Shown here: positions 1 to 58,274 of the stretch, one piece after another
Numbering within the stretch: the first letter of the stretch is position 1
Layout: each line of letters begins with the position of its first letter
From: Candidatus Enterousia sp.
GTDB lineage: Bacteria; Pseudomonadota; Alphaproteobacteria; Rs-D84
NCBI GenBank assembly: GCA_045645725.1
Contig: JAZRJG010000014.1
Location: 1-58,274, forward strand
Direction of reading: 5' to 3'
Length of the DNA stretch: 58,274 bases
Translations under genes and position numbers: made by a program
The notes under the pieces: generated by a model
Told to the model about the DNA's origin: nothing
Database searches by the model: none
Seen by the model: the letters and a program-made list of their open reading frames with translations, nothing else

Positions 1-3000
1 TTATCATGGGTTTCACAATTTGCCGACGGCACAGATTATGAATTTAAGGGCATATACGGAGGATCCGACGGCACAATCCAATACTATGACGAATACGGTT
101 CGGTGACAACAACCACCGACCTACCAGCCAACATGACTTTATATGCATTGTTTGAATTGGATGAAACAGATGACGAAGGCGAAGGTGGCGGCACGTCAAT
201 TTGTGTGGACAATGCATTGGAATCGGGGTGCGAATGTGATTCAGAGAATCAGGTGCCAGTAACAGTTGATACAAATACATACTGTGTATCAAACACAATG
301 TATGAGGCATATGAAAGATGTTACGAAGAAGCAGAAGAATGTGTTTCTGGTTTTACATGGGTTATTGACAATAATATGGTTGTAAATAGTATATGCGAAT
401 ATAAATTGGATTGTGTGCCAGGTGGCGGTAACGAAGGTGGTGATGAAGGCGGTAACGAAGGTGGTGATGATACCGGCGGCGATAATGAAGGTGGTAACGA
501 AGGTGGTGATGAAGGCGGTAACGAAGGTGGCGATAATACCGGCGGTGGTAACGAAGGTGGTGATGAAGGCGGTAACGAAGGTGGTAATACCGGCGGCGGT
601 AACGAAGGTGGTGATGAAGGCGGTAACGAAGGTGGCGATAATACCGGCGGCGGTAACGAAGGTGGTGATGAAGGCGGTAACGAAGGTGGTGATGATACCG
701 GCGGCGATAACGAAGGTGGTAATGAAGGTGGTGATGACACCGGCGGCGGTAATGAAGGTGGTAATACCGGCGGTGGTAACGAAGGTGGTAATGAAGGTGG
801 CGAAACGGGCAGCACAGAAGGGAAAGATTGCACGAATCGGGGTGGTACTTGGACCAATGGTGCGTGCGTATATGACGATTCTTTGTCGGTCTGTGGAAAT
901 GCACGCCCAATTGAAAATTGTAAGTGTTATGATGAAACAGCCGAGTTTGTCGTGATAACTGCCTATAAACTGTATCCGTTTAATTCGTCGGAACAACCAA
1001 AGAATTATTGTTATCGGCCGGCTCAATATGATCCCGATATGTTGACTGCATATGAAATGTGTATGGATGCGGCGGAAACGGCCGGCACATATTGGCAATG
1101 GATTGCCGGTGTGCAGGGTGGACAGTGTCGCTGTAAAGGAACGATGTTGGCGCCAAGTGTATCGGATGGCAAATACGTATGTACGTCGGCGGTTGCATGT
1201 CGTGAAAATATGGCCATTGATACGGATTGTCGATGTGCCACTGGCGCGGTGACGGTTGGTGATGCGCGTTATTGTTTGTCGTCGACCAATAAGACAGAAT
1301 ATGATAAATGTATGGCTGTCACGGGTACCGAATGGGATGTGTCGGATGTGTCGAACATGGTGTGCGCATGTACAAATGATAAGTTGGCGTGGAATGGCAC
1401 GAAATGCGCCCAGAAAGCATGTGATGTAAATTCCAAGAAAGATGAATGTTATTGTCCGTCGGATACGACAGAAATAACGATTGGTAATGATGTTTATTGC
1501 TATGATACCCAGACCAAGAATTCTATGCAAACCTGTACAAACGCGGAATTGAAGTGGGATGCAACAGAAACCAAGTGCGAATGCAAGGATGGTCAGTTAT
1601 GGAATGGTTCGGCATGTTTGCCGGAATGTAACGCGGGGGCATACGTTGGGTCATTTGGAACGGTGTCATTTAATGTTGAGCAAGCATCCTGTACATGTCC
1701 AGAATCTTTGGAAAAGGTGGTGTTGGAAAAGAAACATCTGACATATAGTGCGGAAGCGGCTAATAAATTCTATGTGTATGATATTACGACGGTGATTGAT
1801 GCGGTAAGTGATAAGCATACCAATTCGGGTGAAGCATATTGTATAACCAAAGATATGAAGGAAACTATATCGGGATGTACAAGTGCGACGACCTATGCGC
1901 AAAGACCGGGTGAAAGGGGTGAATTTTGTTATGACTATGTTGATGATGCGGTATGCCGTGCTTATGAGTTCAGTTCTGCGCGATTGAATGGGGGGGACTA
2001 TGAATTTATAGCGTCAGATGGAAGCAAGCAAACAACAACAATAACTCAAATGGAAACATGTTGTTTGTTCACGGGTGGTGAAACGTTAAGCATACAAAAA
2101 GATGCGGATCTGAATATTACCAGTGCCAGTTGCCTGTGTGGTGCGCCACAAAATGCGAAATCTTGTGAGTGTAGTGGCAAAGGGTATACAGAAGGTCAAG
2201 TGATATGTACGGAGGCAGATATTGTTAAGTGTGACACGGTTACAGAGCAGATCTTGGAATATGAACAAAGCAGGTTGGCGGGTAATTTGAGCGAAGATGA
2301 GATACCTTTGATTGATCCGAATAAGTATGGGCCAAATTGTAAGCAACGTAATGAAAAGGTGCTGGGTGATTGTTTGGATGGTGAAGATGCGAAGTATTGC
2401 AGTTGTAAATGGGATATGTTTGCTCCAGAAGAAACGTCAAACCGTGCATATTATTGTAAACGATATGATGGTGTGATAAGGAACTGTGGTTCTGGTTATA
2501 CGAATAATTGTTATTGTCGTGTGGGAGAAGAAATTGTTGGGTATTTGGGGACAAGACAAAAATTCTTTTGTTATAATACGCCGGCGCGTGATCCGGGTGA
2601 TGACAGAGGAGGGGATTATTATCCAGAGTTAGATATGCATGTTCCGTATTGCAGTGATATTGTATTTGATTCAAATGGCAAAAATGGTACATATAGATAT
2701 CCTAAGGAGGGTGTTGCGGTAAACAAGATTGAAAATGCGGAATATTGTGGTGATGGGGATCCTACGAAATGCAATTGTGCGGCCCAAGGGAAGTACTTGG
2801 CGGGATGTATTGTGCCATATGAAGAGATGCCAAATGCTTTGGGATATGCGTGTATGGATAGAGCGGAGTATTATGGGTATAAAGCGTATGTTTCACAAGT
2901 TGCAAAGAAAATCAAAAGTTTGTGTCCAGATGGTCCAGATTATCCGGATAGATGTGATTGTGACACCACCGGTGGTACGGAAATTGAATTTTCTGAGGCA

Positions 3001-5127
3001 TTATCGTCAGTGACAGAATATTGTACGTCGAAAGGAAAGCAAGATGCCTTGAAGGCAAAGAAGGAGGAATGTGAAAGCAGTGGTGGTGTGGCGTCTTATG
3101 TATATCAAAGTACCGACCATGTGGTTAATGATAATTCGCACATATTTGCGACGAAACAAATTACGGACGTTGAGTGTGATTGTGGGGAAGGTTTTTTGAC
3201 CGAAAAAGGTACATGTGATTTGTCGGGGTATTATATGTGTTCCGTGCCGACCAGTATCGTAAATGTTGCGGGTAACTATGGGACATGGCATACATGTCCA
3301 GATGGTTATAGTATGGATTGGGATACGTACTATTGTGTATCTGATACAGATCCTAGCGTTAAGCAATTCAGTACGATCACGGATAAATGTGGTTGCAGTT
3401 CTGGAACGACGGCTTTGGATGCGGGTGGTAATGAGGTTGTAATAACTTCTTATGATGCTGTACAATGTCAATGCGATATGACCGAGGGAGAGGTTCATAG
3501 TGCAGATATGCAGTCGTGCGTATGTCCGGCGAATATGGGACGTAAGTATTCGTCGTATGGTGCGTGTCAATGCTTGTTTGGTGATACGACCTGTCCGGCG
3601 GGTACGAATGTGTATAATGGCAATCCACATTATTGTATGCCAGAGGGTAGTAGTGACATAAGTGCTTTGGTTGCGGCATCATGTTCATGTCCGGTTGGTC
3701 AATTGGTTATGGATACGGTGGAAATACCATGGGCGTCGATGTATGGATCTAATAGCCCATTTCGGTGGTATAAAAATAGATTGTTGAATGCAGGGTGGAG
3801 AGATTGTGACGGTTATGATGATTATTATCTGTCTGGTAATTGGTATAAGGGTTCTACATATACGGATAATAAAGCTGAAGAGTATTGCTTGGCAGATGGT
3901 AATACGTTATCTGAGTGTCAAGAAGAGTATTTGAATAGTTATAAAGCCAGATGCGTCGAAATTGGCAGAACAAATTGTGATGAGGAGATAGATTGGTTAA
4001 GAGAACAAAGGGAATTATGTAAACAAAACGTAGAGGAAGGCAAAGATGTAGAGGTGGAATGTACATTTGGAGAAATATTCGCTTGGAAAGATGTCAGAGA
4101 TAGATGTATTCGTACAAAAGCGTCGGATAGTATATATGCTAATCCTTACTTGGCGATAATAGATCCGACTATATCGTTGCATGATTTCTTGGGCAGTTGT
4201 TTGGTGAATGTTTCGGAATTTCATTCGTCGTATAGCAGCGATACGTGTCCCGGAGGAGGATGGTGGGCGTTTGCAAGTGATAATCGTTCTTGTCAGGGGC
4301 CGGAACCTTTATCCCATTATGTGTATTTAAGGGATAAGGACGGCAACCATGTTAAGAATAATTTTGGTCAGCCATATGTTATGTCGGCCGGTTTGGGTGT
4401 GGTATTTGATTTCCGTACTGGAAAGTTTAAGTGTGATGCCACAAATGGTTTTGAAATACCAAAAACCACGTATATCTCAGAGAGTTATGATTCGCCCGCT
4501 ATTATGGTGGCCAATTTGTTGGAAACTGGCTTTAGCGTTAAAACTTCTTATGGTGAAAGCAGCTATGATCCAAATGGCCCAATGTATGTTAATGAATTAA
4601 CAGTAGAAAATGGAAAATTAGTGCCTTTGTCAGAGGAAGATACAAAATGGCAGGCCGGTAAAACGACGTATGGGATGTCGTATGCAGATGTTATGACGAA
4701 TTATGGGACCGCGTTCCCCGGTGATTTGCGTTGCGGGTGTACGGAAGGTACGTATTTAGATAGTACCACGGGAACATGTGTAGCGCGCTCGGTATGTGAG
4801 CAGAAGGGGTTGAGTGTGTATCCCAACGGTTTTGAAAATTATGGTGTTGGGGGCTATAGTAATGTGCACATACCTATGTGTGTGAAAGTGATTCAGTCCT
4901 GTAGCATAGAAACGGATAATATGGGTAATATAACGAAAAACATGGGTTGTCCAGAACCTGATGATGCCAACCCTTGGCAGCAGGTGGAATTGGGTGATGG
5001 GTATATGTATACGAGTGATAAGGGTGGTTATGTTGTTAGTGCGACTAATGCAAGCGGAACCACATATGTGTATTTTTATTGGCCAGAGCAATATAAAGCG
5101 ATATTGGAATCCAACGAAATATATTAA
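1..5127 (+). CDS. giant secreted cysteine-rich modular protein, 5'-partial (frame open to the left window edge)
   Basis: Frame 1 has no stop from nt 1 to the TAA at 5125-5127. The track's start at 103 is an internal GTG. About one residue in ten is Cys outside the linker in the parts I counted. Recurring CxC-(8-15)-YC-(8-15)-C modules are present. The coding strand is G+T rich and a hairpin terminator follows. Confidence 0.85.
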   Translation, partial: LSWVSQFADGTDYEFKGIYGGSDGTIQYYDEYGSVTTTTDLPANMTLYALFELDETDDEGEGGGTSICVDNALESGCECDSENQVPVTVDTNTYCVSNTMYEAYERCYEEAEECVSGFTWVIDNNMVVNSICEYKLDCVPGGGNEGGDEGGNEGGDDTGGDNEGGNEGGDEGGNEGGDNTGGGNEGGDEGGNEGGNTGGGNEGGDEGGNEGGDNTGGGNEGGDEGGNEGGDDTGGDNEGGNEGGDDTGGGNEGGNTGGGNEGGNEGGETGSTEGKDCTNRGGTWTNGACVYDDSLSVCGNARPIENCKCYDETAEFVVITAYKLYPFNSSEQPKNYCYRPAQYDPDMLTAYEMCMDAAETAGTYWQWIAGVQGGQCRCKGTMLAPSVSDGKYVCTSAVACRENMAIDTDCRCATGAVTVGDARYCLSSTNKTEYDKCMAVTGTEWDVSDVSNMVCACTNDKLAWNGTKCAQKACDVNSKKDECYCPSDTTEITIGNDVYCYDTQTKNSMQTCTNAELKWDATETKCECKDGQLWNGSACLPECNAGAYVGSFGTVSFNVEQASCTCPESLEKVVLEKKHLTYSAEAANKFYVYDITTVIDAVSDKHTNSGEAYCITKDMKETISGCTSATTYAQRPGERGEFCYDYVDDAVCRAYEFSSARLNGGDYEFIASDGSKQTTTITQMETCCLFTGGETLSIQKDADLNITSASCLCGAPQNAKSCECSGKGYTEGQVICTEADIVKCDTVTEQILEYEQSRLAGNLSEDEIPLIDPNKYGPNCKQRNEKVLGDCLDGEDAKYCSCKWDMFAPEETSNRAYYCKRYDGVIRNCGSGYTNNCYCRVGEEIVGYLGTRQKFFCYNTPARDPGDDRGGDYYPELDMHVPYCSDIVFDSNGKNGTYRYPKEGVAVNKIENAEYCGDGDPTKCNCAAQGKYLAGCIVPYEEMPNALGYACMDRAEYYGYKAYVSQVAKKIKSLCPDGPDYPDRCDCDTTGGTEIEFSEALSSVTEYCTSKGKQDALKAKKEECESSGGVASYVYQSTDHVVNDNSHIFATKQITDVECDCGEGFLTEKGTCDLSGYYMCSVPTSIVNVAGNYGTWHTCPDGYSMDWDTYYCVSDTDPSVKQFSTITDKCGCSSGTTALDAGGNEVVITSYDAVQCQCDMTEGEVHSADMQSCVCPANMGRKYSSYGACQCLFGDTTCPAGTNVYNGNPHYCMPEGSSDISALVAASCSCPVGQLVMDTVEIPWASMYGSNSPFRWYKNRLLNAGWRDCDGYDDYYLSGNWYKGSTYTDNKAEEYCLADGNTLSECQEEYLNSYKARCVEIGRTNCDEEIDWLREQRELCKQNVEEGKDVEVECTFGEIFAWKDVRDRCIRTKASDSIYANPYLAIIDPTISLHDFLGSCLVNVSEFHSSYSSDTCPGGGWWAFASDNRSCQGPEPLSHYVYLRDKDGNHVKNNFGQPYVMSAGLGVVFDFRTGKFKCDATNGFEIPKTTYISESYDSPAIMVANLLETGFSVKTSYGESSYDPNGPMYVNELTVENGKLVPLSEEDTKWQAGKTTYGMSYADVMTNYGTAFPGDLRCGCTEGTYLDSTTGTCVARSVCEQKGLSVYPNGFENYGVGGYSNVHIPMCVKVIQSCSIETDNMGNITKNMGCPEPDDANPWQQVELGDGYMYTSDKGGYVVSATNASGTTYVYFYWPEQYKAILESNEIY
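421..807 (+). repeat. in-frame nested tandem repeat (12-nt units ggtaacgaaggt/ggtgatgaaggc, higher-order ~60 nt) encoding a GGNEGGDEGGNEGGD(D/N)TGG linker
   Basis: Direct reading of near-identical 12-nt units repeated about 30 times. The translation is a pure Gly/Asn/Glu/Asp/Thr low-complexity tract. Confidence 0.95.
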
Positions 5128-5142
5128 TCGGGTATTTGCCAG

Positions 5143-5167
5143 TCACCCCGAAAGGGGTGATTTTATT
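5143..5167 (+). terminator. rho-independent terminator after the giant gene
   Basis: TCACCCC-GAAA-GGGGTGA stem-loop followed by TTTTATT. Confidence 0.7.
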
Positions 5168-5234
5168 CCGGTTGTGTTTTTGTTGTTGGGGCGGTATAAT
5201 GGTATGTGTAAAATGAATGGCTGGGGGTGACAAT

Positions 5235-5549
5235 ATGAAAAAATTGTTGGCTGTGTTGGCGGTGTTTTTATGTATGGGGGCGGCAAATGCTTATCAGGTT
5301 TTGTCGTCCAAAGAATTGGGGCGTGGAGACGCCAAAAATCAAAATGTTGTGGTAAAATGCACAACCGATACAGGTAAAATTTCAAATCAAACGTGTTCGT
5401 TGCGCCGATATGTAAAATGCGCGGGAACGGGGGAAAATAAACGATGTGCCGGTTGGTTGCCATGGCGGGATTTGCAAAATCCGTCTAAGCAATATGCCGA
5501 TTGGAAATCGGCGGCGTCCGCATGTTGTCGTGCCAAGGGATTGAGATAA
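5235..5549 (+). CDS. small secreted cysteine-rich protein (104 aa)
   Basis: ATG preceded by a GGGGGTGA ribosome-binding site. N-terminal signal peptide MKKLLAVLAVFLCMGAANA. The mature part has 7 Cys. A terminator follows. Confidence 0.7.
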   Translation: MKKLLAVLAVFLCMGAANAYQVLSSKELGRGDAKNQNVVVKCTTDTGKISNQTCSLRRYVKCAGTGENKRCAGWLPWRDLQNPSKQYADWKSAASACCRAKGLR

Positions 5550-5550
5550 T

Positions 5551-5577
5551 AAAAAAACCGCCGTTCGGTGGTTTTTC
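5551..5577. terminator. bidirectional terminator between convergent genes
   Basis: A-run, CCGCC-GTTC-GGTGG hairpin, then a T-run. It sits between the small Cys gene (+) and rnhA (-). Confidence 0.6.
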
Positions 5578-6009
5578 TTATTTGTCAATGCTTTCCGCCG
5601 CCGTGCGTGCCAATGTGTCAACACGTTCGTTCATTTCGTCGCCATTGTGGCCACGTACCCAGAACCAATGTATCCGCTTGGTCGATGCCAATTCGTCCAA
5701 TTGCATCCACAGGTCTTGATTTTTAACGGGCTTTTTATCCGCAGTACGCCAATTGTTTTTCTTCCAATTTTTTACCCACGATTGCATGCCGTTTTTGACG
5801 TATTGACTGTCGGTGTGGATTTCCAATTCGTCATGATTGCGGGCCGCCGTTAATGCACGGATTACCGCCATTAATTCCATGCGGTTGTTCGTTGTGTTCG
5901 ATTCGCCGCCGCTGCGTTCGGCGACGTTTTTCCCGTCCGTCGCAACAAAACCCCAACCCCCACGTCCGGGGTTGCCAAGACAACTGCCGTCTGTCCAAAT
6001 TTTTAACAT
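5578..6009 (-). CDS. rnhA: ribonuclease HI
   Basis: 143 aa. TDGSCLGNPG...GGWG, NNRMEL, TDSQYV and WVRGHNGDEMNERVDTLA are typical RNase H motifs. Confidence 0.93.
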   Translation of the reverse strand: MLKIWTDGSCLGNPGRGGWGFVATDGKNVAERSGGESNTTNNRMELMAVIRALTAARNHDELEIHTDSQYVKNGMQSWVKNWKKNNWRTADKKPVKNQDLWMQLDELASTKRIHWFWVRGHNGDEMNERVDTLARTAAESIDK

Positions 6010-6027
6010 TTTTTTTCGTCCTTTTTA

Positions 6028-6036
6028 TGATATAAT
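6028..6036 (+). promoter_or_regulatory. extended -10 promoter element (TGaTATAAT) directly upstream of tkt
   Basis: TGATATAAT ends 7 nt before the tkt ATG at 6044. There is no Shine-Dalgarno sequence in between, and the whole divergent intergenic region is only 34 bp. Confidence 0.4.
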
Positions 6037-6043
6037 ACCATAC

Positions 6044-7825
6044 ATGAACTATAATTCCAAAGATTTAAAAGAAATGGCAAATGCGGTGCGCGCGTGGGCA
6101 CTGCATGCGGTGCATATGGCGCATAGTGGCCATATCGGTATTGTGTTGGGTGCGGCGGATATCTTGACCGTGCTGTATTCGTGTTTCCTGCGTCGCGGAC
6201 GGGACAGATTCGTTATGTCCGCGGGGCATGGCAGTGCGCTGTTGTATTCTGTGCTGAAAATGGCGGGGTACGATGTGGGGGAATTGTCCACTTTTCGTCG
6301 TGTCGGTGGATTGCCGGGGCATCCGGAATATGGCGTCGCAGGTGTTGACGCAACGACCGGACCACTGGGGCAGGGGGTTGCAAATGCCGTCGGTATGGCG
6401 TTGGCAGAAAAAATCAAAAAGACCGATGGACGGGTTTATTGCCTGTGTTCCGATGGTGATTTAATGGAAGGTGTCGCGCAAGAGGCAATCGCATTCGCAG
6501 GACGATATAAGTTAGATAATCTGATTTTAATGTGGGATGATAATGGGGTTACTATCGATGGCGTCGCCCAGACAGATATGGATGTGCCGGCACGTATGCG
6601 GGCGGCGGGATGGCGGACGTTGTCAACCGTTGGGGATAATTTTGTGCAAATTAATCGTGCGCTGAATTCTGCGTTGCTGTCGGATGGGCCGGTCTTTATT
6701 CAATGCAAAACCGAAATTGGTGCGCAGTCCAGTTTGGCCGGAAAATCGGCGGCACATGGCTTGGCATTGAAAGATGCAGAAATGATGCAGTTGATAAAAC
6801 AATTTGTGTCGCCAATCGGTGAAGAATTGTGGCGTAATGTTGAAATGGAACAGGTGCCGTTTGTCGCAACGGTTGCGCCGGTGGTGGTGCCAAATGTGTC
6901 GATGCCTGTGGTTGGAGGCGCAATTTCTACGCGTGAATTGTCCGGTTTATATCTGCAAGAATTGTTAAGCGCCGGTGCAAATGTTATTGGGGGCAGTGCG
7001 GATTTGGGCGGCAGTACCAGTGTCAAAGTCGCCGCGGCACGTGTAATCGGTGCAGATGATTTTTCGGGAAATTATATTAACTATGGTGTGCGTGAACATG
7101 CAATGGGCGCGATTATGAACGGTTTGGCGTTGTCGGGTTTGCGCGCCTTTGGTTCAACGTTCTTGGTGTTCAGTGATTATATGCGGCCCAGCATGCGTGT
7201 CGCGGCGTTGTCCGGTTTGCCGGTTGTGTATGTGTTAACGCACGACAGCATTGCCGTCGGTGAAGATGGGCCAACACATCAGCCGGTTGAACAATTGCCG
7301 TCTTTGCGTATGATGCCGAATTTAAATGTGTTTCGTCCATGTAATGCGGTCGAAGTTGTCTGGGCATGGCGACGCGCGTTGCGTGAAGAGCATAAACCCA
7401 CGGCAATTGTTTTGTCGCGTCAAAAGTTTGTCCAAGTGCCAACGCCTTTGGGGGCGGAAATATCCCGTGGTGCATATATAATACGCCCGTCCGAATCGGG
7501 GCGTGTGCGGGTGACATTGTTGGCAACGGGCAGTGAGGTGCCTTTGGCTGTGCGCGTTGCAGAACGATTGGGGCGTGATGTTCAGGTTGTATCTGTGCCG
7601 TCGGTTGCGGATTTCCGTGCGCAAAATATGGAATATAAAAGCCGTATGTTATCCGGATTTGTCGTTGCGATAGAGGCCGCGGCCAGTGCGCCTTGGTTCG
7701 AATTTGCCGATGCAGTTGTGGGAATTGATAAATTTGGCGCGTCGGGACCAGGAGATGAAATATATTCTATGGCCGGATTTAACGTTGATGCCATTGTGCG
7801 GGATATTAAAAATCAATTAAAGTAA
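6044..7825 (+). CDS. tkt: transketolase
   Basis: The 594 aa version starts at MNYNSKDL. The upstream part of the track ORF overlaps rnhA in antisense. Motifs present: SGHIG, GHGS, GPLGQG, and the DG..MEG thiamine-diphosphate site. Confidence 0.93.
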   Translation: MNYNSKDLKEMANAVRAWALHAVHMAHSGHIGIVLGAADILTVLYSCFLRRGRDRFVMSAGHGSALLYSVLKMAGYDVGELSTFRRVGGLPGHPEYGVAGVDATTGPLGQGVANAVGMALAEKIKKTDGRVYCLCSDGDLMEGVAQEAIAFAGRYKLDNLILMWDDNGVTIDGVAQTDMDVPARMRAAGWRTLSTVGDNFVQINRALNSALLSDGPVFIQCKTEIGAQSSLAGKSAAHGLALKDAEMMQLIKQFVSPIGEELWRNVEMEQVPFVATVAPVVVPNVSMPVVGGAISTRELSGLYLQELLSAGANVIGGSADLGGSTSVKVAAARVIGADDFSGNYINYGVREHAMGAIMNGLALSGLRAFGSTFLVFSDYMRPSMRVAALSGLPVVYVLTHDSIAVGEDGPTHQPVEQLPSLRMMPNLNVFRPCNAVEVVWAWRRALREEHKPTAIVLSRQKFVQVPTPLGAEISRGAYIIRPSESGRVRVTLLATGSEVPLAVRVAERLGRDVQVVSVPSVADFRAQNMEYKSRMLSGFVVAIEAAASAPWFEFADAVVGIDKFGASGPGDEIYSMAGFNVDAIVRDIKNQLK

Positions 7826-8524
7826 ATGTCGGATTATGTTTTTACTTTGTCGTCGGGTGTTGAGGTGCCGGTTGTAATCACTACAAGACGTGGGTTACGT
7901 AATATTACTTTGCGGCCAAAAACACGGCCAAAACGTGAAATACATATATCAAAACCTTGGTTGGTGTCAAATGCGGCAGCGATAAAATTTTTATTAAGCA
8001 AGCAAAAGTGGGTGGATGGAATTTTTTTGAAATCCCCCGATAAAATACAGTTAAAATCGGGGCAATATATTGAGTTTCTGGGGCGGCGGGTAAAGTTGGT
8101 GCATGATGAAACCATGCGTTCAAATCGTATGGATGATGCGATGGGTGTTTTAACGATTGGTGGTGCGGCCGATATGTTTGAACGTCGTGTGCGTGACTTT
8201 GTCAAAGCGGAATTTTTGCAGGAATTAAAAGTTATGGTGCGTTCGGCACCACGTGAATTCTGGCCGCAACGTATTGCGATTCGTGATACAACCACCCGTT
8301 GGGGCAGTTGTTCAACCACCGGTACAATGTCTTTTTCGTGGCGTTTGGCGTTCGCGCCAAAAGAGGTTATGCGCTATGTTGTAATGCATGAATTGGCGCA
8401 CACGCGTCATATGGATCATTCGCCGGAATTTTGGGCGACTGTGCGTGAACTGTATGGTTTTGGTGTGGAACGGGCCAAGCGTTGGTTGGCGCAAAACGGC
8501 GGTCAATTACATCAGTATTTTTAA
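7826..8524 (+). CDS. YgjP/DUF45-like zinc metallohydrolase
   Basis: 232 aa. The C-terminal HELAHTRHMDHSPEFW (HExxH) motif and its context match the YgjP family. The ATG directly abuts the tkt stop. Confidence 0.75.
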   Translation: MSDYVFTLSSGVEVPVVITTRRGLRNITLRPKTRPKREIHISKPWLVSNAAAIKFLLSKQKWVDGIFLKSPDKIQLKSGQYIEFLGRRVKLVHDETMRSNRMDDAMGVLTIGGAADMFERRVRDFVKAEFLQELKVMVRSAPREFWPQRIAIRDTTTRWGSCSTTGTMSFSWRLAFAPKEVMRYVVMHELAHTRHMDHSPEFWATVRELYGFGVERAKRWLAQNGGQLHQYF

Positions 8525-8561
8525 TTTGATATGCTGTATGAATTTCCGAAATTTTATATTG

Positions 8562-8590
8562 TTGAAGTTTGTCGGATATTGGGTTATAAT
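8562..8590 (+). promoter_or_regulatory. sigma70-type promoter (TTGAAG-N17-TATAAT)
   Basis: Near-consensus hexamers with 17-nt spacing, about 210 nt upstream of the next start codon. Confidence 0.5.
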
Positions 8591-8596
8591 GTTTGT

Positions 8597-8799
8597 GTTG
8601 TGGTATTTTGCCATAATGGGGTGTAGAAGCCCGTGAAACTGGTGTCGTAATTATTACGGCAGAATCTCTCCAATCGTTGGGTTGGAGGGGTGTGAATAAT
8701 GTGCCGATAATGCACAGAATAAGCACACTATACCAGTTTATAGCTTCTAACCTCCAACCACTTGAATTTTTTCGGTGGTTTTTTGTTTATGGGGGTTGT
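8597..8799 (+). promoter_or_regulatory. long structured 5' leader with mutually exclusive stems and a terminator-like hairpin (riboswitch/attenuator-like, class unknown)
   Basis: GGTTGGAGG (8680-8688) pairs with CCTCCAACC (8751-8759). AACCAC (8756-8761) can instead pair with GTGGTT (8775-8780), which is followed by TTTT. A GGGGG ribosome-binding site and the ATG follow. Confidence 0.35.
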
Positions 8800-9249
8800 A
8801 TGCGCAAGATAATTTTTTCGCTTTATTTTATGATTGTGTCGGGGATTGCGTCGGCGGCCCAACAGTGTGTTGATTTTGGGGAATTAAGTACAGGATTGTA
8901 TATTGCAAGTAGTGATGTAGTAGATTGGACAGTGTATAATTCGGATGTGACGGTCCAGGGTATTGGTGTGTGTGTGCAGACCATTGGAAATATGGGTGAT
9001 GTTAAAGAAACTCTGAAATATGATGCTATTTTATACTGTGCTTTTTGTGATGATGATGATTTTTATAGGAGTAATAGCAATCAATATTGTTGGTGTCGTA
9101 TGTTCTCGCCGGTGGCGTCCAAATGGGTGGCGTATGGTAGTTTTGGGGATGCAGAAGAATGTTTGGATAATTGTTCTGAAGAGTGCGCGGTTGCATTGAT
9201 ATATTCGACTGCGTTTCGTTCTGCCATGTTGGGCAGTTTTGGTGGTTGA
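8800..9249 (+). CDS. small secreted cysteine-rich protein (149 aa)
   Basis: Start chosen at MRKIIFSLYFMIVSGIASAA (signal peptide) after a GGGGG ribosome-binding site. The mature region has 10 Cys, including YCWC and CLDNCSEEC. Confidence 0.65.
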   Translation: MRKIIFSLYFMIVSGIASAAQQCVDFGELSTGLYIASSDVVDWTVYNSDVTVQGIGVCVQTIGNMGDVKETLKYDAILYCAFCDDDDFYRSNSNQYCWCRMFSPVASKWVAYGSFGDAEECLDNCSEECAVALIYSTAFRSAMLGSFGG

Positions 9250-9251
9250 TA

Positions 9252-9644
9252 ATGCGATGGCTTTGTGCGATTTTGTTGACGGTATATGTGTGTGGTGCCA
9301 AAGCGGCATCGTGTCCGGCGGGATATGTTATGATTGATAATCCGTATGTGACAATATCTGATACTTGTCCGTCGGGTACGATATCGGTTGGGGTGGCGGC
9401 CGCATGTGATGGAAATTCTGTGTGTTGGGTGATGGAAAAACTGCGGTCTTTGTGTGGTGCCGGAATAAGTCGTTTGCGGGTGTCAAGTGGGGTGTCTGTG
9501 CCGTTGTATTCGGATAAAGTGACGACACCGTCGTTGAATATTCGGTATAATGGTAAAATGTGCTATGCCGATTTAGAACAAGGCAGGGCAAGTAATGCCG
9601 TTAATGTAAAACACAATGGTTTGATTTATCATACGGTGGAATAG
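9252..9644 (+). CDS. small secreted cysteine-rich protein (130 aa)
   Basis: The ATG lies 2 nt after the previous stop. Signal-like MRWLCAILLTVYVCGAKAAS. The mature part is Cys-rich (SCPAGY...TCPSG...ACDGNSVCW). Confidence 0.6.
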   Translation: MRWLCAILLTVYVCGAKAASCPAGYVMIDNPYVTISDTCPSGTISVGVAAACDGNSVCWVMEKLRSLCGAGISRLRVSSGVSVPLYSDKVTTPSLNIRYNGKMCYADLEQGRASNAVNVKHNGLIYHTVE

Positions 9645-9654
9645 GGGTATATAA

Positions 9655-9688
9655 CCCCTGAAAAATCAAAAAAGTTCTATCATTATAT
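9655..9688 (+). repeat. copy 1 of a ~35-bp promoter-like element (CCCCTGAAAAATCAAAAAAGTTCTATCATTATAT)
   Basis: Direct repeat of the element at 9875-9911. Confidence 0.7.
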
Positions 9689-9874
9689 TTAGATTTTGAT
9701 GTGTTGTTTTTTTATGATAAACTTAAATTTGAGTTTGGTTTGAAAAAAACAGTTAATTTTATGGATAGATATACGAAGAAAGTATTGTATTTAATTCCTG
9801 TTTTATTTTTGGCGGCTTGTTTTTGTGTTTTGTGATGGTGTGTTTGGGGTTGGGGATTGGGTTTTTCTGAATAT

Positions 9875-9911
9875 CCCCTTGAAAAATGAAAAAAATGTTC
9901 TATCATTATAT
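9875..9911 (+). repeat. copy 2 of the promoter-like element (contains TTGAAA-N16-TATCAT)
   Basis: CCCCTTGAAAAATGAAAAAAATGTTCTATCATTATAT lies 148 nt upstream of hisS. A related ATGTTCTATTATT motif sits on the minus strand at about 28222-28236, before the gene starting at 28193. Confidence 0.6.
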
Positions 9912-10053
9912 ATGAAATGTGTAAAGTAAAATTTATTTTTGTCAAATTGCATCACGCCCCAGCGGGCGAGTATTAGCGTATATTTATTGTATATTAAAAA
10001 AGCGGCACTGACAATGCCAACGGTTTTCATACGAAACAATAGGAAAAAATAAA

Positions 10054-11355
10054 ATGGATTTAAAACCAACGAAACCTTTGTCGGGATTTATAGAATTATT
10101 ACCAACACAACAACGTTGCTTTGATTATTGTGCGGCACGTATGTTGGATGTGTTAAAGAAGTCGGGGTTTAATTTACTGGATTTACCGGCGATTGAACGT
10201 GCCGAAGTTTTGACAGACAAAGATAATTGGGATGAAATTGAAACACAGATGTTCTTGTTTCAAAAAGGTGATACAAAAATGGGATTGCGCTATGACGGGA
10301 CGGTTGGACTGTCGCGTTATGTTGCAGGGCATTTGAATGATTTGGTGTTTCCGTTCCGCGCCAGCCAGTTTTCAAAACGCTATCGCGGTGAACGTGCACA
10401 GCGTGGTCGCTATCGTGAATTTTATCAGATGGATATGGATATAATGGGGATTAATTCACTGTCAACGAATTATGATGCAGAAATTATTTCCGTTATCCAG
10501 CGCACGTTAAATTCTGTGTCCGAATTTATTGGTGACAATGCGGTGTATGTTGGATCACGTCCGTTTTGGGATGCGTTGTTTGATTATTTGGAAATGACAG
10601 ATGCGCAAAAGAAAGATGTGTTTGTCTTGATTGATAAGAAAGACAAAATGGGTGATGATGACTTTGCCGAAGGGTTACGTGATACATTGAATGATGTCGA
10701 TAAAGAAAATCAAATTAAATCGGTCTTTGTTGATGGTTATGCGGGCTTTGTTAATAAATCGGAAAAGTTAGATGCCGCGATTGCGGAATTAAATGAATTC
10801 ATCAAGACATTGGAATTGTTTGGTGTGAAAAATGCGTATATCGATTTGTCGATTGCGCGTGGGTTGGCATACTATACCGGATTAGTTTTTGAATTTAAGT
10901 TATTAAGTCATCCGGAATTGGGTACGGCGGCCGGTGGTGGACGCTATGCGGATTTGGCGGGTAAATTTTCCAAGACCAAAATTATCGGTGTTGGGGCCGC
11001 AATTGGTTTTTCACGTATCTTTGTCGCATTGATGGAAAATGGTGCAATTGATTTAACGCGCTTTGATTCGCCGGTTTCGGTTTCTGTATTGTGTATGGGG
11101 GCGGATAATTTGGCGTATGCGGTATCTGTCTTAAATGCGATGCGCGATGCGGGTGTTACAGCGGTTGCGTATTTAGAAGCAGATAAAAAATTCAAAAATC
11201 AAATTGAATACGCCGATAAGATAAAAGCAAAATTCAGCGTTATCATCGGTGAAGATGAAGCTAAATCGCAAATGGTGGCAATCAAAGATATGCAATCGGG
11301 AAATCAGCAGGTTGTGTCTTTGGCGGATGCGATTGAAATTGTAAAGGCGAAATAA
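10054..11355 (+). CDS. hisS: histidine--tRNA ligase
   Basis: 433 aa. Class II motifs are present: [32 protein letters not shown] (motif 2 region) and GGGRYADL (motif 3). Confidence 0.9.
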
Positions 11356-11356
11356 T

Positions 11357-12421
11357 ATGATTATCGAACAGAAATTAAAAGATATTCAAACGCGTGCCGC
11401 AGATATAGAAGCCCAAATGAATTCGGGCGAGGCGACAGGGGATGAATTAACGCGTTTGTCCAAAGAATATTCCAGATTGACGGAAATTTTGCCGCTGATT
11501 AACCAATACTTTCAAACCGTGGCCGGTATTCGTGATGCCCAAGAAATGCAAAGTGATCCAGAATTGCGTGAAATTGCATCCGAGCAATTGATTGAATTAA
11601 ATCACGCTTTGCCAGAAATTGAAAAAAATCTGCAAATTGCATTGTTGCCACGTGATGATGCCGATGATAATGGCGTTATTATGGAAATTCGTGCGGGTGT
11701 TGGTGGTGAAGAATCGGCACTGTTTGCGGGTGATTTGTATAATCAATATAAATCATATGCGTTGCGTCAAGGTTGGCGTGTAGAGGTCATAGAAGAAAAT
11801 GCAACATCGCTGCGTGGATATAAAGAAATTGTATTCAAAATTGATGGGGCGGGTGCATATGGTCGTATGAAATTCGAATCGGGTATTCATCGTGTCCAAC
11901 GTGTACCAGAAACCCAAGCCGGTGGTCGAATTCATACCAGTGCTGCATCTGTTGCTGTTATGCCCGAAGCAAAAGATATTGACGTTGTTATCGAAGATAA
12001 AGATATTCGTATCGATATTTTCCGTGCGTCGGGTGCCGGTGGACAACACGTTAATAAAACAGACAGCGCGATTCGTATTACCCATTTCCCAACCGGTATT
12101 GTTGTGACGTGTCAAAATGAACGTTCACAATTGCAAAATAAAACTGCGGCCATGGCGGTTTTGCGTTCCAAATTGTATGAAAAACAACGTATGGAACAAG
12201 AAAGTGCCAGTAACGCATCACGTAAATCAATGGTGGGTTCGGGTGATCGCAGTGAAAAAATTCGTACTTATAATTTCCCGGAACAACGTGTCACAGATCA
12301 TCGTATTAAATTAACGTTGTATAAATTGGATGATATTTTGGCCGGTGGTGCAGGATTGGATGAAATGATTGATGCGTTAATCGCGGCTGATCAATTAGAG
12401 CAATTGGCAAATATGGAGTAA
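11357..12421 (+). CDS. prfA: peptide chain release factor 1
   Basis: 354 aa. Contains [16 protein letters not shown] (GGQ), a PxT-type tripeptide (PET), [14 protein letters not shown] and [13 protein letters not shown]. Confidence 0.95.
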
Positions 12422-12425
12422 GCAA

Positions 12426-12719
12426 ATGAAACGTTTGGCAACTTTGCAAACAGTGTATTCTTTGCATAAGCAGGTTTTGGGCGGTAAAATATATCCTCAA
12501 TATACGGACGAGGAGGTTGCATTGCATGCTCAGGCATTGACGATTGAAAATTGTATTGCGGACTATTCACGTTTGGATACGCGTTTGAATGATATTCACA
12601 GATTTATCCGTCATGTTGATACGACCAATGCAGATGTTTATCAACAGATAATTGCTGATACGTGGCGTTGGATTTTGGATATGCGTCCACAGTTGCCGAT
12701 TACGATTAAACAAAAATAA
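12426..12719 (+). CDS. hypothetical protein (97 aa)
   Basis: ORF in operon position after prfA, with G+T-rich coding bias and a terminator after it. No motif recognised. Confidence 0.5.
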   Translation: MKRLATLQTVYSLHKQVLGGKIYPQYTDEEVALHAQALTIENCIADYSRLDTRLNDIHRFIRHVDTTNADVYQQIIADTWRWILDMRPQLPITIKQK

Positions 12720-12752
12720 AAAAAATCCCGCGTTTTGCGGGATTTTTTTTTG
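12719..12752. terminator. bidirectional rho-independent terminator
   Basis: A-run, ATCCCGC-GTTTT-GCGGGAT, then a T9 run, between convergent genes. Confidence 0.8.
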
Positions 12753-12763
12753 GTTGTATGTGT

Positions 12764-13861
12764 TTAGAATACGTATTTAATGTTTATGCCGCCAATCCAA
12801 CCGTTGTGTGCGCCGTCGCGACGACCGATTGTTGCAGACAGGTTCAGGTTTGATACGTTCTTTTCTAATGTAATACCGTATTCGGTATAGTTGCCAATGT
12901 TTAATTCGTTTTGTGCAACTTTGTTTATGACCGTGTTGGTGCCGTTTTCAAAGAACATAACGTGTTGAACGTTTGCGGAACCGTACCAACCGCTGCCAAT
13001 GTGTTTGATTGCGCGCAACATTGGGGTGACTTGGAATATGCCAATTGCGTCGTTGCGAATCGTGTCGCCAGATGCAGATGTGTAATTATCAGAATCTATC
13101 CATGTGTATCCGATTTGCAGGTTTGGTTGGATTGTAAATGTTGAATCCAATGCAATGTCGTATGTTGCGTTTACGGCTGCGCCTGCCCACATGTTTGTGT
13201 ATTCGTCTGTGCCGAATTTTGTGTTAACGGTGTTGTTTAATACGCCGCCGTTTAATGTTGTGTACAGGCCAAACTTGCCGAATTTGTTGCCGTTATAGAT
13301 GCCAAAAAATCCGCCGGTTTCTTCGATTTCAAATTCGCTGTTTGTTTGTGTGGCGTCGATGTATCCTGTGTACAGGCCCCATTTGGACAGACCGCCGATA
13401 AATTCCGATTGTCCGCCCGCCGCGCCAAATGTAAATACGTCTGATTTTGAATCAATGCGGTCGAATTCGTCGAATTTTACATTGTCTTTGGTGTGACGCC
13501 AATTGGTCCACAAACTGTTTAATGTGGCGTCGGTGTTGATGCTGTCGCCGCCACTGCGTCCATATGTGCCGTCGTCATTAAATTCGCCGTATAATGGTGC
13601 GGTGCCGTAAATCGCCGCGCGTCCGTATGTTGCGTTTGGGTCTTCTTTTGGCATAGGTGCGTATTTTTGTGGGCGTTTATGTGTGTTTGTTGACATAAAG
13701 CCGGCAAAAGATTGAAATGCGTTTTGGATGACGGTCTGTTGCATTGTTGCCACATTGTGTGTGGTAACAGTGTTTGTGTATAAATGTGCAGGTGCTGCAA
13801 TTGCCGATGTTGCGAAGCCCGCAATTGCGGCCGTTGTTAACAAAGTGTACAGATTTTTCAT
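12764..13861 (-). CDS. outer-membrane beta-barrel protein (autotransporter-beta/OMP-like)
   Basis: 365 aa. Signal peptide MKNLYTLLTTAAIAGFATSAIAAP. The C-terminal half has alternating aromatic/Gly beta-strand patterning and ends in ...GGINIKYVF (terminal Phe). GAGAGAGGAC ribosome-binding site. Confidence 0.75.
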   Translation of the reverse strand: MKNLYTLLTTAAIAGFATSAIAAPAHLYTNTVTTHNVATMQQTVIQNAFQSFAGFMSTNTHKRPQKYAPMPKEDPNATYGRAAIYGTAPLYGEFNDDGTYGRSGGDSINTDATLNSLWTNWRHTKDNVKFDEFDRIDSKSDVFTFGAAGGQSEFIGGLSKWGLYTGYIDATQTNSEFEIEETGGFFGIYNGNKFGKFGLYTTLNGGVLNNTVNTKFGTDEYTNMWAGAAVNATYDIALDSTFTIQPNLQIGYTWIDSDNYTSASGDTIRNDAIGIFQVTPMLRAIKHIGSGWYGSANVQHVMFFENGTNTVINKVAQNELNIGNYTEYGITLEKNVSNLNLSATIGRRDGAHNGWIGGINIKYVF

Positions 13862-13920
13862 GTCCTCTCTCTTTCTTTATTAATATTGATGTGTTAATTA
13901 TAGCATATTTTCCTGTTATT

Positions 13921-13958
13921 TAAAATAATAAAAAGCCCGATTTTGTCTAAAATCGGGC
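13921..13958 (-). terminator. rho-independent terminator downstream of the SDR gene
   Basis: GCCCGATTTT-GTCT-AAAATCGGGC hairpin with a T-run on the minus strand. Confidence 0.7.
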
Positions 13959-13982
13959 AGGGGGGTGTTTTTGGCTGTTGTT

Positions 13983-14750
13983 TTATCGATACAGGCCGCC
14001 GTCTATGTGTAATACTTGGCCATTTATGTATGTCGCACGACTGGATGCCAAGAAGGCGGCTAAATATGCGATTTCTTCGGGTTTGCCAAATCGGTGCATT
14101 GGAATCATTTGTTTGAATTGATTGGTGCGTTCGGCGGTTAATATTTTTGTGGCGTCTGTATCTACGATGCCGGGGGCAATGCAATTTGCGGTCAAGAATC
14201 CACGACGGCCGTATTCGGCGGCGATTGATTTTGTTGCAGATACCAATGCGCCTTTGGATGCGGCGTATGCAGACATTGATGCGTCGCCTGTTGTGCCGGC
14301 AATAGATGTTATGTTGATAATACGGCCATACTTGTTGCGCCCCATAATCGGCAGTGATAATTTGCACAGGTTGTATGGGACGGTAAAGTTTACGTGCATC
14401 ATGTGTTGCATGTATGTTGGGTCGGTTTTTACGACCATTTTTCCATCCACCATACCGGCGTTATTGATTAATATGTCTATGCGGTCGCCAAATTTTTGGG
14501 TTATTGTATCGATTAGTGTTTGTTCAGCGTGTGTTGCCGTTAAATCTAATGGGATTGTAAATGGTTTTGGTGCCGCTTTGGGATTGGATGCAATTAGTTT
14601 TTCCGACAGTGTGTTTAGTTTGTCGTGGTTGCGCCCGGTCAAGACGACTTGTGCGCCTTGGGTATAAAATTCCATTGCCAAAGCACGGCCAATACCGCCT
14701 GTGGCGCCGGTTATAATTGCGATTCTATCTTTTAATCCATAATCTGTCAT
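13983..14750 (-). CDS. short-chain dehydrogenase/reductase, FabG-like 3-oxoacyl-ACP reductase
   Basis: 255 aa. TGATGGIGRA Rossmann motif, NNAG, catalytic YAASKGAL (YxxxK), PGIVDTD. Confidence 0.85.
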   Translation of the reverse strand: MTDYGLKDRIAIITGATGGIGRALAMEFYTQGAQVVLTGRNHDKLNTLSEKLIASNPKAAPKPFTIPLDLTATHAEQTLIDTITQKFGDRIDILINNAGMVDGKMVVKTDPTYMQHMMHVNFTVPYNLCKLSLPIMGRNKYGRIINITSIAGTTGDASMSAYAASKGALVSATKSIAAEYGRRGFLTANCIAPGIVDTDATKILTAERTNQFKQMIPMHRFGKPEEIAYLAAFLASSRATYINGQVLHIDGGLYR

Positions 14751-14840
14751 TGTACAAAATTCCTTTTTGTGTGTATTTATTATAGTGCGATTTTGGGGTT
14801 TGTCCAGTTTTTTATTGTTTATTAGGTAATTTTTGATAAA

Positions 14841-15413
14841 ATGTCATTTGTTATGAAATATGAAACAGAAGAATTTATTGATAGACCGGTTGTTTTGGTC
14901 GGTTTGATGGGGGCGGGTAAGACCAGTGTAGGGCGTGCTTTGTCGCGTCGTTTGGGTATTCCGTTTGTTGATTCCGATAAAGAAATAGAGGCAGCCGCCG
15001 GATGCAGTGTGGTTGATATCTTTTCTATGTATGGGGAAGAAGAATTTAGACGGGTCGAACAACGTGTTATTGAACGTATTTTGGATACGCCACCTGCATT
15101 GAAAGTTATTTCAACGGGCGAGGGTGCGTTCATAACGCCGGCGGTTCGTGAAATGGTGTTGGACAGGGCTTTGTCCGTTTGGTTGCGGGCGGATTTGGAT
15201 TTGCTGGTTCGGCGTACGGGTGCGCGTGATACGCGACCACAGTTGCTGAATGCGGACAGTCGAAAAATTCTGTCGCAATTGATTTCGGAACGTTATGAAA
15301 CGTATGCGTTGGCGGATATATCTGTGGATACCAAAGATGAGAGTTTGCGTAAAACTTTGTCAAAAGTTTTGCGTGCAATAGAAGAGTATTCAAACAAACA
15401 AGACAAGGAGTAA
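14841..15413 (+). CDS. aroK: shikimate kinase
   Basis: 190 aa. GLMGAGKTSVGRALSRRLGIPFVDSDKEIE (P-loop plus the shikimate kinase signature). Confidence 0.88.
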   Translation: MSFVMKYETEEFIDRPVVLVGLMGAGKTSVGRALSRRLGIPFVDSDKEIEAAAGCSVVDIFSMYGEEEFRRVEQRVIERILDTPPALKVISTGEGAFITPAVREMVLDRALSVWLRADLDLLVRRTGARDTRPQLLNADSRKILSQLISERYETYALADISVDTKDESLRKTLSKVLRAIEEYSNKQDKE

Positions 15414-15416
15414 CAA

Positions 15417-15992
15417 ATGGCAAAAAAGAGTAACATATTAAAAGAATTTAGTACTTTTGTTCAACGTGGAAATGCGATAGATATGGCGGTCGGTATCATT
15501 GTTGGTAGTGTTATGACCAGTGTTGTAAATTCTTTGGTAAAAGATGTTTTGATGCCGCCGATTGGGTTGCTGATTGGTGGTGTTGATTTTTCACAGTTGT
15601 TTGTTGCGTTGGATGGATCGGGGGCGCATTATGAAACGATTGCTGCGGCGCAGGCGGCCGGTGTTACCACGCTGAATTATGGTGTTTTTATGAATTCTGT
15701 GGTCAGTTTCTTTATCACGATGTTTGCAATATTCTTGTTTGTGCGTACGATGAATAAAATGCGCGATAAAAAGCCGGCTAATACACATGCATGTCCATAT
15801 TGTACGTCCAGTATCAGTAATGCGGCGACCAAATGTCCGTTCTGTTGTTCGGATGTAGAGCCGGTAAAGACAGGCGATGTTCAAGAAAGCGACTTGAAAA
15901 AAGGTATCAAAGAAGTGACTAAATTGGCGGCCGGTGTCGCAGATGGCGCTTTGGGTAAAATTAAGAAAATTAAAAAGATTACAAAGCGTTAA
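15417..15992 (+). CDS. mscL: large-conductance mechanosensitive channel with C-terminal zinc-ribbon extension
   Basis: The N-terminal ~120 aa carry MscL hallmarks (FVQRGNAIDMAVGIIVG..., LMPPIG). The extra ~65 aa tail contains CPYC-x12-CPFCC and a Lys-rich end. Confidence 0.85.
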   Translation: MAKKSNILKEFSTFVQRGNAIDMAVGIIVGSVMTSVVNSLVKDVLMPPIGLLIGGVDFSQLFVALDGSGAHYETIAAAQAAGVTTLNYGVFMNSVVSFFITMFAIFLFVRTMNKMRDKKPANTHACPYCTSSISNAATKCPFCCSDVEPVKTGDVQESDLKKGIKEVTKLAAGVADGALGKIKKIKKITKR

Positions 15993-16022
15993 TCTTTGTG
16001 TTTGATAATCATTGTTAACAAG

Positions 16023-16049
16023 GCGAACGCTGAAACGTTCGCTTTTTTT
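16023..16049 (+). terminator. rho-independent terminator after mscL
   Basis: GCGAACG-CTGAAA-CGTTCGC followed by T7. Confidence 0.8.
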
Positions 16050-16342
16050 ATTGGCTTGTGCGGGGCGGATTATGTATAGTTTTGTTTTGCGGGTTGGGGT
16101 GGGTTTGTGTCGACAAGGGCGTTTGTAGGATTTAACTTGTTGCTGGCATTTATTGTGTTGCTGTGGGATTGGTGCGTATGAGAGTGGATTTGTGTCTAAG
16201 GGGGTGTTGCTGTATATGTTGTGTGATTTTTTTGTCGTGGCTAAAAGATGGCTATGGGTGGTGGCTTGTGAAGAAAAGTGGCGGAAAACCGCGGAGTGTA
16301 GCGATGCTTCAAAGGCGCATAATGTATATTATGTATAGTTTG

Positions 16343-16740
16343 CTGTCGTAAACGTATACATAACATAACAAAACAGAGTTCTGATGTTGTTTACTGTCGT
16401 AGACGTATACATAACATAACAGAGTTCTGATGTTATTTTCTGTCGTAAGCGTATGCATAATATAACAAATTTCTGGTGTTATTTTCTGTCGTAAGCGTAT
16501 GCGTAATATAACAGAGTTCTGGCGTTGTTTACTGTCGTAAATGTATACGTAACAAAACAAATTTCTGATGTTGTTTACTGTCGTAAGCGTATGCGTAATA
16601 TAACAGAGTTCTGGCGTTGTTTACTGACGCAAGCGTATGCATAATATAACAAATTTCTGGCGTTGTTTACTGTCGTAAGCGTATGCCATGTCATAACAAG
16701 TTGCTGGTGTTGTTTTTTTGTCGTGAACGTATGTATAAAT
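16343..16740. repeat. tandem array of 8-9 copies of a 46-bp unit (first copy 51 bp, last two degenerate)
   Basis: CTGTCGTAAGCGTATGC(A/G)TAATATAACA(GAG/AAT)TTCTGG(C/T)GTT(G/A)TTT(A/T). Unit starts are at 16343, 16394, 16440, 16486, 16532, 16578, 16624, 16670 and ~16719. The units at 16486 and 16578 are identical. Confidence 0.95.
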
Positions 16741-17122
16741 GTGTGTTGTTTTGTTGCTGTGGATTTGTGTGTTGTGTAAATGTGGCGAGTTGTGGATGGT
16801 ATTTGTGTGCGTGTGTGTGATGTGCTTTTGTGTTGTTTGGTGAAAACAAATGATTAAGTTTTATGTTTTATAATATGGTTTAATGTGTTTTGGTTGAAAA
16901 AATGTAAAAAATGCCCTGCTTTGGCCGTAAAAAAAGCAAAAAATGGCGGATTTCTGCGGTTTTTGGGTGTTTTTGGTGTCGGCGGGGCGTATTTTTAGTG
17001 TTTTTTGATGGGGTGGGTGGGCGTCAATGTACTTGTTTGTTAATTTGGGGCAATGCGCCCTGTCGTATGTTGATGTGTTTGATTAACAAGTGATAATAAT
17101 TGTTTGATTGTGGTTGTAAAAT

Positions 17123-17150
17123 AAAAAAACACGCCAATTGGCGTGTTTTT
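17123..17150 (-). terminator. rho-independent (bidirectional-looking) terminator ending the minus-strand four-gene operon
   Basis: A7-CACGCC-AATT-GGCGTG-T5. Confidence 0.75.
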
Positions 17151-17189
17151 ATCTGTGACGTTGGATTTTTGCAATTTTTTTACGATATT

Positions 17190-17486
17190 TTAGTGCTTCT
17201 TTTTTATGCTGTTTGGCTGTTTTATTTGCATAGTGTCCGCATACAAATAGTAATGCCCCGCCATTGCGCATCTGGTAAAGTGTGCGCTGTCTGGTGTGGG
17301 GCTTTGTTTGGTTAATGCCACCAATGTTGTAACCAATAATACAGATGCGTAACAATAAGCAATTGCGCCGGCGATGTTAGAGTGTCTGGCTTGGCGCATG
17401 ATATTTGATTGCAATGTGTCATATAGTTCGATTTTTGACATTTTGTCGTTATGTCTTTGGTATGGTTTTATCAGTTTATTTGTCAT
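17190..17486 (-). CDS. small hypothetical membrane protein (98 aa from the ATG; the track starts at an upstream TTG at 17498)
   Basis: One strongly hydrophobic segment, NIAGAIAYCYASVLLVTTLVAL. It is the last gene of a co-directional cluster. No motif recognised. Confidence 0.5.
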   Translation of the reverse strand: MTNKLIKPYQRHNDKMSKIELYDTLQSNIMRQARHSNIAGAIAYCYASVLLVTTLVALTKQSPTPDSAHFTRCAMAGHYYLYADTMQIKQPNSIKKKH

Positions 17487-17558
17487 CGTATTGTCCAATG
17501 GATTGAAAATGGGCGCGAACTGTGATGGTTTCCCGCCCTGCTTTTGTCGTTTTTCTTT

Positions 17559-17831
17559 TTAGCGAGAATTCTGTTTGTATTTGTCGCACATTGTTGCGAT
17601 TTGTGTTCCCAGACGTTGTGCCGATTTGAATGTTGGGCATGTGTATGGGAATATTACTTGGTGTGTGCCTTCGTGGTCGATATAGCATTTGATTACTTTG
17701 ATGCCGATTGTTGGATATACCACACCGTAATCATCGCGTATTGCGGATATGCGACATGCATGTGTGCAGCCCGTGCATGTGACGGGTGATAATGTTTCTT
17801 CGGTTTTTTTTAATTTTTCTTGTGTGAACAT
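17559..17831 (-). CDS. hypothetical protein with one copy of a novel Cys-rich ~75 aa domain
   Basis: 90 aa with an AGGAG ribosome-binding site. TCTGCTHACRISAIRDDYGVVYPTIGIKV...YTCPTFKSAQRLGTQIATMCDKYK aligns with both halves of the upstream gene's product. Confidence 0.7.
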   Translation of the reverse strand: MFTQEKLKKTEETLSPVTCTGCTHACRISAIRDDYGVVYPTIGIKVIKCYIDHEGTHQVIFPYTCPTFKSAQRLGTQIATMCDKYKQNSR

Positions 17832-17840
17832 GGGGTGCTC

Positions 17841-18422
17841 CTATTTTGTGTTTTCTTTATGTTTCAGACACATTTTGCAGATTTGGGTAGCCAAGACCTG
17901 GGCTGCTTGGAATGACGTGCATGTGTGGCTAAACACGACTTCACGTTTGGTGTTGATATTCCAGTATGTTCGGATTTTTACGCCTGCGATTGTTGGATAT
18001 ATGACGCCATTTTCATGTGTTGCGCGCAAATGACATTTGTTTAAACAGCCGTCGCAATGCATGTCGGACATTTTGCCTTCGATTGTGCGTGCCAATCTGG
18101 ATTGAGAGAAACCATTGTTTTTGTCTTTTCTTTCCCATGGTTTGTATAAGACGGTGCGCATTTTGTGATGATGGTCGCACAGATCGGCAACAGATGCCGC
18201 CATTTCTGTGCCTGCTTCGTAATCTTCTGTGTCGGCGATATGTTTTGTGCCATTTGTATCAATGTATGAATAAATTGGTGTGCCGGCAATTGTGGGTACA
18301 AATACATTGTAACCTTGTTGGGCGCTTAAAGTGCAATGTTTAGGACAGCCGTCGCACACCGGTTTGAATGATGTGTTTGGTTCTTGGACTGTCGGTTTTT
18401 CCGGATCTGTTTGTGTGAACAT
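17841..18422 (-). CDS. hypothetical protein with two tandem copies of the same novel Cys-rich domain
   Basis: 193 aa. VCDGCPKHCTLSAQQGYNVFVPTIAGTPI... and HCDGCLNKCHLRATHENGVIYPTIAGVKI...HTCTSFQAAQVLATQICKMCLKHK. Confidence 0.7.
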   Translation of the reverse strand: MFTQTDPEKPTVQEPNTSFKPVCDGCPKHCTLSAQQGYNVFVPTIAGTPIYSYIDTNGTKHIADTEDYEAGTEMAASVADLCDHHHKMRTVLYKPWERKDKNNGFSQSRLARTIEGKMSDMHCDGCLNKCHLRATHENGVIYPTIAGVKIRTYWNINTKREVVFSHTCTSFQAAQVLATQICKMCLKHKENTK

Positions 18423-18435
18423 TGTTATTCTCTTC

Positions 18436-18771
18436 TTATTTTGTTTTTTGTTGTTGTTTGATGCGTTCTATTTCGTTAACAATTGGCAACAACTGTTTTG
18501 CAGTTTTATTCATTTTGTGGAAATCAGAGCAACTTTTTGCAACGGCCAACAGTGCGATTGCAATCATGGTTATGCGGGTTTCGCGTGTTGTTGGTGTTGA
18601 AATTGGTGAATATGCCAATGCTGTCGATGCAGATGCCAATCCGCCTATCATTGCAAAGACAAAACTGGATATTTTGTGATACCCTGCTTTGCTTTGTAAA
18701 TCGGATGCGCGTGTTGATAATTGTTCGATTGCATATTCCGGATTTAATACCGTTCCATTGTTTTCTGTCAT
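18436..18771 (-). CDS. small two-TM membrane protein (111 aa)
   Basis: Start taken at MTENNG after an AAGGA ribosome-binding site. Two hydrophobic helices (ISSFVFAMIGGLASASTALA and ITMIAIALLAVA) are followed by a charged helix. Confidence 0.6.
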   Translation of the reverse strand: MTENNGTVLNPEYAIEQLSTRASDLQSKAGYHKISSFVFAMIGGLASASTALAYSPISTPTTRETRITMIAIALLAVAKSCSDFHKMNKTAKQLLPIVNEIERIKQQQKTK

Positions 18772-18871
18772 TATAACTTTTCCTTTTTTTGTTTTTCTGT
18801 TGATTAAGTATAGACCAAAGCGGACTGTTGTCAAGTTGACTTTGTTGTATTTGTTTGTTATTATAAAAAGT

Positions 18872-19582
18872 ATGAGATTAGATCAAGCATTGGTTCAACG
18901 GAATTTGTATTCTACACGTGCACGTGCGGTGGCTGCGATTGATGCGGGGTTGGTGACGGTTAATGGCGTGTCTGCCAAGAAACCAAGTCAGCAGGTTTCT
19001 GATACAGATGTCATTGTTGGGGGTGATTTGCCCTATTCCACCGGTCGCGGCAGTTTGAAGTTGGCGCATGCGTTACAGTATTTTGGTGTTAATCCGTCTG
19101 GGATGGCGTGTTTGGATGTTGGTGCCAGTACGGGTGGTTTTACCGAAGTTTTATTGCGTAATGGTGCGGCCCGTGTGTATGCGGTGGACGTTGGTACGAA
19201 CCAATTGGTTGAAGAATTGCGCAATGATGTGCGTGTGGTTTCTTTGGAACAGACCGATATTCGTGACCTGCCCCCGCAGTCGGTGGTGGATTTGGTTGTT
19301 ATTGACGTTTCGTTTATATCATTGACCAACATTGTGGATGCGGTGGTTCGTTGGGGGGCGGATACAATTATTGCGTTGATAAAACCTCAATTCGAAGTGC
19401 CCCGTGATGTGGCAGCAAAGTTTAATGGTGTAATCAGGTCGGATGAATGGCATGATTGGGCCGTAAATCAAGTTGTTGAATGTTTTGCTAAATCCGGATT
19501 TCGATTGCGTGGGGTAACCCAATCGCCAATTATGGGCGGCAGCGGAAATGTCGAATTTTTGGCGTGCTTTTCAAAAAATTAA
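18872..19582 (+). CDS. tlyA: TlyA-family rRNA 2'-O-methyltransferase (S4 domain + FtsJ-like methyltransferase)
   Basis: Start at MRLDQALVQRNL... (S4-like). LDVGASTGGFTEVLL SAM-binding motif. 236 aa. Confidence 0.85.
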   Translation: MRLDQALVQRNLYSTRARAVAAIDAGLVTVNGVSAKKPSQQVSDTDVIVGGDLPYSTGRGSLKLAHALQYFGVNPSGMACLDVGASTGGFTEVLLRNGAARVYAVDVGTNQLVEELRNDVRVVSLEQTDIRDLPPQSVVDLVVIDVSFISLTNIVDAVVRWGADTIIALIKPQFEVPRDVAAKFNGVIRSDEWHDWAVNQVVECFAKSGFRLRGVTQSPIMGGSGNVEFLACFSKN

Positions 19583-19669
19583 TTAAATTTAATCAAATAG
19601 TTTCTTGAATTTGTGGCGAATTGTGGCTAAAATTCGCCGGCATATTAAATAATACAATAGGATGATACA

Positions 19670-22066
19670 ATGGCAGAAGATATCAAAAAAGTGCATGAAC
19701 GTGAAGCCAAATGGCAGAAAAAATGGCAAGAATCCGGTGTGTTTACACCAAAAAATGATGGTTCGAAAACACCATTTTATATGTTGGCAGAATTTCCATT
19801 TCCGTCGGGTACGGGGTTGCATGGTGGGCATATGTTGAATTATACGGGATGTGACGTGATGGCGCGTTTCCGTCGTATGCAGGGTTTTGATGTTCTGTAT
19901 CCATTGGGATTTGATTCATTGGGGATTTCTGCGGAAAACTATGCGACAAAAATCGGGCGTCATCCATCGGTTGTTGTTCGTGAATTGGCAGAAAAATTTA
20001 CAAAAAATATGTTGGATATGGGGTGGTCTATTGATTTAAATGCCCAAGTTGCAACGTCGGATCCGGAATTTATTAAATGGACCCAATGGATGTTCATTCA
20101 ATTCTTTAATGCGGGATTGGCGTATAAATCTATGTTGCCAATGAATTGGTGTCCAAAATGCCGTACCACATTGACCAACGAAGAATTAGAAGATGGAAAA
20201 TGTAATCGTTGTCATGGTGAAGTGGAAGTGCGTGAAAAAATGCAATGGAATTTGGCGATTACTAAATATGCGGATAAATTGCTGGATGGGTTGAATTTGG
20301 TTGATTATCCCGAAAAAGTAAAACGTGATCAGATTAACTGGATTGGGCGTTCAACCGGTGCAGACGTGGACTTTATGGTTGGTGATGATAAAATGACCGT
20401 TTATACGACACGTGTCGATACTATATTTGGTGTCACGTTCTGTGCCATTGCGCCGGAACATAAATTGTTGGCCAAATGGTTGGATGAAGGCAAGATTACA
20501 AATGCCGATGCGGTGCGTGAATATATTAAACAGTCGGCCGCAAAATCAGAATTTGACAGAACAGACGCGACCAAAGAAAAAACGGGTGTGAAATTAGAAG
20601 GTATTATGGCGAAAAATCCATATACAGAAACAGAAATTCCGGTTTTTGTTGCGGACTATGTTTTGGTTAATTATGCACATGGTACGATTATGGCGGTGCC
20701 GGCCCATGACGAACGTGACTGGGACTTTGCCAAGAAATTTAATTTGGATGTAATACCGGTCTTGGCGGGTGGCGAAGCCGATAAAGTATGGGTTGGTGAT
20801 GGCGAGCATATCAATTCTGACTTCTTGAACGGTATGGGCAAAGCAGATGCGATTGCCGCTGCAATCAAGGTTGGAGAAGAACGTGATTTTGCGCGACCAA
20901 AAGTTCGCTATCGTATGGGCGATTGGGGATTTTCGCGTCAAATGTATTGGGGTGAACCTATTCCGTTGGTGTATTGTGAAAAATGTGGATGGGTGCCTGT
21001 GCCAGAATCTGAATTGCCATTAATGCAACCACACATGGAAGATTTCAGACCAACCGAAGATGGGGAATCGCCATTGGCACGTGCAACAGATTGGGTTAAT
21101 ACAACATGTCCACATTGTGGTGCGGTGGCAAAACGTGAAACCGATACTATGCCACAATGGGCGGGTTCATCTTGGTATTATCTGAGATACTTAGACCCAC
21201 GTAATAACGATGCGTTTTGTTCGGCCGAACAAATGGCAAAGTGGATGCCGGTTGGGCATTATAATGGTGGCAATGAACACAATACACGTCACTTGATTTA
21301 TTCGCGTTTTTGGCATCGTGCTTTGTTTGATTTGGGGCATGTTAATACGCCGGAACCATATCATAAACGTACGACCAATGGTTTGCTGATGGGAACCGAT
21401 GGTAAAAAAATGTCGAAATCTGCCGGTAATGGTTTCCAAGTTGATGAAAAATTGGCCGAAGTTGGTGCGGATGCGGCGCGTACGACGGTGTTGTCTTTGG
21501 GGCCATGGGATTCCAATGTAAATTGGTCCGAAGGTGCATTGGCCGGTGTTCAACGTTTCTTGAAACGTGTTGAAGGTTTGGCGGACAATTTGACCGATGA
21601 CGCAATGACGGCAGACCAAGAACGTTTGGTGCATCGTTTGATTGCCGATATGACAGAGCGTTTGGATGGTATGAAGTACAATACGGCAATTTCCGCAATG
21701 ATGGAATTTATTAATGCGTTTGCGGGTTCTATGCCCCGCCCTGCGTATGAAGTATTGTTACAGATGTTAAATCCATTTGCGCCGCATTTGACCGAAGAAA
21801 TGTGGGAAAAAATGGGTCATGCGGATATGTTGGTATTTCAGCCATGGCCGACATTTGATGCCGCAAAATTGGTCGAAACCGAAAAAACAATTGTTGTATC
21901 TGTGAACGGTAAACGTGCGGCGGATTTTGTTGTGCCGGCCGATGCGGATGAAGAAGCAATTGTCGCGGCGGCCAAAACGGCGGCGGCCCACAGATTGGAT
22001 GGGGCGACGATTGTGAAAACGATTGTTGTACCAAATAAATTGGTTAACTTTGTTATCAAGAAATAA
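19670..22066 (+). CDS. leuS: leucine--tRNA ligase
   Basis: 798 aa. HGGHMLNY (HIGH-like), KMSKS, and a zinc-knuckle CPKC...CNRC in the CP1 region. Confidence 0.95.
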   Translation: MAEDIKKVHEREAKWQKKWQESGVFTPKNDGSKTPFYMLAEFPFPSGTGLHGGHMLNYTGCDVMARFRRMQGFDVLYPLGFDSLGISAENYATKIGRHPSVVVRELAEKFTKNMLDMGWSIDLNAQVATSDPEFIKWTQWMFIQFFNAGLAYKSMLPMNWCPKCRTTLTNEELEDGKCNRCHGEVEVREKMQWNLAITKYADKLLDGLNLVDYPEKVKRDQINWIGRSTGADVDFMVGDDKMTVYTTRVDTIFGVTFCAIAPEHKLLAKWLDEGKITNADAVREYIKQSAAKSEFDRTDATKEKTGVKLEGIMAKNPYTETEIPVFVADYVLVNYAHGTIMAVPAHDERDWDFAKKFNLDVIPVLAGGEADKVWVGDGEHINSDFLNGMGKADAIAAAIKVGEERDFARPKVRYRMGDWGFSRQMYWGEPIPLVYCEKCGWVPVPESELPLMQPHMEDFRPTEDGESPLARATDWVNTTCPHCGAVAKRETDTMPQWAGSSWYYLRYLDPRNNDAFCSAEQMAKWMPVGHYNGGNEHNTRHLIYSRFWHRALFDLGHVNTPEPYHKRTTNGLLMGTDGKKMSKSAGNGFQVDEKLAEVGADAARTTVLSLGPWDSNVNWSEGALAGVQRFLKRVEGLADNLTDDAMTADQERLVHRLIADMTERLDGMKYNTAISAMMEFINAFAGSMPRPAYEVLLQMLNPFAPHLTEEMWEKMGHADMLVFQPWPTFDAAKLVETEKTIVVSVNGKRAADFVVPADADEEAIVAAAKTAAAHRLDGATIVKTIVVPNKLVNFVIKK

Positions 22067-22084
22067 CCAAGGTTCAAATATAAA

Positions 22085-22111
22085 GCCCCGCATTTTGCGG
22101 GGTGTTTTTTT
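22085..22111. terminator. terminator between convergent leuS and the Cys-rich paralog
   Basis: GCCCCGC-ATTTT-GCGGGG hairpin followed by T7. Confidence 0.75.
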
Positions 22112-22133
22112 AAATTGTGTTGGTTGGTTTTCT

Positions 22134-24482
22134 TTATTCCATACCTTCGGGTGGTGTGCATGCATTTTGGTCGCCTGGGGGGCAAACCTGATTTTTTGAG
22201 TCGGGTACGACGGCTTCCCATTCGCCAGCGGCATTCGGTATTGTTGCGACGCATTTTACGGATGTGCCATTGTTGCTGCGGCGGCCACCGTTTTCCCAAC
22301 ACAGACATGCGCCCCAAGATTGGGTGTCGACGCTGTCGCTGTATGTTGCGGGACACATATTTTCGTTTGTTTTTGTTGAGTCGTTTTCGTCTGTTTGGAT
22401 GTTGTAACCTTCGAGTGATGAGCCCGAATATTGACAGAAAGCGTCGGATTTATAGGTGCCGATTTTAATCCACGGGTATTCAACAAAGCGACCAGATAAA
22501 TTGGTGCATTGTGTGGTTAAGATGGACAGAATCTGATTATAAACTTCGGTTGCGACGCCAACGGGACGTAAATTGCGGTGGTACAACTCTGTTTCGTCTG
22601 CGTTCAACGTGCCGTATTTCTTTTGTGTGCCTGTTTCGTTGTCAACGGTGAATGTCAGGTCGTTTATTTTGACGTCGATGTATGCAGAATCAAATCCGCC
22701 AAATGCCTGTTCAATCATATCAGGGTCGCTGCATGCGTCAATGTTTTGTAATTGTCGGGCGCATTCTGATTTGATTGCACGGCCATTGGTGTAATCATAC
22801 AATGTAAACCAATCTGGGGCGGCGCCCGCTGTGAACAAGCCGCTGTATGGATAATAGAAATTTTCATGGTTGGTGCCACCGTATTTGTCAAAGCACTGTT
22901 TAACGACCGCACGACATGCCGTCAATGTGTCGGTGTCTTGGATTTTGTCCATGTATGCTTGGATTATATTATCGTCAAACATATTGTTGCATGATTGGAC
23001 ATAATCGGCGCACATTTGGGCGTTTAATGCCAGTGCGTCTGGTTGCAGAACGACGGTTGCGTCGCCGGTTAATTCCGCCATCGCGGACGTTATTGCGTTG
23101 TCATTGTTTATATAGCACGAAGAAACAAAGTCAAAGCAACCTTGTTTAATTTCTTGGACTTTGTCTTTTTGGGCATAGTATATATCCAGCATTGCTTTGT
23201 CCAAATATTCGGCCCATACGATGTCCGCATTTTCGACACATGTGTCCAATGCGTCCGCTGCAAATTTTTTGACCCGGTTTTCAAAGTGTTGGACAAAAGC
23301 GCGGTTGGCGGCATTTTGTGCCAATTTTTGGTCGGCGGCTTCTATGCCGGTTTGGAATTTCAGCATTTCTTCCAGTTTATAGAAATCTTTGACGCCGGCA
23401 ATAGGTGCGCCGGTTGAAATATCAATGTATTTGCCGTCGTCTAAGCATTTATGATAATTTTTTCCACATACTTGTTCGCTGACAATTGCGGATTCGACGG
23501 CGTTGATGCATGTGGTTATGTCGGACGAATTGTGTTTTTTGCGATTTTCAATGCGTGCCAAATCCAACATTGCGCCGCCTTCGCGGATAGATGCTTTCAT
23601 GTCTTTGCGGCTGTTTTCAAATGCGGTTGCGACGGTGTTACAGTCCTGCTCTATCGCCATAAGGTATGCGGTTACGGCACGTTGCAGGGATGCGTCGTTA
23701 CAATCGGTGGCGACCGCTTTGCGGCATTGTGGATATACGGCGGAATACAGGGCTTGACCATTGTATGTGCCGATAATTTGACCGGCGTCTGCCGTTCCAA
23801 ATGCGTTTGCAGTGTCGAAAGATATTTTTACACTGTTTAATTCGGAATATTTGCCGTCGACGTGACTGTCGGCACCACGTATAGAGTTCATAATGGCTTG
23901 TAATAGCGCTTTGGATGCAGATGTGTCTTTGGTTAATGCGGCTTCGCCTTCGGATGCATTGACCATTGCGCCGGCTTGGGCGGCGGACATTCCGACGACG
24001 TCCAGGTTATCTGAAAATGTGGTTAATTTGTCGCCCGCGTTTTGGATTGTGTTGCGCGTGTCCATTAAATCGTATACGCGATCACTGCAAGAACAGCGAC
24101 GATAATCGTCGCTTTTTAATGTGCAAAATTGGTCCATGCATGTGAAGTATGTGTTTTTGCACTTTTCGTATTCGGCACCTGTTTGGGTTTGTGACATATC
24201 AAAGCCGGTGTTCGTTGTGGCGCGTGCAGTTATGCGTTTTTGTGTTGTGTTATGCGTTTGGGCCGGTGTTCTTGCAATTGTTCGTTGGGCGGTACGCGCG
24301 ATGGCGGGCGCGGCCGGTTGACGTTGTGTTGCGTTGCGTGTGGTGGAATAAATTCTGCCTTGGGGTGATGTAGACGAGTTGTTTTTTGATGCGCGAGATA
24401 CCGTCATGCCATCCCGAACAGCGCCGTTCGCGACCCCCATGCACGTTAATACGTTTGCTGCAAAAATCAGAATTTTCTTCAT
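22134..24482 (-). CDS. secreted cysteine-rich protein, CMDQFC-family paralog 1 (782 aa from MKKILIF; an alternative ATG at 24503 adds 7 aa)
   Basis: Signal peptide MKKILIFAANVLTCMGVANGA, then an Arg/Ala/Thr/Gln-rich low-complexity region. The conserved core YFTCMDQFC...YRRCSCS...QDCN...CGKNYHKCLDDGKYIDISTGAPI is collinear with the 41777-44203 product. Confidence 0.8.
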   Translation of the reverse strand: MKKILIFAANVLTCMGVANGAVRDGMTVSRASKNNSSTSPQGRIYSTTRNATQRQPAAPAIARTAQRTIARTPAQTHNTTQKRITARATTNTGFDMSQTQTGAEYEKCKNTYFTCMDQFCTLKSDDYRRCSCSDRVYDLMDTRNTIQNAGDKLTTFSDNLDVVGMSAAQAGAMVNASEGEAALTKDTSASKALLQAIMNSIRGADSHVDGKYSELNSVKISFDTANAFGTADAGQIIGTYNGQALYSAVYPQCRKAVATDCNDASLQRAVTAYLMAIEQDCNTVATAFENSRKDMKASIREGGAMLDLARIENRKKHNSSDITTCINAVESAIVSEQVCGKNYHKCLDDGKYIDISTGAPIAGVKDFYKLEEMLKFQTGIEAADQKLAQNAANRAFVQHFENRVKKFAADALDTCVENADIVWAEYLDKAMLDIYYAQKDKVQEIKQGCFDFVSSCYINNDNAITSAMAELTGDATVVLQPDALALNAQMCADYVQSCNNMFDDNIIQAYMDKIQDTDTLTACRAVVKQCFDKYGGTNHENFYYPYSGLFTAGAAPDWFTLYDYTNGRAIKSECARQLQNIDACSDPDMIEQAFGGFDSAYIDVKINDLTFTVDNETGTQKKYGTLNADETELYHRNLRPVGVATEVYNQILSILTTQCTNLSGRFVEYPWIKIGTYKSDAFCQYSGSSLEGYNIQTDENDSTKTNENMCPATYSDSVDTQSWGACLCWENGGRRSNNGTSVKCVATIPNAAGEWEAVVPDSKNQVCPPGDQNACTPPEGME

Positions 24483-24585
24483 CTCTGGTTGAAATGATAT
24501 CAAATTTGGGCTTTTTTACGCAAGTGAATAATGTGGTAATAGCAATATTTTTACATGAACACTATTTTGTGGATTGTGCAGTTTT

Positions 24586-24656
24586 ACATACTGACGCATA
24601 AACAAAAAAACACCCCTGTGGGGTCTTTTATGTTTATGGTGGATGTGATTGGACTC
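24586..24656 (-). repeat. orphan copy of the tRNA-Val 3' end (20 nt) plus its ~50-nt downstream flank with terminator hairpin
   Basis: 71 nt, identical to 24778-24847 except for one extra A in an A-run. Includes the AAAAGACCCCACAGGGGTGTTTTTTT terminator (minus strand). Confidence 0.95.
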
Positions 24657-24777
24657 CCTCGCGCGGTGTATGCCGGCTGTGGGGCATTCGTTAACACTCG
24701 AACTGCGCGTGGCTTGTTCTCGTTTACTCATTGTCGAACTGGCAATCTGTGGATTGCATGGTTCGTGTCCGGGTATC

Positions 24778-24847
24778 ACATACTGACGCATAAACAAAAA
24801 ACACCCCTGTGGGGTCTTTTATGTTTATGGTGGATGTGATTGGACTC
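24778..24847 (-). repeat. resident copy of the same 70-nt segment (3' end of the intact tRNA-Val gene plus terminator)
   Basis: See 24586-24656. The minus-strand hairpin ACCCC-ACA-GGGGT plus T6 directly follows the tRNA CCA end. Confidence 0.95.
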
Positions 24848-24904
24848 GAACCAACGACCTCTTCGATGTGAACGAAGCGCTCTAACCAACTGAGCTACAC
24901 ATCC
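24828..24904 (-). tRNA. tRNA-Val (anticodon CAC), CCA encoded
   Basis: Hand-folded cloverleaf: GGATGTG/CACATCC acceptor, GCTC/GAGC D stem, CTTCG-TTCACAT-CGAAG anticodon arm, GTTGG-TTCGAGT-CCAAT T arm. 77 nt. Confidence 0.9.
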
Positions 24905-24934
24905 GTATAAAAAAATCGCCATTGTGGCGAGTAT

Positions 24935-25021
24935 TGGTGGGGATAGTGGGACTTGAACCCACACGGTCGCAATGACCAAAGGATTTTAAGTCCTCAGCGT
25001 CTACCATTCCGCCATATCCCC
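24935..25021 (-). tRNA. tRNA-Leu (anticodon TAA), long variable arm, CCA encoded
   Basis: GGGGATA acceptor, GAGGA-CTTAAAA-TCCTT anticodon arm, long variable arm, GGGTTCAAGTCCC T arm. 87 nt. Confidence 0.9.
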
Positions 25022-25043
25022 GAAGACCATGTATATAAAAATT

Positions 25044-25119
25044 TGGTGGAGCTGATGGGACTCAAACCCACGACCTCTACGATGCGAACGTAGCGCTCTA
25101 TCAACTGAGCTACAACCCC
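25044..25119 (-). tRNA. tRNA-Ala (anticodon CGC), CCA encoded
   Basis: The acceptor GGGGTTG/CAGCTCC carries the G3:U70 identity pair. CTACG-TTCGCAT-CGTAG anticodon arm. 76 nt. Confidence 0.9.
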
Positions 25120-25126
25120 AAAACTC

Positions 25127-25213
25127 TGGTGGGCGTAAGAAGACTCGAACTTCCAAGGTATTGCTACCACTAGTACCTGAAACTAGCGCGTCTACCAATT
25201 CCGCCATACGCCC
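25127..25213 (-). tRNA. tRNA-Leu (anticodon CAG), long variable arm, CCA encoded
   Basis: GGGCGTA acceptor, CTAGT-TTCAGGT-ACTAG anticodon arm, long variable arm, GAAGTTCGAGTCTTC T arm. 87 nt. Confidence 0.9.
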
Positions 25214-25241
25214 GAAAACCTATGGTTGCCCACAAAGCGAA

Positions 25242-25270
25242 TGAATAATAACGTAATTTTCATATCTTTG
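25242..25270 (-). promoter_or_regulatory. candidate sigma70 promoter of the four-tRNA operon (TTGCAA-N17-TATTAT)
   Basis: Minus-strand hexamers with 17-nt spacing, about 30 nt upstream of the first tRNA. Confidence 0.45.
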
Positions 25271-25303
25271 CAACAAGAAAAATCATAAAATCACGCATTT
25301 GTG

Positions 25304-25334
25304 AATAAAAAACACCCCACTGTTTTTGTGGGGT
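25304..25334 (-). terminator. rho-independent terminator after the histidine kinase gene
   Basis: CACCCCAC-N7-GTGGGGTG hairpin with a T-run on the minus strand, just after the stop at 25340. Confidence 0.75.
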
Positions 25335-25339
25335 GGATT

Positions 25340-26620
25340 TTATATCGGTAATATAATGCGTACGCGCAGTCCGCCCATGTCGCTGTCTTCCAAGAATATT
25401 TGGCCACCATGGTTTTCGATTGCGGTTTGGGCGATTGACAATCCCAATCCGGTGCCACCCGTATTTGTGCCGCGCGCATCGTCCAGACGTACAAATGGGC
25501 GCATCGCATCGCGTTTGCGGTTGTCGGGGATTCCAATGCCGTCGTCTTCTATTGTTATAGTAACAGAATCTGGGGCGTCCGTTTCGGTTATGCGGATTGC
25601 GCTTTTTGCATATCGGGCCGCGTTTTCAATTATGTTGCTGAATGCGCGTGCCAATGCCATCGGGCGTGCATAGAATTGGGTTGGGTTTTCCGGAAAGTCC
25701 GTAATGATTTCTTTTGTGCCGGCTGCGTCGCGGGCAATGCGAATCAGCATTGGGGGTAATTCGGTCGCCTGCTCTATTTCCGGCGTTTCGCCACGTGCAA
25801 ACGCCAGATATCCGTTTACCATTTCTGTCATACGGTCTATGTCACGGATTAAGTTTTCGGGTGTGGCGGTTTCGGTTTCAACGGCCAAGCGCATACGTGC
25901 CAGAGGTGTTTTTAAATCGTGGCTGACCGCGTTTAACATATCTGTTCGTGTGCGATTGTATCTGTCCAGACGTTGTTTCATGGTTATCATGGATGCGGCG
26001 GCTTCGCGGATTTCTTTTGAACCTGTGGGGGTAAACCCGGGGGCGTCCAATCCGCGTCCGAATCGGCCGGCCGCGTTTGCGATGCGCCGTATGCTGCGGG
26101 TGTGCATGATGATAAATGGCGCAATTAATATCGATACAATCAATATTGAACCGATTAACCATATGATAAATACTTCGGTACTGGTTGAATATATGCGGTA
26201 TAAAGATGAACCAAAGGTTGTAATTTGGTTGTTGTTGGTTGGTACGTCAATAAATACCAATCTTTGGGCTTTGTCCATGTATATGTCTGCCGGACGTTTC
26301 AAGCGTTTGGACAATTCGTATGCCAGTTTGCCCGTTTCGTGTGCCGAATTGTCATTATGTTTTGGGCGATTCAGGTTTTCATGGAAAGTTACATTAATGC
26401 CAATGTCACGTGCCATCTTTTTTGTGGATTCGATATCACCTTCGTCAATGAAATTCATCATAGTTGTGATTTCGCCCGCCAAACTGCGTGCCATGGTGTC
26501 GTGTACGCGTGACCAGTGGTTGCCAAAGAATGCGTTTGCGACGATTACTTGGGCGATAATTAATGGAATTAATATCATCAAGATTGTGCGCCATAAGAAA
26601 GTACGTGGTATTAATCTCAT
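25340..26620 (-). CDS. two-component sensor histidine kinase (EnvZ-like)
   Basis: 426 aa. Two TM segments flank a periplasmic loop. H-box SHDLKTPLARMRL, N-box IENAARY, G-boxes DDGIGI and GGTGLGLSIAQ. Confidence 0.9.
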   Translation of the reverse strand: MRLIPRTFLWRTILMILIPLIIAQVIVANAFFGNHWSRVHDTMARSLAGEITTMMNFIDEGDIESTKKMARDIGINVTFHENLNRPKHNDNSAHETGKLAYELSKRLKRPADIYMDKAQRLVFIDVPTNNNQITTFGSSLYRIYSTSTEVFIIWLIGSILIVSILIAPFIIMHTRSIRRIANAAGRFGRGLDAPGFTPTGSKEIREAAASMITMKQRLDRYNRTRTDMLNAVSHDLKTPLARMRLAVETETATPENLIRDIDRMTEMVNGYLAFARGETPEIEQATELPPMLIRIARDAAGTKEIITDFPENPTQFYARPMALARAFSNIIENAARYAKSAIRITETDAPDSVTITIEDDGIGIPDNRKRDAMRPFVRLDDARGTNTGGTGLGLSIAQTAIENHGGQIFLEDSDMGGLRVRIILPI

Positions 26621-26622
26621 TG

Positions 26623-27273
26623 TTAACCTTTTTGTGTTGTGGGTGTGGCGGATAAATCGACTAATTTATATCCACAACCACGGATTGTTATTATGTCTAA
26701 GTGCGATAGTACCAAATTTAATTTGCTGCGCAAGCGTTTTGCAACCATTGGTGATGCAGGCACGGTGTTCCCAATTGGATGTGTCAGATGGGTCAGCAAT
26801 CGTTTCTCTTCGCCCGATAATGGCAATGGGTGTGTGCCAGATGCGTTGGTTGTAAAGAATTCTTGGTTGGAAAATTTTAAACCCGTTGGCATTTGGGTGT
26901 CGGTATTTTTAGTATTGGCGGTCATGTTGTTTATGCGCAATATTAATTCGCGAATTTGAAACGGTTTGGTCAAATAATCGTTTGCCCCACCAGACAGGCC
27001 GTCAATCGCATTCGCCGATCCCGACATAGCCGTTAACATAATCGTTGGTGTTGTGTCCCCAGATGAACGTAGTTGTTTTAAGAAAGTCAATCCGTCTGTG
27101 CCGGTCATCATGCGGTCTAATACAATTGCGTTAACCGATATGCGTTGTAATATGTCTGATGCGTTTTCGGCAGAATTCGCGGTCAAGACGTAAAAACCTT
27201 CTTTGCGCAGGCCTTGGGCCAGTGTGTCGCGCAATATGTCGTCGTCGTCAATGATTAAAATGGTTTTGTTCAT
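26623..27273 (-). CDS. OmpR-family response regulator
   Basis: 216 aa. Receiver domain (IIDDDD..., LDRMMTGTDG, TAMS) plus a winged-helix end (IITIRGCGYKL). Confidence 0.9.
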   Translation of the reverse strand: MNKTILIIDDDDILRDTLAQGLRKEGFYVLTANSAENASDILQRISVNAIVLDRMMTGTDGLTFLKQLRSSGDTTPTIMLTAMSGSANAIDGLSGGANDYLTKPFQIRELILRINNMTANTKNTDTQMPTGLKFSNQEFFTTNASGTHPLPLSGEEKRLLTHLTHPIGNTVPASPMVAKRLRSKLNLVLSHLDIITIRGCGYKLVDLSATPTTQKG

Positions 27274-28193
27274 TGTTTTTCTAATGGTTCAACCGCGTAT
27301 TCGCCGGGGGCAATTGCGTGCATGTTGCCATTTACGCCATCTTCTAATGCGGCGTGGCCCATTTTTACACGTTGTTGCATACCGCCGGGGGCAAATTCGG
27401 TTTTGAATAATGCGTATCCTGTGCCGCCACCGGTTGTTGGTCCCTGCATCCCCAAAGAGTAGTAACCGCCCAAAATGCCATAGTCCAAATCAATGTAGTC
27501 AATGCTGACCATTAATGATATGTTGCTGAAACCGTCGCTGGTCATATTGCATGCGAATTCGCGGTTTGATAGTGTGGCTTGGGAATTTACGGGTACAACG
27601 ATGTCCATAATGGTTGGTTCGCATACACGATTGATACCGTTTACCAAGAATTCATATGTCATACCAACCGTTGCTTTTGAAAGGCCGGTTGATACATATA
27701 CTTGGGAAATAGTCGCTTTTGGAATTTTTGCCATTGCGTTTGCGATACCGCTGCGGACCGGAAATGAAATACCCGATTGCAGACAGTCGCGTGAAAATGG
27801 GTCTGCTTCACAGATATATACGCGCGAATAGTCATTTTGCATGAACATGTTGGCCAAACTGTTGAATAAGAACGTGCGTGTTATACGGTCGTTCAGTTTT
27901 GTGCAACCAAAATTACGGCATATAACCATTGGTCTGTCTGCGAATTTTACGCCCGGGTGCATTTGGGATTCTATGTGACGGGCGTCCATAATGTTTTGGT
28001 CATAGTTCAAACTGTCCGCGCGTTGCATAAATTCGCTTTCTGGGATAAAGTTCGGATCGTCGGGATATGCATAGTACGATTGTACAGGTGTCTCTGTATA
28101 AATCGTTTGAAAATCGTCATATACCGCCGTGTTCGCGTTGGCCGTAAATCCACAGCAGACAAGCATTGCAGACGTTAAAAATAATCTTCGCAT
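27270..28193 (-). CDS. secreted/lipoprotein-like hypothetical protein co-transcribed with the two-component system
   Basis: 307 aa. N-terminal MRRLFLTSAMLVCCGF (signal/lipobox-like). 4-nt ATGA overlap with the response regulator start. No known motif. Confidence 0.65.
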   Translation of the reverse strand: MRRLFLTSAMLVCCGFTANANTAVYDDFQTIYTETPVQSYYAYPDDPNFIPESEFMQRADSLNYDQNIMDARHIESQMHPGVKFADRPMVICRNFGCTKLNDRITRTFLFNSLANMFMQNDYSRVYICEADPFSRDCLQSGISFPVRSGIANAMAKIPKATISQVYVSTGLSKATVGMTYEFLVNGINRVCEPTIMDIVVPVNSQATLSNREFACNMTSDGFSNISLMVSIDYIDLDYGILGGYYSLGMQGPTTGGGTGYALFKTEFAPGGMQQRVKMGHAALEDGVNGNMHAIAPGEYAVEPLEKQ

Positions 28194-28333
28194 TATGTGA
28201 CCTTTGGTTCTCTCGTGGTGAATAATAGAACATTTTAGATAATTGTGTCAAAACAAAAATATTTTTATTGAAATTTGGGTTTGCTTTGTTCTAATCTGGG
28301 GATGAAGTTATAATATATAAGGAAGGTTGGAAT

Positions 28334-28993
28334 ATGGTTGATATTATTATTTCGGGTGAAGCGGGGAAATTGCATGCGGTTTATCATAAATCCGCACAAG
28401 AGGCCGCGCCTTTGGCGGTGATTTTGTCGGGCAACCCCAGACAGAAGTATCATATGAACGATCGTGTGTCGTATGCGATGTTTCGCGCATTTATGGATAT
28501 TGGTTTTTCTGTGGTGCGATTTAATTACCGCGGTGTTGGCGATTCCGAAGGTGTGATTGGGACAACGACGGATAATATGTTGGATATTGCGACCGTAATA
28601 GATTGGATTCAAAATCATAATGAAGACAGTGATAAAATTTGGTTGGCGGGTCATCAATTGGGGGCGTGGTATGTTTTGCAGGCGATGATGCGTCGTCCCG
28701 AAGTTTCTGGATTTGCGCTGGTGTCGCCGGATACAACGGTTTCTGACTTTGCGTTTTTGTCGCCGCGTCCAAATCGTGGTTTGTTGTTGCAGGGGGCGGC
28801 CGAAGGTGATGAAACACGTGCGTTCGCAACACATTTAACACAAATGTTGAAAAAACAGGCCCAGATTGATTTGGAAACAATTCGTGTCAAAGGTGCGGAT
28901 GCGGGTTATTCGCAACCTGCGGATTTGCGCCAAATGTATAATGACTTAAAGGCCTATGTGGGTCGTGAAAACGAAGAAGATAAGTTGTTGTAA
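28334..28993 (+). CDS. alpha/beta-hydrolase-fold protein (COG2945-like) lacking the nucleophile serine
   Basis: 219 aa. The [16 protein letters not shown]...[10 protein letters not shown]...[14 protein letters not shown] pattern matches this family, but the GxSxG elbow reads GHQLG. Confidence 0.7.
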
Positions 28994-28994
28994 T

Positions 28995-29984
28995 ATGACA
29001 AATGGCGAAAGATTTTTAGATGCAAATGTGCCAGATGAATTTGGGGCAACAATTCGTCCGCGTATTTTGATGGACTTTATCGGGCATGACAGTTTGAAAC
29101 AGAATTTGTCTGTGTTCGTGTCGGGGGCGAAAAATCGTGGCGAGGCAATGGATCACGTGTTGCTGTATGGGCCACCGGGGTTGGGTAAAACAACGTTGGC
29201 GCATATTGTGGCAAATGAATTGGGTACAAATTTCCGTGCAACATCGGCACCTATGTTAACCAAGCAAGGTGATTTGGCGGCGATATTGACTTCTTTGGAA
29301 CCCATGGATGTATTGTTTATTGATGAAATACACAGATTGCCAACCGCCATAGAAGAAGTCCTGTATTCGGCAATGGAAGATTTTAAGTTGGATATTATGT
29401 TGGGTGAAGGCCCCAGCGCAAAAAGTGTGCGAATTGACCTGCCCCCGTTTACATTGGTTGGGGCAACGACGCGTACGGGACTGTTGTCCAATCCATTACG
29501 TGACAGATTTGGTATTGATTTGCGATTGACTTTTTATGGTCCCGAAGATTTGGCCAAGATTATTATGCGCAGTGCAAATATTTTGGGGACACCGATTGAT
29601 GCCGAAGGTGCGTTGATGTTGGCGCGGTCGGCGCGTGGTACACCACGTATTGCAAACAGGTTGTTAAAACGTGCGCGTGACTTTGCGGCGGCACTGGGTG
29701 GTGGTCAGATAACGGCTGATACGATTAAAACGACGTTGTTTCAATTGCATATTGATGGGTCGGGGTTGGATGAAATTGATCGCGAATATATGAATACAAT
29801 TATTAAATTCTATGCGGGGGGGCCGGTTGGAATTGAAAACTTGGCGGCGGCATTATCCGAGCCGGCCGATACCATCGAAGATGTTATTGAACCATATTTG
29901 ATGCAGTTGGGCTTTGTTCAACGTACGCCACGTGGTCGTATTATTACAGATGCCGGCTATGCGCATTTGGGGTTGGAAAAATGA
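28995..29984 (+). CDS. ruvB: Holliday junction branch migration helicase RuvB
   Basis: Start at MTNGERF, 1 nt after the upstream stop. Walker [21 protein letters not shown], sensor [28 protein letters not shown]. Confidence 0.95.
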
Positions 29985-30502
29985 TAAAGGGTTTTGGGAC
30001 ACCAGGGGTGGTGATTAGTTTGGCAAGATTATGTGTGCCCTATCCCACCGATGTAAAGGAAGGCGTTGTGTTTTGTGAAGCAAAACAAATACCTTTTGTT
30101 GGTGTGCTGTATGAATTGGCGGAAAGCCGTCCCGTCGTAGATGATAAGCAAAGATTTGCGGATTTTTATGCGATTGTGTCTGATGTTTATGGTATGCGGT
30201 TTGATGGGCCACTACCGTCGGTGCGGCCGTTGGTTAAATGGTTGGATTATGCGAATGCTGTACCTATGTCATGTACAGATGATGTGCGCAGTGCATTGGG
30301 TAAATCGGGGGTTTTGATTTGTCGTAATCCCGATGAACAACGGTTTTTAACCCATATTTATCTGAATATTATGAATTCTGTGAATAAAAAACCTTTGGTT
30401 AATTATGGTGGTTTGGTGCCGGAATGCTTTGGTGTCGGGATGAAAAGTGTGGCAACACAGGCGTTGGTACAAAAATGGGCGTATCCCAATAGGCAGAAAT
30501 AA
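29981..30502 (+). CDS. hypothetical protein (173 aa)
   Basis: ATGA overlap with the ruvB stop and consistent coding bias. No motif recognised. Confidence 0.5.
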
Positions 30503-30503
30503 G

Positions 30504-31115
30504 ATGCAGGCAGTTGTGGATTTCTTTCAAATTGCAGAACGTTTGGAATGCGAGTATCGTTTGACGCGTATGTCGGATGGGCAAAATCAGTCCGTGGCGT
30601 CTCATTCGTGGAATATGGCGATGATGGCGATGGTGTTGCGGCCGTATTTGGTGACGGAAGTTGATATGGTGCGTGTATATCAAATGTGTTTGTTGCATGA
30701 TTTGCCAGAGGCGATTGCGCACGATATTCCTTTGCATGAGCAGACCGATGCCGTTCGGGCCCAAAAGCATGTGCAAGAAATGGCGGCGATAAATCAGATT
30801 TTGTCGTTGTTGGAAAAAAATGATGATGTACGTGCCTGCTTTGATGAGTATGAAGCGCGCAACAGTCCAGAGGCGCGATTGGTTAAAGCATTGGATGTTT
30901 TGGATACAGGGGTTCAGCATATGTGCGCAAAAGATTTGTCGTATGTTGGTGTGTATAACAATAACTTTTATTGGAAAATGTTTTTTAGTGATGACTTTAT
31001 TCGTTTTTTTGATTTTGAACCGGCTTTGCGTGATGTGATGTGTGAAATACGTCGACGTGTTGCGAACAGAATGAAAAATGAATTGGGAATTGATGTACAA
31101 AGGGATATAAAATGA
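30504..31115 (+). CDS. HD-domain phosphohydrolase (YfbR-like 5'-nucleotidase family)
   Basis: Start at MQAVVDFF. HSWNMAMMA...LLHDLPEAIAHDIP (H...HD...D metal site). Confidence 0.75.
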   Translation: MQAVVDFFQIAERLECEYRLTRMSDGQNQSVASHSWNMAMMAMVLRPYLVTEVDMVRVYQMCLLHDLPEAIAHDIPLHEQTDAVRAQKHVQEMAAINQILSLLEKNDDVRACFDEYEARNSPEARLVKALDVLDTGVQHMCAKDLSYVGVYNNNFYWKMFFSDDFIRFFDFEPALRDVMCEIRRRVANRMKNELGIDVQRDIK

Positions 31116-31486
31116 AAATGCATATATTTCCGTTTACCGTTGCCTATGCCGATACAGATGCCGAAGGTATTGTGTATCATGCCAGATATTTGGAAATCGC
31201 CGAACGTGCGCGTATGAATTGGTTGCGTGGACGATTGAATGTTGGTGATGATATTGGCTTTGTTGTGCGTGAATTAAATATCAAGTATATTCAACCGTTA
31301 CGTGTGGCCGATGATTTCGTTGTTGAAACCCAAATGACAGATGTTGGGGCGGCGGTTGTAAAAATTGAACAAAAATTCGTGAAAGATGGAAATATTTATG
31401 CTATAATTGAAATTAGGGTCGCTTATTTGGGTGGGGATATGCGCCCAAAGCGAATTCCACAAGAATTTATTGATGACTTGGTATAG
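31112..31486 (+). CDS. ybgC: tol-pal-associated acyl-CoA thioesterase (4HBT/YbgC family)
   Basis: 124 aa. VAYADTDAEGIVYHARYLEIAERARMNWL hot-dog-fold signature. Sits immediately upstream of tolQ. Confidence 0.85.
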   Translation: MKMHIFPFTVAYADTDAEGIVYHARYLEIAERARMNWLRGRLNVGDDIGFVVRELNIKYIQPLRVADDFVVETQMTDVGAAVVKIEQKFVKDGNIYAIIEIRVAYLGGDMRPKRIPQEFIDDLV

Positions 31487-31512
31487 GTCGCTTTAATAAA
31501 AGGAAGGAAGAA

Positions 31513-32007
31513 ATGGAAAATAATTTTTCAATTTTAAGCTTGTTTACCAGTGATTGGATGACTGTGTTTTGTTCGGTTGTGTTGGTTGGGTTCAGTGTGA
31601 TGTCATGGGCAATTATTATTGAAAAGATTCGCCTGTGGCGCGCGTTCAAACGTTCGCCGGTTAAAATAAAGCCAACCGATAATATGGATACGATTGCGGA
31701 TAAATTAATTCGTCCGTATGATAAAAATTTGTGGTTTTTATCTATGGTTGCGTATATATCGCCGTTTATCGGTTTGTTTGGAACCGTTTGGGGGGTTATG
31801 GATTCTTTTGCGGCAATTGGTGTAAATCAATCGGTCAGTATTGGTGTAATTGCCCCGGGTTTGGCGGTGGCGTTGGGTACAACTGCGCTGGGGTTGATTG
31901 CGGCGGTGCCGGCGGCGATTGCGCATCAATTCTTTGCCAAAAAATCTGATGAACTGTACGACAGATTAAATGAAGTTCGTTGTGAATTAAAGTGTAAACA
32001 GCAATAA
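31513..32007 (+). CDS. tolQ: TolQ/ExbB-family proton channel (short form)
   Basis: 164 aa, three TM segments, PFIGLFGTVWGVMDSF and GLAVALGTTALGLIAAVPA motifs. Confidence 0.85.
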   Translation: MENNFSILSLFTSDWMTVFCSVVLVGFSVMSWAIIIEKIRLWRAFKRSPVKIKPTDNMDTIADKLIRPYDKNLWFLSMVAYISPFIGLFGTVWGVMDSFAAIGVNQSVSIGVIAPGLAVALGTTALGLIAAVPAAIAHQFFAKKSDELYDRLNEVRCELKCKQQ

Positions 32008-32022
32008 TAAAGGGTTGATGCT

Positions 32023-32421
32023 ATGTCCAGAATTCGACGCAGACAATCCGATGGCGGGATTCAATTGACGCCTATGATTGATGTTATGACTGTGTTATTG
32101 GCGGTGTTTATGGTTACCACGCCGATGATGACAACAGGTATTGATTTAGAATTGCCCCGTGCGGGGGCGTCCGCTATGACCGGAAATGACCATGCGATTC
32201 AAATTGGTGTTGATGCGCGTGGACGGTATTTTTTGTCTGAAATGGAATTGCCCCGTGATGAAGTTGTAAAACGCGCAATCGCAATGCGTGGCGAAAATCC
32301 AAATTTAACTATTATGATCAGTGGTGATACACATACCGATTATGGTGCGGTTATGGGGATGATGGGGGCATTGAAAGATGCCGGTTTCCAGAAAGTTGGA
32401 TTACGTACTCGGCCAGAATAA
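32023..32421 (+). CDS. tolR: TolR/ExbD-family protein
   Basis: 132 aa. LTPMIDVMTVLLAVFMV TM segment with the conserved Asp. ISGDTHTDYGAVMGMMGALKDAGF. Confidence 0.88.
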   Translation: MSRIRRRQSDGGIQLTPMIDVMTVLLAVFMVTTPMMTTGIDLELPRAGASAMTGNDHAIQIGVDARGRYFLSEMELPRDEVVKRAIAMRGENPNLTIMISGDTHTDYGAVMGMMGALKDAGFQKVGLRTRPE

Positions 32422-32424
32422 ACT

Positions 32425-33225
32425 ATGTGCAAATTAGACAGATTTTCGTCGGAAAACTTATTGATGTCCATTTGTGGACACTTGGTTTTGGTAGCAATAA
32501 TAGTGACGTCGGTTGCTGTTGTGCTTAATCGTGCAATGATGGTTGCGCCGGACAGAATTCAAATTATGGAAATCGATTTGAACCAAGTTGTCGTGTCGGG
32601 CGAAGAAACCAAGTTGTATAATGTTGGTCAAGTCGCAGAACAAAAAGAAGAAGAACAGAAAACTGTGCCGGATTCAAAGCCGGATGCAAAACCCGATGCA
32701 GATTCAGAAGAAGTTGAAGAAATCAAAATAGAAACGCCAACTTTGATAGAGGAAAAAAAGCCAGAGCCAGAAGAAGTGGTCGAAGAGAAAAAAGAAGAAA
32801 AAAAGCCAGAAGAGAAAAAGACCGAAGCGTCTAAACCGGTTGAACCCGCGCCTGCACCAAAGAAAAAGAAGGTTGTACGTGTAAATCGTGAAGTTTTGTC
32901 TTTAGATCGTACATTGACGGTGTCGGTTGTTGATGCGTTGCGTGTTGCAATGACGCGTTGTTGGGTAATTGATTCAAAGCGGCCAGATATTTCCGATATT
33001 CGCGCGGTTGCGCATTTGACGATGCGTAAAAATGGAACGGTGCGTGATGTGTGGTTTGAATCGGCCGCACGTGCAGAAACAGATCCGGCATTTGCGTATG
33101 TTTTGGATACAATTCGCGCGGCGATTGATCGGTGTCAGCCATTGCGTATGTTACCCGCAAATGAATTTTCAAAGTGGGAAAAAATCCAATTAACCTTTTA
33201 TCCAACCCAAGGTAAAGTTATGTAA
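32425..33225 (+). CDS. tolA: TolA-like protein (N-terminal TM, Lys/Glu/Pro-rich spacer, TonB_C-like end)
   Basis: 266 aa. EKKPEPEEVVEEKKEEKKPEEKKTE spacer. Position after tolR. Confidence 0.7.
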   Translation: MCKLDRFSSENLLMSICGHLVLVAIIVTSVAVVLNRAMMVAPDRIQIMEIDLNQVVVSGEETKLYNVGQVAEQKEEEQKTVPDSKPDAKPDADSEEVEEIKIETPTLIEEKKPEPEEVVEEKKEEKKPEEKKTEASKPVEPAPAPKKKKVVRVNREVLSLDRTLTVSVVDALRVAMTRCWVIDSKRPDISDIRAVAHLTMRKNGTVRDVWFESAARAETDPAFAYVLDTIRAAIDRCQPLRMLPANEFSKWEKIQLTFYPTQGKVM

Positions 33226-33227
33226 AT

Positions 33228-33258
33228 AAAAAACATGCGCCCGTGGGCGCATGTTTTG
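33228..33258. terminator. bidirectional terminator shared by tolA (+) and rnpB (-)
   Basis: A-run, ACATGCGCCC-GTG-GGCGCATGT, then a T-run. Confidence 0.75.
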
Positions 33259-33586
33259 TAGACAGGCATATAAGCCGGGTTCTGTGCTGCCATAATTCAG
33301 TGTGTTTTGCATACCATATTATGGTAGTGAACATGATTAATCTGCATACTGCATTACTGCGGTATGTCAAGCCCTCTACCCGCCCCCATGTGGGACACAT
33401 ATCGGGGGCCTATTTGAGGTTGCTGCACGTAGAGATTGCCCGTTTCACTCGAATTTAATCGTTTCGTCACTGTTGCTCTGATCGTCGGGTCGCCCCGCCC
33501 GGTATATTAGCCGGTACGTTGTCCCATGCAGCCCGGACTTTCCTCAGGATACAAAAATATCCCGCCATGTCCCGCCTGTCGTACGG
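33256..33586 (-). ncRNA. rnpB: RNase P RNA (bacterial type A)
   Basis: The minus strand contains the universally conserved GAGGAAAGTCCGGGC (CR-I) near the 5' end and ACAGAACCCGGCTTAT (CR-V) near the 3' end. The P1 helix pairs GACAGGC with GCCTGTC. About 330 nt. Confidence 0.9.
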
Positions 33587-33592
33587 TGGTTG

Positions 33593-33620
33593 ATTTTAAC
33601 ATTGATTAAATAAATTTCAA
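33593..33620 (-). promoter_or_regulatory. candidate rnpB promoter (TTGAAA-N16-TAAAAT)
   Basis: Minus-strand hexamers place the transcription start about 7 nt downstream, at the 5' strand of P1. Confidence 0.5.
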
Positions 33621-33975
33621 TGTGTTTTTTATTCCAATATGTGGTCGCCTTTTTCGCGGGCGACCGCCGCATATACGCCTGTGTACCCGCGCACATATTT
33701 ATTTGTTTATCCAGCCCGTGTTTGCGCAGGTACTTTGCCGTTGTTTTGTCGTGCCATAATGCAACACGTTCAAACGTTTAGATTAATTTTTTTAGATTGG
33801 GTAAATAAAATTCTTCAAATTTTCTGCCCATGTGTTTCAAACTGTTCAAATCTTGGCGTGGAATTTGAAACAGCATTGTGCAAAATGTGATATCTTTGCG
33901 TTTCTTGTCGTATGTAATGGGCGTAAATAAATACCCCCTGATATGGGGGATTGTAATAGACGTATAGGAATAAAA

Positions 33976-34197
33976 TCAAGATTGTTTTTTTTCGCCCATA
34001 TGTTTGGCGGATGTTAATGCGTGACGCAGGGCTTGTTCAGCGATTTGACGGATTTTTGGGGCAAATGTGCGCATGTTCATGGTGTCTGCGACCGTGTTGC
34101 CAAACAGACGCGCAATATATTCAATTTGTGTTGGTGCGACGATGTAAATGTCGCTGGTTATAGATTGTGGTGTTAATTTTTGTATTGGTTCGCGCAT
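33976..34197 (-). CDS. small hypothetical protein (73 aa)
   Basis: ATG preceded by a GAGGGG ribosome-binding site. No motif recognised. Confidence 0.45.
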   Translation of the reverse strand: MREPIQKLTPQSITSDIYIVAPTQIEYIARLFGNTVADTMNMRTFAPKIRQIAEQALRHALTSAKHMGEKKQS

Positions 34198-34355
34198 GTT
34201 GTTTCCCCTCTCCGCCGTGTTAATTACGTATAATTTATAAAAAAATGTTTTTTTACACTTGTTAATTTGTGCTTTCTTTATTATATCATAAAGTATCTTG
34301 ACCGCAAGTTACAAAATTGCTATATATTGCGTGATAAAAAAGTAAGGAAAGACAA

Positions 34356-36968
34356 ATGATTAAAAAAATGATTGGTAAATTGCTGGGCTCTGCAAACGAC
34401 AGATTGGTAAAGGCATATGATAAAAACGTTTCTGTAATTAATGATTTAGAACCGAAATATCATGCAATGACAGATGAAGAATTGCGGTCTCAGACCAATG
34501 TTTTGCGTGCGCGTTTGGCGGCGGGTGAAAAAGAAAAAGATATTTTGCCAGATGCATTTGCATTGGTGCGTGAAGCGTCTGTGCGTACGATTGGGTTGCG
34601 TCACTTTAATGTTCAGATGATTGGCGGTATGGTTTTGACCAATGGACAAATAGCAGAAATGAAAACCGGTGAAGGTAAAACATTGGTTGCGACGTTGGCA
34701 ATGTATTTAAAGGCCTTGCATGGCAAAGGTGCACATTTGATTACGGTCAATGACTACTTGGCATCACGTGACGCATCCTGGATGGGTGAGATTTATAGAT
34801 TTTTGGGTATGACCGTCGGTATCATTCAACATGATATGACCGATGAAGAAAGACGTGCGGCATATGCATGTGATATTACATATGTTACAAATTCTGAATT
34901 GGGATTTGATTATTTGCGTGATAATATGAAGTTTTCCAAAGCTCAACAGGTTTTACGTCCGTTTTTCTATGCAATTGTTGACGAAGTAGACAGTATTTTA
35001 ATTGACGAAGCGCGTACGCCATTGATTATTTCTGGGCCGGCCGAAGATACCAGTGAATTGTACAACAAAGTTGATGCGGTTGTGGCCCAATTTGGCGAAG
35101 GTGATTTCAAAAAAGATGAAAAAGATCGTCATGTAACTTTGACCGAAGCCGGCGCCGATACCGCCACGCGTTTGTTAAAAGAAGCGGGTTTGTTAATTGG
35201 TGAAAATTTATATGCATCGGAAAATGCGCCGTTGGTTATGCATATTCAACAATCTTTGTTGGCGCACCATTTGTATCAGAAAAATGTGAATTATGTTGTG
35301 CGTAATGGTGAAATTCTGATTGTTGATGAATTTACAGGTCGTGTTATGAGTGGACGACGCTTTGGTAAAGGTTTGCACCAAGCGATTGAAGCCAAAGAAC
35401 ACGTTCAGGTCCAGCCAGAAAATCAGACAGTGTCCAGTATTTCATATCAAAATCTGTTCAGATTGTATCCCGTTTTGTCTGGTATGACGGGTACCGCGAT
35501 GACCGAAGCCGCAGAATTTGAAGAAATTTATAAATTGCGTGTGGTTTCTATCCCAACAAATCGTCCGGTTGCGCGTGTTGATCATCATGACGAAATTTAT
35601 CGCAATAAAGAAGAAAAATATGAAGCGATTTTGAAACAGATTTCCGATTGTATTGCGCGTAAACAGCCGGTTTTGGTTGGTACGGTTTCTATTGAAAAAT
35701 CCGAAGAATTGGCCGCGATTGTGCGTGCCAAATTGGGAATTAATCCTGCGGTGTTGAACGCAAAACATCACGAATCCGAAGCGAAAATCGTGGCCCAAGC
35801 CGGTGCGCCGGGGGCGGCTACGATTGCAACGAATATGGCGGGTCGTGGTACCGATATTAAATTGGGTGGTAATGCCGAAGAATTGATTGCCACTTTGGAT
35901 GTAAATGACCCAGAATTTGAATCAAAAAAGCAGGAAATTTATGCCACGATAGAGGCAAATAAAAAATTGGTTCTGGACGTTGGTGGTTTGTATGTTATTG
36001 GTACAGAACGTCATGAATCGCGTCGTATTGATAACCAATTGCGTGGTCGTTCGGGCCGTCAAGGTGATCCGGGTGATTCTAAATTCTTTTTGGCGTTGGA
36101 TGACGATTTGATGCGTATTTTTGGTGCTGCGCGTTTACAGGGGATGTTGACTACTTTGGGGTTGAAAACCGGTGAAGCAATTACGCACCCATGGATTACA
36201 AAGGCATTGGAGAAAGCGCAAAAACGCGTAGAAGCACGCTATTTTGAAGCACGTAAAGAATTGTTGAAATATGATGACGTCGCCAATGAACAACGTTGCG
36301 TGATTTATAAGCAACGCGATGATTTGATGGTGTCGGAAGATTTGGCGCCTTTGGCCAAAGAAATGATTGGGGATGTTGTTGAATTGGTTTGTGAAAACAA
36401 TATGCCCGAAAAAGCAATGCCCGCCGATTGGAATATTGCCGGAATTCGTAATGCTATGTTGCGTCTGTTTGCGTTGGATATTACGGATATTGAAAAATGG
36501 AAAACAGATGAACAGATTACAGAACGTAAAGCGTACGAGATTTTGGTTAATTTGGCGACACGTCGTTATGAACAACAGTACGCCAAATACGGTCCGGAAT
36601 TAATGCAAATGGCGTCGCGTCAGATGATGTTGGGTGCATTGGATGCGGTTTGGAAAAAACATCTGCAACAGATGGATTATCTGCAAAGCGCGATTGGTTT
36701 GCGTGGATATGCGCAAAAGAATCCTTTGTACGAATATAAACGTGAAGCGTTGGATTTGTTTAAGAATACGGTTAATAACTTTAAGATTTTGTCTATATCG
36801 TATATCTGCCGTATGGAATTAACGCGTGAAGATGTGGCCGCGACCGAAGCCGAACGCGCAAAGCATGATGCGGGATTAAATGCTGCGACATCGGATTCAC
36901 GTCGTAATGCGCCATGTCCGTGTGGTTCGGGACAAAAATATAAGCATTGCTGTGGCAAACTGCACTAA
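34356..36968 (+). CDS. secA: preprotein translocase ATPase SecA
   Basis: 870 aa. MKTGEGKTLVATL Walker A, DEVDSILIDEARTPLIISG, TNMAGRGTDIKLGG, C-terminal zinc site CPCGSGQKYKHCCG. Confidence 0.97.
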   Translation: MIKKMIGKLLGSANDRLVKAYDKNVSVINDLEPKYHAMTDEELRSQTNVLRARLAAGEKEKDILPDAFALVREASVRTIGLRHFNVQMIGGMVLTNGQIAEMKTGEGKTLVATLAMYLKALHGKGAHLITVNDYLASRDASWMGEIYRFLGMTVGIIQHDMTDEERRAAYACDITYVTNSELGFDYLRDNMKFSKAQQVLRPFFYAIVDEVDSILIDEARTPLIISGPAEDTSELYNKVDAVVAQFGEGDFKKDEKDRHVTLTEAGADTATRLLKEAGLLIGENLYASENAPLVMHIQQSLLAHHLYQKNVNYVVRNGEILIVDEFTGRVMSGRRFGKGLHQAIEAKEHVQVQPENQTVSSISYQNLFRLYPVLSGMTGTAMTEAAEFEEIYKLRVVSIPTNRPVARVDHHDEIYRNKEEKYEAILKQISDCIARKQPVLVGTVSIEKSEELAAIVRAKLGINPAVLNAKHHESEAKIVAQAGAPGAATIATNMAGRGTDIKLGGNAEELIATLDVNDPEFESKKQEIYATIEANKKLVLDVGGLYVIGTERHESRRIDNQLRGRSGRQGDPGDSKFFLALDDDLMRIFGAARLQGMLTTLGLKTGEAITHPWITKALEKAQKRVEARYFEARKELLKYDDVANEQRCVIYKQRDDLMVSEDLAPLAKEMIGDVVELVCENNMPEKAMPADWNIAGIRNAMLRLFALDITDIEKWKTDEQITERKAYEILVNLATRRYEQQYAKYGPELMQMASRQMMLGALDAVWKKHLQQMDYLQSAIGLRGYAQKNPLYEYKREALDLFKNTVNNFKILSISYICRMELTREDVAATEAERAKHDAGLNAATSDSRRNAPCPCGSGQKYKHCCGKLH

Positions 36969-36971
36969 ATA

Positions 36972-36997
36972 AAACGGGGTTATAACCCCGTTTTTTA
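36972..36997 (+). terminator. rho-independent terminator after secA
   Basis: AACGGGGTTATAACCCCGTT palindrome followed by T6. Confidence 0.8.
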
Positions 36998-37069
36998 TTA
37001 CAGGAATTTTTGCGTTTTTTATAAATTATGTGGTTGCTCTGATGTTCTTTTTTTTGCTATGGTGCGGAC

Positions 37070-40000
37070 ATGGACAGCAAGTTTATACATCTTCGTGTGC
37101 ATTCCCGTTTTTCGGTTGGTGCCAGTACTTTGACAATCAAGCAGATTCCAAAGTTGTGCGCAGCGGCGGAAATGTTTGGGTGTGCGTTAACAGACACTAA
37201 TTTAATGTCGGGTTGTGCCGAATTTTCGGACGTTATGCCGTCGAATAAACTGCAGCCAATTATTGGTGTTGAACTGACGTTGAATCAGCATGCGGTTGAC
37301 CCAAAGATGTTGCGTTCACATGCGTTGTCTAAAATTGTATTGTTGGCGCAAAATCATACGGGATATCTGAATTTGTGTGAATTGAACCGTGTGATGTATA
37401 TGCGTCCGGATAACCATCATTTGGGGCCATATGTGACCTTTGATGAATTGGCCGAACGGTGTGCGGGGTTGATATGTTTGTCGGGCGCACATTTGGGGCC
37501 GGTTGGTATGGCGTTGTTAGAGAATCAGGAAGAAACGGCGCGTGGATATGTGCGTCGCCTGTTGGATTTGTTTGGTGACAGATTTTATATGGAAATTCAA
37601 CGACATGGTTTGGAAAGTGAAATTAAGACAGAAGTTGGATTTTTGCAGATTGCGCGTGATTTGAACGTTCCGATTGTTGCCACGAACGATGTGTGCTTTG
37701 CGGCAGATACGGATTATGAAGCCGCAGATGCATTGGGGTGCGTGTTGGGGCAGACCAAAGTTATTGATCCGGAACGCCCCAGAAAGTCATCAGAGCAGTA
37801 TTTTAAGTCGTATGAGCAGATGGCGGAAATATTTTCGGACTTGCCCGAAGCGATTGAAAATACTGTCGTTATTGCGCAACGTTGTGGTTTTATGGTAAAC
37901 GTGCATGAAAAGCCATTGCTGCCACGCTTTGGTGATGATTTAGAGACCGAATGTCAAATGTTGCGTGACGATACGATGAACGGTTTGCGTCGCAGAATTG
38001 AACAACATGGAATCACGGATACGGCACCGTACTATGAGCAAGCCGAATTTGAATTAGGCGTTATTATTGGTATGGGGTTCCCGGGGTATTTCTTAATTGT
38101 TGCGGATTATATTGATTGGTGTAGAAAAAATGACGTTTTGACGGGGCCTGGGCGCGGGTCGGGTGCGGGATCTATTGTGGCGTGGGCGTTGGGTATTACC
38201 AATGTTGATCCGTTAAAGTATGGGCTGCTGTTTGAACGTTTCTTGAATCCGGATCGTATTTCTATGCCGGACTTTGACGTGGACTTTGAACCGACGGGTA
38301 TTGAACGCGTGTTGGCGTATGTGTGTGAAAAGTATGGTCATGATTCCGTATGTCGTATTATTACGTTTGGTTCATTACAGGCACGTGGCGCAATTCGTGA
38401 TATTGGGCGTGTGTATGGTATGCCCTACTCTAAATCCGACCGTTTGTCTAAATTAATTCCACAGGACGCAAAAACTTTGAAAGATGCGGTGGGTATGTCG
38501 GGTGAAATTCAAGATATTTTGAATAATGACCAAGATTTGAATAAAGTTGTTACTGTGGCCGAAGATTTAGAAGGATCTTTACGTAACTTGGGGCAGCATG
38601 CGTGTGGCGTTGTTATTGGTGACCGCCCCACAACTAAAATTGCGCCGGTTTATCGTGACCCGGCCAACCCGTTGCCGTCGTGTCAGTTTGACGGAAAGTA
38701 TTTGGAAAAATCCGGTCTTATTAAATTTGACTTTTTGGGGTTGGAAACTTTGGTGGTGTTAAAGTATGCGACGCGTTTAATTCAACAGACGCGTGGTGTA
38801 AATATTGATTTGGATCAAATACCAACAGATGACCCAAAAACAATGCGTTTGTGGCAACAGGGATTAACCGAAGGTATATTCCAATTCGATGCGCCGTTCG
38901 TTCAACAGACGTTGCGTAAAATGCATCCGACCAGTTTCTTGGAAATTTCGGCTTTGAATGCTTTGAACCGTCCGGGGCCAATCGCATTTATCCCCCAGTT
39001 TATTGCACGTATGCACGGCGAAGAAGAAATTGAATATGTACATCCACGCGCGGAACCTATATTAAAAGAAACATATGGTATTATCGTTTACCAAGAACAG
39101 GTTATGCAGTTGACGCGTGTGTTGGCCGGATTTACCCGTGGGCAATCGGACAACGTGCGTAAGGCAATGGGTAAGAAAATTATTGCCATGTTGGATGAAT
39201 TAGAAGGTAAATTCTATGAGGGGTGTGAAAAAGAAGGAACATTAGATCGTCAGACCGCCAAAGATTTGTGGGAAAAGTTTAAGGATTTTGCAAAGTATGC
39301 GTTTAATAAGTCACATGCGATTGCGTATTCGATTGTGGCAAACCAATGCGCGTATTTAAAGGCAAACTATACGCCGGAATTTTTAGCCGCATCGATGTCC
39401 AGTAATTTGAACGATACGGATCAATTGGCGATATTTGTCGATGATGCAAAAAGTAACTTTGGTATTCAAATAGTCGCGCCCGATATTAATCAAAGTGAAT
39501 CTTTGTTTGCGGTACGTGATGGTAAAATTATATACGGTTTGGCGGCGTTAAAAGGTGTGGGAACCCAAGCAACCGATGCGATTGTGGCGGAACGTAATGC
39601 AAATGGAAAGTTTAAGAATTTGACCGACTTTGCGAAACGATGTGCGCCGATTATGAATAAACGTATATTAGAAGCATTTGCCAAGACAGGCGTTTTGGAT
39701 TCATTAGAGCCAAATCGTGCGGCAATTTATATGAATGCCGATGCGATATTGTCATATGCGTCTAAATCGCGTGGTGGCGCGAATATGTTGTCGTTGTTCG
39801 AAAATACCGTTGAAGATGATGTGGCGGATGATCGTTTGTGTAAAAATTTGCCTAAAACGGCGCCTTGGACGTTTGGTCAGAAGTTGGAAAATGAATTATC
39901 TGCGCTGGGGTTCTATATTTCTGCGCATCCGTTGGACCAGTATAAGCACTTGATTGAACGGTCTAATTTGGCAACCAGTGCAACATTAGAATCGTTGGGT

Positions 40001-40480
40001 GACAGAAAGTCCGTACAAATTGCGGCAAATGTGAATTCTTTTGGGCGTCGTCGCACCAAGACAGGTAAAGAAATGATTACTATTAACGCGTCGGACAGTT
40101 TTGGCAATATTGATGCGGTTGCATTTGGGGATGCGGCAATTGAATTTTCCCAGATTTTGTCGGGCGAAAGCGTGGTTTTAATATCGGGCAAAACGTCAAA
40201 TCGTGATGACAGAGTTTCGATTTTTGTTGATTCTATTGTGCCTTTGACCCAATGGGTGGCAAAAATCGCCAAAAAGGTGACAATGGATATCCGTGACCAA
40301 GCGGTTTTACAGGATGTAAAAAAAGCATTAATTGCGTTGCCACGTGGATATACGCGTGTTGAATTGGTTTTGCATGGTGCGGAAAAGACGGCGACTGTGG
40401 CTTTGCCCGGTGGGGTTGAATTGGGCGCTACAACGGTTGCGGACTTGACGGCATTGGGCATTCGTGTGGAGATTGAATAA
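37070..40480 (+). CDS. dnaE: DNA polymerase III alpha subunit
   Basis: 1136 aa. N-terminal PHP domain (HLRVHS...), palm motif MPDFDVDF, HhH and OB regions, NKSHAIAYS. Confidence 0.97.
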   Translation: MDSKFIHLRVHSRFSVGASTLTIKQIPKLCAAAEMFGCALTDTNLMSGCAEFSDVMPSNKLQPIIGVELTLNQHAVDPKMLRSHALSKIVLLAQNHTGYLNLCELNRVMYMRPDNHHLGPYVTFDELAERCAGLICLSGAHLGPVGMALLENQEETARGYVRRLLDLFGDRFYMEIQRHGLESEIKTEVGFLQIARDLNVPIVATNDVCFAADTDYEAADALGCVLGQTKVIDPERPRKSSEQYFKSYEQMAEIFSDLPEAIENTVVIAQRCGFMVNVHEKPLLPRFGDDLETECQMLRDDTMNGLRRRIEQHGITDTAPYYEQAEFELGVIIGMGFPGYFLIVADYIDWCRKNDVLTGPGRGSGAGSIVAWALGITNVDPLKYGLLFERFLNPDRISMPDFDVDFEPTGIERVLAYVCEKYGHDSVCRIITFGSLQARGAIRDIGRVYGMPYSKSDRLSKLIPQDAKTLKDAVGMSGEIQDILNNDQDLNKVVTVAEDLEGSLRNLGQHACGVVIGDRPTTKIAPVYRDPANPLPSCQFDGKYLEKSGLIKFDFLGLETLVVLKYATRLIQQTRGVNIDLDQIPTDDPKTMRLWQQGLTEGIFQFDAPFVQQTLRKMHPTSFLEISALNALNRPGPIAFIPQFIARMHGEEEIEYVHPRAEPILKETYGIIVYQEQVMQLTRVLAGFTRGQSDNVRKAMGKKIIAMLDELEGKFYEGCEKEGTLDRQTAKDLWEKFKDFAKYAFNKSHAIAYSIVANQCAYLKANYTPEFLAASMSSNLNDTDQLAIFVDDAKSNFGIQIVAPDINQSESLFAVRDGKIIYGLAALKGVGTQATDAIVAERNANGKFKNLTDFAKRCAPIMNKRILEAFAKTGVLDSLEPNRAAIYMNADAILSYASKSRGGANMLSLFENTVEDDVADDRLCKNLPKTAPWTFGQKLENELSALGFYISAHPLDQYKHLIERSNLATSATLESLGDRKSVQIAANVNSFGRRRTKTGKEMITINASDSFGNIDAVAFGDAAIEFSQILSGESVVLISGKTSNRDDRVSIFVDSIVPLTQWVAKIAKKVTMDIRDQAVLQDVKKALIALPRGYTRVELVLHGAEKTATVALPGGVELGATTVADLTALGIRVEIE

Positions 40481-40481
40481 A

Positions 40482-41345
40482 ATGACGGCAAAGCATATTC
40501 CGGTTTTATTAGATGCGGTTTTGGATGCGTTGGGCGATATTTCCGGTCAGACGGTGGTTGACTGTACATTTGGTGCGGGTGGATATTCGCGTGCATTTTT
40601 GGCACGTGGCGCAAAGGTTATTGCGTTTGATCGTGATCCGAACGTTGTGGCTGATGCGATGGATATGGTTGCGGAATATGGTGACCGATTTACGTTTATT
40701 CCCCGCCCTTTTTCGTCTTTGGATGAATTGGATGGCACGGTTGATGCGATTGTATTTGATTTGGGGATTTCGTCGATGCAGATTGATGTTCCCGAACGTG
40801 GTTTTTCTTTTCGGGCCGACGCGCCATTGGATATGCGTATGTCGGCCGATGGTATGACGGCGGCAGAATTGATTGAAAGTTCAGATGTGACCAAGTTGGC
40901 GCGGATTTTGGCTGATTATGGCGATGTAAAAAAGGCAGTGCCTGTGGCACGGGCGATTAAACAAGCGGTGCCCAAAACAACATTTGAATTGCGTGACCTT
41001 ATATACAATCCAAAAGATATTGCGCCGGTTTTTCAGGCATTGCGTATCGCGGTAAATGACGAAATGGGTGAATTGGAACGGGCTTTGGCGGCGGTGCCGG
41101 CGCATTTGTCGTGCGGCGGGCGATGTGTGTGTGTGACGTTCCATTCGTTAGAGGACAGGATTGTTAAAAATACTTTCCGCGGGTGGACGACGTCATTGGG
41201 GGATCCGCGTATGCCGGTTGTATCGGCGGCGCCTTTTGCGGCAATTCGTGCGGTAAAGCCATCGGATGCGGAATTGGTGGCCAATCCACGTGCGCGGTCG
41301 TCGCATATGCGTGCGGTGGTAAAATTGTGCCCGGGGGATGAATAA
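40482..41345 (+). CDS. rsmH: 16S rRNA (cytosine1402-N4)-methyltransferase
   Basis: Start at MTAKHIPVLL. DCTFGAGGYS SAM motif, GISSMQID, FHSLEDRIVK. Confidence 0.92.
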   Translation: MTAKHIPVLLDAVLDALGDISGQTVVDCTFGAGGYSRAFLARGAKVIAFDRDPNVVADAMDMVAEYGDRFTFIPRPFSSLDELDGTVDAIVFDLGISSMQIDVPERGFSFRADAPLDMRMSADGMTAAELIESSDVTKLARILADYGDVKKAVPVARAIKQAVPKTTFELRDLIYNPKDIAPVFQALRIAVNDEMGELERALAAVPAHLSCGGRCVCVTFHSLEDRIVKNTFRGWTTSLGDPRMPVVSAAPFAAIRAVKPSDAELVANPRARSSHMRAVVKLCPGDE

Positions 41346-41752
41346 TGCATAAAAATAACGATGTAAAACACTTAACAGAACGTGCAGATGCGGCGAAAAA
41401 GGTCAATCCGTTGGATTTGTCGTCTGACCAAGATTTGACAATTGCTGTTATGAATTTGATTGCCATAGAAGATATGGTGTGTGGTGATGTTGCGGATGCT
41501 GTCGGTGAAATGCGTGCGGCGTTGTTGGGGCGGATTGTGCCTGTGGAAAAAAATATGAATTTGTCGGTTGGATTGTTGGGTACTGCGATGCGGTTGATTG
41601 AATCCGGTAATCGGGCGGCGGATTTGGGTGATATGGAAACGGCATATCGGGTGTATGACGAAGCGTATTCGGCATATTCGTTGTTTTGGGGATTGAATAT
41701 GGGTTTTGTATCGGCGGACGATATAAAAATATCAGAATATGGTGTAAACTAA
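41345..41752 (+). CDS. hypothetical protein (135 aa, no TM)
   Basis: The start overlaps the rsmH stop (TAATG). No motif recognised. Not FtsL-like, because it has no TM segment. Confidence 0.5.
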   Translation: MHKNNDVKHLTERADAAKKVNPLDLSSDQDLTIAVMNLIAIEDMVCGDVADAVGEMRAALLGRIVPVEKNMNLSVGLLGTAMRLIESGNRAADLGDMETAYRVYDEAYSAYSLFWGLNMGFVSADDIKISEYGVN

Positions 41753-41776
41753 ACTGTTGACCAAGGGTGTGAAAAA

Positions 41777-44203
41777 ATGGTAAAATGCGAAAAAGAGAGA
41801 AGCAAATTGAAACATTCTTTATATTGTTTAAGCAGTTTTTGTGCATTGATGTTGGCGGCGTTTGGTGCGGCGGTTGCTGAACCTGCGCCAAATCCACGCA
41901 GTGCGACCATGGCGGCAATGGGCGCGCGTGCAGATGGCAAATCAATTAATCGTTCGGATTCCGATACGTCGCGTAATACCGCACGTCGTGCGTCGCGCAG
42001 TGCAACCGTTAATGCAAAGCCGGTGACGGAACGTACGCATGTGCGTTCTGCGGCACCAATGGTTGATCGTCGTGAATCGACGGTGGTTCGTGCGGCATCG
42101 ACGGGTGTGGCACGTTCGGCAACGGTGGCGCGTGGTGGCAATACGGCGCGTTCTGCGGCGCCGGTGGCATCGGGTATGGCCCGTGCGGCATCAACGGCAC
42201 GTGCAACGGCGGTCTTTAATGATATTTCCAAAATTGGTGGCGGTTATGGTGCATGTCGCGATTCGTATGCCACGTGTATGGATCAATTTTGTGCGAACGC
42301 CAATGATACATATCGTCGCTGTTTTTGCAGTGCCAGATTTACCGAATTTCGTGATACAGAATATGCGTTGGATGAAGCACGTCAGTTGTTACAACAATTT
42401 GAAGATAACAGTTTGAATGCCGTTGATAAAACCGCGGCCGAGGTTAACGCAATGTACAGCGCAACCGTTGGTGAAGCGGCAATAAAAAAAGATACCAGTT
42501 TGGCGCAAAAAACATTGAATGAAATTGGTGATTTGCTGTCGGGTAAAAAGAAAGCAAGTACAATTCAGGCGCCAACAACGTCTTTGGGGACTTTGTCTTT
42601 GGATTTTTCGTCCAGTATGGATGATATTTGGGGCGGTGGTTCGGCATTTGATTCTGTCTTTGAACGCAGCAGCAGTGTGGATATGAGTGCATTAGAAGGT
42701 GCGAATCTGTACAATGCGGCGAACAAGCAATGTATGCAGGTTATCAAAGGTTCATGCGAAAATGATGCGGTTTTGAATATGGCGTCCAGTGCGTATGGCA
42801 TTATGGTATCCCAAGATTGTAATGCATATGAACGTGCGTTGGACAGAAAACGTGAAGAAGTTTTGGCGGTTGTTCGTACGGCGGAAAAGGCCCTGCGTCA
42901 AGCGCGCTTGGAAGAATATCGTGCGCATAATTCGGCCGACGTAAATGAATGTTTGTCGCGTGTGCGTGAAGCGATGTTGACCGATACCGCATGTGGTGAT
43001 AATTATTACAGATGTTTGGATTATACGGGTAAATATATCAACCTGTCCACGGGTGAACCGATTTATACACCGGAGTTGTTCCAGTTGACAGAATTGGTCA
43101 CGTTGGATGATGGCTATGTTGGTCGTGATAATGCGGTGGCACCGACCGGTGGATTTGATAAATTCTTGGACGAACGTCGTATTTATGCCGAATCGGCATT
43201 GGATTCGTGTCGTGATATTGCGGATACGGTTTGGTTTGAATTTAAACGTGCTGCAAAAATTGAAATTGAACAGGCACAAAATGAAAAGATAGAAGAAATC
43301 AAAACGTCGTGTATGGATACGGTGCGTGAATGCTATGACACGCAATCGAATCATTTGAAATCTTTTGATGATACTACGGCCCAGATGTCGGGTGGTTTGG
43401 CGGCGTATGCAGCACAGCAAATGTGTGTGGATAAATTGATGTCGTGTGCGTCTTTGTATGGTAATGGTAAATGTAATGCAACCGTGTCAAATGGTCGTGT
43501 TACGTTTGATACGACGTCCAAAGATTGTGGTATGACCGCATTGTTGGAATATGCAAATACGGTGGACAGTGTTCGTATCGCCGAAGGTTGCGTCGAAGCA
43601 ATTTCAAAATACATAACCGATACATGTACCCCAACGGGTGATGGTGATTATCCAATGAATTGTCGTACTTTGTCAAAAACGGATTTTGAAAAATCAATTA
43701 TGACACGTGTATCGTTGTATTGCCGTGAACCGGATGGCAGCAAGATTGCAGAAGACAAAACGTCTATTTCGGAGATAGGCGATGCGGTGATGCGTGATAA
43801 TATTCAAAAAATGTTCGATAATGCGGTTGCGGAAATCAGTTCGGCATTGATGGAAAAATGTGCGGAAAACAACGGTCTGTGGTATGAAACGGGTGATGAT
43901 GGCTCTTTGGCTGCGGATGTTATGGCAATGAATAAAGAATCTGTGTATTATTCAACTGTGTTTGGTCGTTCGGATGATACGGCGGAACGTTATGGTCGCT
44001 GTGCGGCAAACGATGAACGCAATGCGTGTTTGGCCATGAATGATATGGGTGATGGCATTGAATATACTTCGTTTGATACATCGCGTAATGTTTGTGTCTT
44101 CAATGATGCGTGGTATGAATATACGTGTGCAAATGTATTAAATGGCGAATGGTCGGATAATACTTGCTATTGGGATTCCCGTAATAAATCGGAAAATGAA
44201 TAA
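41777..44203 (+). CDS. secreted cysteine-rich protein, CMDQFC-family paralog 2 (808 aa)
   Basis: Signal-like LYCLSSFCALMLAAFGAAVA, then degenerate (V/A)R(S/A)A(S/T) repeats. The core YATCMDQFC...YRRCFCS...QDCN...CGDNYYRCLDYTGKYINLSTGEPI is collinear with the 22134-24482 product. Confidence 0.8.
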   Translation: MVKCEKERSKLKHSLYCLSSFCALMLAAFGAAVAEPAPNPRSATMAAMGARADGKSINRSDSDTSRNTARRASRSATVNAKPVTERTHVRSAAPMVDRRESTVVRAASTGVARSATVARGGNTARSAAPVASGMARAASTARATAVFNDISKIGGGYGACRDSYATCMDQFCANANDTYRRCFCSARFTEFRDTEYALDEARQLLQQFEDNSLNAVDKTAAEVNAMYSATVGEAAIKKDTSLAQKTLNEIGDLLSGKKKASTIQAPTTSLGTLSLDFSSSMDDIWGGGSAFDSVFERSSSVDMSALEGANLYNAANKQCMQVIKGSCENDAVLNMASSAYGIMVSQDCNAYERALDRKREEVLAVVRTAEKALRQARLEEYRAHNSADVNECLSRVREAMLTDTACGDNYYRCLDYTGKYINLSTGEPIYTPELFQLTELVTLDDGYVGRDNAVAPTGGFDKFLDERRIYAESALDSCRDIADTVWFEFKRAAKIEIEQAQNEKIEEIKTSCMDTVRECYDTQSNHLKSFDDTTAQMSGGLAAYAAQQMCVDKLMSCASLYGNGKCNATVSNGRVTFDTTSKDCGMTALLEYANTVDSVRIAEGCVEAISKYITDTCTPTGDGDYPMNCRTLSKTDFEKSIMTRVSLYCREPDGSKIAEDKTSISEIGDAVMRDNIQKMFDNAVAEISSALMEKCAENNGLWYETGDDGSLAADVMAMNKESVYYSTVFGRSDDTAERYGRCAANDERNACLAMNDMGDGIEYTSFDTSRNVCVFNDAWYEYTCANVLNGEWSDNTCYWDSRNKSENE

Positions 44204-44215
44204 AGGTGGTGACGT

Positions 44216-45535
44216 ATGAAAATGCATAAAAATATTTTTGTTGGTTTTATGGCGTTATGTGTCGCGTCACCGGCGTTTGCCGATAAAGTGTCCGGGGAAG
44301 TTTCAACGTCATGGGGCAATCCATCGGTTAAGAAGTGTATTTCTACATTCCCAACGGAGTTTTCAATTGATAAAGATGGGCAATTCCAGGAAAAGATTAA
44401 TACATTGTTGCCCAGAACAATAAATGATAATGGTGTAGAGTTTTGTCCGATGTTGATTGGCAGTTATCGAAAAAATACAACCGATCGTCCTGCGTTGTAT
44501 GCTTACTATGCCAGTGGAAAAAGTGCAGCGGATTGTTTTTGGGTTTGTAAGGACGGCTTTGGTGGTAAAAATTGTTCTGTTGATTATTCAACAGGGGCAC
44601 AAACATGTGATGCGGTACCGTTAGATATCCCAAGAATGAGTGGCAATGATGACAATGGTTCGGTGAAAATGGCATACTTTTTCAAGGATCACTATGATTG
44701 CAGTAATAAGGTAAATGGACGAAAAACCAGTGATCAAAATAATTATCATTATGTTACGATGGGGGTTGAAAAAATATTAGAACACGGTGTGATTTCGCGT
44801 CCGGTTACGATACGCGCTTTTGGCCAAAAATCTGATAAAGGGTGGAATTATGCTCTGATGGAACCGATTGGTGCCGATTTCCATTTGTTGTGTAAAAATG
44901 GGTATAAACCAAATGTGGATAATTCGGCTTGTGTGCCAATTGATTCTGTGTTGTGTGATGCCACACCAATATGTGACGGTTGGGATCATGCGGTGTTCAA
45001 GGATACTAAAACGTATAAAAGAAAAAATGTAGATGGTTGTATTCAGTATCGTTGCGCCCAATCAGATTATGGTTTTGCTGGTGATCCTACAAGCGAAGAT
45101 TCTGCGCGTGAGTGTATAGAATGTTCGGCCGATGGTTATTATTCTGTGTTGTTGGATGATGGACGTTGTGAAATGCGTCCATTGGAAGACGGTAAAGGTG
45201 TCGAATACGATGAAAATGGTAATGTGGTGCAATTTGAATTGGAAAAGACCAGAAAGCGCGACATGATAAATAAAACGGGCGGTAAGTCAAATAAGCCATG
45301 TTGGCAGTATATGGTTGAAGATGAAGAAGAATTCAGGAATTGTTTGTCATCAGGCACGTCTTCGTCATCTTCGTCGTCATCATCTTCTTCGGGCTCTGCG
45401 ACATCATCACCTTCGGCGCCAACTACGTTTGGTATGCCTGTGAAGCCGTCGACTGGGTTGCCTGGTTCTGCTTCTCCGGTCATGTCACATCCGACATTGA
45501 CGTTGAATCCTGATGTGACGGTAACGACGATTTAA
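44216..45535 (+). CDS. secreted cysteine-rich protein with EGF-like Cys spacing and a poly-Ser tract (439 aa)
   Basis: Signal peptide MKMHKNIFVGFMALCVASPAFA. CFWVCKDGFGGKNC. SSGTSSSSSSSSSSSGSATSSPS near the C terminus. AGGTGG ribosome-binding site 12 nt after the paralog-2 stop. Confidence 0.75.
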   Translation: MKMHKNIFVGFMALCVASPAFADKVSGEVSTSWGNPSVKKCISTFPTEFSIDKDGQFQEKINTLLPRTINDNGVEFCPMLIGSYRKNTTDRPALYAYYASGKSAADCFWVCKDGFGGKNCSVDYSTGAQTCDAVPLDIPRMSGNDDNGSVKMAYFFKDHYDCSNKVNGRKTSDQNNYHYVTMGVEKILEHGVISRPVTIRAFGQKSDKGWNYALMEPIGADFHLLCKNGYKPNVDNSACVPIDSVLCDATPICDGWDHAVFKDTKTYKRKNVDGCIQYRCAQSDYGFAGDPTSEDSARECIECSADGYYSVLLDDGRCEMRPLEDGKGVEYDENGNVVQFELEKTRKRDMINKTGGKSNKPCWQYMVEDEEEFRNCLSSGTSSSSSSSSSSSGSATSSPSAPTTFGMPVKPSTGLPGSASPVMSHPTLTLNPDVTVTTI

Positions 45536-45546
45536 TTGTAAATACA

Positions 45547-45572
45547 ACACCCCGTTCGGGGTGTTTTTTTTA
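45547..45572 (+). terminator. rho-independent terminator
   Basis: ACACCCC-GTTC-GGGGTGT followed by T8. Confidence 0.85.
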
Positions 45573-45607
45573 TCCTTTTTTATTTTAAGAAAATATGCTT
45601 GTTGCCC

Positions 45608-45636
45608 CTTGAAAACTTTTTTTGCATAACTATATG
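45608..45636 (+). promoter_or_regulatory. candidate RpoH (sigma32)-type heat-shock promoter of dnaK (CTTG-N18-CTATAT)
   Basis: CCCCTTGAAAA...CTATATGG lies about 35 nt upstream of the dnaK ribosome-binding site. It resembles the alphaproteobacterial sigma32 consensus CTTG-N17/18-CYTATNT as I recall it. Confidence 0.45.
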
Positions 45637-45669
45637 GTGGGTAAAGCAAAAATTTTAAGGAGTAAACAA

Positions 45670-47559
45670 ATGGGAAAAGTAATTGGTATTGATTTAGGTA
45701 CAACTAATTCCGCCATGGCTTTTATGGACGGATCAGATCCAAAAATTATCGAAAATTCAGAAGGTCAACGTACAACGCCATCCGTTGTCGCTTTGACATC
45801 AAATGGTGAACAATTGGTCGGTATTACCGCAAAAAACCAAGCGGTTACAAATCCAGAAAATACTATATATGAAATTAAACGTTTGATGGGATTGCGTTTC
45901 GACAGTCCGGCCGTACGTGAAATTGCCGCACGTGTGCCATATAAAATTGTTGCCGGTGATAATGGTGATGCGTGGGTTGAAATGGATGGCAAAAAATATG
46001 CGCCTTCACAAGTGTCGGCTATGATTTTGGCAAAATTGAAAAAAGATGCAGAAAGTTATTTGGGCGAACCGGTGACAGATGCGGTTATTACTGTGCCGGC
46101 ATATTTTAATGATTCACAACGCCAGGCAACAAAAGACGCCGGTCGTATCGCAGGTTTGAATGTTTTGCGTATCGTTAATGAACCAACCGCAGCCGCATTG
46201 GCATATGGTTTGGACAAAGGTAAAGACGGTGTTATCGCAGTTTATGACTTGGGTGGTGGTACGTTCGACGTTTCTATCTTGGAAATTGTTGATGGTGTGT
46301 TCGAAGTAAAATCAACCAACGGTGATACTGCATTGGGTGGTTCGGATTTTGATGCACGTATCTTGGAACACTTAATCGCAGAATTCAAAGCACAATCGGG
46401 TATCGATTTGTCCGGTGATAAATTGGCGTTGCAACGTTTAAAGGAAGCCGCAGAAAAAGCAAAAATCGAATTGTCGTCTAAAACATCGACGGATATCAAT
46501 TTGCCATATCTGACCGCAGACGCAACGGGACCAAAGCACTTTAATACAACATTGACACGTGCGAAATTGGAATCTTTGGTTGCCGATTTGATTGAACGTA
46601 CAATTGAACCTTGCAAAAAGGCATTGAAAGATGCGGGTTTGGATAAATCACAAATTAACGAAGTTATCTTGGTCGGTGGTCAAACACGTATGCCAAAAGT
46701 TGCAGAAACGGTTAAAGAATTCTTTGGTCGTGAACCACACAAGGGTGTTAACCCAGACGAAGTTGTCGGTATGGGTGCCGCAATCCAAGGTGGTGTGTTA
46801 AAAGGCGATGTAAAAGACGTTCTGTTGTTGGACGTTACACCTTTGTCTTTGGGTATCGAAACATTGGGTGGTGTGTTCACACGTTTGATTGACCGTAATA
46901 CAACAATTCCAACAAAAAAATCACAGGTGTTCAGTACCGCAGAAGATAACCAATCGGCTGTGACCATTCGTGTGTTCCAAGGTGAACGTGATATGGCCGC
47001 AGATAATAAATTGTTGGGTCAGTTTAATTTAGAAGGTATTGCGCCTGCCCCACGTGGAATGCCACAAATTGAAGTGTCTTTTGATATCGACGCAAATGGT
47101 ATCGTTCATGTGTCTGCAAAAGATAAAGGTACAGGTAAAGAACAGGCGATTTCTATTAAATCAGACGGTGGTTTGTCCGAAGATGAAATCCAACGTATGG
47201 TTGATGAAGCCGCAGCAAATGCCGAAGCCGATAAGAAAAAACGCGAATTGGTAGAGGCAAAAAATACAGCAGAAACAGCCGTGTTTAGCATCGAAAAATC
47301 GTTAAAAGAACATGGTGATAAAATCAGCGAAGACGATAAAAAAGCCATCGAAGATGCAAAAAAAGAATTGGCAGATGAAATCGCAAAGGTTGATGCAACT
47401 GCGGAATCTTTGAAGGCAAAAACAGATGCGTTAACAGAAAAAGCAATGAAGTTGGGTGAAGCGGTCTATAAAGCCGCACAGGCCGAACAGCAAGCGTCAG
47501 AAGGTGCAGAAAAGAAAAACGAAGATGGCACAGTTGATGCAGATTTTTCTGAAAAATAA
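45670..47559 (+). CDS. dnaK: molecular chaperone DnaK (Hsp70)
   Basis: Start at [14 protein letters not shown] after [28 protein letters not shown]. 629 aa. Confidence 0.98.
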
Positions 47560-47580
47560 TTGAATATAAAAATATATTAA

Positions 47581-47606
47581 AAACGCCCTGCTTTTGGGCG
47601 TTTTTT
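47581..47606 (+). terminator. rho-independent terminator after dnaK
   Basis: ACGCCC-TGCTTT-(T)GGGCGT followed by T6. Confidence 0.8.
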
Positions 47607-47607
47607 G

Positions 47608-47637
47608 TTGACAATATGATTGATAACTGGCTATAGT
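47608..47637 (+). promoter_or_regulatory. candidate sigma70 promoter (TTGACA-N18-TATAGT)
   Basis: Consensus -35 hexamer and a near-consensus -10, about 27 nt upstream of the next start codon. Confidence 0.4.
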
Positions 47638-47663
47638 TTGGACGGTTGTAAAAGGATGAAAAA

Positions 47664-48104
47664 ATGAAAGATGTACGTGTGGTTTGTGCGTTGGCTGAAA
47701 AGTCACTGGGGCGCAAATCGGGTGCAACTGTATTGTCAACAGATATGAGATTCGATGATCTGGGGTTAGATTCTTTGGATCGTGCGGGGATGTTAATCGA
47801 TTTGGAACGTCATTATAAAATTGATGTGCCGGATGAACTGTGTGCACGTATCGAAACCGTTGCAGATATGGTGCAATGTATCAAAGATATCAAAGGTGGA
47901 ATCGAATTTAAAAATATCTTGCGTAAAAAACATGGGCGCAGTATTGCAAAAATACCAACCGCAATGGGAAACTATATTGTTCATCAGGGGGTTGTGTATT
48001 GTCGTGCAAATGGTCAACCATGTGCAATGCAGATTGATCCGTATTCGCAAGCGTGGCCAAATGTGTGTAAAATGGTTAAGTGTGCGTTGGAAAAACAAAG
48101 ATAA
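47664..48104 (+). CDS. acyl-carrier-protein-like domain fused to a Cys-containing C-terminal extension (146 aa)
   Basis: FDDLGLDSLDRAGMLIDLERHY is the ACP phosphopantetheine-attachment motif (DSL). The extra ~65 aa contain 4 Cys. Confidence 0.7.
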   Translation: MKDVRVVCALAEKSLGRKSGATVLSTDMRFDDLGLDSLDRAGMLIDLERHYKIDVPDELCARIETVADMVQCIKDIKGGIEFKNILRKKHGRSIAKIPTAMGNYIVHQGVVYCRANGQPCAMQIDPYSQAWPNVCKMVKCALEKQR

Positions 48105-48132
48105 ACGGGATTTAATTTAAATCCCGTTTTTT
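48104..48132. terminator. bidirectional terminator between convergent genes
   Basis: AACGGGATTTAA/TTTAAATCCCGTT palindrome followed by a T-run. Confidence 0.75.
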
Positions 48133-49210
48133 ATTTCTGTTCGCCCAGATATATGCCCATATCGTATGCAACAGATAACAATGGGTCGTCCGGTGATACA
48201 TATGCGTTTGATGTCATTAAGTCCGGTATCTTTGGGTCGTGGACGACTTCGCCCGCGGCGATAAATTCCGATAAAGGTACGGTTGTAACCGTGTCGTTCA
48301 TTAATGCCGTCATAACGTATGTTTCATTGTTTTCAATCGCGTTTAATGCGCAATCGGCAAAGCGTGTCGCCAAAATGCGGTCGGCCGCCGTTGTGTCGCC
48401 TGCCCTTTGTGTGTGTTCGGGAAATGCTGTGCGGTTTGTTATGCCGGCGGCCGTTAATTTGCGTGAAATCATATCTGCGGGACGGCCCGAATGACCACGT
48501 AAAGATATGCCTTCGGATACGATTATTATACCGTAATCTGTTTGGGCATTTTTGATGTGCCGTATTAAAGCGTTAATATCAAATTTAATTTCCGGTATTA
48601 ATATTGCGTTTGCGCCAACCGCAACACCCGCATTTAATGCCAATTGACCACAATCACGTCCCATGGCTTGGACAACAAACCATCTGTGGTGGCTGCGTGC
48701 GGTTAACATTAATTGGTCACAGAAAGATGTTAATTGCTGAACAGCGGTGTCAAACCCGATTGTACGTTCGGTCAAAGGCATATCCATATCTATGGTTTTT
48801 GGGATGCATATCAATTGTAAGTCGCGATAAATTTCACGATTTGCCCATGCCAAAGATAAACTGCCGTTGCCACCAATTAATACCAGTGCATCTAAATTCA
48901 ATGATTTTAGTGATTTTTGTAATTGGCGATTAAATGTCGCAATGCGGCCGGTTTCGGCGGCGGTTTCGAAATTCAGTGCATTTGCACGACCATTGTGAAG
49001 AAAACTGCCCGCCAAACGTGCGTTTTCAATCGGTAATAATAAATCATTTAACTCGATCACGGCCGGTGGCGTAACACACAGACCATCTGTACCGTCCAAT
49101 ATGCCCAAAGTACGCCATCCACGCAGTGATGCGCCACGTACAATACGTTGAATTGCCGTGTTCAGACCACTGCAATCACCACCAGTTGTCATAATGCCAA
49201 TTGTTTTCAT
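48131..49210 (-). CDS. pfk: 6-phosphofructokinase
   Basis: 359 aa. MTTGGDCSGLNTAI, LVLIGGNGS, IPKTIDMDM (PKTIDND-like) motifs. Confidence 0.88.
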   Translation of the reverse strand: MKTIGIMTTGGDCSGLNTAIQRIVRGASLRGWRTLGILDGTDGLCVTPPAVIELNDLLLPIENARLAGSFLHNGRANALNFETAAETGRIATFNRQLQKSLKSLNLDALVLIGGNGSLSLAWANREIYRDLQLICIPKTIDMDMPLTERTIGFDTAVQQLTSFCDQLMLTARSHHRWFVVQAMGRDCGQLALNAGVAVGANAILIPEIKFDINALIRHIKNAQTDYGIIIVSEGISLRGHSGRPADMISRKLTAAGITNRTAFPEHTQRAGDTTAADRILATRFADCALNAIENNETYVMTALMNDTVTTVPLSEFIAAGEVVHDPKIPDLMTSNAYVSPDDPLLSVAYDMGIYLGEQK

Positions 49211-49321
49211 GAATTTCCCCCGATTTTTGCCACTATTATATCATAAATAAGTTGACAAAGAAATATTATTTGTAATAATTTGTCTAAAAGTAAAAATAAT
49301 TGAAATTTCAGGAGTATCGGT

Positions 49322-50452
49322 ATGGCCAAAAATAATATGGGAAAAACCAAACGTTCAACAGACGATTTGATTAATGATGCAATTTCACAACAAAATGATT
49401 GGTTGGAAAATCGTCGTGAATATACGCGTGGTTTCTTGAAAAAGTTGAACTTGTTTGCGCGCCCGGCCCCCGATAAAGAAAAAAATGCGGAAAATGTCAC
49501 AGATGATAAAGATAAACAAAAATCTGTGTTGCGTGCATATTGGTTGCCGATTGCGTGTGCGGTTTTGGTGTTGTTAATTATTGCATGGGCGTTGTTTATT
49601 CGTGGTGAAACGGTATCACGTGTTGTTGTTGTGCCAAATATCCCAGAACGCGCCGTTCAGACGATTAAAAAAGCCGATGTTCCACAGTTTGATATCGTTC
49701 GTGTTGAAAAAAATGGAAATATTGTTATCGCAGGTCGTTGGTTGCCACATCAAAATATTTCTGTGATGGTAAATGGTAAAATTGTTGCAACAGAACGCAC
49801 AAACTATGCCGGTGAATTTGTTTATACGCCAAATACACCATGGGTGGCGGGAAATTATACAATCGCACTGTTGGGTGATGAACCCGAAGTTAAATCTTCG
49901 GACAAAGTTTTTGTTTATGTATCCGAACACGGTGCAGATAATTCGGTGTCTTTGTTAATGACAAAAGATGGCAGTACTTTGTTGCAATCGCCACATGTTC
50001 TGCATGATGGTGATTTGGTCGTAACCAAAATTGATTATTTAGATACAGGTCGTATCGTTGTGTCTGGTAATTCTTTGCCACGTTTGCGTGTTTCTTTGAC
50101 ATTAAATGATAAATATTTGGGCTTTGCACGTGTGTCCGACCATAAACACTTTGGGTTGGGGGCGGATGTTGGTGATTTAAAGTCCGGTGAAAAATATGAA
50201 ATGATGGTGCGTTTGCATGATGGCGATGGTAAAACAATCGCAAATGTTCGTCATGAATTTGTAATGCCAGAAACGACGGGAAATGACGATACGTATTATA
50301 CGGTACGCCGTGGCGATTGTTTGTGGATTATTGCGCGTAATTTTATGCGTCGTGGAATTTTGTTTAGCATTATTGCCGAACGTAATGGTATTTCAAATCC
50401 GGATTTAATACATCCAAAGCAATTGTTACAAATTCCTGTGGATGAACAATAA
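49322..50452 (+). CDS. membrane-anchored LysM-domain peptidoglycan-binding protein
   Basis: 376 aa. TM segment WLPIACAVLVLLIIAWALFI. C-terminal LysM YYTVRRGDCLWIIARNF...GISNPDLIHPKQLLQIP. Confidence 0.8.
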   Translation: MAKNNMGKTKRSTDDLINDAISQQNDWLENRREYTRGFLKKLNLFARPAPDKEKNAENVTDDKDKQKSVLRAYWLPIACAVLVLLIIAWALFIRGETVSRVVVVPNIPERAVQTIKKADVPQFDIVRVEKNGNIVIAGRWLPHQNISVMVNGKIVATERTNYAGEFVYTPNTPWVAGNYTIALLGDEPEVKSSDKVFVYVSEHGADNSVSLLMTKDGSTLLQSPHVLHDGDLVVTKIDYLDTGRIVVSGNSLPRLRVSLTLNDKYLGFARVSDHKHFGLGADVGDLKSGEKYEMMVRLHDGDGKTIANVRHEFVMPETTGNDDTYYTVRRGDCLWIIARNFMRRGILFSIIAERNGISNPDLIHPKQLLQIPVDEQ

Positions 50453-50469
50453 TAAGTGGGAGGGGGATT

Positions 50470-50899
50470 ATGCAGGCGAAAGAATTATTAATGTTGTTTA
50501 AATCGTTAGAGCAGAACCCCGAACAGTTAAATAGACGACATTTAAAGAAATTATATGCTTTGTTGATTGCGGCGGGGCAATACCCCATATGCCCATGGTG
50601 CCAAGAATACATATACGATATAAAGGATTTTACATGGGATCATATCGTGCCAAAAGCCGCGGGGGGGGGGCGATTCCTTGGATAACCTGCAACCAATGCA
50701 CAAGCATTGTAATAACGCATCCAAATGCGATTGTGTGTATCAGGTGGAATATCATTATGATATACAATCTGAATTGGAAGAAACTGTTTTAAGTGTACGC
50801 GTTGCGGTTTGCAAAAGACAAGAACCAAAACGTGATAAAAAGAAAGTAAGATATAATAATAACAAGCGTCGCACCAATGGTCGTGGTAAACGCAGATAA
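50470..50899 (+). pseudogene. HNH endonuclease gene interrupted by a +1 frameshift in a G10 homopolymer (50661-50670)
   Basis: Frame 1 gives ...CPWC...DHIVPKAAGGG, then a stop. The next frame continues DNLQPMHKHCNNASK. A G9 tract would yield DHIVPKAAGGGDSLDNLQPMHKHCNN, a canonical HNH core of about 142 aa. Confidence 0.8.
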
Positions 50900-50919
50900 A
50901 AAGAATCACAGAACATAAT

Positions 50920-51729
50920 ATGAAAAGAATACCAGATGCAGAATTAACGCCGGAACAATTGGCGAAACGTGAAAAACGCAGACGATATCTGGCGGCAAAT
51001 CGTGAAAAAACGGCGGCCCAGAAACGTGATTATTATATGCGTAATGCGGAAAAAATGCGTGAAAATGCCAGACGTTATTTGAAAACTTTGACATTAGAAG
51101 AACGTATCGAGAAAAATAAAAGTTATCGGGAACGTCATGCAGATGAAATCAGTGAACGTCGTAAAGCAAGATATGCCAAAAATCCGGAAAAATATAAAAA
51201 ACGGTCCAAGGCATACTATGATGCTTTGACGCCGGAACAAAAACGGGTGCGTGCCATTGGTAAACGTGACAGCGCCAAAGCGTGGATCGATAGAAATCGT
51301 GAACATGTTTTGGCGACGGCCAAGAAATATTATCAAGAAAATCGTGAACATAAATTAGAGTATGGCGCCAAGTACGCCCAAGAGCATGCAGAAGAAATTC
51401 GTGCGCATCAGGCCGCATGCCGTCGTGAAAAACAACGTGCGGGTCAAATGTGCTCTGCTTTTATGTTTACAGAATATTTAAGGTTAAAAGAAAATGCACG
51501 ATTTGTCGCAGTGTATAAGCCAAAGACAAATCTGGCGCATTTGGCGGCAAAAACATGTGGGGCGATAAAATCGGGTGATTTTCATATGTGCCCAATTTGC
51601 AGAACGCCCAGAATGCATAATGCAACAATGAAGTCGGCCTGCCCTATGCCACATGTGTTTGAATTTGAAGATGCGATTGCGCAAATTCGCAAATTCGCAA
51701 AACAAATCGTTGCAGAGAATAAAAGATAG
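50920..51729 (+). CDS. highly basic protein with degenerate R..Y...N.EK repeats and a C-terminal Cys/His cluster (269 aa)
   Basis: RRRYLAANREK, RDYYMRNAEK, KARYAKNPEK, AKKYYQENRE and EYGAKYAQEHAE repeats. The tail reads CGAIKSGDFHMCPIC...H...CPMPH. Confidence 0.65.
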   Translation: MKRIPDAELTPEQLAKREKRRRYLAANREKTAAQKRDYYMRNAEKMRENARRYLKTLTLEERIEKNKSYRERHADEISERRKARYAKNPEKYKKRSKAYYDALTPEQKRVRAIGKRDSAKAWIDRNREHVLATAKKYYQENREHKLEYGAKYAQEHAEEIRAHQAACRREKQRAGQMCSAFMFTEYLRLKENARFVAVYKPKTNLAHLAAKTCGAIKSGDFHMCPICRTPRMHNATMKSACPMPHVFEFEDAIAQIRKFAKQIVAENKR

Positions 51730-51945
51730 TGGGATAAAAAATGGAAAAGAAATTAGTAAGTTTTAGTTTGGCGGATGATGTTAAATCTGCGGCACCGGCG
51801 GGGTATGTAGAATCGTTGGAAAAATTAGTTAATGATATCATGATTCCACGTGAATTGGAAAAGATGTGCACCCAAGAAGGTCGTGTGTACAACCATAGTT
51901 TTGCAGATTATCAAAAAATGGCACGTGATATTTGGGGTGATACAA
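51718..51945 (+). repeat. duplicated 5' module, copy A (23 nt upstream of the ATG plus the first 205 nt of the gene)
   Basis: Roughly 90% identical by eye to 52979-53206, at the same offset from the start codon. Confidence 0.9.
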
Positions 51946-52970
51946 TATCTGTCACGATAAAAAATGCTCCACATCGGGTTTTGTGTGGATCTGTGGGCAG
52001 TGCAAATCATCAAAATGCAGGTTATCATACATATTGGCGATTGATTGCCGATGATGGTACGTATTCTTATCAGGCGCAAGAACAACACTGTGCGGCCGAA
52101 TGTATATGTAAAGAGTTGCAAGTATTTGCAAATCAAAATAATGGCAGATTGCAATGGTTGGTCAAGAGTTTGTTGGCAAAACAAATTGGTTATCAGGCAT
52201 TGCGTCAAAAAATGGGTCTGCAACCTGTGTGTTTTGGGCCGAAAGATGAAATAAAATCGATTTATAATATTAAGAAAGGGGCAACGATTTCTGGGGGCGC
52301 AATGTTGGTTAATGATGTGTTCTTGAATACTTCGTGGGATGATCAGATGCGTAGAATTGCGGACAAGGTGTCGTATGGATTGCGTGCGTTGGCACCATTG
52401 TTGTGTGATGGCTCTGTAATTGATGGTGATAGCAGTAAAAATTGTATTTTTGTTAGTCATCCAAGCCTTAGATGTGAAGAAGATATTGTGGGATCCTCTT
52501 ATTATAAGCATAGTGTGGATCATTGTTTGTATCGTAAGAATTATTTGCTTGATCCGGGTGTGCATGAATTGGCAAGAATCATAAATAATAAGATTGAGTT
52601 TGGTCGTAGATTGCGTGGTAGCGGTAATGTGGTCGAAACTGAACCTGTTGTGCCGGGGGTAACGGGCGCAAAAAATCATAGTGATGTTTGTGATAATGTA
52701 GTGACTTCTACGCTAGAATCGTGTGTTCGGTTTCCTTTCCTGCAAAATGGAAATAAAACTTTAATATGGGCGGGGATTACATGCGTTTCATTTGCTGGAT
52801 TTTTGATGTGCGTTTCATTGGCAAAGCGGTGTGCCGAAGAATTGGTAGCCGAGAGAGAAAAATCACATAAAAAGGAAATCGTGATAGATAGGCCAGATTC
52901 TGTACATAATCAGCGTGGTGATATTGAATGGCATAATGTATCAAATGCACGTAATGGACACAGCAGATAG
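51741..52970 (+). CDS. hypothetical protein, tandem mosaic paralog A (409 aa, C-terminal TM)
   Basis: The N-terminal ~68 aa are nearly identical to the next gene's. TM segment LIWAGITCVSFAGFLMCVSLA near the C terminus. Confidence 0.65.
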   Translation: MEKKLVSFSLADDVKSAAPAGYVESLEKLVNDIMIPRELEKMCTQEGRVYNHSFADYQKMARDIWGDTISVTIKNAPHRVLCGSVGSANHQNAGYHTYWRLIADDGTYSYQAQEQHCAAECICKELQVFANQNNGRLQWLVKSLLAKQIGYQALRQKMGLQPVCFGPKDEIKSIYNIKKGATISGGAMLVNDVFLNTSWDDQMRRIADKVSYGLRALAPLLCDGSVIDGDSSKNCIFVSHPSLRCEEDIVGSSYYKHSVDHCLYRKNYLLDPGVHELARIINNKIEFGRRLRGSGNVVETEPVVPGVTGAKNHSDVCDNVVTSTLESCVRFPFLQNGNKTLIWAGITCVSFAGFLMCVSLAKRCAEELVAEREKSHKKEIVIDRPDSVHNQRGDIEWHNVSNARNGHSR

Positions 52971-52978
52971 TTGTAGAA

Positions 52979-53206
52979 AATAAAAGATAATAGGATAAAA
53001 AATGGAAAAGAAATTAGTAAGTTTTAGTTTGGCGGATGGTGTTAAATCTGTGGCGCCAGCAGGGTATGTAGAATCGCTGGAAAAGTTAGTTAATGATATC
53101 GTGATTCCACGTGAATTGGAAAAGATGTGCACCCAAGAATGTCGTGTGTACAATTATGATTTTGCAGATTATCAAAAATTGGCACGTGATATTTGGGGTG
53201 ATACAA
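52979..53206 (+). repeat. duplicated 5' module, copy B
   Basis: See 51718-51945. Further short islands of identity occur downstream (for example about 52207-52270 versus about 53467-53535). Confidence 0.9.
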
Positions 53207-54279
53207 AGCTTGTTCGTCTTGGTGTGGGGGAAAATAAGTATTATCTGTCGTCGATTGGTGGATTTGGTAATGAAGGGTTTGGTGGACGCTATACAGAAGA
53301 AGTGTTGAACGCAGATGTTGATGGTGTTGTTTATCAGGCCCAGGAACAGGATTTGCCATGGGGCTGTGATAAGTGGTCAGCAAGGTTAAAGAGATTTGCG
53401 AATAAAGATAATCCCAGATTAAGATGGTTGGTTAAGAATTTATTGGTACAGCAACCAGGATGTCAGGAATTGCGTAAAAAAATGGGACTGCAACCTGTGG
53501 TGCATTTTGGACCGAAAGATGAAATCAAGGCAATTTATAATGTACAAAATGGTGGGTATGTTGATTCAAGTGTGCAGCGTGTTTTTGAGTCAATGATGGA
53601 TCAGGACCCTTATTTCAGAAAATGCAGAGATGTATTTGAAAAGTTAGAAGCCCAACTGCATGAATTGGCATCGTTGTTGTGTGATGGTTCGGTAATTAAG
53701 GGCGTTGCAAGCAAGAATTGGATTTATGTGGATCGCCTTAGTTTCGATAGTCCCTTCTCTTTGATTGGTAGATCGTACACTAAATATTCTGTATATGGTG
53801 CGTTGTATGATTATAATACGTTTATGCACTATGGTTCTGATCCGGCACGTGTGGCCCGTGAAGTAAATAATATTGTTGATTATATCAGAGTAGATAATGG
53901 ATTTCTGGCGTCTGAGCCACCGGTACAACCTGTGAAGGGTGCAAAAATTCACAGCGATGTGTACGATGTTGTTGAAGGATTGAAAACGGAATCTTTGGTT
54001 AAGGATTTGCGTACCTTGGCATCCAAGTTGGATGGCGATGCGGTTTTGGGTGCCGATAAGACAACAAATCATGTTTTTGTAGATCATCCATCTTTTAAGT
54101 ATGGCCCAGAATCCGTCTTGGGTGTGGCGAATTATAAATTACCAACTTCATCCGTTGTTGGGGATATGAACCGTATCGCACGTGCCGGTGGTGTGGATGG
54201 TTTTGCAAATGAAATAAATAACAGAATTGCATTCTATAAAAAATTGAAACTGAATCAGACAAATACAAAACAAAGATAG
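53002..54279 (+). CDS. hypothetical protein, tandem mosaic paralog B (425 aa)
   Basis: MEKKLVSFSLADGVKSVAPAGYVESLEKLVNDIVIPRELEKMCTQE... is shared with paralog A. Contains an internally repeated LASxLxGDxV...VDHPSF motif. Confidence 0.65.
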   Translation: MEKKLVSFSLADGVKSVAPAGYVESLEKLVNDIVIPRELEKMCTQECRVYNYDFADYQKLARDIWGDTKLVRLGVGENKYYLSSIGGFGNEGFGGRYTEEVLNADVDGVVYQAQEQDLPWGCDKWSARLKRFANKDNPRLRWLVKNLLVQQPGCQELRKKMGLQPVVHFGPKDEIKAIYNVQNGGYVDSSVQRVFESMMDQDPYFRKCRDVFEKLEAQLHELASLLCDGSVIKGVASKNWIYVDRLSFDSPFSLIGRSYTKYSVYGALYDYNTFMHYGSDPARVAREVNNIVDYIRVDNGFLASEPPVQPVKGAKIHSDVYDVVEGLKTESLVKDLRTLASKLDGDAVLGADKTTNHVFVDHPSFKYGPESVLGVANYKLPTSSVVGDMNRIARAGGVDGFANEINNRIAFYKKLKLNQTNTKQR

Positions 54280-54336
54280 CAAAAAACATACTGGACATGG
54301 GGTGGATTTTGGTGTATCATCTGCCCTGTCCTTTTG

Positions 54337-54410
54337 GCGGGCGTGGTATAATGGTAGCACGTCAGCTTCCCAAGCTGAAGACGAGGGTTCGATTCCCTTC
54401 GCCCGCACCA
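54337..54410 (+). tRNA. tRNA-Gly (anticodon CCC), CCA encoded
   Basis: GCGGGCG/CGCCCGC acceptor, TCAGC-TTCCCAA-GCTGA anticodon arm, AGGGTTCGATTCCCT T arm. 74 nt. Confidence 0.9.
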
Positions 54411-54474
54411 TCCGCCTTCGTTTAGCGCTGCTGCGCGATTTGCGGCGCTTCGTGTGGCACAGCCATAAAATTCA

Positions 54475-54503
54475 ACCGACACTTTGTGGTCGGTTTAATT
54501 TTT
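54475..54503 (+). terminator. terminator-like hairpin after tRNA-Gly
   Basis: ACCGAC-ACTTTGTG-GTCGGT followed by TTAATTTTT. Confidence 0.5.
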
Positions 54504-54587
54504 GGATTGTTTTCGTTGCTTGATATAATGGGATTTTGTTGCTATGGTTTATGGTGTGGAATCTGATATGAAACAAGGGGATTTATT

Positions 54588-56195
54588 ATGAATATTATTT
54601 GTGTGGATACCAAACCGTTTGATAATCAAAAACCAGGTACCGGGGGGCTTAGAAAACAAACGTCTGTTTTCTTGGCCCCTGATTTTTTAGAAAATTTTAT
54701 CCAGTCCGCTATTGATGTGCGGTTGGCCGATGGCGAAATTAAAACTTGGGTTGTTGGTGGGGATGGACGGTATCCGTCGCGTCAGTTTTTGCCAAAGATA
54801 ATTAAAATCTTGGTTGCAAATGGGGTGGAACGTGTTTTGGTGGTTGGACGTGATTTGGTTGTGCCAACGCCTGCGATTTCAAATATTATACGCAAGTATA
54901 ATGCAGATGGTGGTTTTATATTGTCGGCGTCGCATAATCCGGCCGGCCCAAATGGTGACTTTGGGGTCAAGGTTGAAATGGCAAATGGTGGCCAAGCGAC
55001 CGAGGGATTTACAAATGCGCTGTATCAAAAAACCAAAACAATAACACGATATAAAACATTGGATGTTAACGATGCGGATGCGTTGGCGTTGCCCAATGTG
55101 GAATATGTTAATCCAATTCGTGATTATGCGGATTTGTTGGAATCTATGTTTGATTTTGATGCAATACGTAAATGGTTTGCAGATGGGCATACGTTTCGTT
55201 TTGATGCAATGAATGCGTCAACCGGTGCGGCGGCACACGAAATATTTGTAAATCGTTTGGGTGCAAAACCCGAATGGATTTTGCGTTCGGTGCCAATGGA
55301 TGATTTTGGTGGTGTGCATCCGGAACCAAACCCAACATATGCACATGAAATTTATGATTTTATGATGGGGGGTGGTGCAGATTTTGGATGTGCCTGTGAT
55401 GGGGACGGTGATCGCAATATGATTTTGGGAAACGGGTTCTATGTCAAGCCGTCGGATAGTTTGGCGGTTTTGGCAAAATATCATAAATTGGTGCCCTATT
55501 TCCAAAATGGTTTAAGTGGTGTTGCGCGTTCGATTCCAACGTCAAGTGCCGTTGATGCGGTTGCAGAAAAAATGGGATTAGATGTGTACAAGACGCCAAC
55601 AGGATGGAAATTTTTTGCCAGTTTGCTGGATGCAGGGCGTATAAACCTGTGTGGTGAAGAAAGTTTTGGTCAAGGTTCGGATTATATTCGTGAAAAAGAT
55701 GGGATTTTTGCGATTTTGTTCTGGCTGAATATTTTGGCAAAAACTGGTAAATCTGTTGAACAGATTGTTCGTGAAATGTGGGATGAAAATGGTCGCTATT
55801 TTTATTGCCAATATAGTTATGAAGGGGTTGATAAAGATTTGGCCGATGATATGATACGACGTGTGTCGATGGCGGATATTGACGGTGCGACATTTGCAGG
55901 TATGGTGGTTAAGAAGAAAGAGTTGTTTGAATATACCGATCCGGTCACGGGTGAAAATGTTAAAAATCAAGGTATTCAGATATGGACAGAAAATGGCGCA
56001 CGTGTGTTCTGTCGTTTGTCGGGAACGGGTACGGTTGGTGCGACGGTTCGTTTCTATGTTGAACGATACGAAGATGATAAAAACAAATTTGATGTGCCGG
56101 TTTCGGAATATTTGGCGGATGTATTTCGATTTGTGGATGCGGTGTTCGAATTTTCCAAGAACTTTGGTGATATTCGCCCCAGTGCCGTTAATTAA
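54588..56195 (+). CDS. pgm: phosphoglucomutase (alpha-D-glucose phosphate-specific)
   Basis: 535 aa. Active-site SASHNPAGPNGDFG, metal loop CDGDGDRNMI, GEESFG sugar-binding loop. Confidence 0.93.
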   Translation: MNIICVDTKPFDNQKPGTGGLRKQTSVFLAPDFLENFIQSAIDVRLADGEIKTWVVGGDGRYPSRQFLPKIIKILVANGVERVLVVGRDLVVPTPAISNIIRKYNADGGFILSASHNPAGPNGDFGVKVEMANGGQATEGFTNALYQKTKTITRYKTLDVNDADALALPNVEYVNPIRDYADLLESMFDFDAIRKWFADGHTFRFDAMNASTGAAAHEIFVNRLGAKPEWILRSVPMDDFGGVHPEPNPTYAHEIYDFMMGGGADFGCACDGDGDRNMILGNGFYVKPSDSLAVLAKYHKLVPYFQNGLSGVARSIPTSSAVDAVAEKMGLDVYKTPTGWKFFASLLDAGRINLCGEESFGQGSDYIREKDGIFAILFWLNILAKTGKSVEQIVREMWDENGRYFYCQYSYEGVDKDLADDMIRRVSMADIDGATFAGMVVKKKELFEYTDPVTGENVKNQGIQIWTENGARVFCRLSGTGTVGATVRFYVERYEDDKNKFDVPVSEYLADVFRFVDAVFEFSKNFGDIRPSAVN

Positions 56196-56210
56196 TGCCA
56201 ATCCCCCAGA

Positions 56211-56238
56211 AAAATGGGGGATTTTTTTAATAAATTGT
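56211..56238 (+). terminator. rho-independent terminator after pgm
   Basis: ATCCCCC-AGAAAAAT-GGGGGAT followed by T6. Confidence 0.8.
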
Positions 56239-56247
56239 TGACTTTTG

Positions 56248-56276
56248 TCAAATTATGTTGCATAATCGTCCCGCAA
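56248..56276 (+). promoter_or_regulatory. candidate sigma70 promoter of rpsP (TTGACT-N17-CATAAT)
   Basis: Hexamers with 17-nt spacing, about 125 nt upstream of rpsP. Confidence 0.45.
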
Positions 56277-56403
56277 ATCCCAAAGATTGCCATTATTATA
56301 CAACCAGTTCGCAGTATGCGTGTGGTACATCAACCGGCGAGTTTCGCTCTTGATGGCGGTTTTCTTTGTGGGTAAAACAGTTAATAAATTAAGGAGCAAA
56401 AAT

Positions 56404-56838
56404 ATGGCAACTGTTATTCGTTTGGCACGTTATGGTGCAAAAAAACGTCCATACTATCACATTGTTGTGACAGATTCACGCAATGCACGTAATTCAGGTA
56501 ATGTGTTGGAAGTTGTTGGTAAATACGACCCAATGCAGGCAAAAGACAGCGATAAACGCGTTGTTTTGAAAATGGACGAAGTGAAAGCTTGGTTGGCAAA
56601 AGGTGCACAGCCATCTGATCGTGTTTATAAATTCTTGGCAAATGCTGGCTTGGTAAAAGCAAAAGCAATCCCAGTTCAGACAAAAAAACATTTGCAATCT
56701 GAAAAAACACAAATGAAAATCAAAGATAAAGCAGAAAAATTAGCGAAAATCGCAGCAGAAAAAGCAGCAGCAGAAGCGGCCGCTAAGGCAGCAGCAGAAG
56801 CGCCTGTAGAAGAAGCAACAGAAGCGGTTGCAGAATAA
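56404..56838 (+). CDS. rpsP: 30S ribosomal protein S16 with an Ala/Lys/Glu-rich C-terminal extension
   Basis: Start at MATVIRLARYGAKKRPYYHIVV after AAGGAG. 144 aa. Confidence 0.95.
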   Translation: MATVIRLARYGAKKRPYYHIVVTDSRNARNSGNVLEVVGKYDPMQAKDSDKRVVLKMDEVKAWLAKGAQPSDRVYKFLANAGLVKAKAIPVQTKKHLQSEKTQMKIKDKAEKLAKIAAEKAAAEAAAKAAAEAPVEEATEAVAE

Positions 56839-56860
56839 TTTTTGCGTTCTTAAAATAAAT

Positions 56861-56897
56861 AGCCCAAGGATAAAACCTTGGGCTAAGTTTTGCTTTT
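56861..56897 (+). terminator. hairpin/terminator after rpsP
   Basis: AGCCCAAGG-ATAAAA-CCTTGGGCT followed by AAGTTTTGCTTTTT. Confidence 0.6.
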
Positions 56898-56911
56898 TGG
56901 GGAGGATGAAT

Positions 56912-57235
56912 ATGACAAAGCGTTTTTTTAATCCAGATTTTGATATTCATGGCGATTATGATGCCGGTGATTTGGAACGTGAGTTGCGGGCAGATATGGG
57001 GCGCACAGAATATGATGCGGAAAAAGATTGCCCGTATGATCGTACCATATGTCGCCAAAAAATAGTGCGAATGATTAAGTGGGAACGTGCCGTTGAATAT
57101 GCGGCGGCAAATCGTATGAATTGGACGTTCTGTACGTCGGGTAATATGTTTCATGGTTGCCCTGTGCCGGATTTGGATTGTATACGTCGCAAAAGATATA
57201 ATGAAATAATGAAACGGGTAAAACAAAGGGATTGA
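56912..57235 (+). CDS. small cysteine-containing hypothetical protein (107 aa)
   Basis: GGAGG ribosome-binding site 6 nt upstream of the ATG (MTKRFFNPDF...). 5 Cys. No signal peptide. Confidence 0.55.
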   Translation: MTKRFFNPDFDIHGDYDAGDLERELRADMGRTEYDAEKDCPYDRTICRQKIVRMIKWERAVEYAAANRMNWTFCTSGNMFHGCPVPDLDCIRRKRYNEIMKRVKQRD

Positions 57236-57239
57236 TATA

Positions 57240-57437
57240 ATGTCATTGAGATGTCCGTATGATAATAGTTTGGAATGTAGCGCAGATGAACGCTTTCAAG
57301 AATATTATCGTCAAATAACAAATATACAATATTTGGGTGATTTTAGGGCGGATTACCGTGGCCCGATTGTTGCGCAATGTACAGCATGGCCGGAAAAGTG
57401 TTGGAGATTGCAGGAACATAAACAAAGGCAGAGATAG
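57240..57437 (+). CDS. small cysteine-containing hypothetical protein (65 aa)
   Basis: Tightly packed between the previous gene and rimM. MSLRCPYDNSLEC...CTAWPEKCW. Confidence 0.45.
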   Translation: MSLRCPYDNSLECSADERFQEYYRQITNIQYLGDFRADYRGPIVAQCTAWPEKCWRLQEHKQRQR

Positions 57438-57438
57438 T

Positions 57439-57903
57439 ATGGCAGACGAAAAACAAATTTTGGTCGGTAAAATTGTCGCAGCCCAAGGTATTCGTGGCGA
57501 AGTGCGCGTTCAGACATTTACAGAAAATCCCCAAGATTTTCAAAAGTTGGCGGTTTTTAGTGCGGGCTTTGGTGATGGGGACTTTAAGTTTGTGCGTGCT
57601 GTGCCAAATTCTAATGTGGTTATTGCCAAGATTCGTGGTGTCAATGACAGAAATGCTGCGGAATTATTGCGCGGAACGGAATTGTATATTGTGCGTGATG
57701 CCCTGCCCGATTTAAGTGCCGATGAGTTTTATCAAGCGGACCTGATTGGCTTTGATGTTTTGCGTGATGGTATGAAAATTGGTGTTGTTGATTGTTTTCA
57801 AAACTTTGGTGCCGGCGATATTATTGAATTAGATAACGGGGATATGGTGTCTTTTATCGGTGCGGTTGTGGATTTTGATGCTCGCACGGTTACTGTAAGG
57901 TGA
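57439..57903 (+). CDS. rimM: 16S rRNA processing protein RimM
   Basis: Start at MADEKQILVGKIVAAQGIRGEVRV (typical RimM N terminus). PRC-barrel-like C terminus. 154 aa. Confidence 0.88.
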   Translation: MADEKQILVGKIVAAQGIRGEVRVQTFTENPQDFQKLAVFSAGFGDGDFKFVRAVPNSNVVIAKIRGVNDRNAAELLRGTELYIVRDALPDLSADEFYQADLIGFDVLRDGMKIGVVDCFQNFGAGDIIELDNGDMVSFIGAVVDFDARTVTVR

Positions 57904-57971
57904 TTTTGTATTCAAAAACTTGACAATTGTGGTTTGTGTGCTAAACTTGTGTCAAGTTGAAGAGGTTTTGA

Positions 57972-58274
57972 TATGAACGAAAAAAAAGAAGCGTTGGAAA
58001 TAATAAATGGGCTGGCGAATCCTGTTAGGATTTCTGTAGCGGATGTGCCAGACGGTAAGTATGTGTTGATTTTTTGCGAGAATTATTCAAAGCGTTGTGA
58101 ATTGGCTAAAATGGCCGCTTCTAATCCTCGTTTGATTTGGAACTTGGGTGTAACTGGAAGAAAGGGTGCTTTGAAAGAGGTCTCTATGATGTCGGCATCG
58201 GGATTGGTTGCGCATGAATATAAATTGTTTAATCTGGCGGTTGCGGTTTGTAAATCTTGTGTAGTCAAGCGGTT
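57972..58274 (+). CDS. hypothetical protein, 3'-partial (frame open to the right window edge)
   Basis: The ATG at 57972 opens a frame with no stop to nt 58274, and it has the usual G+T-rich coding bias. It is not TrmD-like. The 61-aa minus-strand ORF at 58083-58268 is antisense to it. Confidence 0.4.

Follow-up and report, generated by a model that had tools for sequence, protein, structure and literature searches.

What does the giant, cysteine-rich reading frame at the start of this DNA encode, and is it a genuine gene? The window studied here, a stretch of 58,274 nt, belongs to Candidatus Enterousia (Alphaproteobacteria, order Rs-D84), a gut bacterium with a genome of less than 1 Mb and probably a partner-dependent lifestyle. 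The window SecA is 97% identical to that of a Ca. Enterousia MAG; an exact look-up of the window YgjP had no match. Members of the Enterousia lineage have reduced genomes, a likely partner-dependent lifestyle and no respiratory chains (PMC12306168). The proteins analyzed below were not found described in the literature on Enterousia and Rs-D84.

Frame 1 of the forward strand is open from nt 1 to a TAA stop codon at 5125-5127 and comprises 1708 codons. An earlier note had described the gene as open from nt 1 and longer than 1674 codons, which is correct; the lower figure results if the ORF is taken to begin at nt 103, where the first GTG lies. We regard the coding sequence (1..5127, plus strand) as the 3' part of a larger gene, in view of its open frame, its collinearity with a Ca. 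Enterousia protein of 2179 aa (P0121) and the intact allele on the independently assembled contig L095. The 5' end of the gene lies outside the window and, since the matches to P0121 start at its residue 806, the window protein probably lacks roughly 800 residues at its N-terminus. The upstream sequence was sought in two metagenome scans: one, with an exact 29-mer taken from the start of the gene, matched none of the contigs, and the other gave a contig starting at the same point of the gene. Assemblies tend to break within this gene: the start points of the window and of contigs L091, L094 and L096 are no more than about 30 nt apart, and L095 begins in the Gly-rich linker described below. A terminator-like hairpin (5141..5167, plus strand; 9-bp stem, GAAA loop and U-rich tail; folding energy -18.2 kcal/mol) is located 14 nt 3' of the stop codon, and the GC content of the gene equals that of the rest of the window. 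Independent assemblies retain an uninterrupted frame of 1456-1579 codons, and when the window protein is compared with L095 over 1442 aligned residues all 98 of 98 Cys are conserved, although 8.4% of the remaining positions differ (P about 2e-4 under no constraint on Cys). The objection that the long frame might be the product of a frameshift-ridden assembly can thus be set aside, and the giant gene is real.

The window protein contains 106 Cys, corresponding to 6.2% overall and 6.75% outside the linker. The description of a giant, window-truncated and Cys-rich protein is supported; the density of about one Cys in ten residues that had been reported applies only to the densest blocks (11% per 100 aa). 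The spacing of the cysteines is non-random. There are 21 CxC motifs against 7.1±2.5 in composition-preserving shuffles, none of 5000 shuffles reaching 21, and Tyr directly precedes Cys 15 times (6.9 expected), whereas CxxC is absent (7.1 expected) and CC pairs occur once (7.2 expected). The same CxC-rich, CxxC-free grammar is found in P0121, L091 and L095.

The earlier note had proposed dozens of modules of about 40 aa. The numerous CxC motifs and the four example strings quoted in that note are all present, but the pattern CxC-x(9-17)-[YFW]C fits only 5 of the 21 motifs and only three repeats can be aligned, each of about 65 aa with seven Cys. By BLAST and HMM these comprise residues 67-137 (copy 1, annotated as aa 66-138; 196..414, plus strand) and the tandem pair 399-472 and 473-543 (copies 2 and 3; 1195..1629, plus strand), the latter two with the consensus C-x9-CxC-x12-[YW]C-x11-C-x7-W-x9-CxC. 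An HMM built from the 65-aa module, as the note had suggested, found just these three copies when iterated, which rules out a regular repeat array. Elsewhere, P0127 has three copies of the module, and P0121 and P0122 have one apiece.

Other segments can be delineated along the protein. The first 54 residues (1..162, plus strand) form a junction segment that is conserved in other family members 3' of their N-domain, with 41% identity to P0121 806-856 and 47% to P0127 872-920; in both proteins the N-domain sits 150-380 aa further upstream. At the nucleotide level the junction area (nt 32-181) is 85% identical to allele B, one of the alternative versions of the locus described below. This segment had also been considered as half of a Listeria-Bacteroides repeat (Flg_new, PF09479/TIGR02543), which some other family members carry, but Pfam, NCBIfam and an HMM derived from the Flg_new segments of the family were all negative, the last of these for residues 1-54 and for every other part of the window protein. 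An acidic Gly-rich linker of the type GGNEGGDEGG (aa 139-276, approximately; 415..828, plus strand) follows after the first seven-Cys module. It is encoded by in-frame tandem repeats (TRF, nt 424-803, every period a multiple of three) and varies in length, with only about 37 aa in allele B. The linker appears to be a recombination junction, as homology to allele B begins inside it at nt 698. The cassette common to both alleles (698..1698, plus strand; 91% nucleotide identity) corresponds to about 93% amino acid identity over residues 272-555, followed by a sudden fall to about 25%. Residues 503-735 (1507..2205, plus strand), with the sole CC pair, are 31% identical to P0121 1371-1581. Next comes a degenerate CxC region without alignable repeats (aa 736-1269, 10 CxC; 2206..3807, plus strand), of which residues 1004-1269 weakly resemble P0121 1630-1813. 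The best conserved part is a C-terminal domain of about 330 aa (aa 1375-1702; 4123..5106, plus strand) with the motifs FDxxTGKFKCD and YGTAFPxDLxCxC, matching P0121 with an E-value of 2e-36. Allele B has this domain twice (two copies in L091) and ends inside the second copy. The extreme C-terminus of the window protein differs from that of P0121.

An exhaustive phmmer search of 1.84 billion representatives returned a single relative, the full-length P0121 (E 2.5e-38). The two proteins share four collinear BLASTP segments, the two best with E-values of 2e-36 and 7e-19, and P0122 is matched as well; by sequence, the window protein belongs with P0121 and P0122. A word-indexed homology search with residues 270-1708 found nothing at E<=1e-3, likely because copies of the gene are mostly cut by contig ends and thus absent from protein sets. 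P0121 itself is a member of an unnamed family of at least 53 large proteins (1208-2651 aa; P0121-P0173) from Alphaproteobacteria (Ca. Enterousia/Rs-D84) MAGs, labelled by NCBI as 'hypothetical protein' or 'InlB B-repeat-containing protein'. Nearly all full-length members among the 53 listed start with a signal peptide, and the family members share this signal peptide, a basic low-complexity stretch and a helical, Cys-stapled N-domain of about 480 aa. The N-domain (P0121 179-660) is 38-75% identical among the listed members, with at least 14 invariant Cys in our alignment A2, while the distal parts are unrelated or hypervariable. In P0121, P0122 and P0123, for example, residues 1-990 are 98-99% identical and the sequences then diverge. 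Of the 53 listed members, 50 show no relation to the distal part in the window, and P0127 resembles it in the 51-aa junction segment alone. Being collinear with P0121 and P0127, the window protein would presumably carry the N-domain and the signal peptide as well, and its secretion is suggested by the signal peptides of these homologues.

The earlier note had also placed the protein in a set of Cys-rich secreted proteins scattered across the window, and such a set does exist. Two window ORFs share the N-domain of P0121: one of 808 aa with 31 Cys, a signal peptide and the basic low-complexity stretch (41777..44203, plus strand; BLASTP E 9e-29 to the P0121 N-domain), and one of 789 aa with 29 Cys (22134..24503, minus strand; E 3e-26), which is included in alignment A2. 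No direct paralogue came up when the giant protein was compared by BLAST with the remaining proteins of the window, and its link to these two ORFs is solely through the N-domain of P0121. Structure prediction, which the note had recommended, was partly successful. For the distal residues 509-1708, AlphaFold2 with a three-sequence alignment gave an unusable model (pLDDT 27.5), while the N-domain could be modeled in part: the 41777-44203 protein (37 sequences) had a pLDDT of 57 and was all-alpha, with long helices at 70-88, and Foldseek of its N-domain model against the PDB gave no match below E = 1. Immediately downstream of the giant gene lies a gene for a small, 110-aa protein with seven Cys and a signal peptide visible in the sequence (5217..5549, plus strand). 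There are no secretion genes adjoining the giant gene, no outer-membrane route was identified, and no Dsb-type gene was found in the subset of window ORFs scanned.

With respect to named families, the view that no known adhesin, RTX, cadherin or autotransporter repeat is involved was borne out. Pfam gave nothing at E<=1 for the window protein except one 12-bit hit far below threshold, searches against NCBIfam, PHROGs and PDB sequences were empty, and nothing meaningful emerged when the PDB was searched by sequence or profile, the queries being the whole protein, the seven-Cys module, the C-terminal domain and the N-domain alignment. No adhesin domain was recognized. An autotransporter (type V) passenger was rejected, as the polypeptide has no C-terminal PF03797 beta-barrel; a 365-aa gene with this Pfam domain (12764-13861, minus strand) is separate from the giant gene. 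RTX adhesins are built from GGxGxDxUx nonapeptide repeats with little or no Cys. An RTX/T1SS adhesin was rejected on account of the missing PF00353, a GGNEGGDEGG linker that does not fit GGxGxD, and the Cys content.

Comparison with other contigs of the same species, with flanks that are 96-99% identical, revealed at least four different contents at the locus. Allele A is present in the window and L095, allele B (L091, L094 and L099) is a mosaic, and allele C (L092 and L093) has an unrelated yet Cys-rich end. In content D (L097 and L098) the whole giant gene is replaced by two different, unrelated and Cys-poor secreted proteins, and some strains thus have no such gene at this site. The right edge of the variable island maps to nt 5119-5155, homology with the other alleles resuming at nt 5119, 5153 or 5155. 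In more distant relatives a BspA-like LRR surface protein occupies the same site, and in the nearest public MAG contigs, in which an orthologue was sought by synteny via RNase H (91% identity), different genes were present. No silent donor cassettes were detected by tblastn in the 58-kb window with three alleles as queries. The locus is therefore mosaic and hypervariable within one species, and strain-to-strain versions at one site are typical behaviour of partner- or host-binding surface proteins. Within allele class A, the dN/dS ratio for the window against L095 is 0.75, compared with 0-0.18 for four flanking genes at similar dS; being below 1, this value is compatible with relaxed constraint as much as with diversifying selection.

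We consider it reasonably probable that the gene, with its distal two thirds or so in the window, encodes a giant, Sec-exported, adhesin-like surface protein of Ca. Enterousia that is scaffolded by disulfides and shuffled by recombination. The conserved N-terminal base (signal peptide, basic low-complexity stretch and helical Cys-stapled domain) would anchor the protein at the cell, and the flexible acidic spacer together with a chain of small disulfide-stabilized modules would project the variable distal part, ending in the GKFKCD/GTAFP domain, outward to bind the surface of a partner, host or particle. The cysteines would be fixed as a scaffold while the residues in between change rapidly, and recombination would swap whole cassettes, the breakpoints lying in the repeats that encode the linker and at the stop codon/terminator. 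With such exchange, strains of one species would display different binding or antigenic surfaces. The N-domain of this protein, its export, surface localization, disulfide formation and adhesive function are inferred, and the failure to find an adhesin domain, adjoining secretion genes or an outer-membrane route counts against this reading.

Alternatively, the locus might encode a polymorphic toxin or secreted effector, i.e. a conserved N-terminal delivery part with exchangeable C-terminal toxic or effector domains directed against competitors or a partner cell. Such proteins (CdiA-CT, Rhs, MafB) also combine a conserved N-terminal part with a strain-specific C-terminal part exchanged by recombination, a division that is found in the alleles and in P0121-P0123, and here too the strain replacements are sharp and end exactly at the stop codon. 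However, no toxin, TPS, Rhs, VENN or other delivery domain was found in any allele, the variable part is not a short C-terminal tip but more than 1400 aa of Cys modules, and content D exchanges the entire gene for unrelated secreted proteins. In addition, the downstream 110-aa protein is identical in sequence on contigs with alleles A, B and D (exact look-up; dN = 0 versus L095), and with allele C a 110-aa gene lies at the same position in a flank of 98% nucleotide identity. The downstream gene therefore does not co-vary as a cognate immunity gene should, and we regard a toxin as unlikely.

A structural role, in a coat cross-linked by disulfides or in an S-layer-like assembly, much as for the Cys-rich envelope proteins of chlamydiae, would explain the very many conserved Cys, the clustering of several paralogues in 58 kb when the whole genome is below 1 Mb, and a variation that is typical of exposed envelope components and could reflect phage or immune pressure with no ligand binding. 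On the other hand, the searches brought up no resemblance to envelope or S-layer proteins already known, the gene is missing from the site in strains with content D, although an essential structural component should be present in all, and the long flexible linker suggests projection from the cell over formation of a lattice. A structural role is accordingly considered improbable.

The earlier note had likened the architecture to eukaryotic extracellular disulfide-knot arrays, and the protein might then be an array of EGF- or ephrin-receptor-like repeats, acquired horizontally and imitating proteins of the host's extracellular matrix. EGF, cEGF and PF07699 repeats are also small, extracellular-type tandem modules in which CxC is followed by a Gly/aromatic hairpin and Cys, and the hairpin motifs of the window protein look EGF-like. 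Weak hits to cEGF, EGF_MSP1 or Ephrin_rec_like were obtained for a few family members, of which P0132 alone passes the PF07699 cut-off; the only match in allele B is to cEGF (14.9 bits against a cut-off of 26.6). The likeness is nevertheless superficial. The PROSITE EGF_2 pattern matches one of the 21 CxC motifs (at aa 1059) and EGF_1 none (PS00022/PS01186 test), no EGF-type Pfam family matches the window protein at E<=1, and the module profile showed no relation to human EGF (hhalign probability 0.5%). The PDB profile search with the module was empty at E<=10, and the sole relative in the exhaustive search is not eukaryotic but a bacterial MAG protein. Membership is also at odds with an alignable unit of about 65 aa and seven Cys instead of about 40 aa and six Cys, and acquisition with the uniform GC content, which makes this origin very unlikely. 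Finally, a gene in decay or without function, or an artefact of assembling a region rich in repeats, to which the dN/dS of 0.75, the assembly breaks within the gene and the termination of allele B inside its second C-terminal domain could be ascribed, was already disfavoured and is scarcely credible given the 1708 open codons here and the long frames elsewhere, the complete retention of Cys, the collinear distant homologues and the terminator 3' of the stop.

How does the adhesin-like surface protein that we favour compare with known systems? The closest likeness is to the P0121-P0173 family, with which it shares the Cys grammar, the seven-Cys module and the mosaic variation within a species, in addition to its collinearity with P0121 and P0122. 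Variable surface adhesins and antigens are known from other genome-reduced, host-dependent bacteria, such as MgpB/P110 of Mycoplasma with its MgPar cassettes, Msp2 of Anaplasma and the Sca proteins of Rickettsia. As in these bacteria, big putative surface proteins that vary between strains by recombination take up much of a tiny genome, but there is no sequence or domain similarity, silent cassettes were not seen in the 58-kb window, and unlike the autotransporter Sca proteins the window protein has no beta-barrel. Among eukaryotes, the VSPs of Giardia and the Cys-rich surface antigens of ciliates form highly variable coats of gut- or host-associated organisms. Giardia VSPs are built on CxxC, the very motif that is wholly absent from the window protein and all its relatives; no homology was found and a Giardia-type VSP was rejected.

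Enterousia and the wider Rs-D84 are widespread in the guts of ruminants, horses, chickens and humans, and are uncultured and devoid of most biosynthesis (PMC12306168). The results add three sizeable sequence families without a relative in Pfam, among PDB sequences or, for the N-domain, by Foldseek. We tentatively propose that they represent lineage-specific giant surface proteins of undescribed folds (the N-domain, the seven-Cys module and the GKFKCD/GTAFP domain), in which the shuffled distal cassettes may serve as a partner- or host-recognition apparatus. As the lineage has no respiratory chain, the roughly 100 Cys per molecule would need an unconventional oxidation in the anaerobic gut, and the question is raised how disulfides are formed at such a scale in such an anaerobe. 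If the protein were only a fast-evolving envelope antigen, it would be one more variable surface protein of moderate interest. On the other hand, a locus occupying more than 0.5% of the genome, with every Cys kept and whole cassettes swapped among strains of a single species, is a prime candidate for the molecule mediating partner dependence, and the giant protein may offer a concrete handle for finding the partner of Enterousia.

The giant gene (1-5127, plus strand) is uninterrupted in frame 1 from nucleotide 1 to a TAA at 5125-5127, giving 1708 codons and bearing out the long open frame described in the earlier note; a 9-bp GC-rich hairpin with a U-rich tail lies 14 nt 3' of the stop codon. 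The protein contains 106 cysteines (6.2%, or 6.75% without the acidic linker), with 11 in the densest 100-aa block. The linker, of GGNEGGDEGG type, spans residues ~139-276, and its coding sequence carries tandem repeats at nt 424-803 in which every period is a multiple of three. Cysteine spacing is strongly non-random: CxC occurs 21 times versus 7.1±2.5 in shuffled sequences (0 of 5000 shuffles reached 21), CxxC is absent versus 7.1 expected, CC is found once versus 7.2 expected, and Tyr is overrepresented immediately before Cys. However, the regularity implied by "dozens of ~40-aa modules" was overstated. Segment-wise BLAST and an iterated HMM yielded only three alignable repeats (aa 67-137, 399-472 and 473-543), each of ~65 aa with seven cysteines in the pattern C-x9-CxC-x12-[YW]C-x11-C-x7-W-x9-CxC, and the CxC motifs outside them have idiosyncratic contexts.

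The claim that the protein belongs to no recognised named family stood up to searches of Pfam (E<=1), NCBIfam and PHROGs, which gave nothing meaningful; the PDB, searched by sequence with the protein and with profiles of the module and of the C-terminal domain, gave zero matches. Autotransporter barrel and RTX repeat were both absent. An impression that residues 1-54 form a Listeria-Bacteroides repeat was unsupported by Pfam or a family-derived HMM. As to host mimicry through EGF-like arrays, one CxC motif fits the PROSITE pattern EGF_2, none fits EGF_1, and the module profile aligned to human EGF with an hhalign probability of 0.5%; we regard such mimicry as a minor possibility, as we do a structural role in the envelope. 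Elsewhere in the window, a 365-aa protein (12764-13861, minus strand) combines an autotransporter beta-domain (PF03797, E 1e-7) with a signal peptide; it has hardly any passenger and zero cysteines, and is kept in the same-species contig L094.

A word-indexed homology search found zero relatives of the giant protein, and an exhaustive HMMER search of 1.84 billion cluster representatives gave a sole match, P0121 (E 2.5e-38), a 2179-aa protein from the Ca. Enterousia MAG GCA_045635825.1. The two are collinear over four segments (window protein/P0121: 1-54/806-856, 503-735/1371-1581, 1004-1269/1630-1813 and 1375-1702/1829-2154), suggesting that ~800 N-terminal residues probably lie outside the window. 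With P0121 as query, 53 proteins of 1208-2651 aa were listed, every one from an Alphaproteobacteria or Proteobacteria MAG. Common to these are only a signal peptide (e.g. MKRLAIFIGGLLVLPAFA|EV), a basic R/S/T/A-rich stretch and a ~480-aa domain (the N-domain, P0121 179-660; 38-75% identity across the family) with at least 14 invariant cysteines; the distal parts are mutually unrelated, and among the listed members only P0121 and P0122 match the giant protein past the junction segment (aa 1-54). An AlphaFold2 model of the N-domain is all-alpha with very long helices (pLDDT 70-88 in helices, 57 overall), and neither Foldseek against the PDB (zero matches below E = 1) nor PDB sequence search found a match. 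The N-domain is also present in the window genes 41777-44203 (808 aa, 31 Cys; E 9e-29) and 22134-24503 (789 aa, 29 Cys; E 3e-26), and thereby gives substance to the proposed set of Cys-rich secreted proteins. A cluster of four tRNAs (Val-CAC, Leu-TAA, Ala-CGC, Leu-CAG; 24828-25213, minus strand) adjoins the latter gene. Directly 3' of the former lies a gene for a 439-aa secreted protein (44216-45535, plus strand) with 19 cysteines, a poly-Ser/Thr/Pro tail and zero Pfam matches, and an unannotated gene of 610 aa likewise follows the family member P0154, which makes a partner gene possible.

A metagenome scan and exact-protein look-ups provided nine same-species loci, one contig being retrieved twice. 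In nucleotide sequence, the genes on either side of these loci are 96-99% identical to the window, and at least four different contents occupy the giant-gene position. Allele A comprises the window and L095 (91.5% aa identity over 1442 residues). Allele B (L091, L094 and L096, which are identical, plus L099) is a mosaic in which the linker is short and the C-terminal domain occurs twice. Its homology with the window is confined to nt 32-181 (85%) and nt 698-1698 (91%), protein identity being ~93% across aa 272-555 and abruptly ~25% afterwards, and outside the shared parts it is nearer to P0121. In allele C (L092/L093) the final 450 aa, without any found similarity, are nonetheless Cys-rich and CxxC-free, and homology with the window restarts 8 nt before the stop codon. 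In content D (L097/L098) the place of the giant gene is taken by two secreted, Cys-poor proteins (194 and 672 aa; L097 178-2802). The larger has a long charged middle part resembling a coiled coil, and both are unlike the N-domain family and all other proteins of the window. On the left, the cassette shared by A and B begins within the linker-coding repeats, and the variable island ends on the right at nt 5119-5155, where the stop codon and terminator lie. In another species, P0121, P0122 and P0123 exhibit the same pattern (residues 1-990 98-99% identical, divergent afterwards).

More distant Enterousia instead carry a BspA-like leucine-rich-repeat surface protein at the rnhA-adjacent site, apparently a general hot spot for genes encoding surface proteins. 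In L081 (10798-12347) and L082 (10798-12416) a 76-aa secreted protein accompanies one of 433 or 456 aa, respectively, with repeated '...FxxCSGLTGxIPxGLF...' units, apparently BspA-type leucine-rich repeats. A 1.3-kb stretch between YgjP and hisS (8537-9858), with two overlapping Cys-rich ORFs (8677-9249 and 9183-9644; zero Pfam matches), is missing in L091, L094 and L097 and largely kept in L095; this resembles a further small variable insertion close to the giant gene. Allele-B contigs and that of the window all start inside the giant gene, at points no more than ~30 nt apart, which suggests that a repeat just upstream breaks assemblies and explains the scarcity of the gene in protein databases.

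The conserved-N/variable-C architecture agrees with that of a polymorphic toxin, but three points defeat this reading: toxin domains are absent, the variable region is very long, and the 110-aa gene downstream (5217-5549, plus strand) does not co-vary with the alleles.

For the giant gene, comparison of the window with L095 gives dN 0.043, dS 0.057 and dN/dS 0.75; for RNase H, transketolase, YgjP and the 110-aa gene, dN/dS is 0-0.18 at similar dS (0.036-0.085). All 98 aligned cysteines are kept while 8.4% of the remaining residues are changed (probability ~2e-4 if Cys were unconstrained). The cysteines therefore serve as a fixed scaffold, and change in the intervening sequence is either tolerated or driven. 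We consider a pseudogene or an assembly artefact practically ruled out.

The window, part of a diderm bacterial chromosome, contains housekeeping genes (transketolase, HisRS, a peptide chain release factor with PCRF/RF-1 domains, LeuRS, SecA, DnaE, RuvB, TolQ), RNase P RNA (33255-33582, minus strand) and five tRNAs. Its SecA is 97% identical to that of a Candidatus Enterousia MAG and 83-92% to those of ~80 other Enterousia, Rs-D84 and Alphaproteobacteria MAGs from ruminant and other guts. Enterousia-type bacteria have genomes below 1 Mb without respiratory chains and most biosynthesis, and partner dependence is presumed (PMC12306168). GC skew is positive in all 2-kb bins of 1-58274 (0.07-0.37), the cumulative skew climbs monotonically and the majority of genes are on the plus strand; the entire window appears to lie on a single strongly skewed replichore. 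The ~1.8-kb stretch 15993-17840, in which ORFs do not exceed 102 aa and neither an Rfam family nor a tRNA is present, is unusual for a genome with a reported coding share of 81-94%; it may be what is left of a gene, or encode an undescribed RNA. A 193-aa ORF (17841-18422, minus strand; zero Pfam matches) is internally duplicated, with CDGCxxxC...PTIAG motifs in both halves that look like zinc-ribbon-like CxxC pairs. Tandem paralogues at 51741-52970 and 53002-54279 (plus strand; 409 and 425 aa, 15 versus 6 Cys) are near-identical in their initial ~40 residues (MEKKLVSFSLAD...) and have zero Pfam matches.

The best-supported reading is that of a large exported, disulfide-scaffolded, surface-displayed protein, adhesin-like or serving partner recognition in a partner-dependent gut bacterium, whose distal modules would be diversified and swapped among strains; its export, localisation, disulfide formation, binding and N-domain are inferred. 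Variable modular surface proteins are already known as a kind from reduced-genome symbionts. The domains of the giant protein are undescribed, and the extent of cassette replacement within one species is striking.

Follow-up and report, generated by a model that had tools for sequence, protein, structure and literature searches.

Ogr and Delta are Cys4 zinc-finger activators of P2/P4-type elements, and the Delta protein of element P4 is a fused tandem of two Ogr-like domains. Toxin-antitoxin pairs with a small membrane toxin, including the Panacea (SocA-like) systems, are composed of co-transcribed small genes, one of which encodes a membrane protein, and have a patchy, accessory distribution. 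SLATT proteins (NCBIfam NF033634 SLATT_1 and NF033633 SLATT_2) are two-helix, pore-forming defence effectors. Features of each recur in a minus-strand operon of four genes, P1-P2-P3-P4, on a contig of Candidatus Enterousia sp. (JAZRJG010000014.1, 58,274 nucleotides; the whole stretch that was analysed is referred to as the window). As in Ogr and Delta, a four-cysteine domain is present both singly (P3) and as a fused tandem (P2); as in the toxin-antitoxin pairs, small co-transcribed genes for soluble and membrane proteins are found together at an accessory location; and the membrane proteins P1 and P4 are similar to SLATT proteins in size and architecture, with weak matches that recur.

The operon is a self-contained accessory unit. 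The descriptive account of it, as an accessory operon that carries members of an orphan Cys family together with two proteins with two transmembrane segments (2TM proteins), is well supported. How its products would act as partners in a conflict-type mechanism is a tentative best guess, and the statement as a whole, that of an accessory operon whose metal-clasped adaptors serve hairpin membrane proteins in a conflict-type module, is given somewhat less than an even chance. Ca. Enterousia is a genome-reduced, uncultured gut alphaproteobacterium of the order Rs-D84.

Table. Positions, in the window, of the genes, domains and signals of the operon
Feature	Position	Strand	Remark
Sigma-70-type promoter, TTGACA-16-TATACT, 11/12 consensus	18834-18807	minus	~36 nt 5′ of P1 start
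P1, 111-aa 2TM hairpin membrane protein, ATG start	18436-18771	minus	
P2, 193 aa, two Cys4 domains	17841-18422	minus	
P2 domain 1, Cys4, residues ~1-102	18117-18422	minus	
P2 domain 2, Cys4, residues ~105-193 plus stop codon	17841-18110	minus	
P3, 90 aa, one Cys4 domain	17559-17831	minus	
P4 as read in the window, 102 aa from TTG, 98 aa from ATG at 17486	17190-17498	minus	
P4, intact extent, 115-aa 2TM protein	17149-17498	minus	frameshifted in window assembly by GG at 17258-17259
Intrinsic terminator, 11-bp stem plus T run, abuts intact P4 stop codon	17150-17125	minus	

The four minus-strand open reading frames named in a preliminary description of this DNA were confirmed and form a real operon with its own promoter and terminator, the genes being separated by gaps of 13, 9 and 60 nt. 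The operon is neighboured by mscL, a non-coding repeat tract, tlyA and leuS. P1-P3 have dN/dS ratios of 0.29-0.38, compared with 0.04-0.10 in LeuRS and TlyA, and non-coding or decaying reading frames are ruled out by ratios of 0.3-0.4 together with the conservation seen across the family. With regard to expression, one metatranscriptome contig of 180 nt covers positions 18523-18702 within P1.

The last gene of the operon is broken in the assembly of the window, where a 2-bp insertion (GG at 17258-59), either a true mutation or a homopolymer error, shifts the stop codon to 17190. A genome that is 96.5% identical (G145, also recorded as L021) does not have the insertion, nor do four of four metagenome strains. 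Intact P4 is a protein of 115 aa that has two hydrophobic segments and ends in ...KKIAKIQRHR, with its stop at 17149 immediately ahead of the terminator. The membrane protein of about 98 aa with a single transmembrane segment that had been described for this position is a frameshift product, and all other strains examined encode the 115-aa 2TM protein.

Hydropathy analysis of P1 revealed an N-terminal polar helix, hydrophobic segments at residues 34-54 and 65-84 with a short loop between them, and a basic C-terminal helix (pI 9.6). The 2TM proteins of the locus are generally about 95-135 aa long and have two transmembrane segments followed by a strongly basic C-terminal tail; the tails of P1 and P4 are cytoplasmic, and the two genes flank those of the soluble Cys proteins. 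A word-index search for P1 homologues returned nothing beyond one 96%-identical copy, and an orthologue with 42% identity is found in the same operon of a second species (G021). The P4 protein of G021, with hydrophobic segments at 52-77 and 87-103 by hydropathy, has a CNGCAKQC knuckle fused at its N-terminus (15.5 bits against the Cys-family model). P1 and P4 show no similarity to each other by pairwise BLASTP, and hhalign of the two subfamilies aligns just 25 columns, over the first transmembrane segment.

P3 matches the C-terminal half of P2 (E=5e-17, 40% identity) as well as its N-terminal half (E=3e-6), and the three domain copies, two in P2 and one in P3, are collinear in alignment, which bears out the earlier view of P2 as a two-copy version of the P3 domain. 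P2 is a fusion of two subfamily members that had already diverged and not a recent internal duplication. Domain 2 of P2 is the sister of P3 and is preceded by GFSQ, the relic of the MSFTQ start of the family, and the subfamily of domain 1 also holds long fusions with a Panacea-like tail. The motif string of P3 is MFTQ...CTGCTHAC...YPTIG...MCDKYKQNSR, and the signature of the family is MSFTQ-x~8-CxGCx3C...YPTIxG...LCDHYKTR. Four cysteines (C7, C10, C14 and C70) are invariant in an alignment of 14 paralogous domains (A1); in a second alignment (A2), of 131 single-domain family members, the first three never vary and at least 90% of the proteins have the C-terminal one. The metal-site-like CxGCxxxC pattern that had been pointed out is thus retained, but the distal cysteine assigned to it, that of an HTC/YTC motif, is specific to a subfamily, and the fourth cysteine of the family as a whole is that of LCDHYK. 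An MxFxQ start is found in 90 of the 131 proteins, and exactly 6 residues follow the last cysteine in 66 of them. The family products are small, basic cytoplasmic proteins (median pI 8.7) with polar, MSFTQ-type N-termini that have no signal-like hydrophobic start.

P1-P4 gave no match above threshold in Pfam, NCBIfam, PHROGs or PADLOC, and scans of the family libraries with the orthologues from G021 and G145 and with the 131 single-domain members yielded sub-threshold noise. A sequence-profile search of the PDB with the Cys domain found nothing significant. The AlphaFold2 model of P3 is fair (pLDDT 80.6), with only 55-78 over the N-terminal 20 residues, which include the knuckle; Foldseek searches with this model found no fold match (best E 1.3 in the PDB and 0.6 in BFVD, TM scores of about 0.2-0.3) and no superposition on a known zinc-finger fold group such as the zinc ribbon, treble clef or rubredoxin-like knuckles. 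The domain had been called novel from its letters only, and it is indeed unannotated in each of these resources. Four conserved potential metal ligands, as expected of a structural Cys4 zinc module, are found in both alignments, and the four-cysteine site probably binds metal, namely zinc.

The Cys domain defines an unannotated and strongly expanded family that is restricted to a single genus among the genomes sampled. Of 301 genomes sampled from the order, 81 contain family members, and a sample of 301 from the class gave 2, all of them belonging to Ca. Enterousia; searches among 1.84 billion proteins gave at least 219 clusters at 50% identity. About 16 domain copies are spread over 6 contigs of this 0.95-Mb genome, some of them beside a lepA-integrase-fabF segment; copy number ranges from 0 to 18 per congener genome, and the middle region of the domain is hypervariable. 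Other arrays of the family adjoin tRNA genes with restriction-modification, reverse-transcriptase and helix-turn-helix genes, and elsewhere in the genus arrays adjoin P4-type (Arm-DNA-bind_3) integrase genes. Most members have no 2TM neighbour, among them those in the tRNA islands and those inserted singly or in arrays amid core genes.

The operon is located in a hypervariable slot that surrounds tlyA and is bounded by mscL and leuS; the contents of this slot are accessory and vary by species. Different combinations of Cys proteins and 2TM proteins are found there in different species, and in some the same slot holds a 270-aa protein in which a Cys domain is joined to a tail with a KLLYL...AW.YGP signature. 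Of 257 genomes of the genus, 4 have a gene of the P1 type and 21 have P4-like genes, and the slot is empty in G003 and G014; the accessory character that had been proposed for the locus is therefore upheld.

The Cys domain and the 2TM proteins are linked in several ways. G021 has the gene order P1-P2-P3-(extra gene)-P4, with P1 and P3 only 39-51% identical to those of the window, and a family member lies within about 1.5 kb at 13 of the 20 loci that have a P1- or P4-like gene, being directly adjacent on the same strand at 6 of them. In G168 the operon is divided in two, a Cys gene being paired with a P1-like gene in one part and with a P4-like gene in the other. The Cys domains resident in the slot form clades of their own, with 6 label changes against 17.7 in shuffles. 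On the other side, 2TM genes are found at the tlyA locus of five genomes or loci (G006, L058, L060, L061 and L064) without any Cys gene, so that the pairing is facultative. Moreover, 17 of the 20 loci represent one orthologous slot; because nearly all co-occurrences are at this slot, part of the linkage could reflect shared ancestry and not function. A 22-kb island inserted in the G168 operon was considered and rejected, as a rearrangement places core genes between the two halves.

The reading that is preferred, tentatively, is that the Cys domains are cytoplasmic partners of the hairpin membrane proteins. A single metal ion, most probably Zn(II), would be clasped by the C-terminal cysteine and the N-terminal three, which would tie together both conserved ends of a beta-hairpin/two-helix module of about 75 residues, the variable middle of which may serve as a binding surface. 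Such modules would act as adaptors or neutralisers of the adjacent membrane proteins, P1 being paired with P2 and P3 with P4, in a dispensable, membrane-associated module of the conflict type, for example a toxin-antitoxin, exclusion or abortive-infection system, and not in a housekeeping role. PADLOC searches with P1-P4 gave no match to a defence or toxin-antitoxin model. In the window P4 is broken, with P3 left intact. If the two were a strict toxin-antitoxin pair, the commoner outcome would be loss of both, or a loss in which the antitoxin goes last; a loss that begins with the toxin is compatible with this arrangement.

With regard to Panacea systems, the resemblance is confined to the tail of the 270-aa fusion, which gave weak SocA/Panacea matches (E 0.004-0.05). 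The 270-aa proteins score 14.9 bits against a cut-off of 25.7 for Pfam PF13274 and 16.8 against 190 for NCBIfam NF047745, and an hhalign comparison with 16 genuine Panacea domains gave a score of 23.6, against a block-shuffle maximum of 23.1, with a probability of 10.7% and only the 40-column signature aligned. A Panacea identity was rejected, all scores lying under their thresholds and the hhalign score at the level of shuffles. AlphaFold2 modelling of the fusion was poor (pLDDT 42.8), and tblastn found no match to the tail in phage genomes. Unlike Panacea systems, the window has no Panacea similarity in P2 or P3, and pairing at this locus is facultative.

An unlikely alternative is that the Cys4 proteins are zinc-finger regulators of mobile or variable islands that bind RNA polymerase or nucleic acid as Ogr and Delta do, the 2TM genes having no relation to them beyond a shared hot spot. 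Small, basic proteins with four conserved cysteines, in single and tandem-fused forms, would suit such a role, as would the helix-turn-helix, tRNA and P4-type integrase genes beside the arrays, and the occurrence of 2TM and Cys genes each without the other is also in keeping with it. The top fold match, a weak one, is to the RNA-polymerase-binding protein RbpA (probability 0.15), but the fold matches are not significant (E >1), and none of the 131 members has a Pfam match to Ogr_Delta or to any DNA-binding family. The spacing differs as well: the cysteines of Ogr and Delta are arranged as Cx2C...Cx4C, whereas those of the Cys family follow a 3+1 pattern of CxGCx3C and a distal cysteine. Unlike Ogr and Delta, the family is massively paralogous and has a membrane-protein partner, and it gave no sequence or fold match to them; a partner in the membrane is favoured by the 2TM protein with a fused knuckle and by the conserved order of Cys and 2TM genes.

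It is improbable that P1, and P4 with it, are SLATT-type two-helix pore-forming defence effectors with the Cys proteins as their sensors or regulators. The architecture of P1 (helix, transmembrane segment, short loop, transmembrane segment, helix) fits SLATT but is a generic feature. Weak matches to SLATT_1 were obtained for P1 of the window (E 0.006) and for a protein of G093 (E 0.011), and a weak match to SLATT_2 for P4 of G021 (E 0.083); the corresponding NCBIfam scores are 16.5 bits for P1 against a cut-off of 41 and 12.5 bits for G021 P4 against a cut-off of 40, P1 of G021 having no match, and the Pfam SLATT families (SLATT_1-6) and PADLOC gave none. An hhalign comparison of the 2TM alignment with 8 genuine SLATT_1 domains taken from other genomes was collinear over 86 columns (probability 41%, P 2.8e-4), but its score of 27.0 is barely above those of reversed controls (24.4 and 23.8), the block-shuffle maximum being 18.5, and P1 was not assigned to SLATT. 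Neither a SMODS, SLOG, cyclase, reverse-transcriptase or other sensor enzyme nor a nucleotide-signalling or defence gene was found in or beside the operon, and the partners belong to an unrelated Cys4 family, unlike in SLATT systems; membership of P1 in SLATT, as distinct from the architectural resemblance pointed out earlier, is not supported.

The preferred reading, in which the cysteines hold a structural zinc ion, can also be set against one in which the domain binds an Fe-S cluster or another redox-active or trafficked metal and the operon is a membrane-associated redox or metal-handling unit. This is very unlikely. A CxxCx3C triad with a distal cysteine could ligate a 4Fe-4S cluster, a histidine often follows the last cysteine (CDHY), the best PDB sequence match, an insignificant one, is to a ferredoxin (E 0.35), and one family member matches Fer4_20 weakly (E 0.0085). 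Similarity to any Fe-S family is not significant. Copy numbers of 0-18 between species and a hypervariable middle are unlike what is seen in metabolic cofactor proteins, and the organism has been described as lacking respiratory chains (PMC12306168).

The odds are longer still that the 2TM proteins are class II holins or antiholins left over from a prophage lysis cassette, with the Cys genes as phage accessory (moron) genes. Two proteins of about 95-135 aa with two transmembrane segments and a strongly basic tail in one operon do resemble such a pair, but no endolysin, spanin, phage structural or replication gene lies nearby, P1-P4 have no PHROG match, the P3 model has no viral fold match in BFVD, and in many species the locus has a constant place in the chromosome, flanked by core genes. 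It is hardly credible that the small Cys-rich products give rise to ribosomally synthesised and post-translationally modified peptides, in spite of a conserved, leader-like MSFTQ N-terminus, genes in tandem arrays and a weak match of P3 to the FibroRumin Cys-rich model TIGR04135 (E 0.031, 14.3 against 45 bits), as no radical-SAM enzyme, protease or exporter gene was found beside any array examined, the proteins are 80-120 aa long and predicted to fold (pLDDT 80.6), and the conserved cysteines have the 3+1 arrangement of a metal site.

Gut bacteria that have reduced genomes and depend on partners retain very few dispensable genes, yet in this genus a single orphan family takes up to about 18 genes and has a dedicated variable slot next to tlyA. 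As a target for study the family is well defined: about 75 residues with four conserved cysteines, a fair AlphaFold model without a fold match, and at least 219 clusters. Working out the metal, the partners and the link to the 2TM proteins would extend the known small metal-binding folds by a new one and would show how these uncultured bacteria deal with conflict with phages, mobile elements or neighbouring cells. If the 2TM linkage is functional, it would represent a new kind of two-component membrane module; if not, a lineage-specific gene family and a recombination hot spot will still have been described. A bolder reading, which we consider speculative and probably wrong, is that the family forms a genus-specific cytoplasmic repertoire of up to about 18 metal-clasped mini-proteins per genome, the invariant ends and hypervariable middles of which would let them serve as exchangeable specificity modules for docking to small hairpin membrane proteins and further partners, with cassette-wise swapping between species via the conserved ends. 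Such swapping is consistent with the mosaic of dS values within the operon, which are 0.31 for P2 and about 1.6 for P1 and P3, with 0.73-0.85 for the flanking genes. The Cys domains resident in the slot form clades of their own, with 6 label changes against 17.7 in shuffles.

The four minus-strand genes very probably form a real, accessory and fast-turning-over operon that combines two hairpin membrane proteins (P1 and P4, each with two TM segments) with two proteins, P2 and P3, that together carry three domains of a small four-cysteine (Cys4) family. As first described, the ORFs are spaced by 13, 9 and 60 nt, have purine-rich ribosome-binding sites and end in a strong terminator. Because a near-consensus promoter (TTGACA-16-TATACT) precedes the P1 start by about 36 nt, the operon is transcriptionally self-contained. 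Both halves of P2 resemble P3, the C-terminal one at E=5e-17 and the N-terminal one at E=3e-6, which bears out the earlier reading that the P3 domain occurs twice in P2. P1-P3 are under purifying selection (dN/dS 0.29-0.38) that is relaxed relative to the neighbouring core genes LeuRS and TlyA (0.04-0.10). A 180-nt contig from one gut metatranscriptome lies on P1, with none on the neighbouring core genes, which is a hint of expression and not proof.

Features of the operon and its surroundings in the window
Feature	Position	Strand	Remark
mscL	15417-15992		one side of operon, plus about 1.1 kb non-coding DNA
MscL C-terminal extension	15792-15992		CPYC...CPFCC; also a Lys-rich tail
Tandem array	16364-16738		46-bp repeat, 8 copies
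~37-nt element	16938-16974		loose ends of matching contigs at 16964-16974
P4	17149-17498	-	if intact; stop at 17190 in the window
Extra GG	17258-59		inside a G run of P4
P3	17559-17831	-	90 aa, one Cys domain
P2	17841-18422	-	193 aa, two Cys domains
P1	18436-18771	-	111 aa, two TM segments
Promoter	18834-18807	-	TTGACA-16-TATACT
tlyA-leuS	about 18870-22066		other side of operon

The preliminary description gave P4 as a one-TM protein of ~98 aa, a form that is due to two extra G in the window. These are absent from all four metagenome strains compared (4/4), and P4 of a 96.5%-identical genome (G145, locus L021) has 115 aa, ending ...KKIAKIQRHR. With the GG removed, the frame runs on to abut the terminator, and the product then has another hydrophobic stretch and a basic tail, like the 38%-identical orthologue in genome G021. 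Intact P4, at 115 aa, is thus the operon's second hairpin membrane protein. The short form reflects a lesion peculiar to this strain or a homopolymer error. Two other homopolymer differences, at about 18784 and 17129, where the window has extra bases relative to all other strains or contigs examined, make an assembly error plausible.

With comparable confidence, we regard the Cys4 family as new and genus-restricted, and the operon as lying at a conserved variable slot, the mscL-tlyA-leuS position. The family signature is MSFTQ(E/K)-x~8-C-x-G-C-x3-C ... YPTIxG ... I..Y ... A..IAKLCDHYKTR-stop. All of 131 family proteins have the three N-terminal cysteines, and at least 90% have the C-terminal one; 90 begin M-x(0-3)-F-x-Q, and 66 end exactly six residues past the last Cys. 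The proteins are basic (median pI 8.7), with polar, MSFTQ-type N-termini that lack a signal-like hydrophobic start. Searches of Pfam, NCBIfam, PHROG and PADLOC gave no model above noise for any of P1-P4, and no model matching more than one of the 131 members; a PDB profile search returned no significant match. An AlphaFold2 model of P3 built on the 131-sequence alignment is fair (pLDDT 80.6, pTM 0.65): four short strands lead into two C-terminal helices, the N-terminal 20 residues being less confident. By Foldseek this model has no counterpart in the PDB, where RbpA comes nearest at E 1.3 and probability 0.15, or among viral models, for which the best E is 0.6. By these comparisons the family and its predicted fold are unannotated. 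The novelty claimed for the domain stands. The extra 'HTC/YTC' cysteine noted in the preliminary description marks the P3 subfamily only. The 3+1 cysteines, which join two conserved ends, look like a structural zinc clasp; the site may instead hold an Fe-S cluster.

In two-domain members G-F-(S/T)-Q precedes the second domain and is a remnant of the gene start from the time when that domain was encoded separately. In the domain tree the C-terminal domain of P2 lies beside P3 and the N-terminal domain falls in another clade, with long fusion proteins of other species (the two placements have modest support, 0.71 and 0.58). P2 therefore arose by fusion of two diverged paralogues.

Enterousia is placed in Rs-D84, an uncultured order of Alphaproteobacteria. 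Published MAGs, of 0.75-1.0 Mb and from farm-animal guts, are reported to lack the TCA cycle and respiratory chains (PMC12306168). The host genome (0.95 Mb, 93% complete) holds about 16-17 Cys domains on contigs C14 (the window), C21, C27, C29, C7 and C17, as found by iterated HMM searches of six-frame ORFs, and two knuckle-only fragments on C10. A profile search of 1.84 billion representative proteins returned 219 clusters, 83 of them at E <=1e-10, mostly of 80-120 aa and some with two domains. The family occurs in 81/301 genomes sampled from the order (1/29 genera) and 2/301 sampled from the class (1/253 genera); all belong to one genus and carry 1-18 copies each. Public runs that contain the operon are gut and bovine-gut metagenomes, and a 94%-identical copy of P2 is present in another Candidatus Enterousia sp. 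MAG.

P1 has a single other match, a 96%-identical copy, in 5.8 billion sequences; neither P1 nor P4 has a paralogue in the host genome, and P1-like and P4-like genes occur in 4/257 and 21/257 genomes of the genus. Several species (L109, G004:C8; L110, G006:C15; L057, G015:C21; L067, G093:C3) have a small hairpin membrane gene of this architecture, or two, between tlyA and leuS. Because the P4 profile missed some of these, the 2TM family extends beyond the 21/257. We compared 20 loci with P1- or P4-like genes. The mscL-tlyA-leuS position accounts for 17 of them, and 13 have a Cys-family gene no more than about 1.5 kb away; in six it is the immediate neighbour on the same strand, the Cys gene usually being first. 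Beside tlyA-leuS in G021 the order is P1-P2-P3-(one extra 139-aa gene)-P4, with P1 and P3 39-51% identical to those of the window and a CNGCAKQC...C..H mini-knuckle fused to the N-terminus of P4 (15.5 bits against the family model). In G168 (L072/L073, G168:C6) a rearrangement has left a P1-like/Cys pair beside tlyA and a Cys/P4-like pair beside mscL, which suggests that the four-gene operon is made of two two-gene units; about 22 kb of core genes (hisS, prfA, uvrA and others, named from ORF translations) lie between tlyA and mscL. This Cys/2TM pairing at the slot is not previously described.

Synonymous divergence from G021 is mosaic (dS 0.31 for P2, 0.73 for LeuRS, 0.85 for TlyA, 1.62 for P3 and 1.66 for P1), and individual operon genes therefore differ in history. 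One metagenome contig joins 16963 to 18871 through 92 other bases, with only 26 bases on one side, and would be weak evidence of a related-strain allele without the whole operon.

Tandem arrays of 5-7 family genes occur elsewhere in the genus, with spacers of 11-15 nt and junctions of the form ...AAAACACGATAA-AGGAAA-N5-ATGTCATTTACACAG. Unrelated genes within the arrays likewise end in -KTR because stop, ribosome-binding site and start are packed tightly (ACACGATAA-AGGAAA-N5-ATG). In the arrays at L024 (G021:C19, 2508-4723), L023 (G019:C7, 963-4028) and L022 (G004:C11, 9867-11950), genes for a conserved protein of 139 aa, a lipoprotein of 126 aa and a one-TM protein of 127-133 aa stand between the family genes. 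Judged from ORF translations alone, array neighbours include a tRNA gene and helix-turn-helix genes, a restriction-modification pair in G004, and a reverse transcriptase and an aminoglycoside phosphotransferase in G019. At host C21:56136-62202 and at L033, members lie between core genes on the opposite strand, in a lepA / P4-type integrase / ACP / fabF / AMP-ligase neighbourhood. An ACP-like N-terminal extension, which matches PP-binding weakly (E 0.023), is present in two relatives from the database (P0043, P0059).

Around the operon the plus strand has a very strong G+C skew of about +0.2 to +0.4, and most nearby ORFs of at least 110 aa are on the plus strand, the operon itself being on the minus, C-rich strand. 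All eight Cys-family genes with strong-skew flanks in the host genome (C14, C21, C7) are on the C-rich strand, opposite to most genes, and are thus probably head-on to replication.

We propose from sequence that the operon is a small accessory module with two components, membrane and soluble, whose parts are new. The Cys domain would be a metal-clasped binding module that, in the slot, would work with the hairpin membrane proteins, and a role in conflict or addiction would be favoured over housekeeping because of the patchy distribution, strand placement, island contexts and turnover. This partner and conflict mechanism is tentative. A main rival, which we consider unlikely, is an island-borne family of zinc-finger regulators unrelated to the 2TM genes. 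Strict pairing is disfavoured by most family members elsewhere, which have no 2TM neighbour, by species with 2TM genes at the slot and no Cys genes (G006, others), and by species in which the slot is empty (G003, G014). Slot-resident Cys domains group apart from tRNA-linked array copies, with 6 label changes against 17.7 in shuffles (0/2000 as low). The other main rival, a true SLATT-type effector system, is decidedly improbable. Three divergent slot 2TM proteins match SLATT models weakly (E 0.006, 0.011 and 0.083), and hhalign of a 23-sequence slot 2TM alignment with eight genuine SLATT_1 domains gave a probability of 41% and a score of 27.0 over 86 collinear columns, against 24.4 and 23.8 for reversed controls. 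The architectural likeness to SLATT noted for the first membrane protein holds; these scores do not establish membership.

Slot proteins of 270-318 aa in G015, G093 and G113 join a Cys domain to a tail with a KLLYL...AW.YGP motif, which SocA/Panacea models match weakly (E 0.004-0.05). Against 16 genuine Panacea domains, hhalign aligned this motif alone, at shuffle level, and possible Panacea kinship is kept as a lead.

In relatives, arrays of other periods (48-83 bp) occupy the same place as the window's tandem array, between mscL and the P4-side gene, and share a core of about ATATTATGyATACGyTTrC; the repeat tract therefore belongs to the slot as a conserved element and is no strain peculiarity. 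Many otherwise unrelated metagenome contigs match the ~37-nt element and then diverge, and G021 also has it downstream of the operon. It may mark the boundary of the variable segment or be a short dispersed repeat. The cysteine-rich extension of MscL recurs in several congeners (L057, L109, L110, L112, L113) and is thus conserved in the genus.

Follow-up and report, generated by a model that had tools for sequence, protein, structure and literature searches.

We found that two exported, cysteine-rich proteins of Candidatus Enterousia, here called P1 and P2, are the core pair of a protein family that has not been described before, and that this family is restricted to reduced-genome Alphaproteobacteria of the gut, namely Candidatus Enterousia of the order Rs-D84 and its relatives. 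Both genes lie in one window, the whole stretch of 58,274 nt of contig JAZRJG010000014.1 that was analysed, and both encode a Sec signal peptide, then a polycationic tail of Arg, Ser, Thr and Ala that lacks Cys, and finally an acidic body (Table 1). We tentatively read P1 and P2 as a surface-exposed pair, likely used for attachment to, or recognition of, partner cells.

Table 1. Features of the P1 and P2 loci in the window (residue numbers are those of the respective protein)
Feature	Position	Strand	Residues	Basis and remarks
P1 gene	22134..24482	-	782 aa + stop	open reading frame; founding member 1, exported Cys-rich protein
P1 signal peptide	24423..24482	-	1-20	MKKILIFAANVLTCMGVANG, followed by AVRDG; Sec type; ANA and following AVRDG kept in orthologues
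P1 polycationic, Cys-free, disordered tail	24192..24422	-	21-97	tail charge and composition; conserved spaced Arg columns
P1 acidic long-helix Cys-rich N-domain	22863..24191	-	98-540	family-defining module; AF2, invariant Cys, conservation
P1 alpha/beta C-terminal head	22137..22862	-	541-782	strain-hypervariable; AF2 pLDDT ~90; comparison with strain L090
P2 gene	41777..44203	+	808 aa + stop	open reading frame; founding member 2
P2 signal peptide	41777..41878	+	1-34	ends in MLAAFGAAVA, followed by EPAPNP; sequence and orthologues
P2 polycationic tail	41879..42223	+	35-149	degenerate [VA]-[SA]-R-[STA]-A units; charge, composition and alignment
P2 helical Cys-rich N-domain	42224..43576	+	150-600	conserved; BLASTP, Cys columns, conservation
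P2 C-terminal domain	43577..44200	+	601-808	faster evolving; no significant likeness to P1 head (hhalign 3.9%)
rsmH, 16S rRNA methyltransferase	40464..41345	+		PF01795 in orthologous loci; 73% identity by tblastn; heads the rsmH-orf135-P2 string
orf135, clade-specific helical-bundle gene	41345..41752	+	135 aa	between rsmH and P2; start overlaps rsmH stop
P3, secreted Cys-rich gene (19 Cys)	44216..45535	+	439 aa	unrelated to P1/P2; 13 nt after P2; signal peptide
Terminator-like hairpin and T-run	45546..45565	+		closes the rsmH-orf135-P2-P3 string; hairpin search
Bidirectional terminator-like hairpin	22085..22103	.		between convergent leuS and P1; hairpin search

The two open reading frames named in the preliminary description proved to be real. 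The ATG start of P1 (MKKILIF...) is identical in database cluster P0001; an alternative TTG lies 21 nt upstream and would give a product of 789 aa. A Shine-Dalgarno sequence, AAGGGTG, is present 8 nt upstream of P2. BLASTP aligned residues 15-509 of P1 with residues 37-561 of P2 at 167/536 identities (31%, E=1e-68), well above chance and best in the Cys-containing blocks, and the similarity extends beyond low-complexity sequence. All motifs that had been listed for the pair occur in both proteins: Y(F/A)TCMDQFC...YRRC(S/F)CS, GEAA(L/I)(T/K)KDTS, (E/S)QDCN, CG(K/D)NY(H/Y)(K/R)CLD..GKYI(D/N)(I/L)STG(A/E)PI, ALD(T/S)C....AD.VW.E, EIK..C.D.V..CY and QMC.D...SC. The two products had also been called collinear over about 800 residues, which stands for the signal peptide, tail and N-domain but not for the C-terminal domains (~240-280 aa), where profile-profile comparison by hhalign gave a probability of 3.9% (E=0.011). 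Demonstrable homology thus ends at about residue 510 in P1 and 561 in P2. Homology of the C-terminal domains was set aside as unproven, and the Cys columns that they have in common in a MAFFT alignment may be forced.

Orthologues were 56-87% identical within the P1 type and 48-97% within the P2 type, compared with ~31% between P1 and P2, so the duplication is older than the sampled radiation. Its description as old and maintained agrees with the separate, large orthologue sets of the two paralogues and with the presence of both copies in other genomes: the two lineages occur together in two loci of UBA6376, in MAG IJX89 and in sample ERZ27297756, and in three loci the two genes are adjacent and convergent. 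Co-occurrence and occasional adjacency are the sole signs that P1 and P2 may associate. A weak third copy was seen near P1 in two of the fetched loci (~14 kb).

Signal peptides with AxA-type cleavage and basic Ala/Arg/Thr/Ser tails, both reported earlier, are conserved in 240 homologues, among which parsing into signal peptide, tail and body succeeded for 232. In the P1 orthologues the h-region leads into an AxA cleavage site, and the signal-peptide Cys comes after T, A, F or V, which does not fit a lipobox (taken as a signal peptide ending in [LVI][ASTVI][GAS]C); P2-type signal peptides carry no conserved Cys. Neither a lipobox nor a twin-arginine motif was found in the signal peptides of P1, P2 and their orthologues. 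The tail is free of Cys in 232 of 235 homologues, with a median length of 109 aa in the P1 type (T 20, A 16, R 12 and S 11%) and 121 aa in the P2 type. The charge layout is alike in both lineages, a tail of net charge +12 and pI 12 preceding an acidic core of -37 and pI 4.5. The repeats noted before in the tails hold as a compositional feature; at the DNA level, no tandem repeats were found in them. A search of P1 and P2 for a lipobox, a beta-barrel, an autotransporter domain or a recognisable secretion signal of type 1, 5 or 9 gave none, which weighs against passage through the outer membrane. Autotransporter or type V secretion was rejected, since neither protein matched the Autotransporter model although that model detects another open reading frame of the window (12764-13861), the C-domain modelled by AF2 is a small alpha/beta fold, and the C-termini (...EGME in P1, ...SENE in P2) do not end in an aromatic residue.

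The N-domain, of ~440 aa and with a column conservation of 0.8-0.9, is the module that defines the family. Conserved cysteines amid diverged sequence had been noted from the pair, and this was borne out in the larger sample, where 16 N-domain columns are ~100% Cys in both lineages; 17 cysteines are invariant when the third lineage is added. The number of Cys in the mature core is even in 232 of 235 homologues (119/120 and 113/115 in the two lineages), taking the values 28, 30, 32 and 34. Since the number is even and changes by twos, ~14-15 disulfides would hold the body, which would fold outside the cytoplasm; this indicates that the mature proteins are all-disulfide and extracytoplasmic. "Secreted", as used in the preliminary description, is supported in the sense of export out of the cytoplasm, for which both the even number of Cys and the Sec-type signal peptides argue. 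Neither CxxC nor CxxCH occurred in the family sequences scanned. In the AF2 model, which is of moderate confidence (mean pLDDT 76.6, pTM 0.50), P1 has an N-domain of long helices of up to 55 residues and an alpha/beta C-terminal domain. Cx6C pairs fall within predicted helices, five in P1 (108/115, 339/346, 449/456, 491/498 and 523/530) and four in P2, and their predicted placement suggests that they may be helix-helix disulfide staples made by oxidative folding. Internal repeats were not found when three segments of the N-domain were compared by hhalign (probability <=2%). How an anaerobe that does not respire oxidises ~15 disulfides per molecule is a physiological puzzle. The organism is reported to have no respiratory chains, and this question of the disulfide oxidant weighs against the explanation that we prefer.

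Variation between strains is concentrated in the C-terminal domain. The P1 head is 74.8% identical to that of strain L090 (dN 0.168, dS 0.377), and identity reaches 97-100% over the signal peptide, tail and N-domain (98.9% for the N-domain) with a dS of ~0.06, the same as in the flanks, which are 99-100% identical. Judging from these alleles, recombination has exchanged the C-terminal domain of P1 among strains that are nearly identical elsewhere. In the comparison of P2 with L088, the C-domain is 67% and the N-domain 88% identical, and seven comparisons each for P1 and P2 repeated this gradient from N-domain to C-domain. Conservation is lowest in core 501-525, a block that lies on predicted beta strands. 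Between near-identical strains P2 is far less variable than P1 (97% identical overall). The head dN/dS of 0.2-0.44 is below 1, so positive selection is not demonstrated, and the rapid turnover could reflect weaker constraint together with recombination. Because P1 alleles retain the head cysteines and ~75% identity, the head is not swapped for unrelated domains within the orthogroup.

Both genes sit in stable synteny, P2 in the order secA-dnaE-rsmH-orf135-P2 and P1 near lpxB and leuS. The order rsmH-orf135-P2 was found in 6/6 general loci with P2 and again in three other loci. We considered orf135 (1160 homologues, AF2 pLDDT 85.6) as a functional clue and rejected it: it is clade-restricted, matches no Pfam model and no specific fold, and its PDB sequence matches are designed coiled coils. 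The Cys-rich secreted gene that had been noted after P2, P3, was confirmed and encodes a signal peptide but does not belong to the family; like a 1674-aa Cys-rich open reading frame, it was ruled out by the lack of BLASTP similarity. P3 is hypervariable and confined to close relatives, with 58-63% identity between strains where the flanks are 99-100% identical, and no terminator-like site was found between P2 and P3. P1 is convergent with leuS, 68 nt away. Its flanks contain lpxA and lpxB, both lipid A genes, in 57-58 of 80 loci, and genes for an M23 peptidase and a bactofilin are also nearby, but the lpx genes are on the opposite strand and are therefore not co-transcribed with P1. Operon-based reasoning for P1 was rejected, since the genes around it run on the other strand and differ between genomes. 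Phage genes were absent from the window, and no conjugation genes were found near P1 or P2.

A search among 1.84 billion proteins yielded 896 representative homologues at E<=1e-3, with 907 homologous clusters for P1 and 976 for P2. All of the ~900 representatives come from MAGs of gut Alphaproteobacteria, every one is unnamed, and family genes are found in hundreds of species-level genomes. A third lineage retains the N-domain but bears different, longer C-termini. The family signature, a core of ~400-440 aa with C-M-D-Q-F-C, R-R-C-x-C, Q-D-C-N, C-G-x-N-Y-x-x-C-L-D and 17 invariant cysteines, was present in 50 diverse members from three lineages and in 122 members from two. All data in this study derive from MAGs. 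That the pair belongs to no described family, as had been suggested, held across Pfam, NCBIfam, PHROGs and PADLOC, in which P1, P2, P3 and orf135 gave no above-threshold match, and in the PDB sequence-profile (0 matches) and Foldseek searches. Among 50 diverse family members Pfam returned sub-threshold noise alone (e.g., Sol_i_2, 17 bits against a cut-off of 26), and in PHROGs P1 had no match and P2 one sub-threshold match (E=0.0068). Foldseek against PDB and BFVD gave nothing at E<=0.001. We also examined a ClyA/MakA-type pore-forming toxin fold and discarded it, as the best Foldseek rows, MakA (6ezv) and MakE (6w08), reached E=2.7-3.9 with a probability <=0.13 and TM <=0.24.

Given the hypervariable, recombining head, we tentatively place P1 and P2 on the cell surface. 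The organism is predicted to depend on other cells for its living, and attachment to or recognition of a partner would then be the likeliest role. The same architecture could instead belong to a periplasmic scaffold, with the tail binding peptidoglycan or inner-leaflet lipids and the rod spanning or stiffening an envelope built by reduced machinery. Such a scaffold would suit proteins whose Sec signal is the sole targeting signal found, whose N-domain is strongly conserved and whose genes lie near envelope genes (lpxA, lpxB, the M23 peptidase and bactofilin in the case of P1), P2 occupying the position after rsmH that is normally held by the cell-division genes ftsL/ftsI. A hypervariable head swapped by recombination is, however, unexpected in a structural protein of the periplasm, the lpx genes lie opposite P1 without co-transcription, and the peptidoglycan-binding domains LysM, OmpA_C and SPOR were not detected with Pfam; we regard this reading as unlikely.

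A little less likely still is a released effector or polymorphic toxin, in which the N-terminal part would serve export or delivery and the variable C-domain would act on partner or competitor cells. Polymorphic toxins do likewise join an N-terminal module that is conserved to a C-terminus that varies or is replaced, the C-termini of the third lineage differ, and the organism is predicted to be partner-dependent, but no small gene resembling an immunity gene follows either of them (P1 abuts convergent leuS, and P2 is followed by P3 or other genes), the head keeps its cysteines and ~75% identity between alleles, no toxin, enzyme or defence system was matched, and the nearest fold likeness to a pore-former is that to MakA at E=2.7 and probability 0.13. 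Very improbable is a redox protein binding a metal or cofactor, its cysteines ligating Fe-S clusters, haem or zinc. In its favour, the invariant cysteines are numerous and several are paired on one helix face; against this, CxxCH and CxxC are both absent, the signal peptide is of the Sec and not the Tat type and lacks RR, the Cys number shifts by two with almost perfectly even parity, and no redox family was matched. The allelic mosaicism of P1 and the hypervariable P3 next to P2 speak for cargo from a mobile element or phage, for instance a receptor-binding or tail protein, yet the synteny with housekeeping genes is stable, the genes occur in hundreds of species-level genomes, and there is no significant PHROGs match, no BFVD fold match and no phage gene in the window, which makes such an origin scarcely credible.

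For the surface-exposed pair that we tentatively prefer, the cationic tail would tether the protein to an anionic partner, for which lipid A/LPS and the acidic rods of adjacent molecules are candidates, the latter giving a coat. The disulfide-stapled helical rod would form a protease-resistant stalk and may double as the P1-P2 interface, and the variable alpha/beta head would point outward and meet partner cells, host mucus, phages or antibodies; such contacts would account for the diversifying turnover. A far-reaching version is possible but doubtful: that a two-protein surface structure of stalk, electrostatic tether and exchangeable head is universal in Rs-D84 and is the attachment or recognition device of an obligate partner-dependent gut life, that the recombining head sets partner or host specificity, and that both the fold and the mode of anchoring at a Gram-negative surface are new.

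Rs-D84 and Candidatus Enterousia are widespread in the guts of humans, rodents, birds, ruminants and termites, have no cultured member, and have genomes of ~750-1000 kb with ~850-900 genes. A published genome analysis (PMC12306168) offered only "hypothetical membrane-bound proteins" as candidates for living off other cells. In so small a genome, two conserved genes of ~800 codons each are a large outlay, about 0.5% of coding capacity. For P1 and P2 the domain plan and the signature of the family are now defined, and there is evidence both that they fold oxidatively and that one domain is a hot spot of strain-level diversity. They could be used as targets in a search for the partner with antibodies or tagged heads, for strain typing of Enterousia in metagenomes, and for structural work on a predicted fold without a relative in the PDB.

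Several known systems resemble P1 and P2 in part. The pair differs from polymorphic toxin systems in having neither swapped unrelated toxin domains nor a cognate downstream immunity gene, and from c-type cytochromes and Tat-exported Fe-S proteins in having zero CxxCH, zero CxxC and no RR signal. The twin-Cx9C/Cx3C (CHCH-type) hairpins of the mitochondrial intermembrane space similarly place fixed-spacing Cys pairs on one helix face, but the spacing in P1 and P2 is Cx6C, the domain is far larger (~440 aa, 17 Cys), bacterial and exported, and there is no sequence similarity. Giardia VSPs are likewise disulfide-rich, with strain-variable exposed parts in a protease-exposed gut setting; they have CxxC repeats, a C-terminal membrane anchor and a switching repertoire, whereas P1 and P2 lack CxxC and a transmembrane anchor and are a fixed pair of orthologues. 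TraN of F-type mating-pair stabilisation is also large and exported, with conserved cysteines (~20 or more) and a conserved and a variable part; it is an outer-membrane protein whose variable part decides which surface structure of the partner cell is recognised. In contrast, P1 and P2 match no TraN model of Pfam or NCBIfam, have housekeeping and envelope genes rather than tra/trb as neighbours, and are an ancient pair of chromosomal core genes. The chlamydial proteins OmcB and OmcA are unrelated in sequence and domains and differ in taxon and in their beta-repeats, where the P1/P2 body is predicted by AF2 to be a long-helix bundle with an alpha/beta head, and P1, P2 and 50 family members match no chlamydial outer-membrane-protein or DUF11-type Pfam model at E<=1. 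Nevertheless, OmcB and OmcA have the same plan of a Sec signal peptide, a basic N-terminal segment and a large, many-Cys body held by disulfides, again in a host-dependent bacterium with a reduced genome (obligately so in Chlamydia), and the basic N-terminal segment of OmcB binds host glycosaminoglycans.

In the preliminary description, P1, the first of two large cysteine-rich genes, was started at the ATG at 24482 (MKKILIF...), which is also the start in database cluster P0001 and in the orthologues; an alternative TTG 21 nt upstream would give 789 aa. The ATG of its paralogue P2 is preceded at 8 nt by a ribosome-binding site, AAGGGTG. All seven motif blocks said to be common to the two proteins were found in both, and BLASTP aligned residues 15-509 of P1 with residues 37-561 of P2 at 31% identity (167/536, E=1e-68), the alignment being carried by the Cys-containing core and not by low-complexity sequence. 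The proposed collinearity of the ~800-aa products is shown over these residues but not over the C-terminal 240-280 residues, in which P1-type and P2-type proteins share no significant similarity (hhalign probability 3.9%, E=0.011). Orthologues of the P1 type share 56-87% identity with P1 and those of the P2 type 48-97% with P2, compared with 25-30% between types, as expected of the old, maintained duplication that had been suggested. P1 and P2 are an ancient, retained paralogue pair found clade-wide, and both types occur together in UBA6376 (loci L002 and L060), MAG IJX89, sample ERZ27297756 and the window.

Positions of the paralogues and of other features in the window
Feature	Position	Strand	Remark
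1674-aa ORF	103-5127	+	
DNA repeats in 1674-aa ORF	424-803		
Cys-rich ORF	8677-9644	+	
Segment without ORFs >=120 aa	15992-17841		1.85 kb
46-bp tandem repeat	16364-16738		
Cys-rich ORF	17841-18422	-	
P1 ORF, 782 aa	22134-24482	-	ORF listing
Hairpin and T-run	24612-24624		
Hairpin and T-run	24803-24815		
Four tRNA genes	24828-25213	-	
Cys-rich ORF	27270-28193	-	
RNase P RNA	33255-33582	-	bacterial class A, 177 bits
rsmH, orf135 and P2	40464-44203		
orf135, 135 aa	41345-41752	+	start overlaps rsmH stop
P2 ORF, 808 aa	41777-44203	+	ORF listing
P3	44216-45535	+	
Strong terminator-like hairpin	45546-45565		after P3
Tandem paralogue	51741-52970	+	
Tandem paralogue	53002-54279	+	
One tRNA gene	54337-54410	+	

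In homology searches a P1+P2 profile matched 907 clusters, and P2 by itself 976; of 1.84 billion representatives at 50% identity, 896 were matched at E<=1e-3, 426 of them at 1e-30. Homologues are called 'hypothetical protein' throughout where the source names them, and no homologue found has a precomputed Pfam domain. With each GTDB species represented by a single genome, a scan confirmed at least 374 loci; among their titles are Ca. Enterousia, 'uncultured Rickettsiales bacterium UMGS1303/1304' and, for MAGs from the gut of humans, mice, chickens, ruminants and deer, 'Alphaproteobacteria bacterium'. The set contains complete chromosomes of 958,618 and 716,531 bp. Among the loci listed, the closest P1 orthologue is in L005, titled 'Candidatus Enterousia sp.' (P1 83% and LeuS 98% identical). 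A third lineage of 900-1176 aa, from MAGs labelled Rickettsiales, Proteobacteria or Alphaproteobacteria bacterium, is ~30% identical to P1 and P2 over roughly the first 600 residues only, and one of these MAGs also carries the P2-linked orf135 gene. In 50 members drawn from the three lineages, 17 cysteines of the N-terminal core are invariant, as are M19, D20, R32, D183, N221, D251, G253 and G261; a search of the N-domain found no internal repeat. P1 and P2 found an undescribed, clade-restricted family without detectable fold relative, in line with the first impression that they belong to no described one. The family also occurs with normal synteny in MAGs labelled 'Muribaculaceae bacterium' (L068, OZ246409.1; L061; protein P0226); one such entry is the 716,531-bp complete chromosome, the family is alphaproteobacterial, and these labels are probably wrong. 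Ca. Enterousia is a member of the order Rs-D84, whose genomes are smaller than about 1 Mb, without respiration and most biosynthesis, and whose members are predicted to be obligate symbionts or parasites (PMC12306168); the order is also found in termites both with and without gut flagellates (PMC11257099).

P1 and P2 are Sec-exported. The signal peptides noticed on both are of Sec type with AxA cleavage across the orthologues, between VAN(A/G) and AVRDG in P1 and between A-x-A and (E/I)(P/G)-P-x-N in P2, and contain neither a lipobox nor a twin arginine. An essentially Cys-free tail follows (median 109 aa in P1-type, 121 aa in P2-type), in which 6-9 Arg columns are kept in an [S/A/T]-R-[S/T/A]-A context while the sequence between them drifts. 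The basic Ala/Arg/Thr/Ser stretch described earlier is confirmed in composition (T/A/R/S or A/S/R/V/T) and charge (net +12, pI 12), but TRF found no DNA-level repeat in the tail region. The body has a net charge of about -37 and a pI of 4.5 in both lineages, and this plan of cationic tail and acidic body is conserved. In an AlphaFold2 model built on a 122-sequence alignment (mean pLDDT 76.6, pTM 0.50), core 1-440 is modelled as long helices, such as those at 166-220 and 322-362, and includes an insert of low confidence at 72-134; core ~450-660 is modelled as an alpha/beta domain (pLDDT ~90). The predicted helices contain five Cx6C pairs in P1 and four in P2.

Mature proteins have an even number of cysteines in 119 of 120 cases for the P1 type and in 113 of 115 for the P2 type; the values are 28, 30, 32 and 34. 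Gain or loss of cysteines in twos is a classic sign of full disulfide bonding, and the well-established cysteine-parity argument was reportedly used by Dutton and colleagues in PNAS in 2008. This parity shows that the P1/P2 body is all-disulfide, and its near perfection implies efficient disulfide formation, which contrasts with the report that Rs-D84 genomes are without respiratory chains (PMC12306168). No gene resembling Dsb was noticed in the window.

Compared with the related loci L090 and L091, 13 flanking genes of the window are 95-100% identical (dS 0.01-0.09, dN <=0.022), while the full length of P1 is 91.6% identical (dN 0.051). Identity in P1 is 97-100% over the signal peptide, tail and N-domain (dS ~0.05-0.08) and 74.8% over the C-terminal domain (dN 0.168, dS 0.377), with minima at residues ~600-640 and 731-782. 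The first of these minima falls on predicted beta strands (core 500-545), and no block is less conserved across the family. At the level of sequence, the jump in dS shows a P1 head acquired through recombination and not mutated in place only. Against L005, the whole P1 allele has a dS of 0.82 and leuS one of 0.18. P2 is 97.2% identical to its orthologue in L092 (flanking dS ~0.05-0.09), with an ordinary dS and a dN of 0.013, 10 times that of dnaE, dnaK and secA; in L088 the N-domain is 88% and the C-domain 67% identical. The order of identity was N-domain > C-domain ≈ tail in 14 pairwise comparisons. Taken together, these results show that the helical module is conserved and that the C-terminal domain is fast evolving and recombining.

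The third Cys-rich secreted gene reported after P2, here P3, lies 13 nt downstream in the window, and its product has 19 Cys and a Ser-rich C-terminus. Between strains (window; L087 355-1575; L092 8440-9807), P3 proteins are 58-63% identical (dS 0.8-0.9), while the flanking dnaK, pfk, ACP and lysM are 99-100% identical (dS 0.02-0.10); signal peptide and C-terminus are kept and the middle is replaced. P3 is missing after P2 in the more distant L001-L003.

P2 is always preceded by rsmH and then orf135, and the order secA-dnaE-rsmH-orf135-P2 is repeated in L001-L003, L072, L076, L084, L088, L089 and L092. The usual genes after rsmH are the cell-division genes ftsL/ftsI; orf135 and P2 stand there instead, and thus in this clade the dcw cluster is disrupted here. 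The orf135 family (1160 clusters) is clade-restricted and without annotation, and the model of orf135 (pLDDT 85.6) is a helical bundle that has no specific fold match. It is fast evolving (homologues P0416-P0505), with 92.6% identity where flanks exceed 99% and 57% to L088; the longer members, of 180-210 aa, all terminate in ...NCCIE. P1 usually has lpxB-lpxA, a membrane protein, a methyltransferase, an M23 peptidase and a bactofilin as convergent neighbours (57-58 of 80 loci for the lpx genes), and two unknown secreted proteins lie upstream; in the window and close relatives it adjoins leuS instead. In L072, L076 and L084 the orthologues of P1 and P2 lie side by side in convergent orientation, and L028 and L081 contain an extra weak family member.

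The window, from a genome of ~0.9 Mb, encodes another large Cys-rich protein, the 1674-aa ORF, with 106 cysteines (6.3%), an acidic Gly-rich GGNEGGDE-type repeat array and no Pfam match; from its first in-frame start no signal peptide is obvious. Three small to medium ORFs contain 2.6-7% cysteine and have no Pfam family; the 193-aa one is relatively fast evolving (94.8% identity, dN/dS 0.43 vs L090). Two tandem paralogues without a Pfam family, 49% identical over ~335 aa, both begin MEKKLVSFSLAD, and one has 15 Cys. Identical ACCCCACAGGGGT hairpins with a T-run stand 190 bp apart between the tRNA cluster and the P1 start, and a 46-bp unit is repeated 8.1 times (82% matches) within the segment lacking longer ORFs. 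GC skew is very strongly positive throughout (+0.07 to +0.37 in 2-kb windows, ~43% G+C) and lowest at 22-28 kb, where genes are on the minus strand.

Mainly because the head is hypervariable between strains, and because of the lifestyle predicted for the organism, we infer that P1 and P2 are exposed on the cell surface. The cationic tail would be an electrostatic tether, whose partner could be LPS, a possibility given by the presence of lpxA and lpxB, or the acidic rods of neighbouring molecules; the helical domain may act as a stalk or in assembly, and the head would be a contact surface that faces outward. Surface exposure is weakened by a dN/dS below 1, by the modest variability of P2 and by the lack, in P1/P2, of any recognisable outer-membrane anchor or route through that membrane. 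The exported, disulfide-bonded proteins might instead be a periplasmic scaffold, which is rather unlikely but the strongest of the alternatives, or a released effector or toxin, for which the chances are somewhat lower. A metalloprotein is very improbable, and neither CxxC nor CxxCH motifs occur in P1/P2-type proteins; with P2 always behind rsmH and orf135, a mobile or phage gene is hardly credible.

P1 and P2 appear to be exported proteins of the envelope or surface, rich in disulfides and bearing a variable head, and proteins of this kind are familiar. The chlamydial Cys-rich envelope proteins are one of the two nearest functional analogues, with a basic N-terminus, a disulfide-rich body and a host-dependent bacterium, and TraN, a Cys-rich partner-recognition protein having a variable part, is the other; the predicted Cx6C helix pairs would structurally resemble twin-CxnC stapled hairpins. 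As relatives, the chlamydial proteins, TraN and twin-CxnC proteins were all rejected, every membership test run being negative. What is new in P1 and P2 is the family itself, the proposed tether-rod-head plan and the biological setting.
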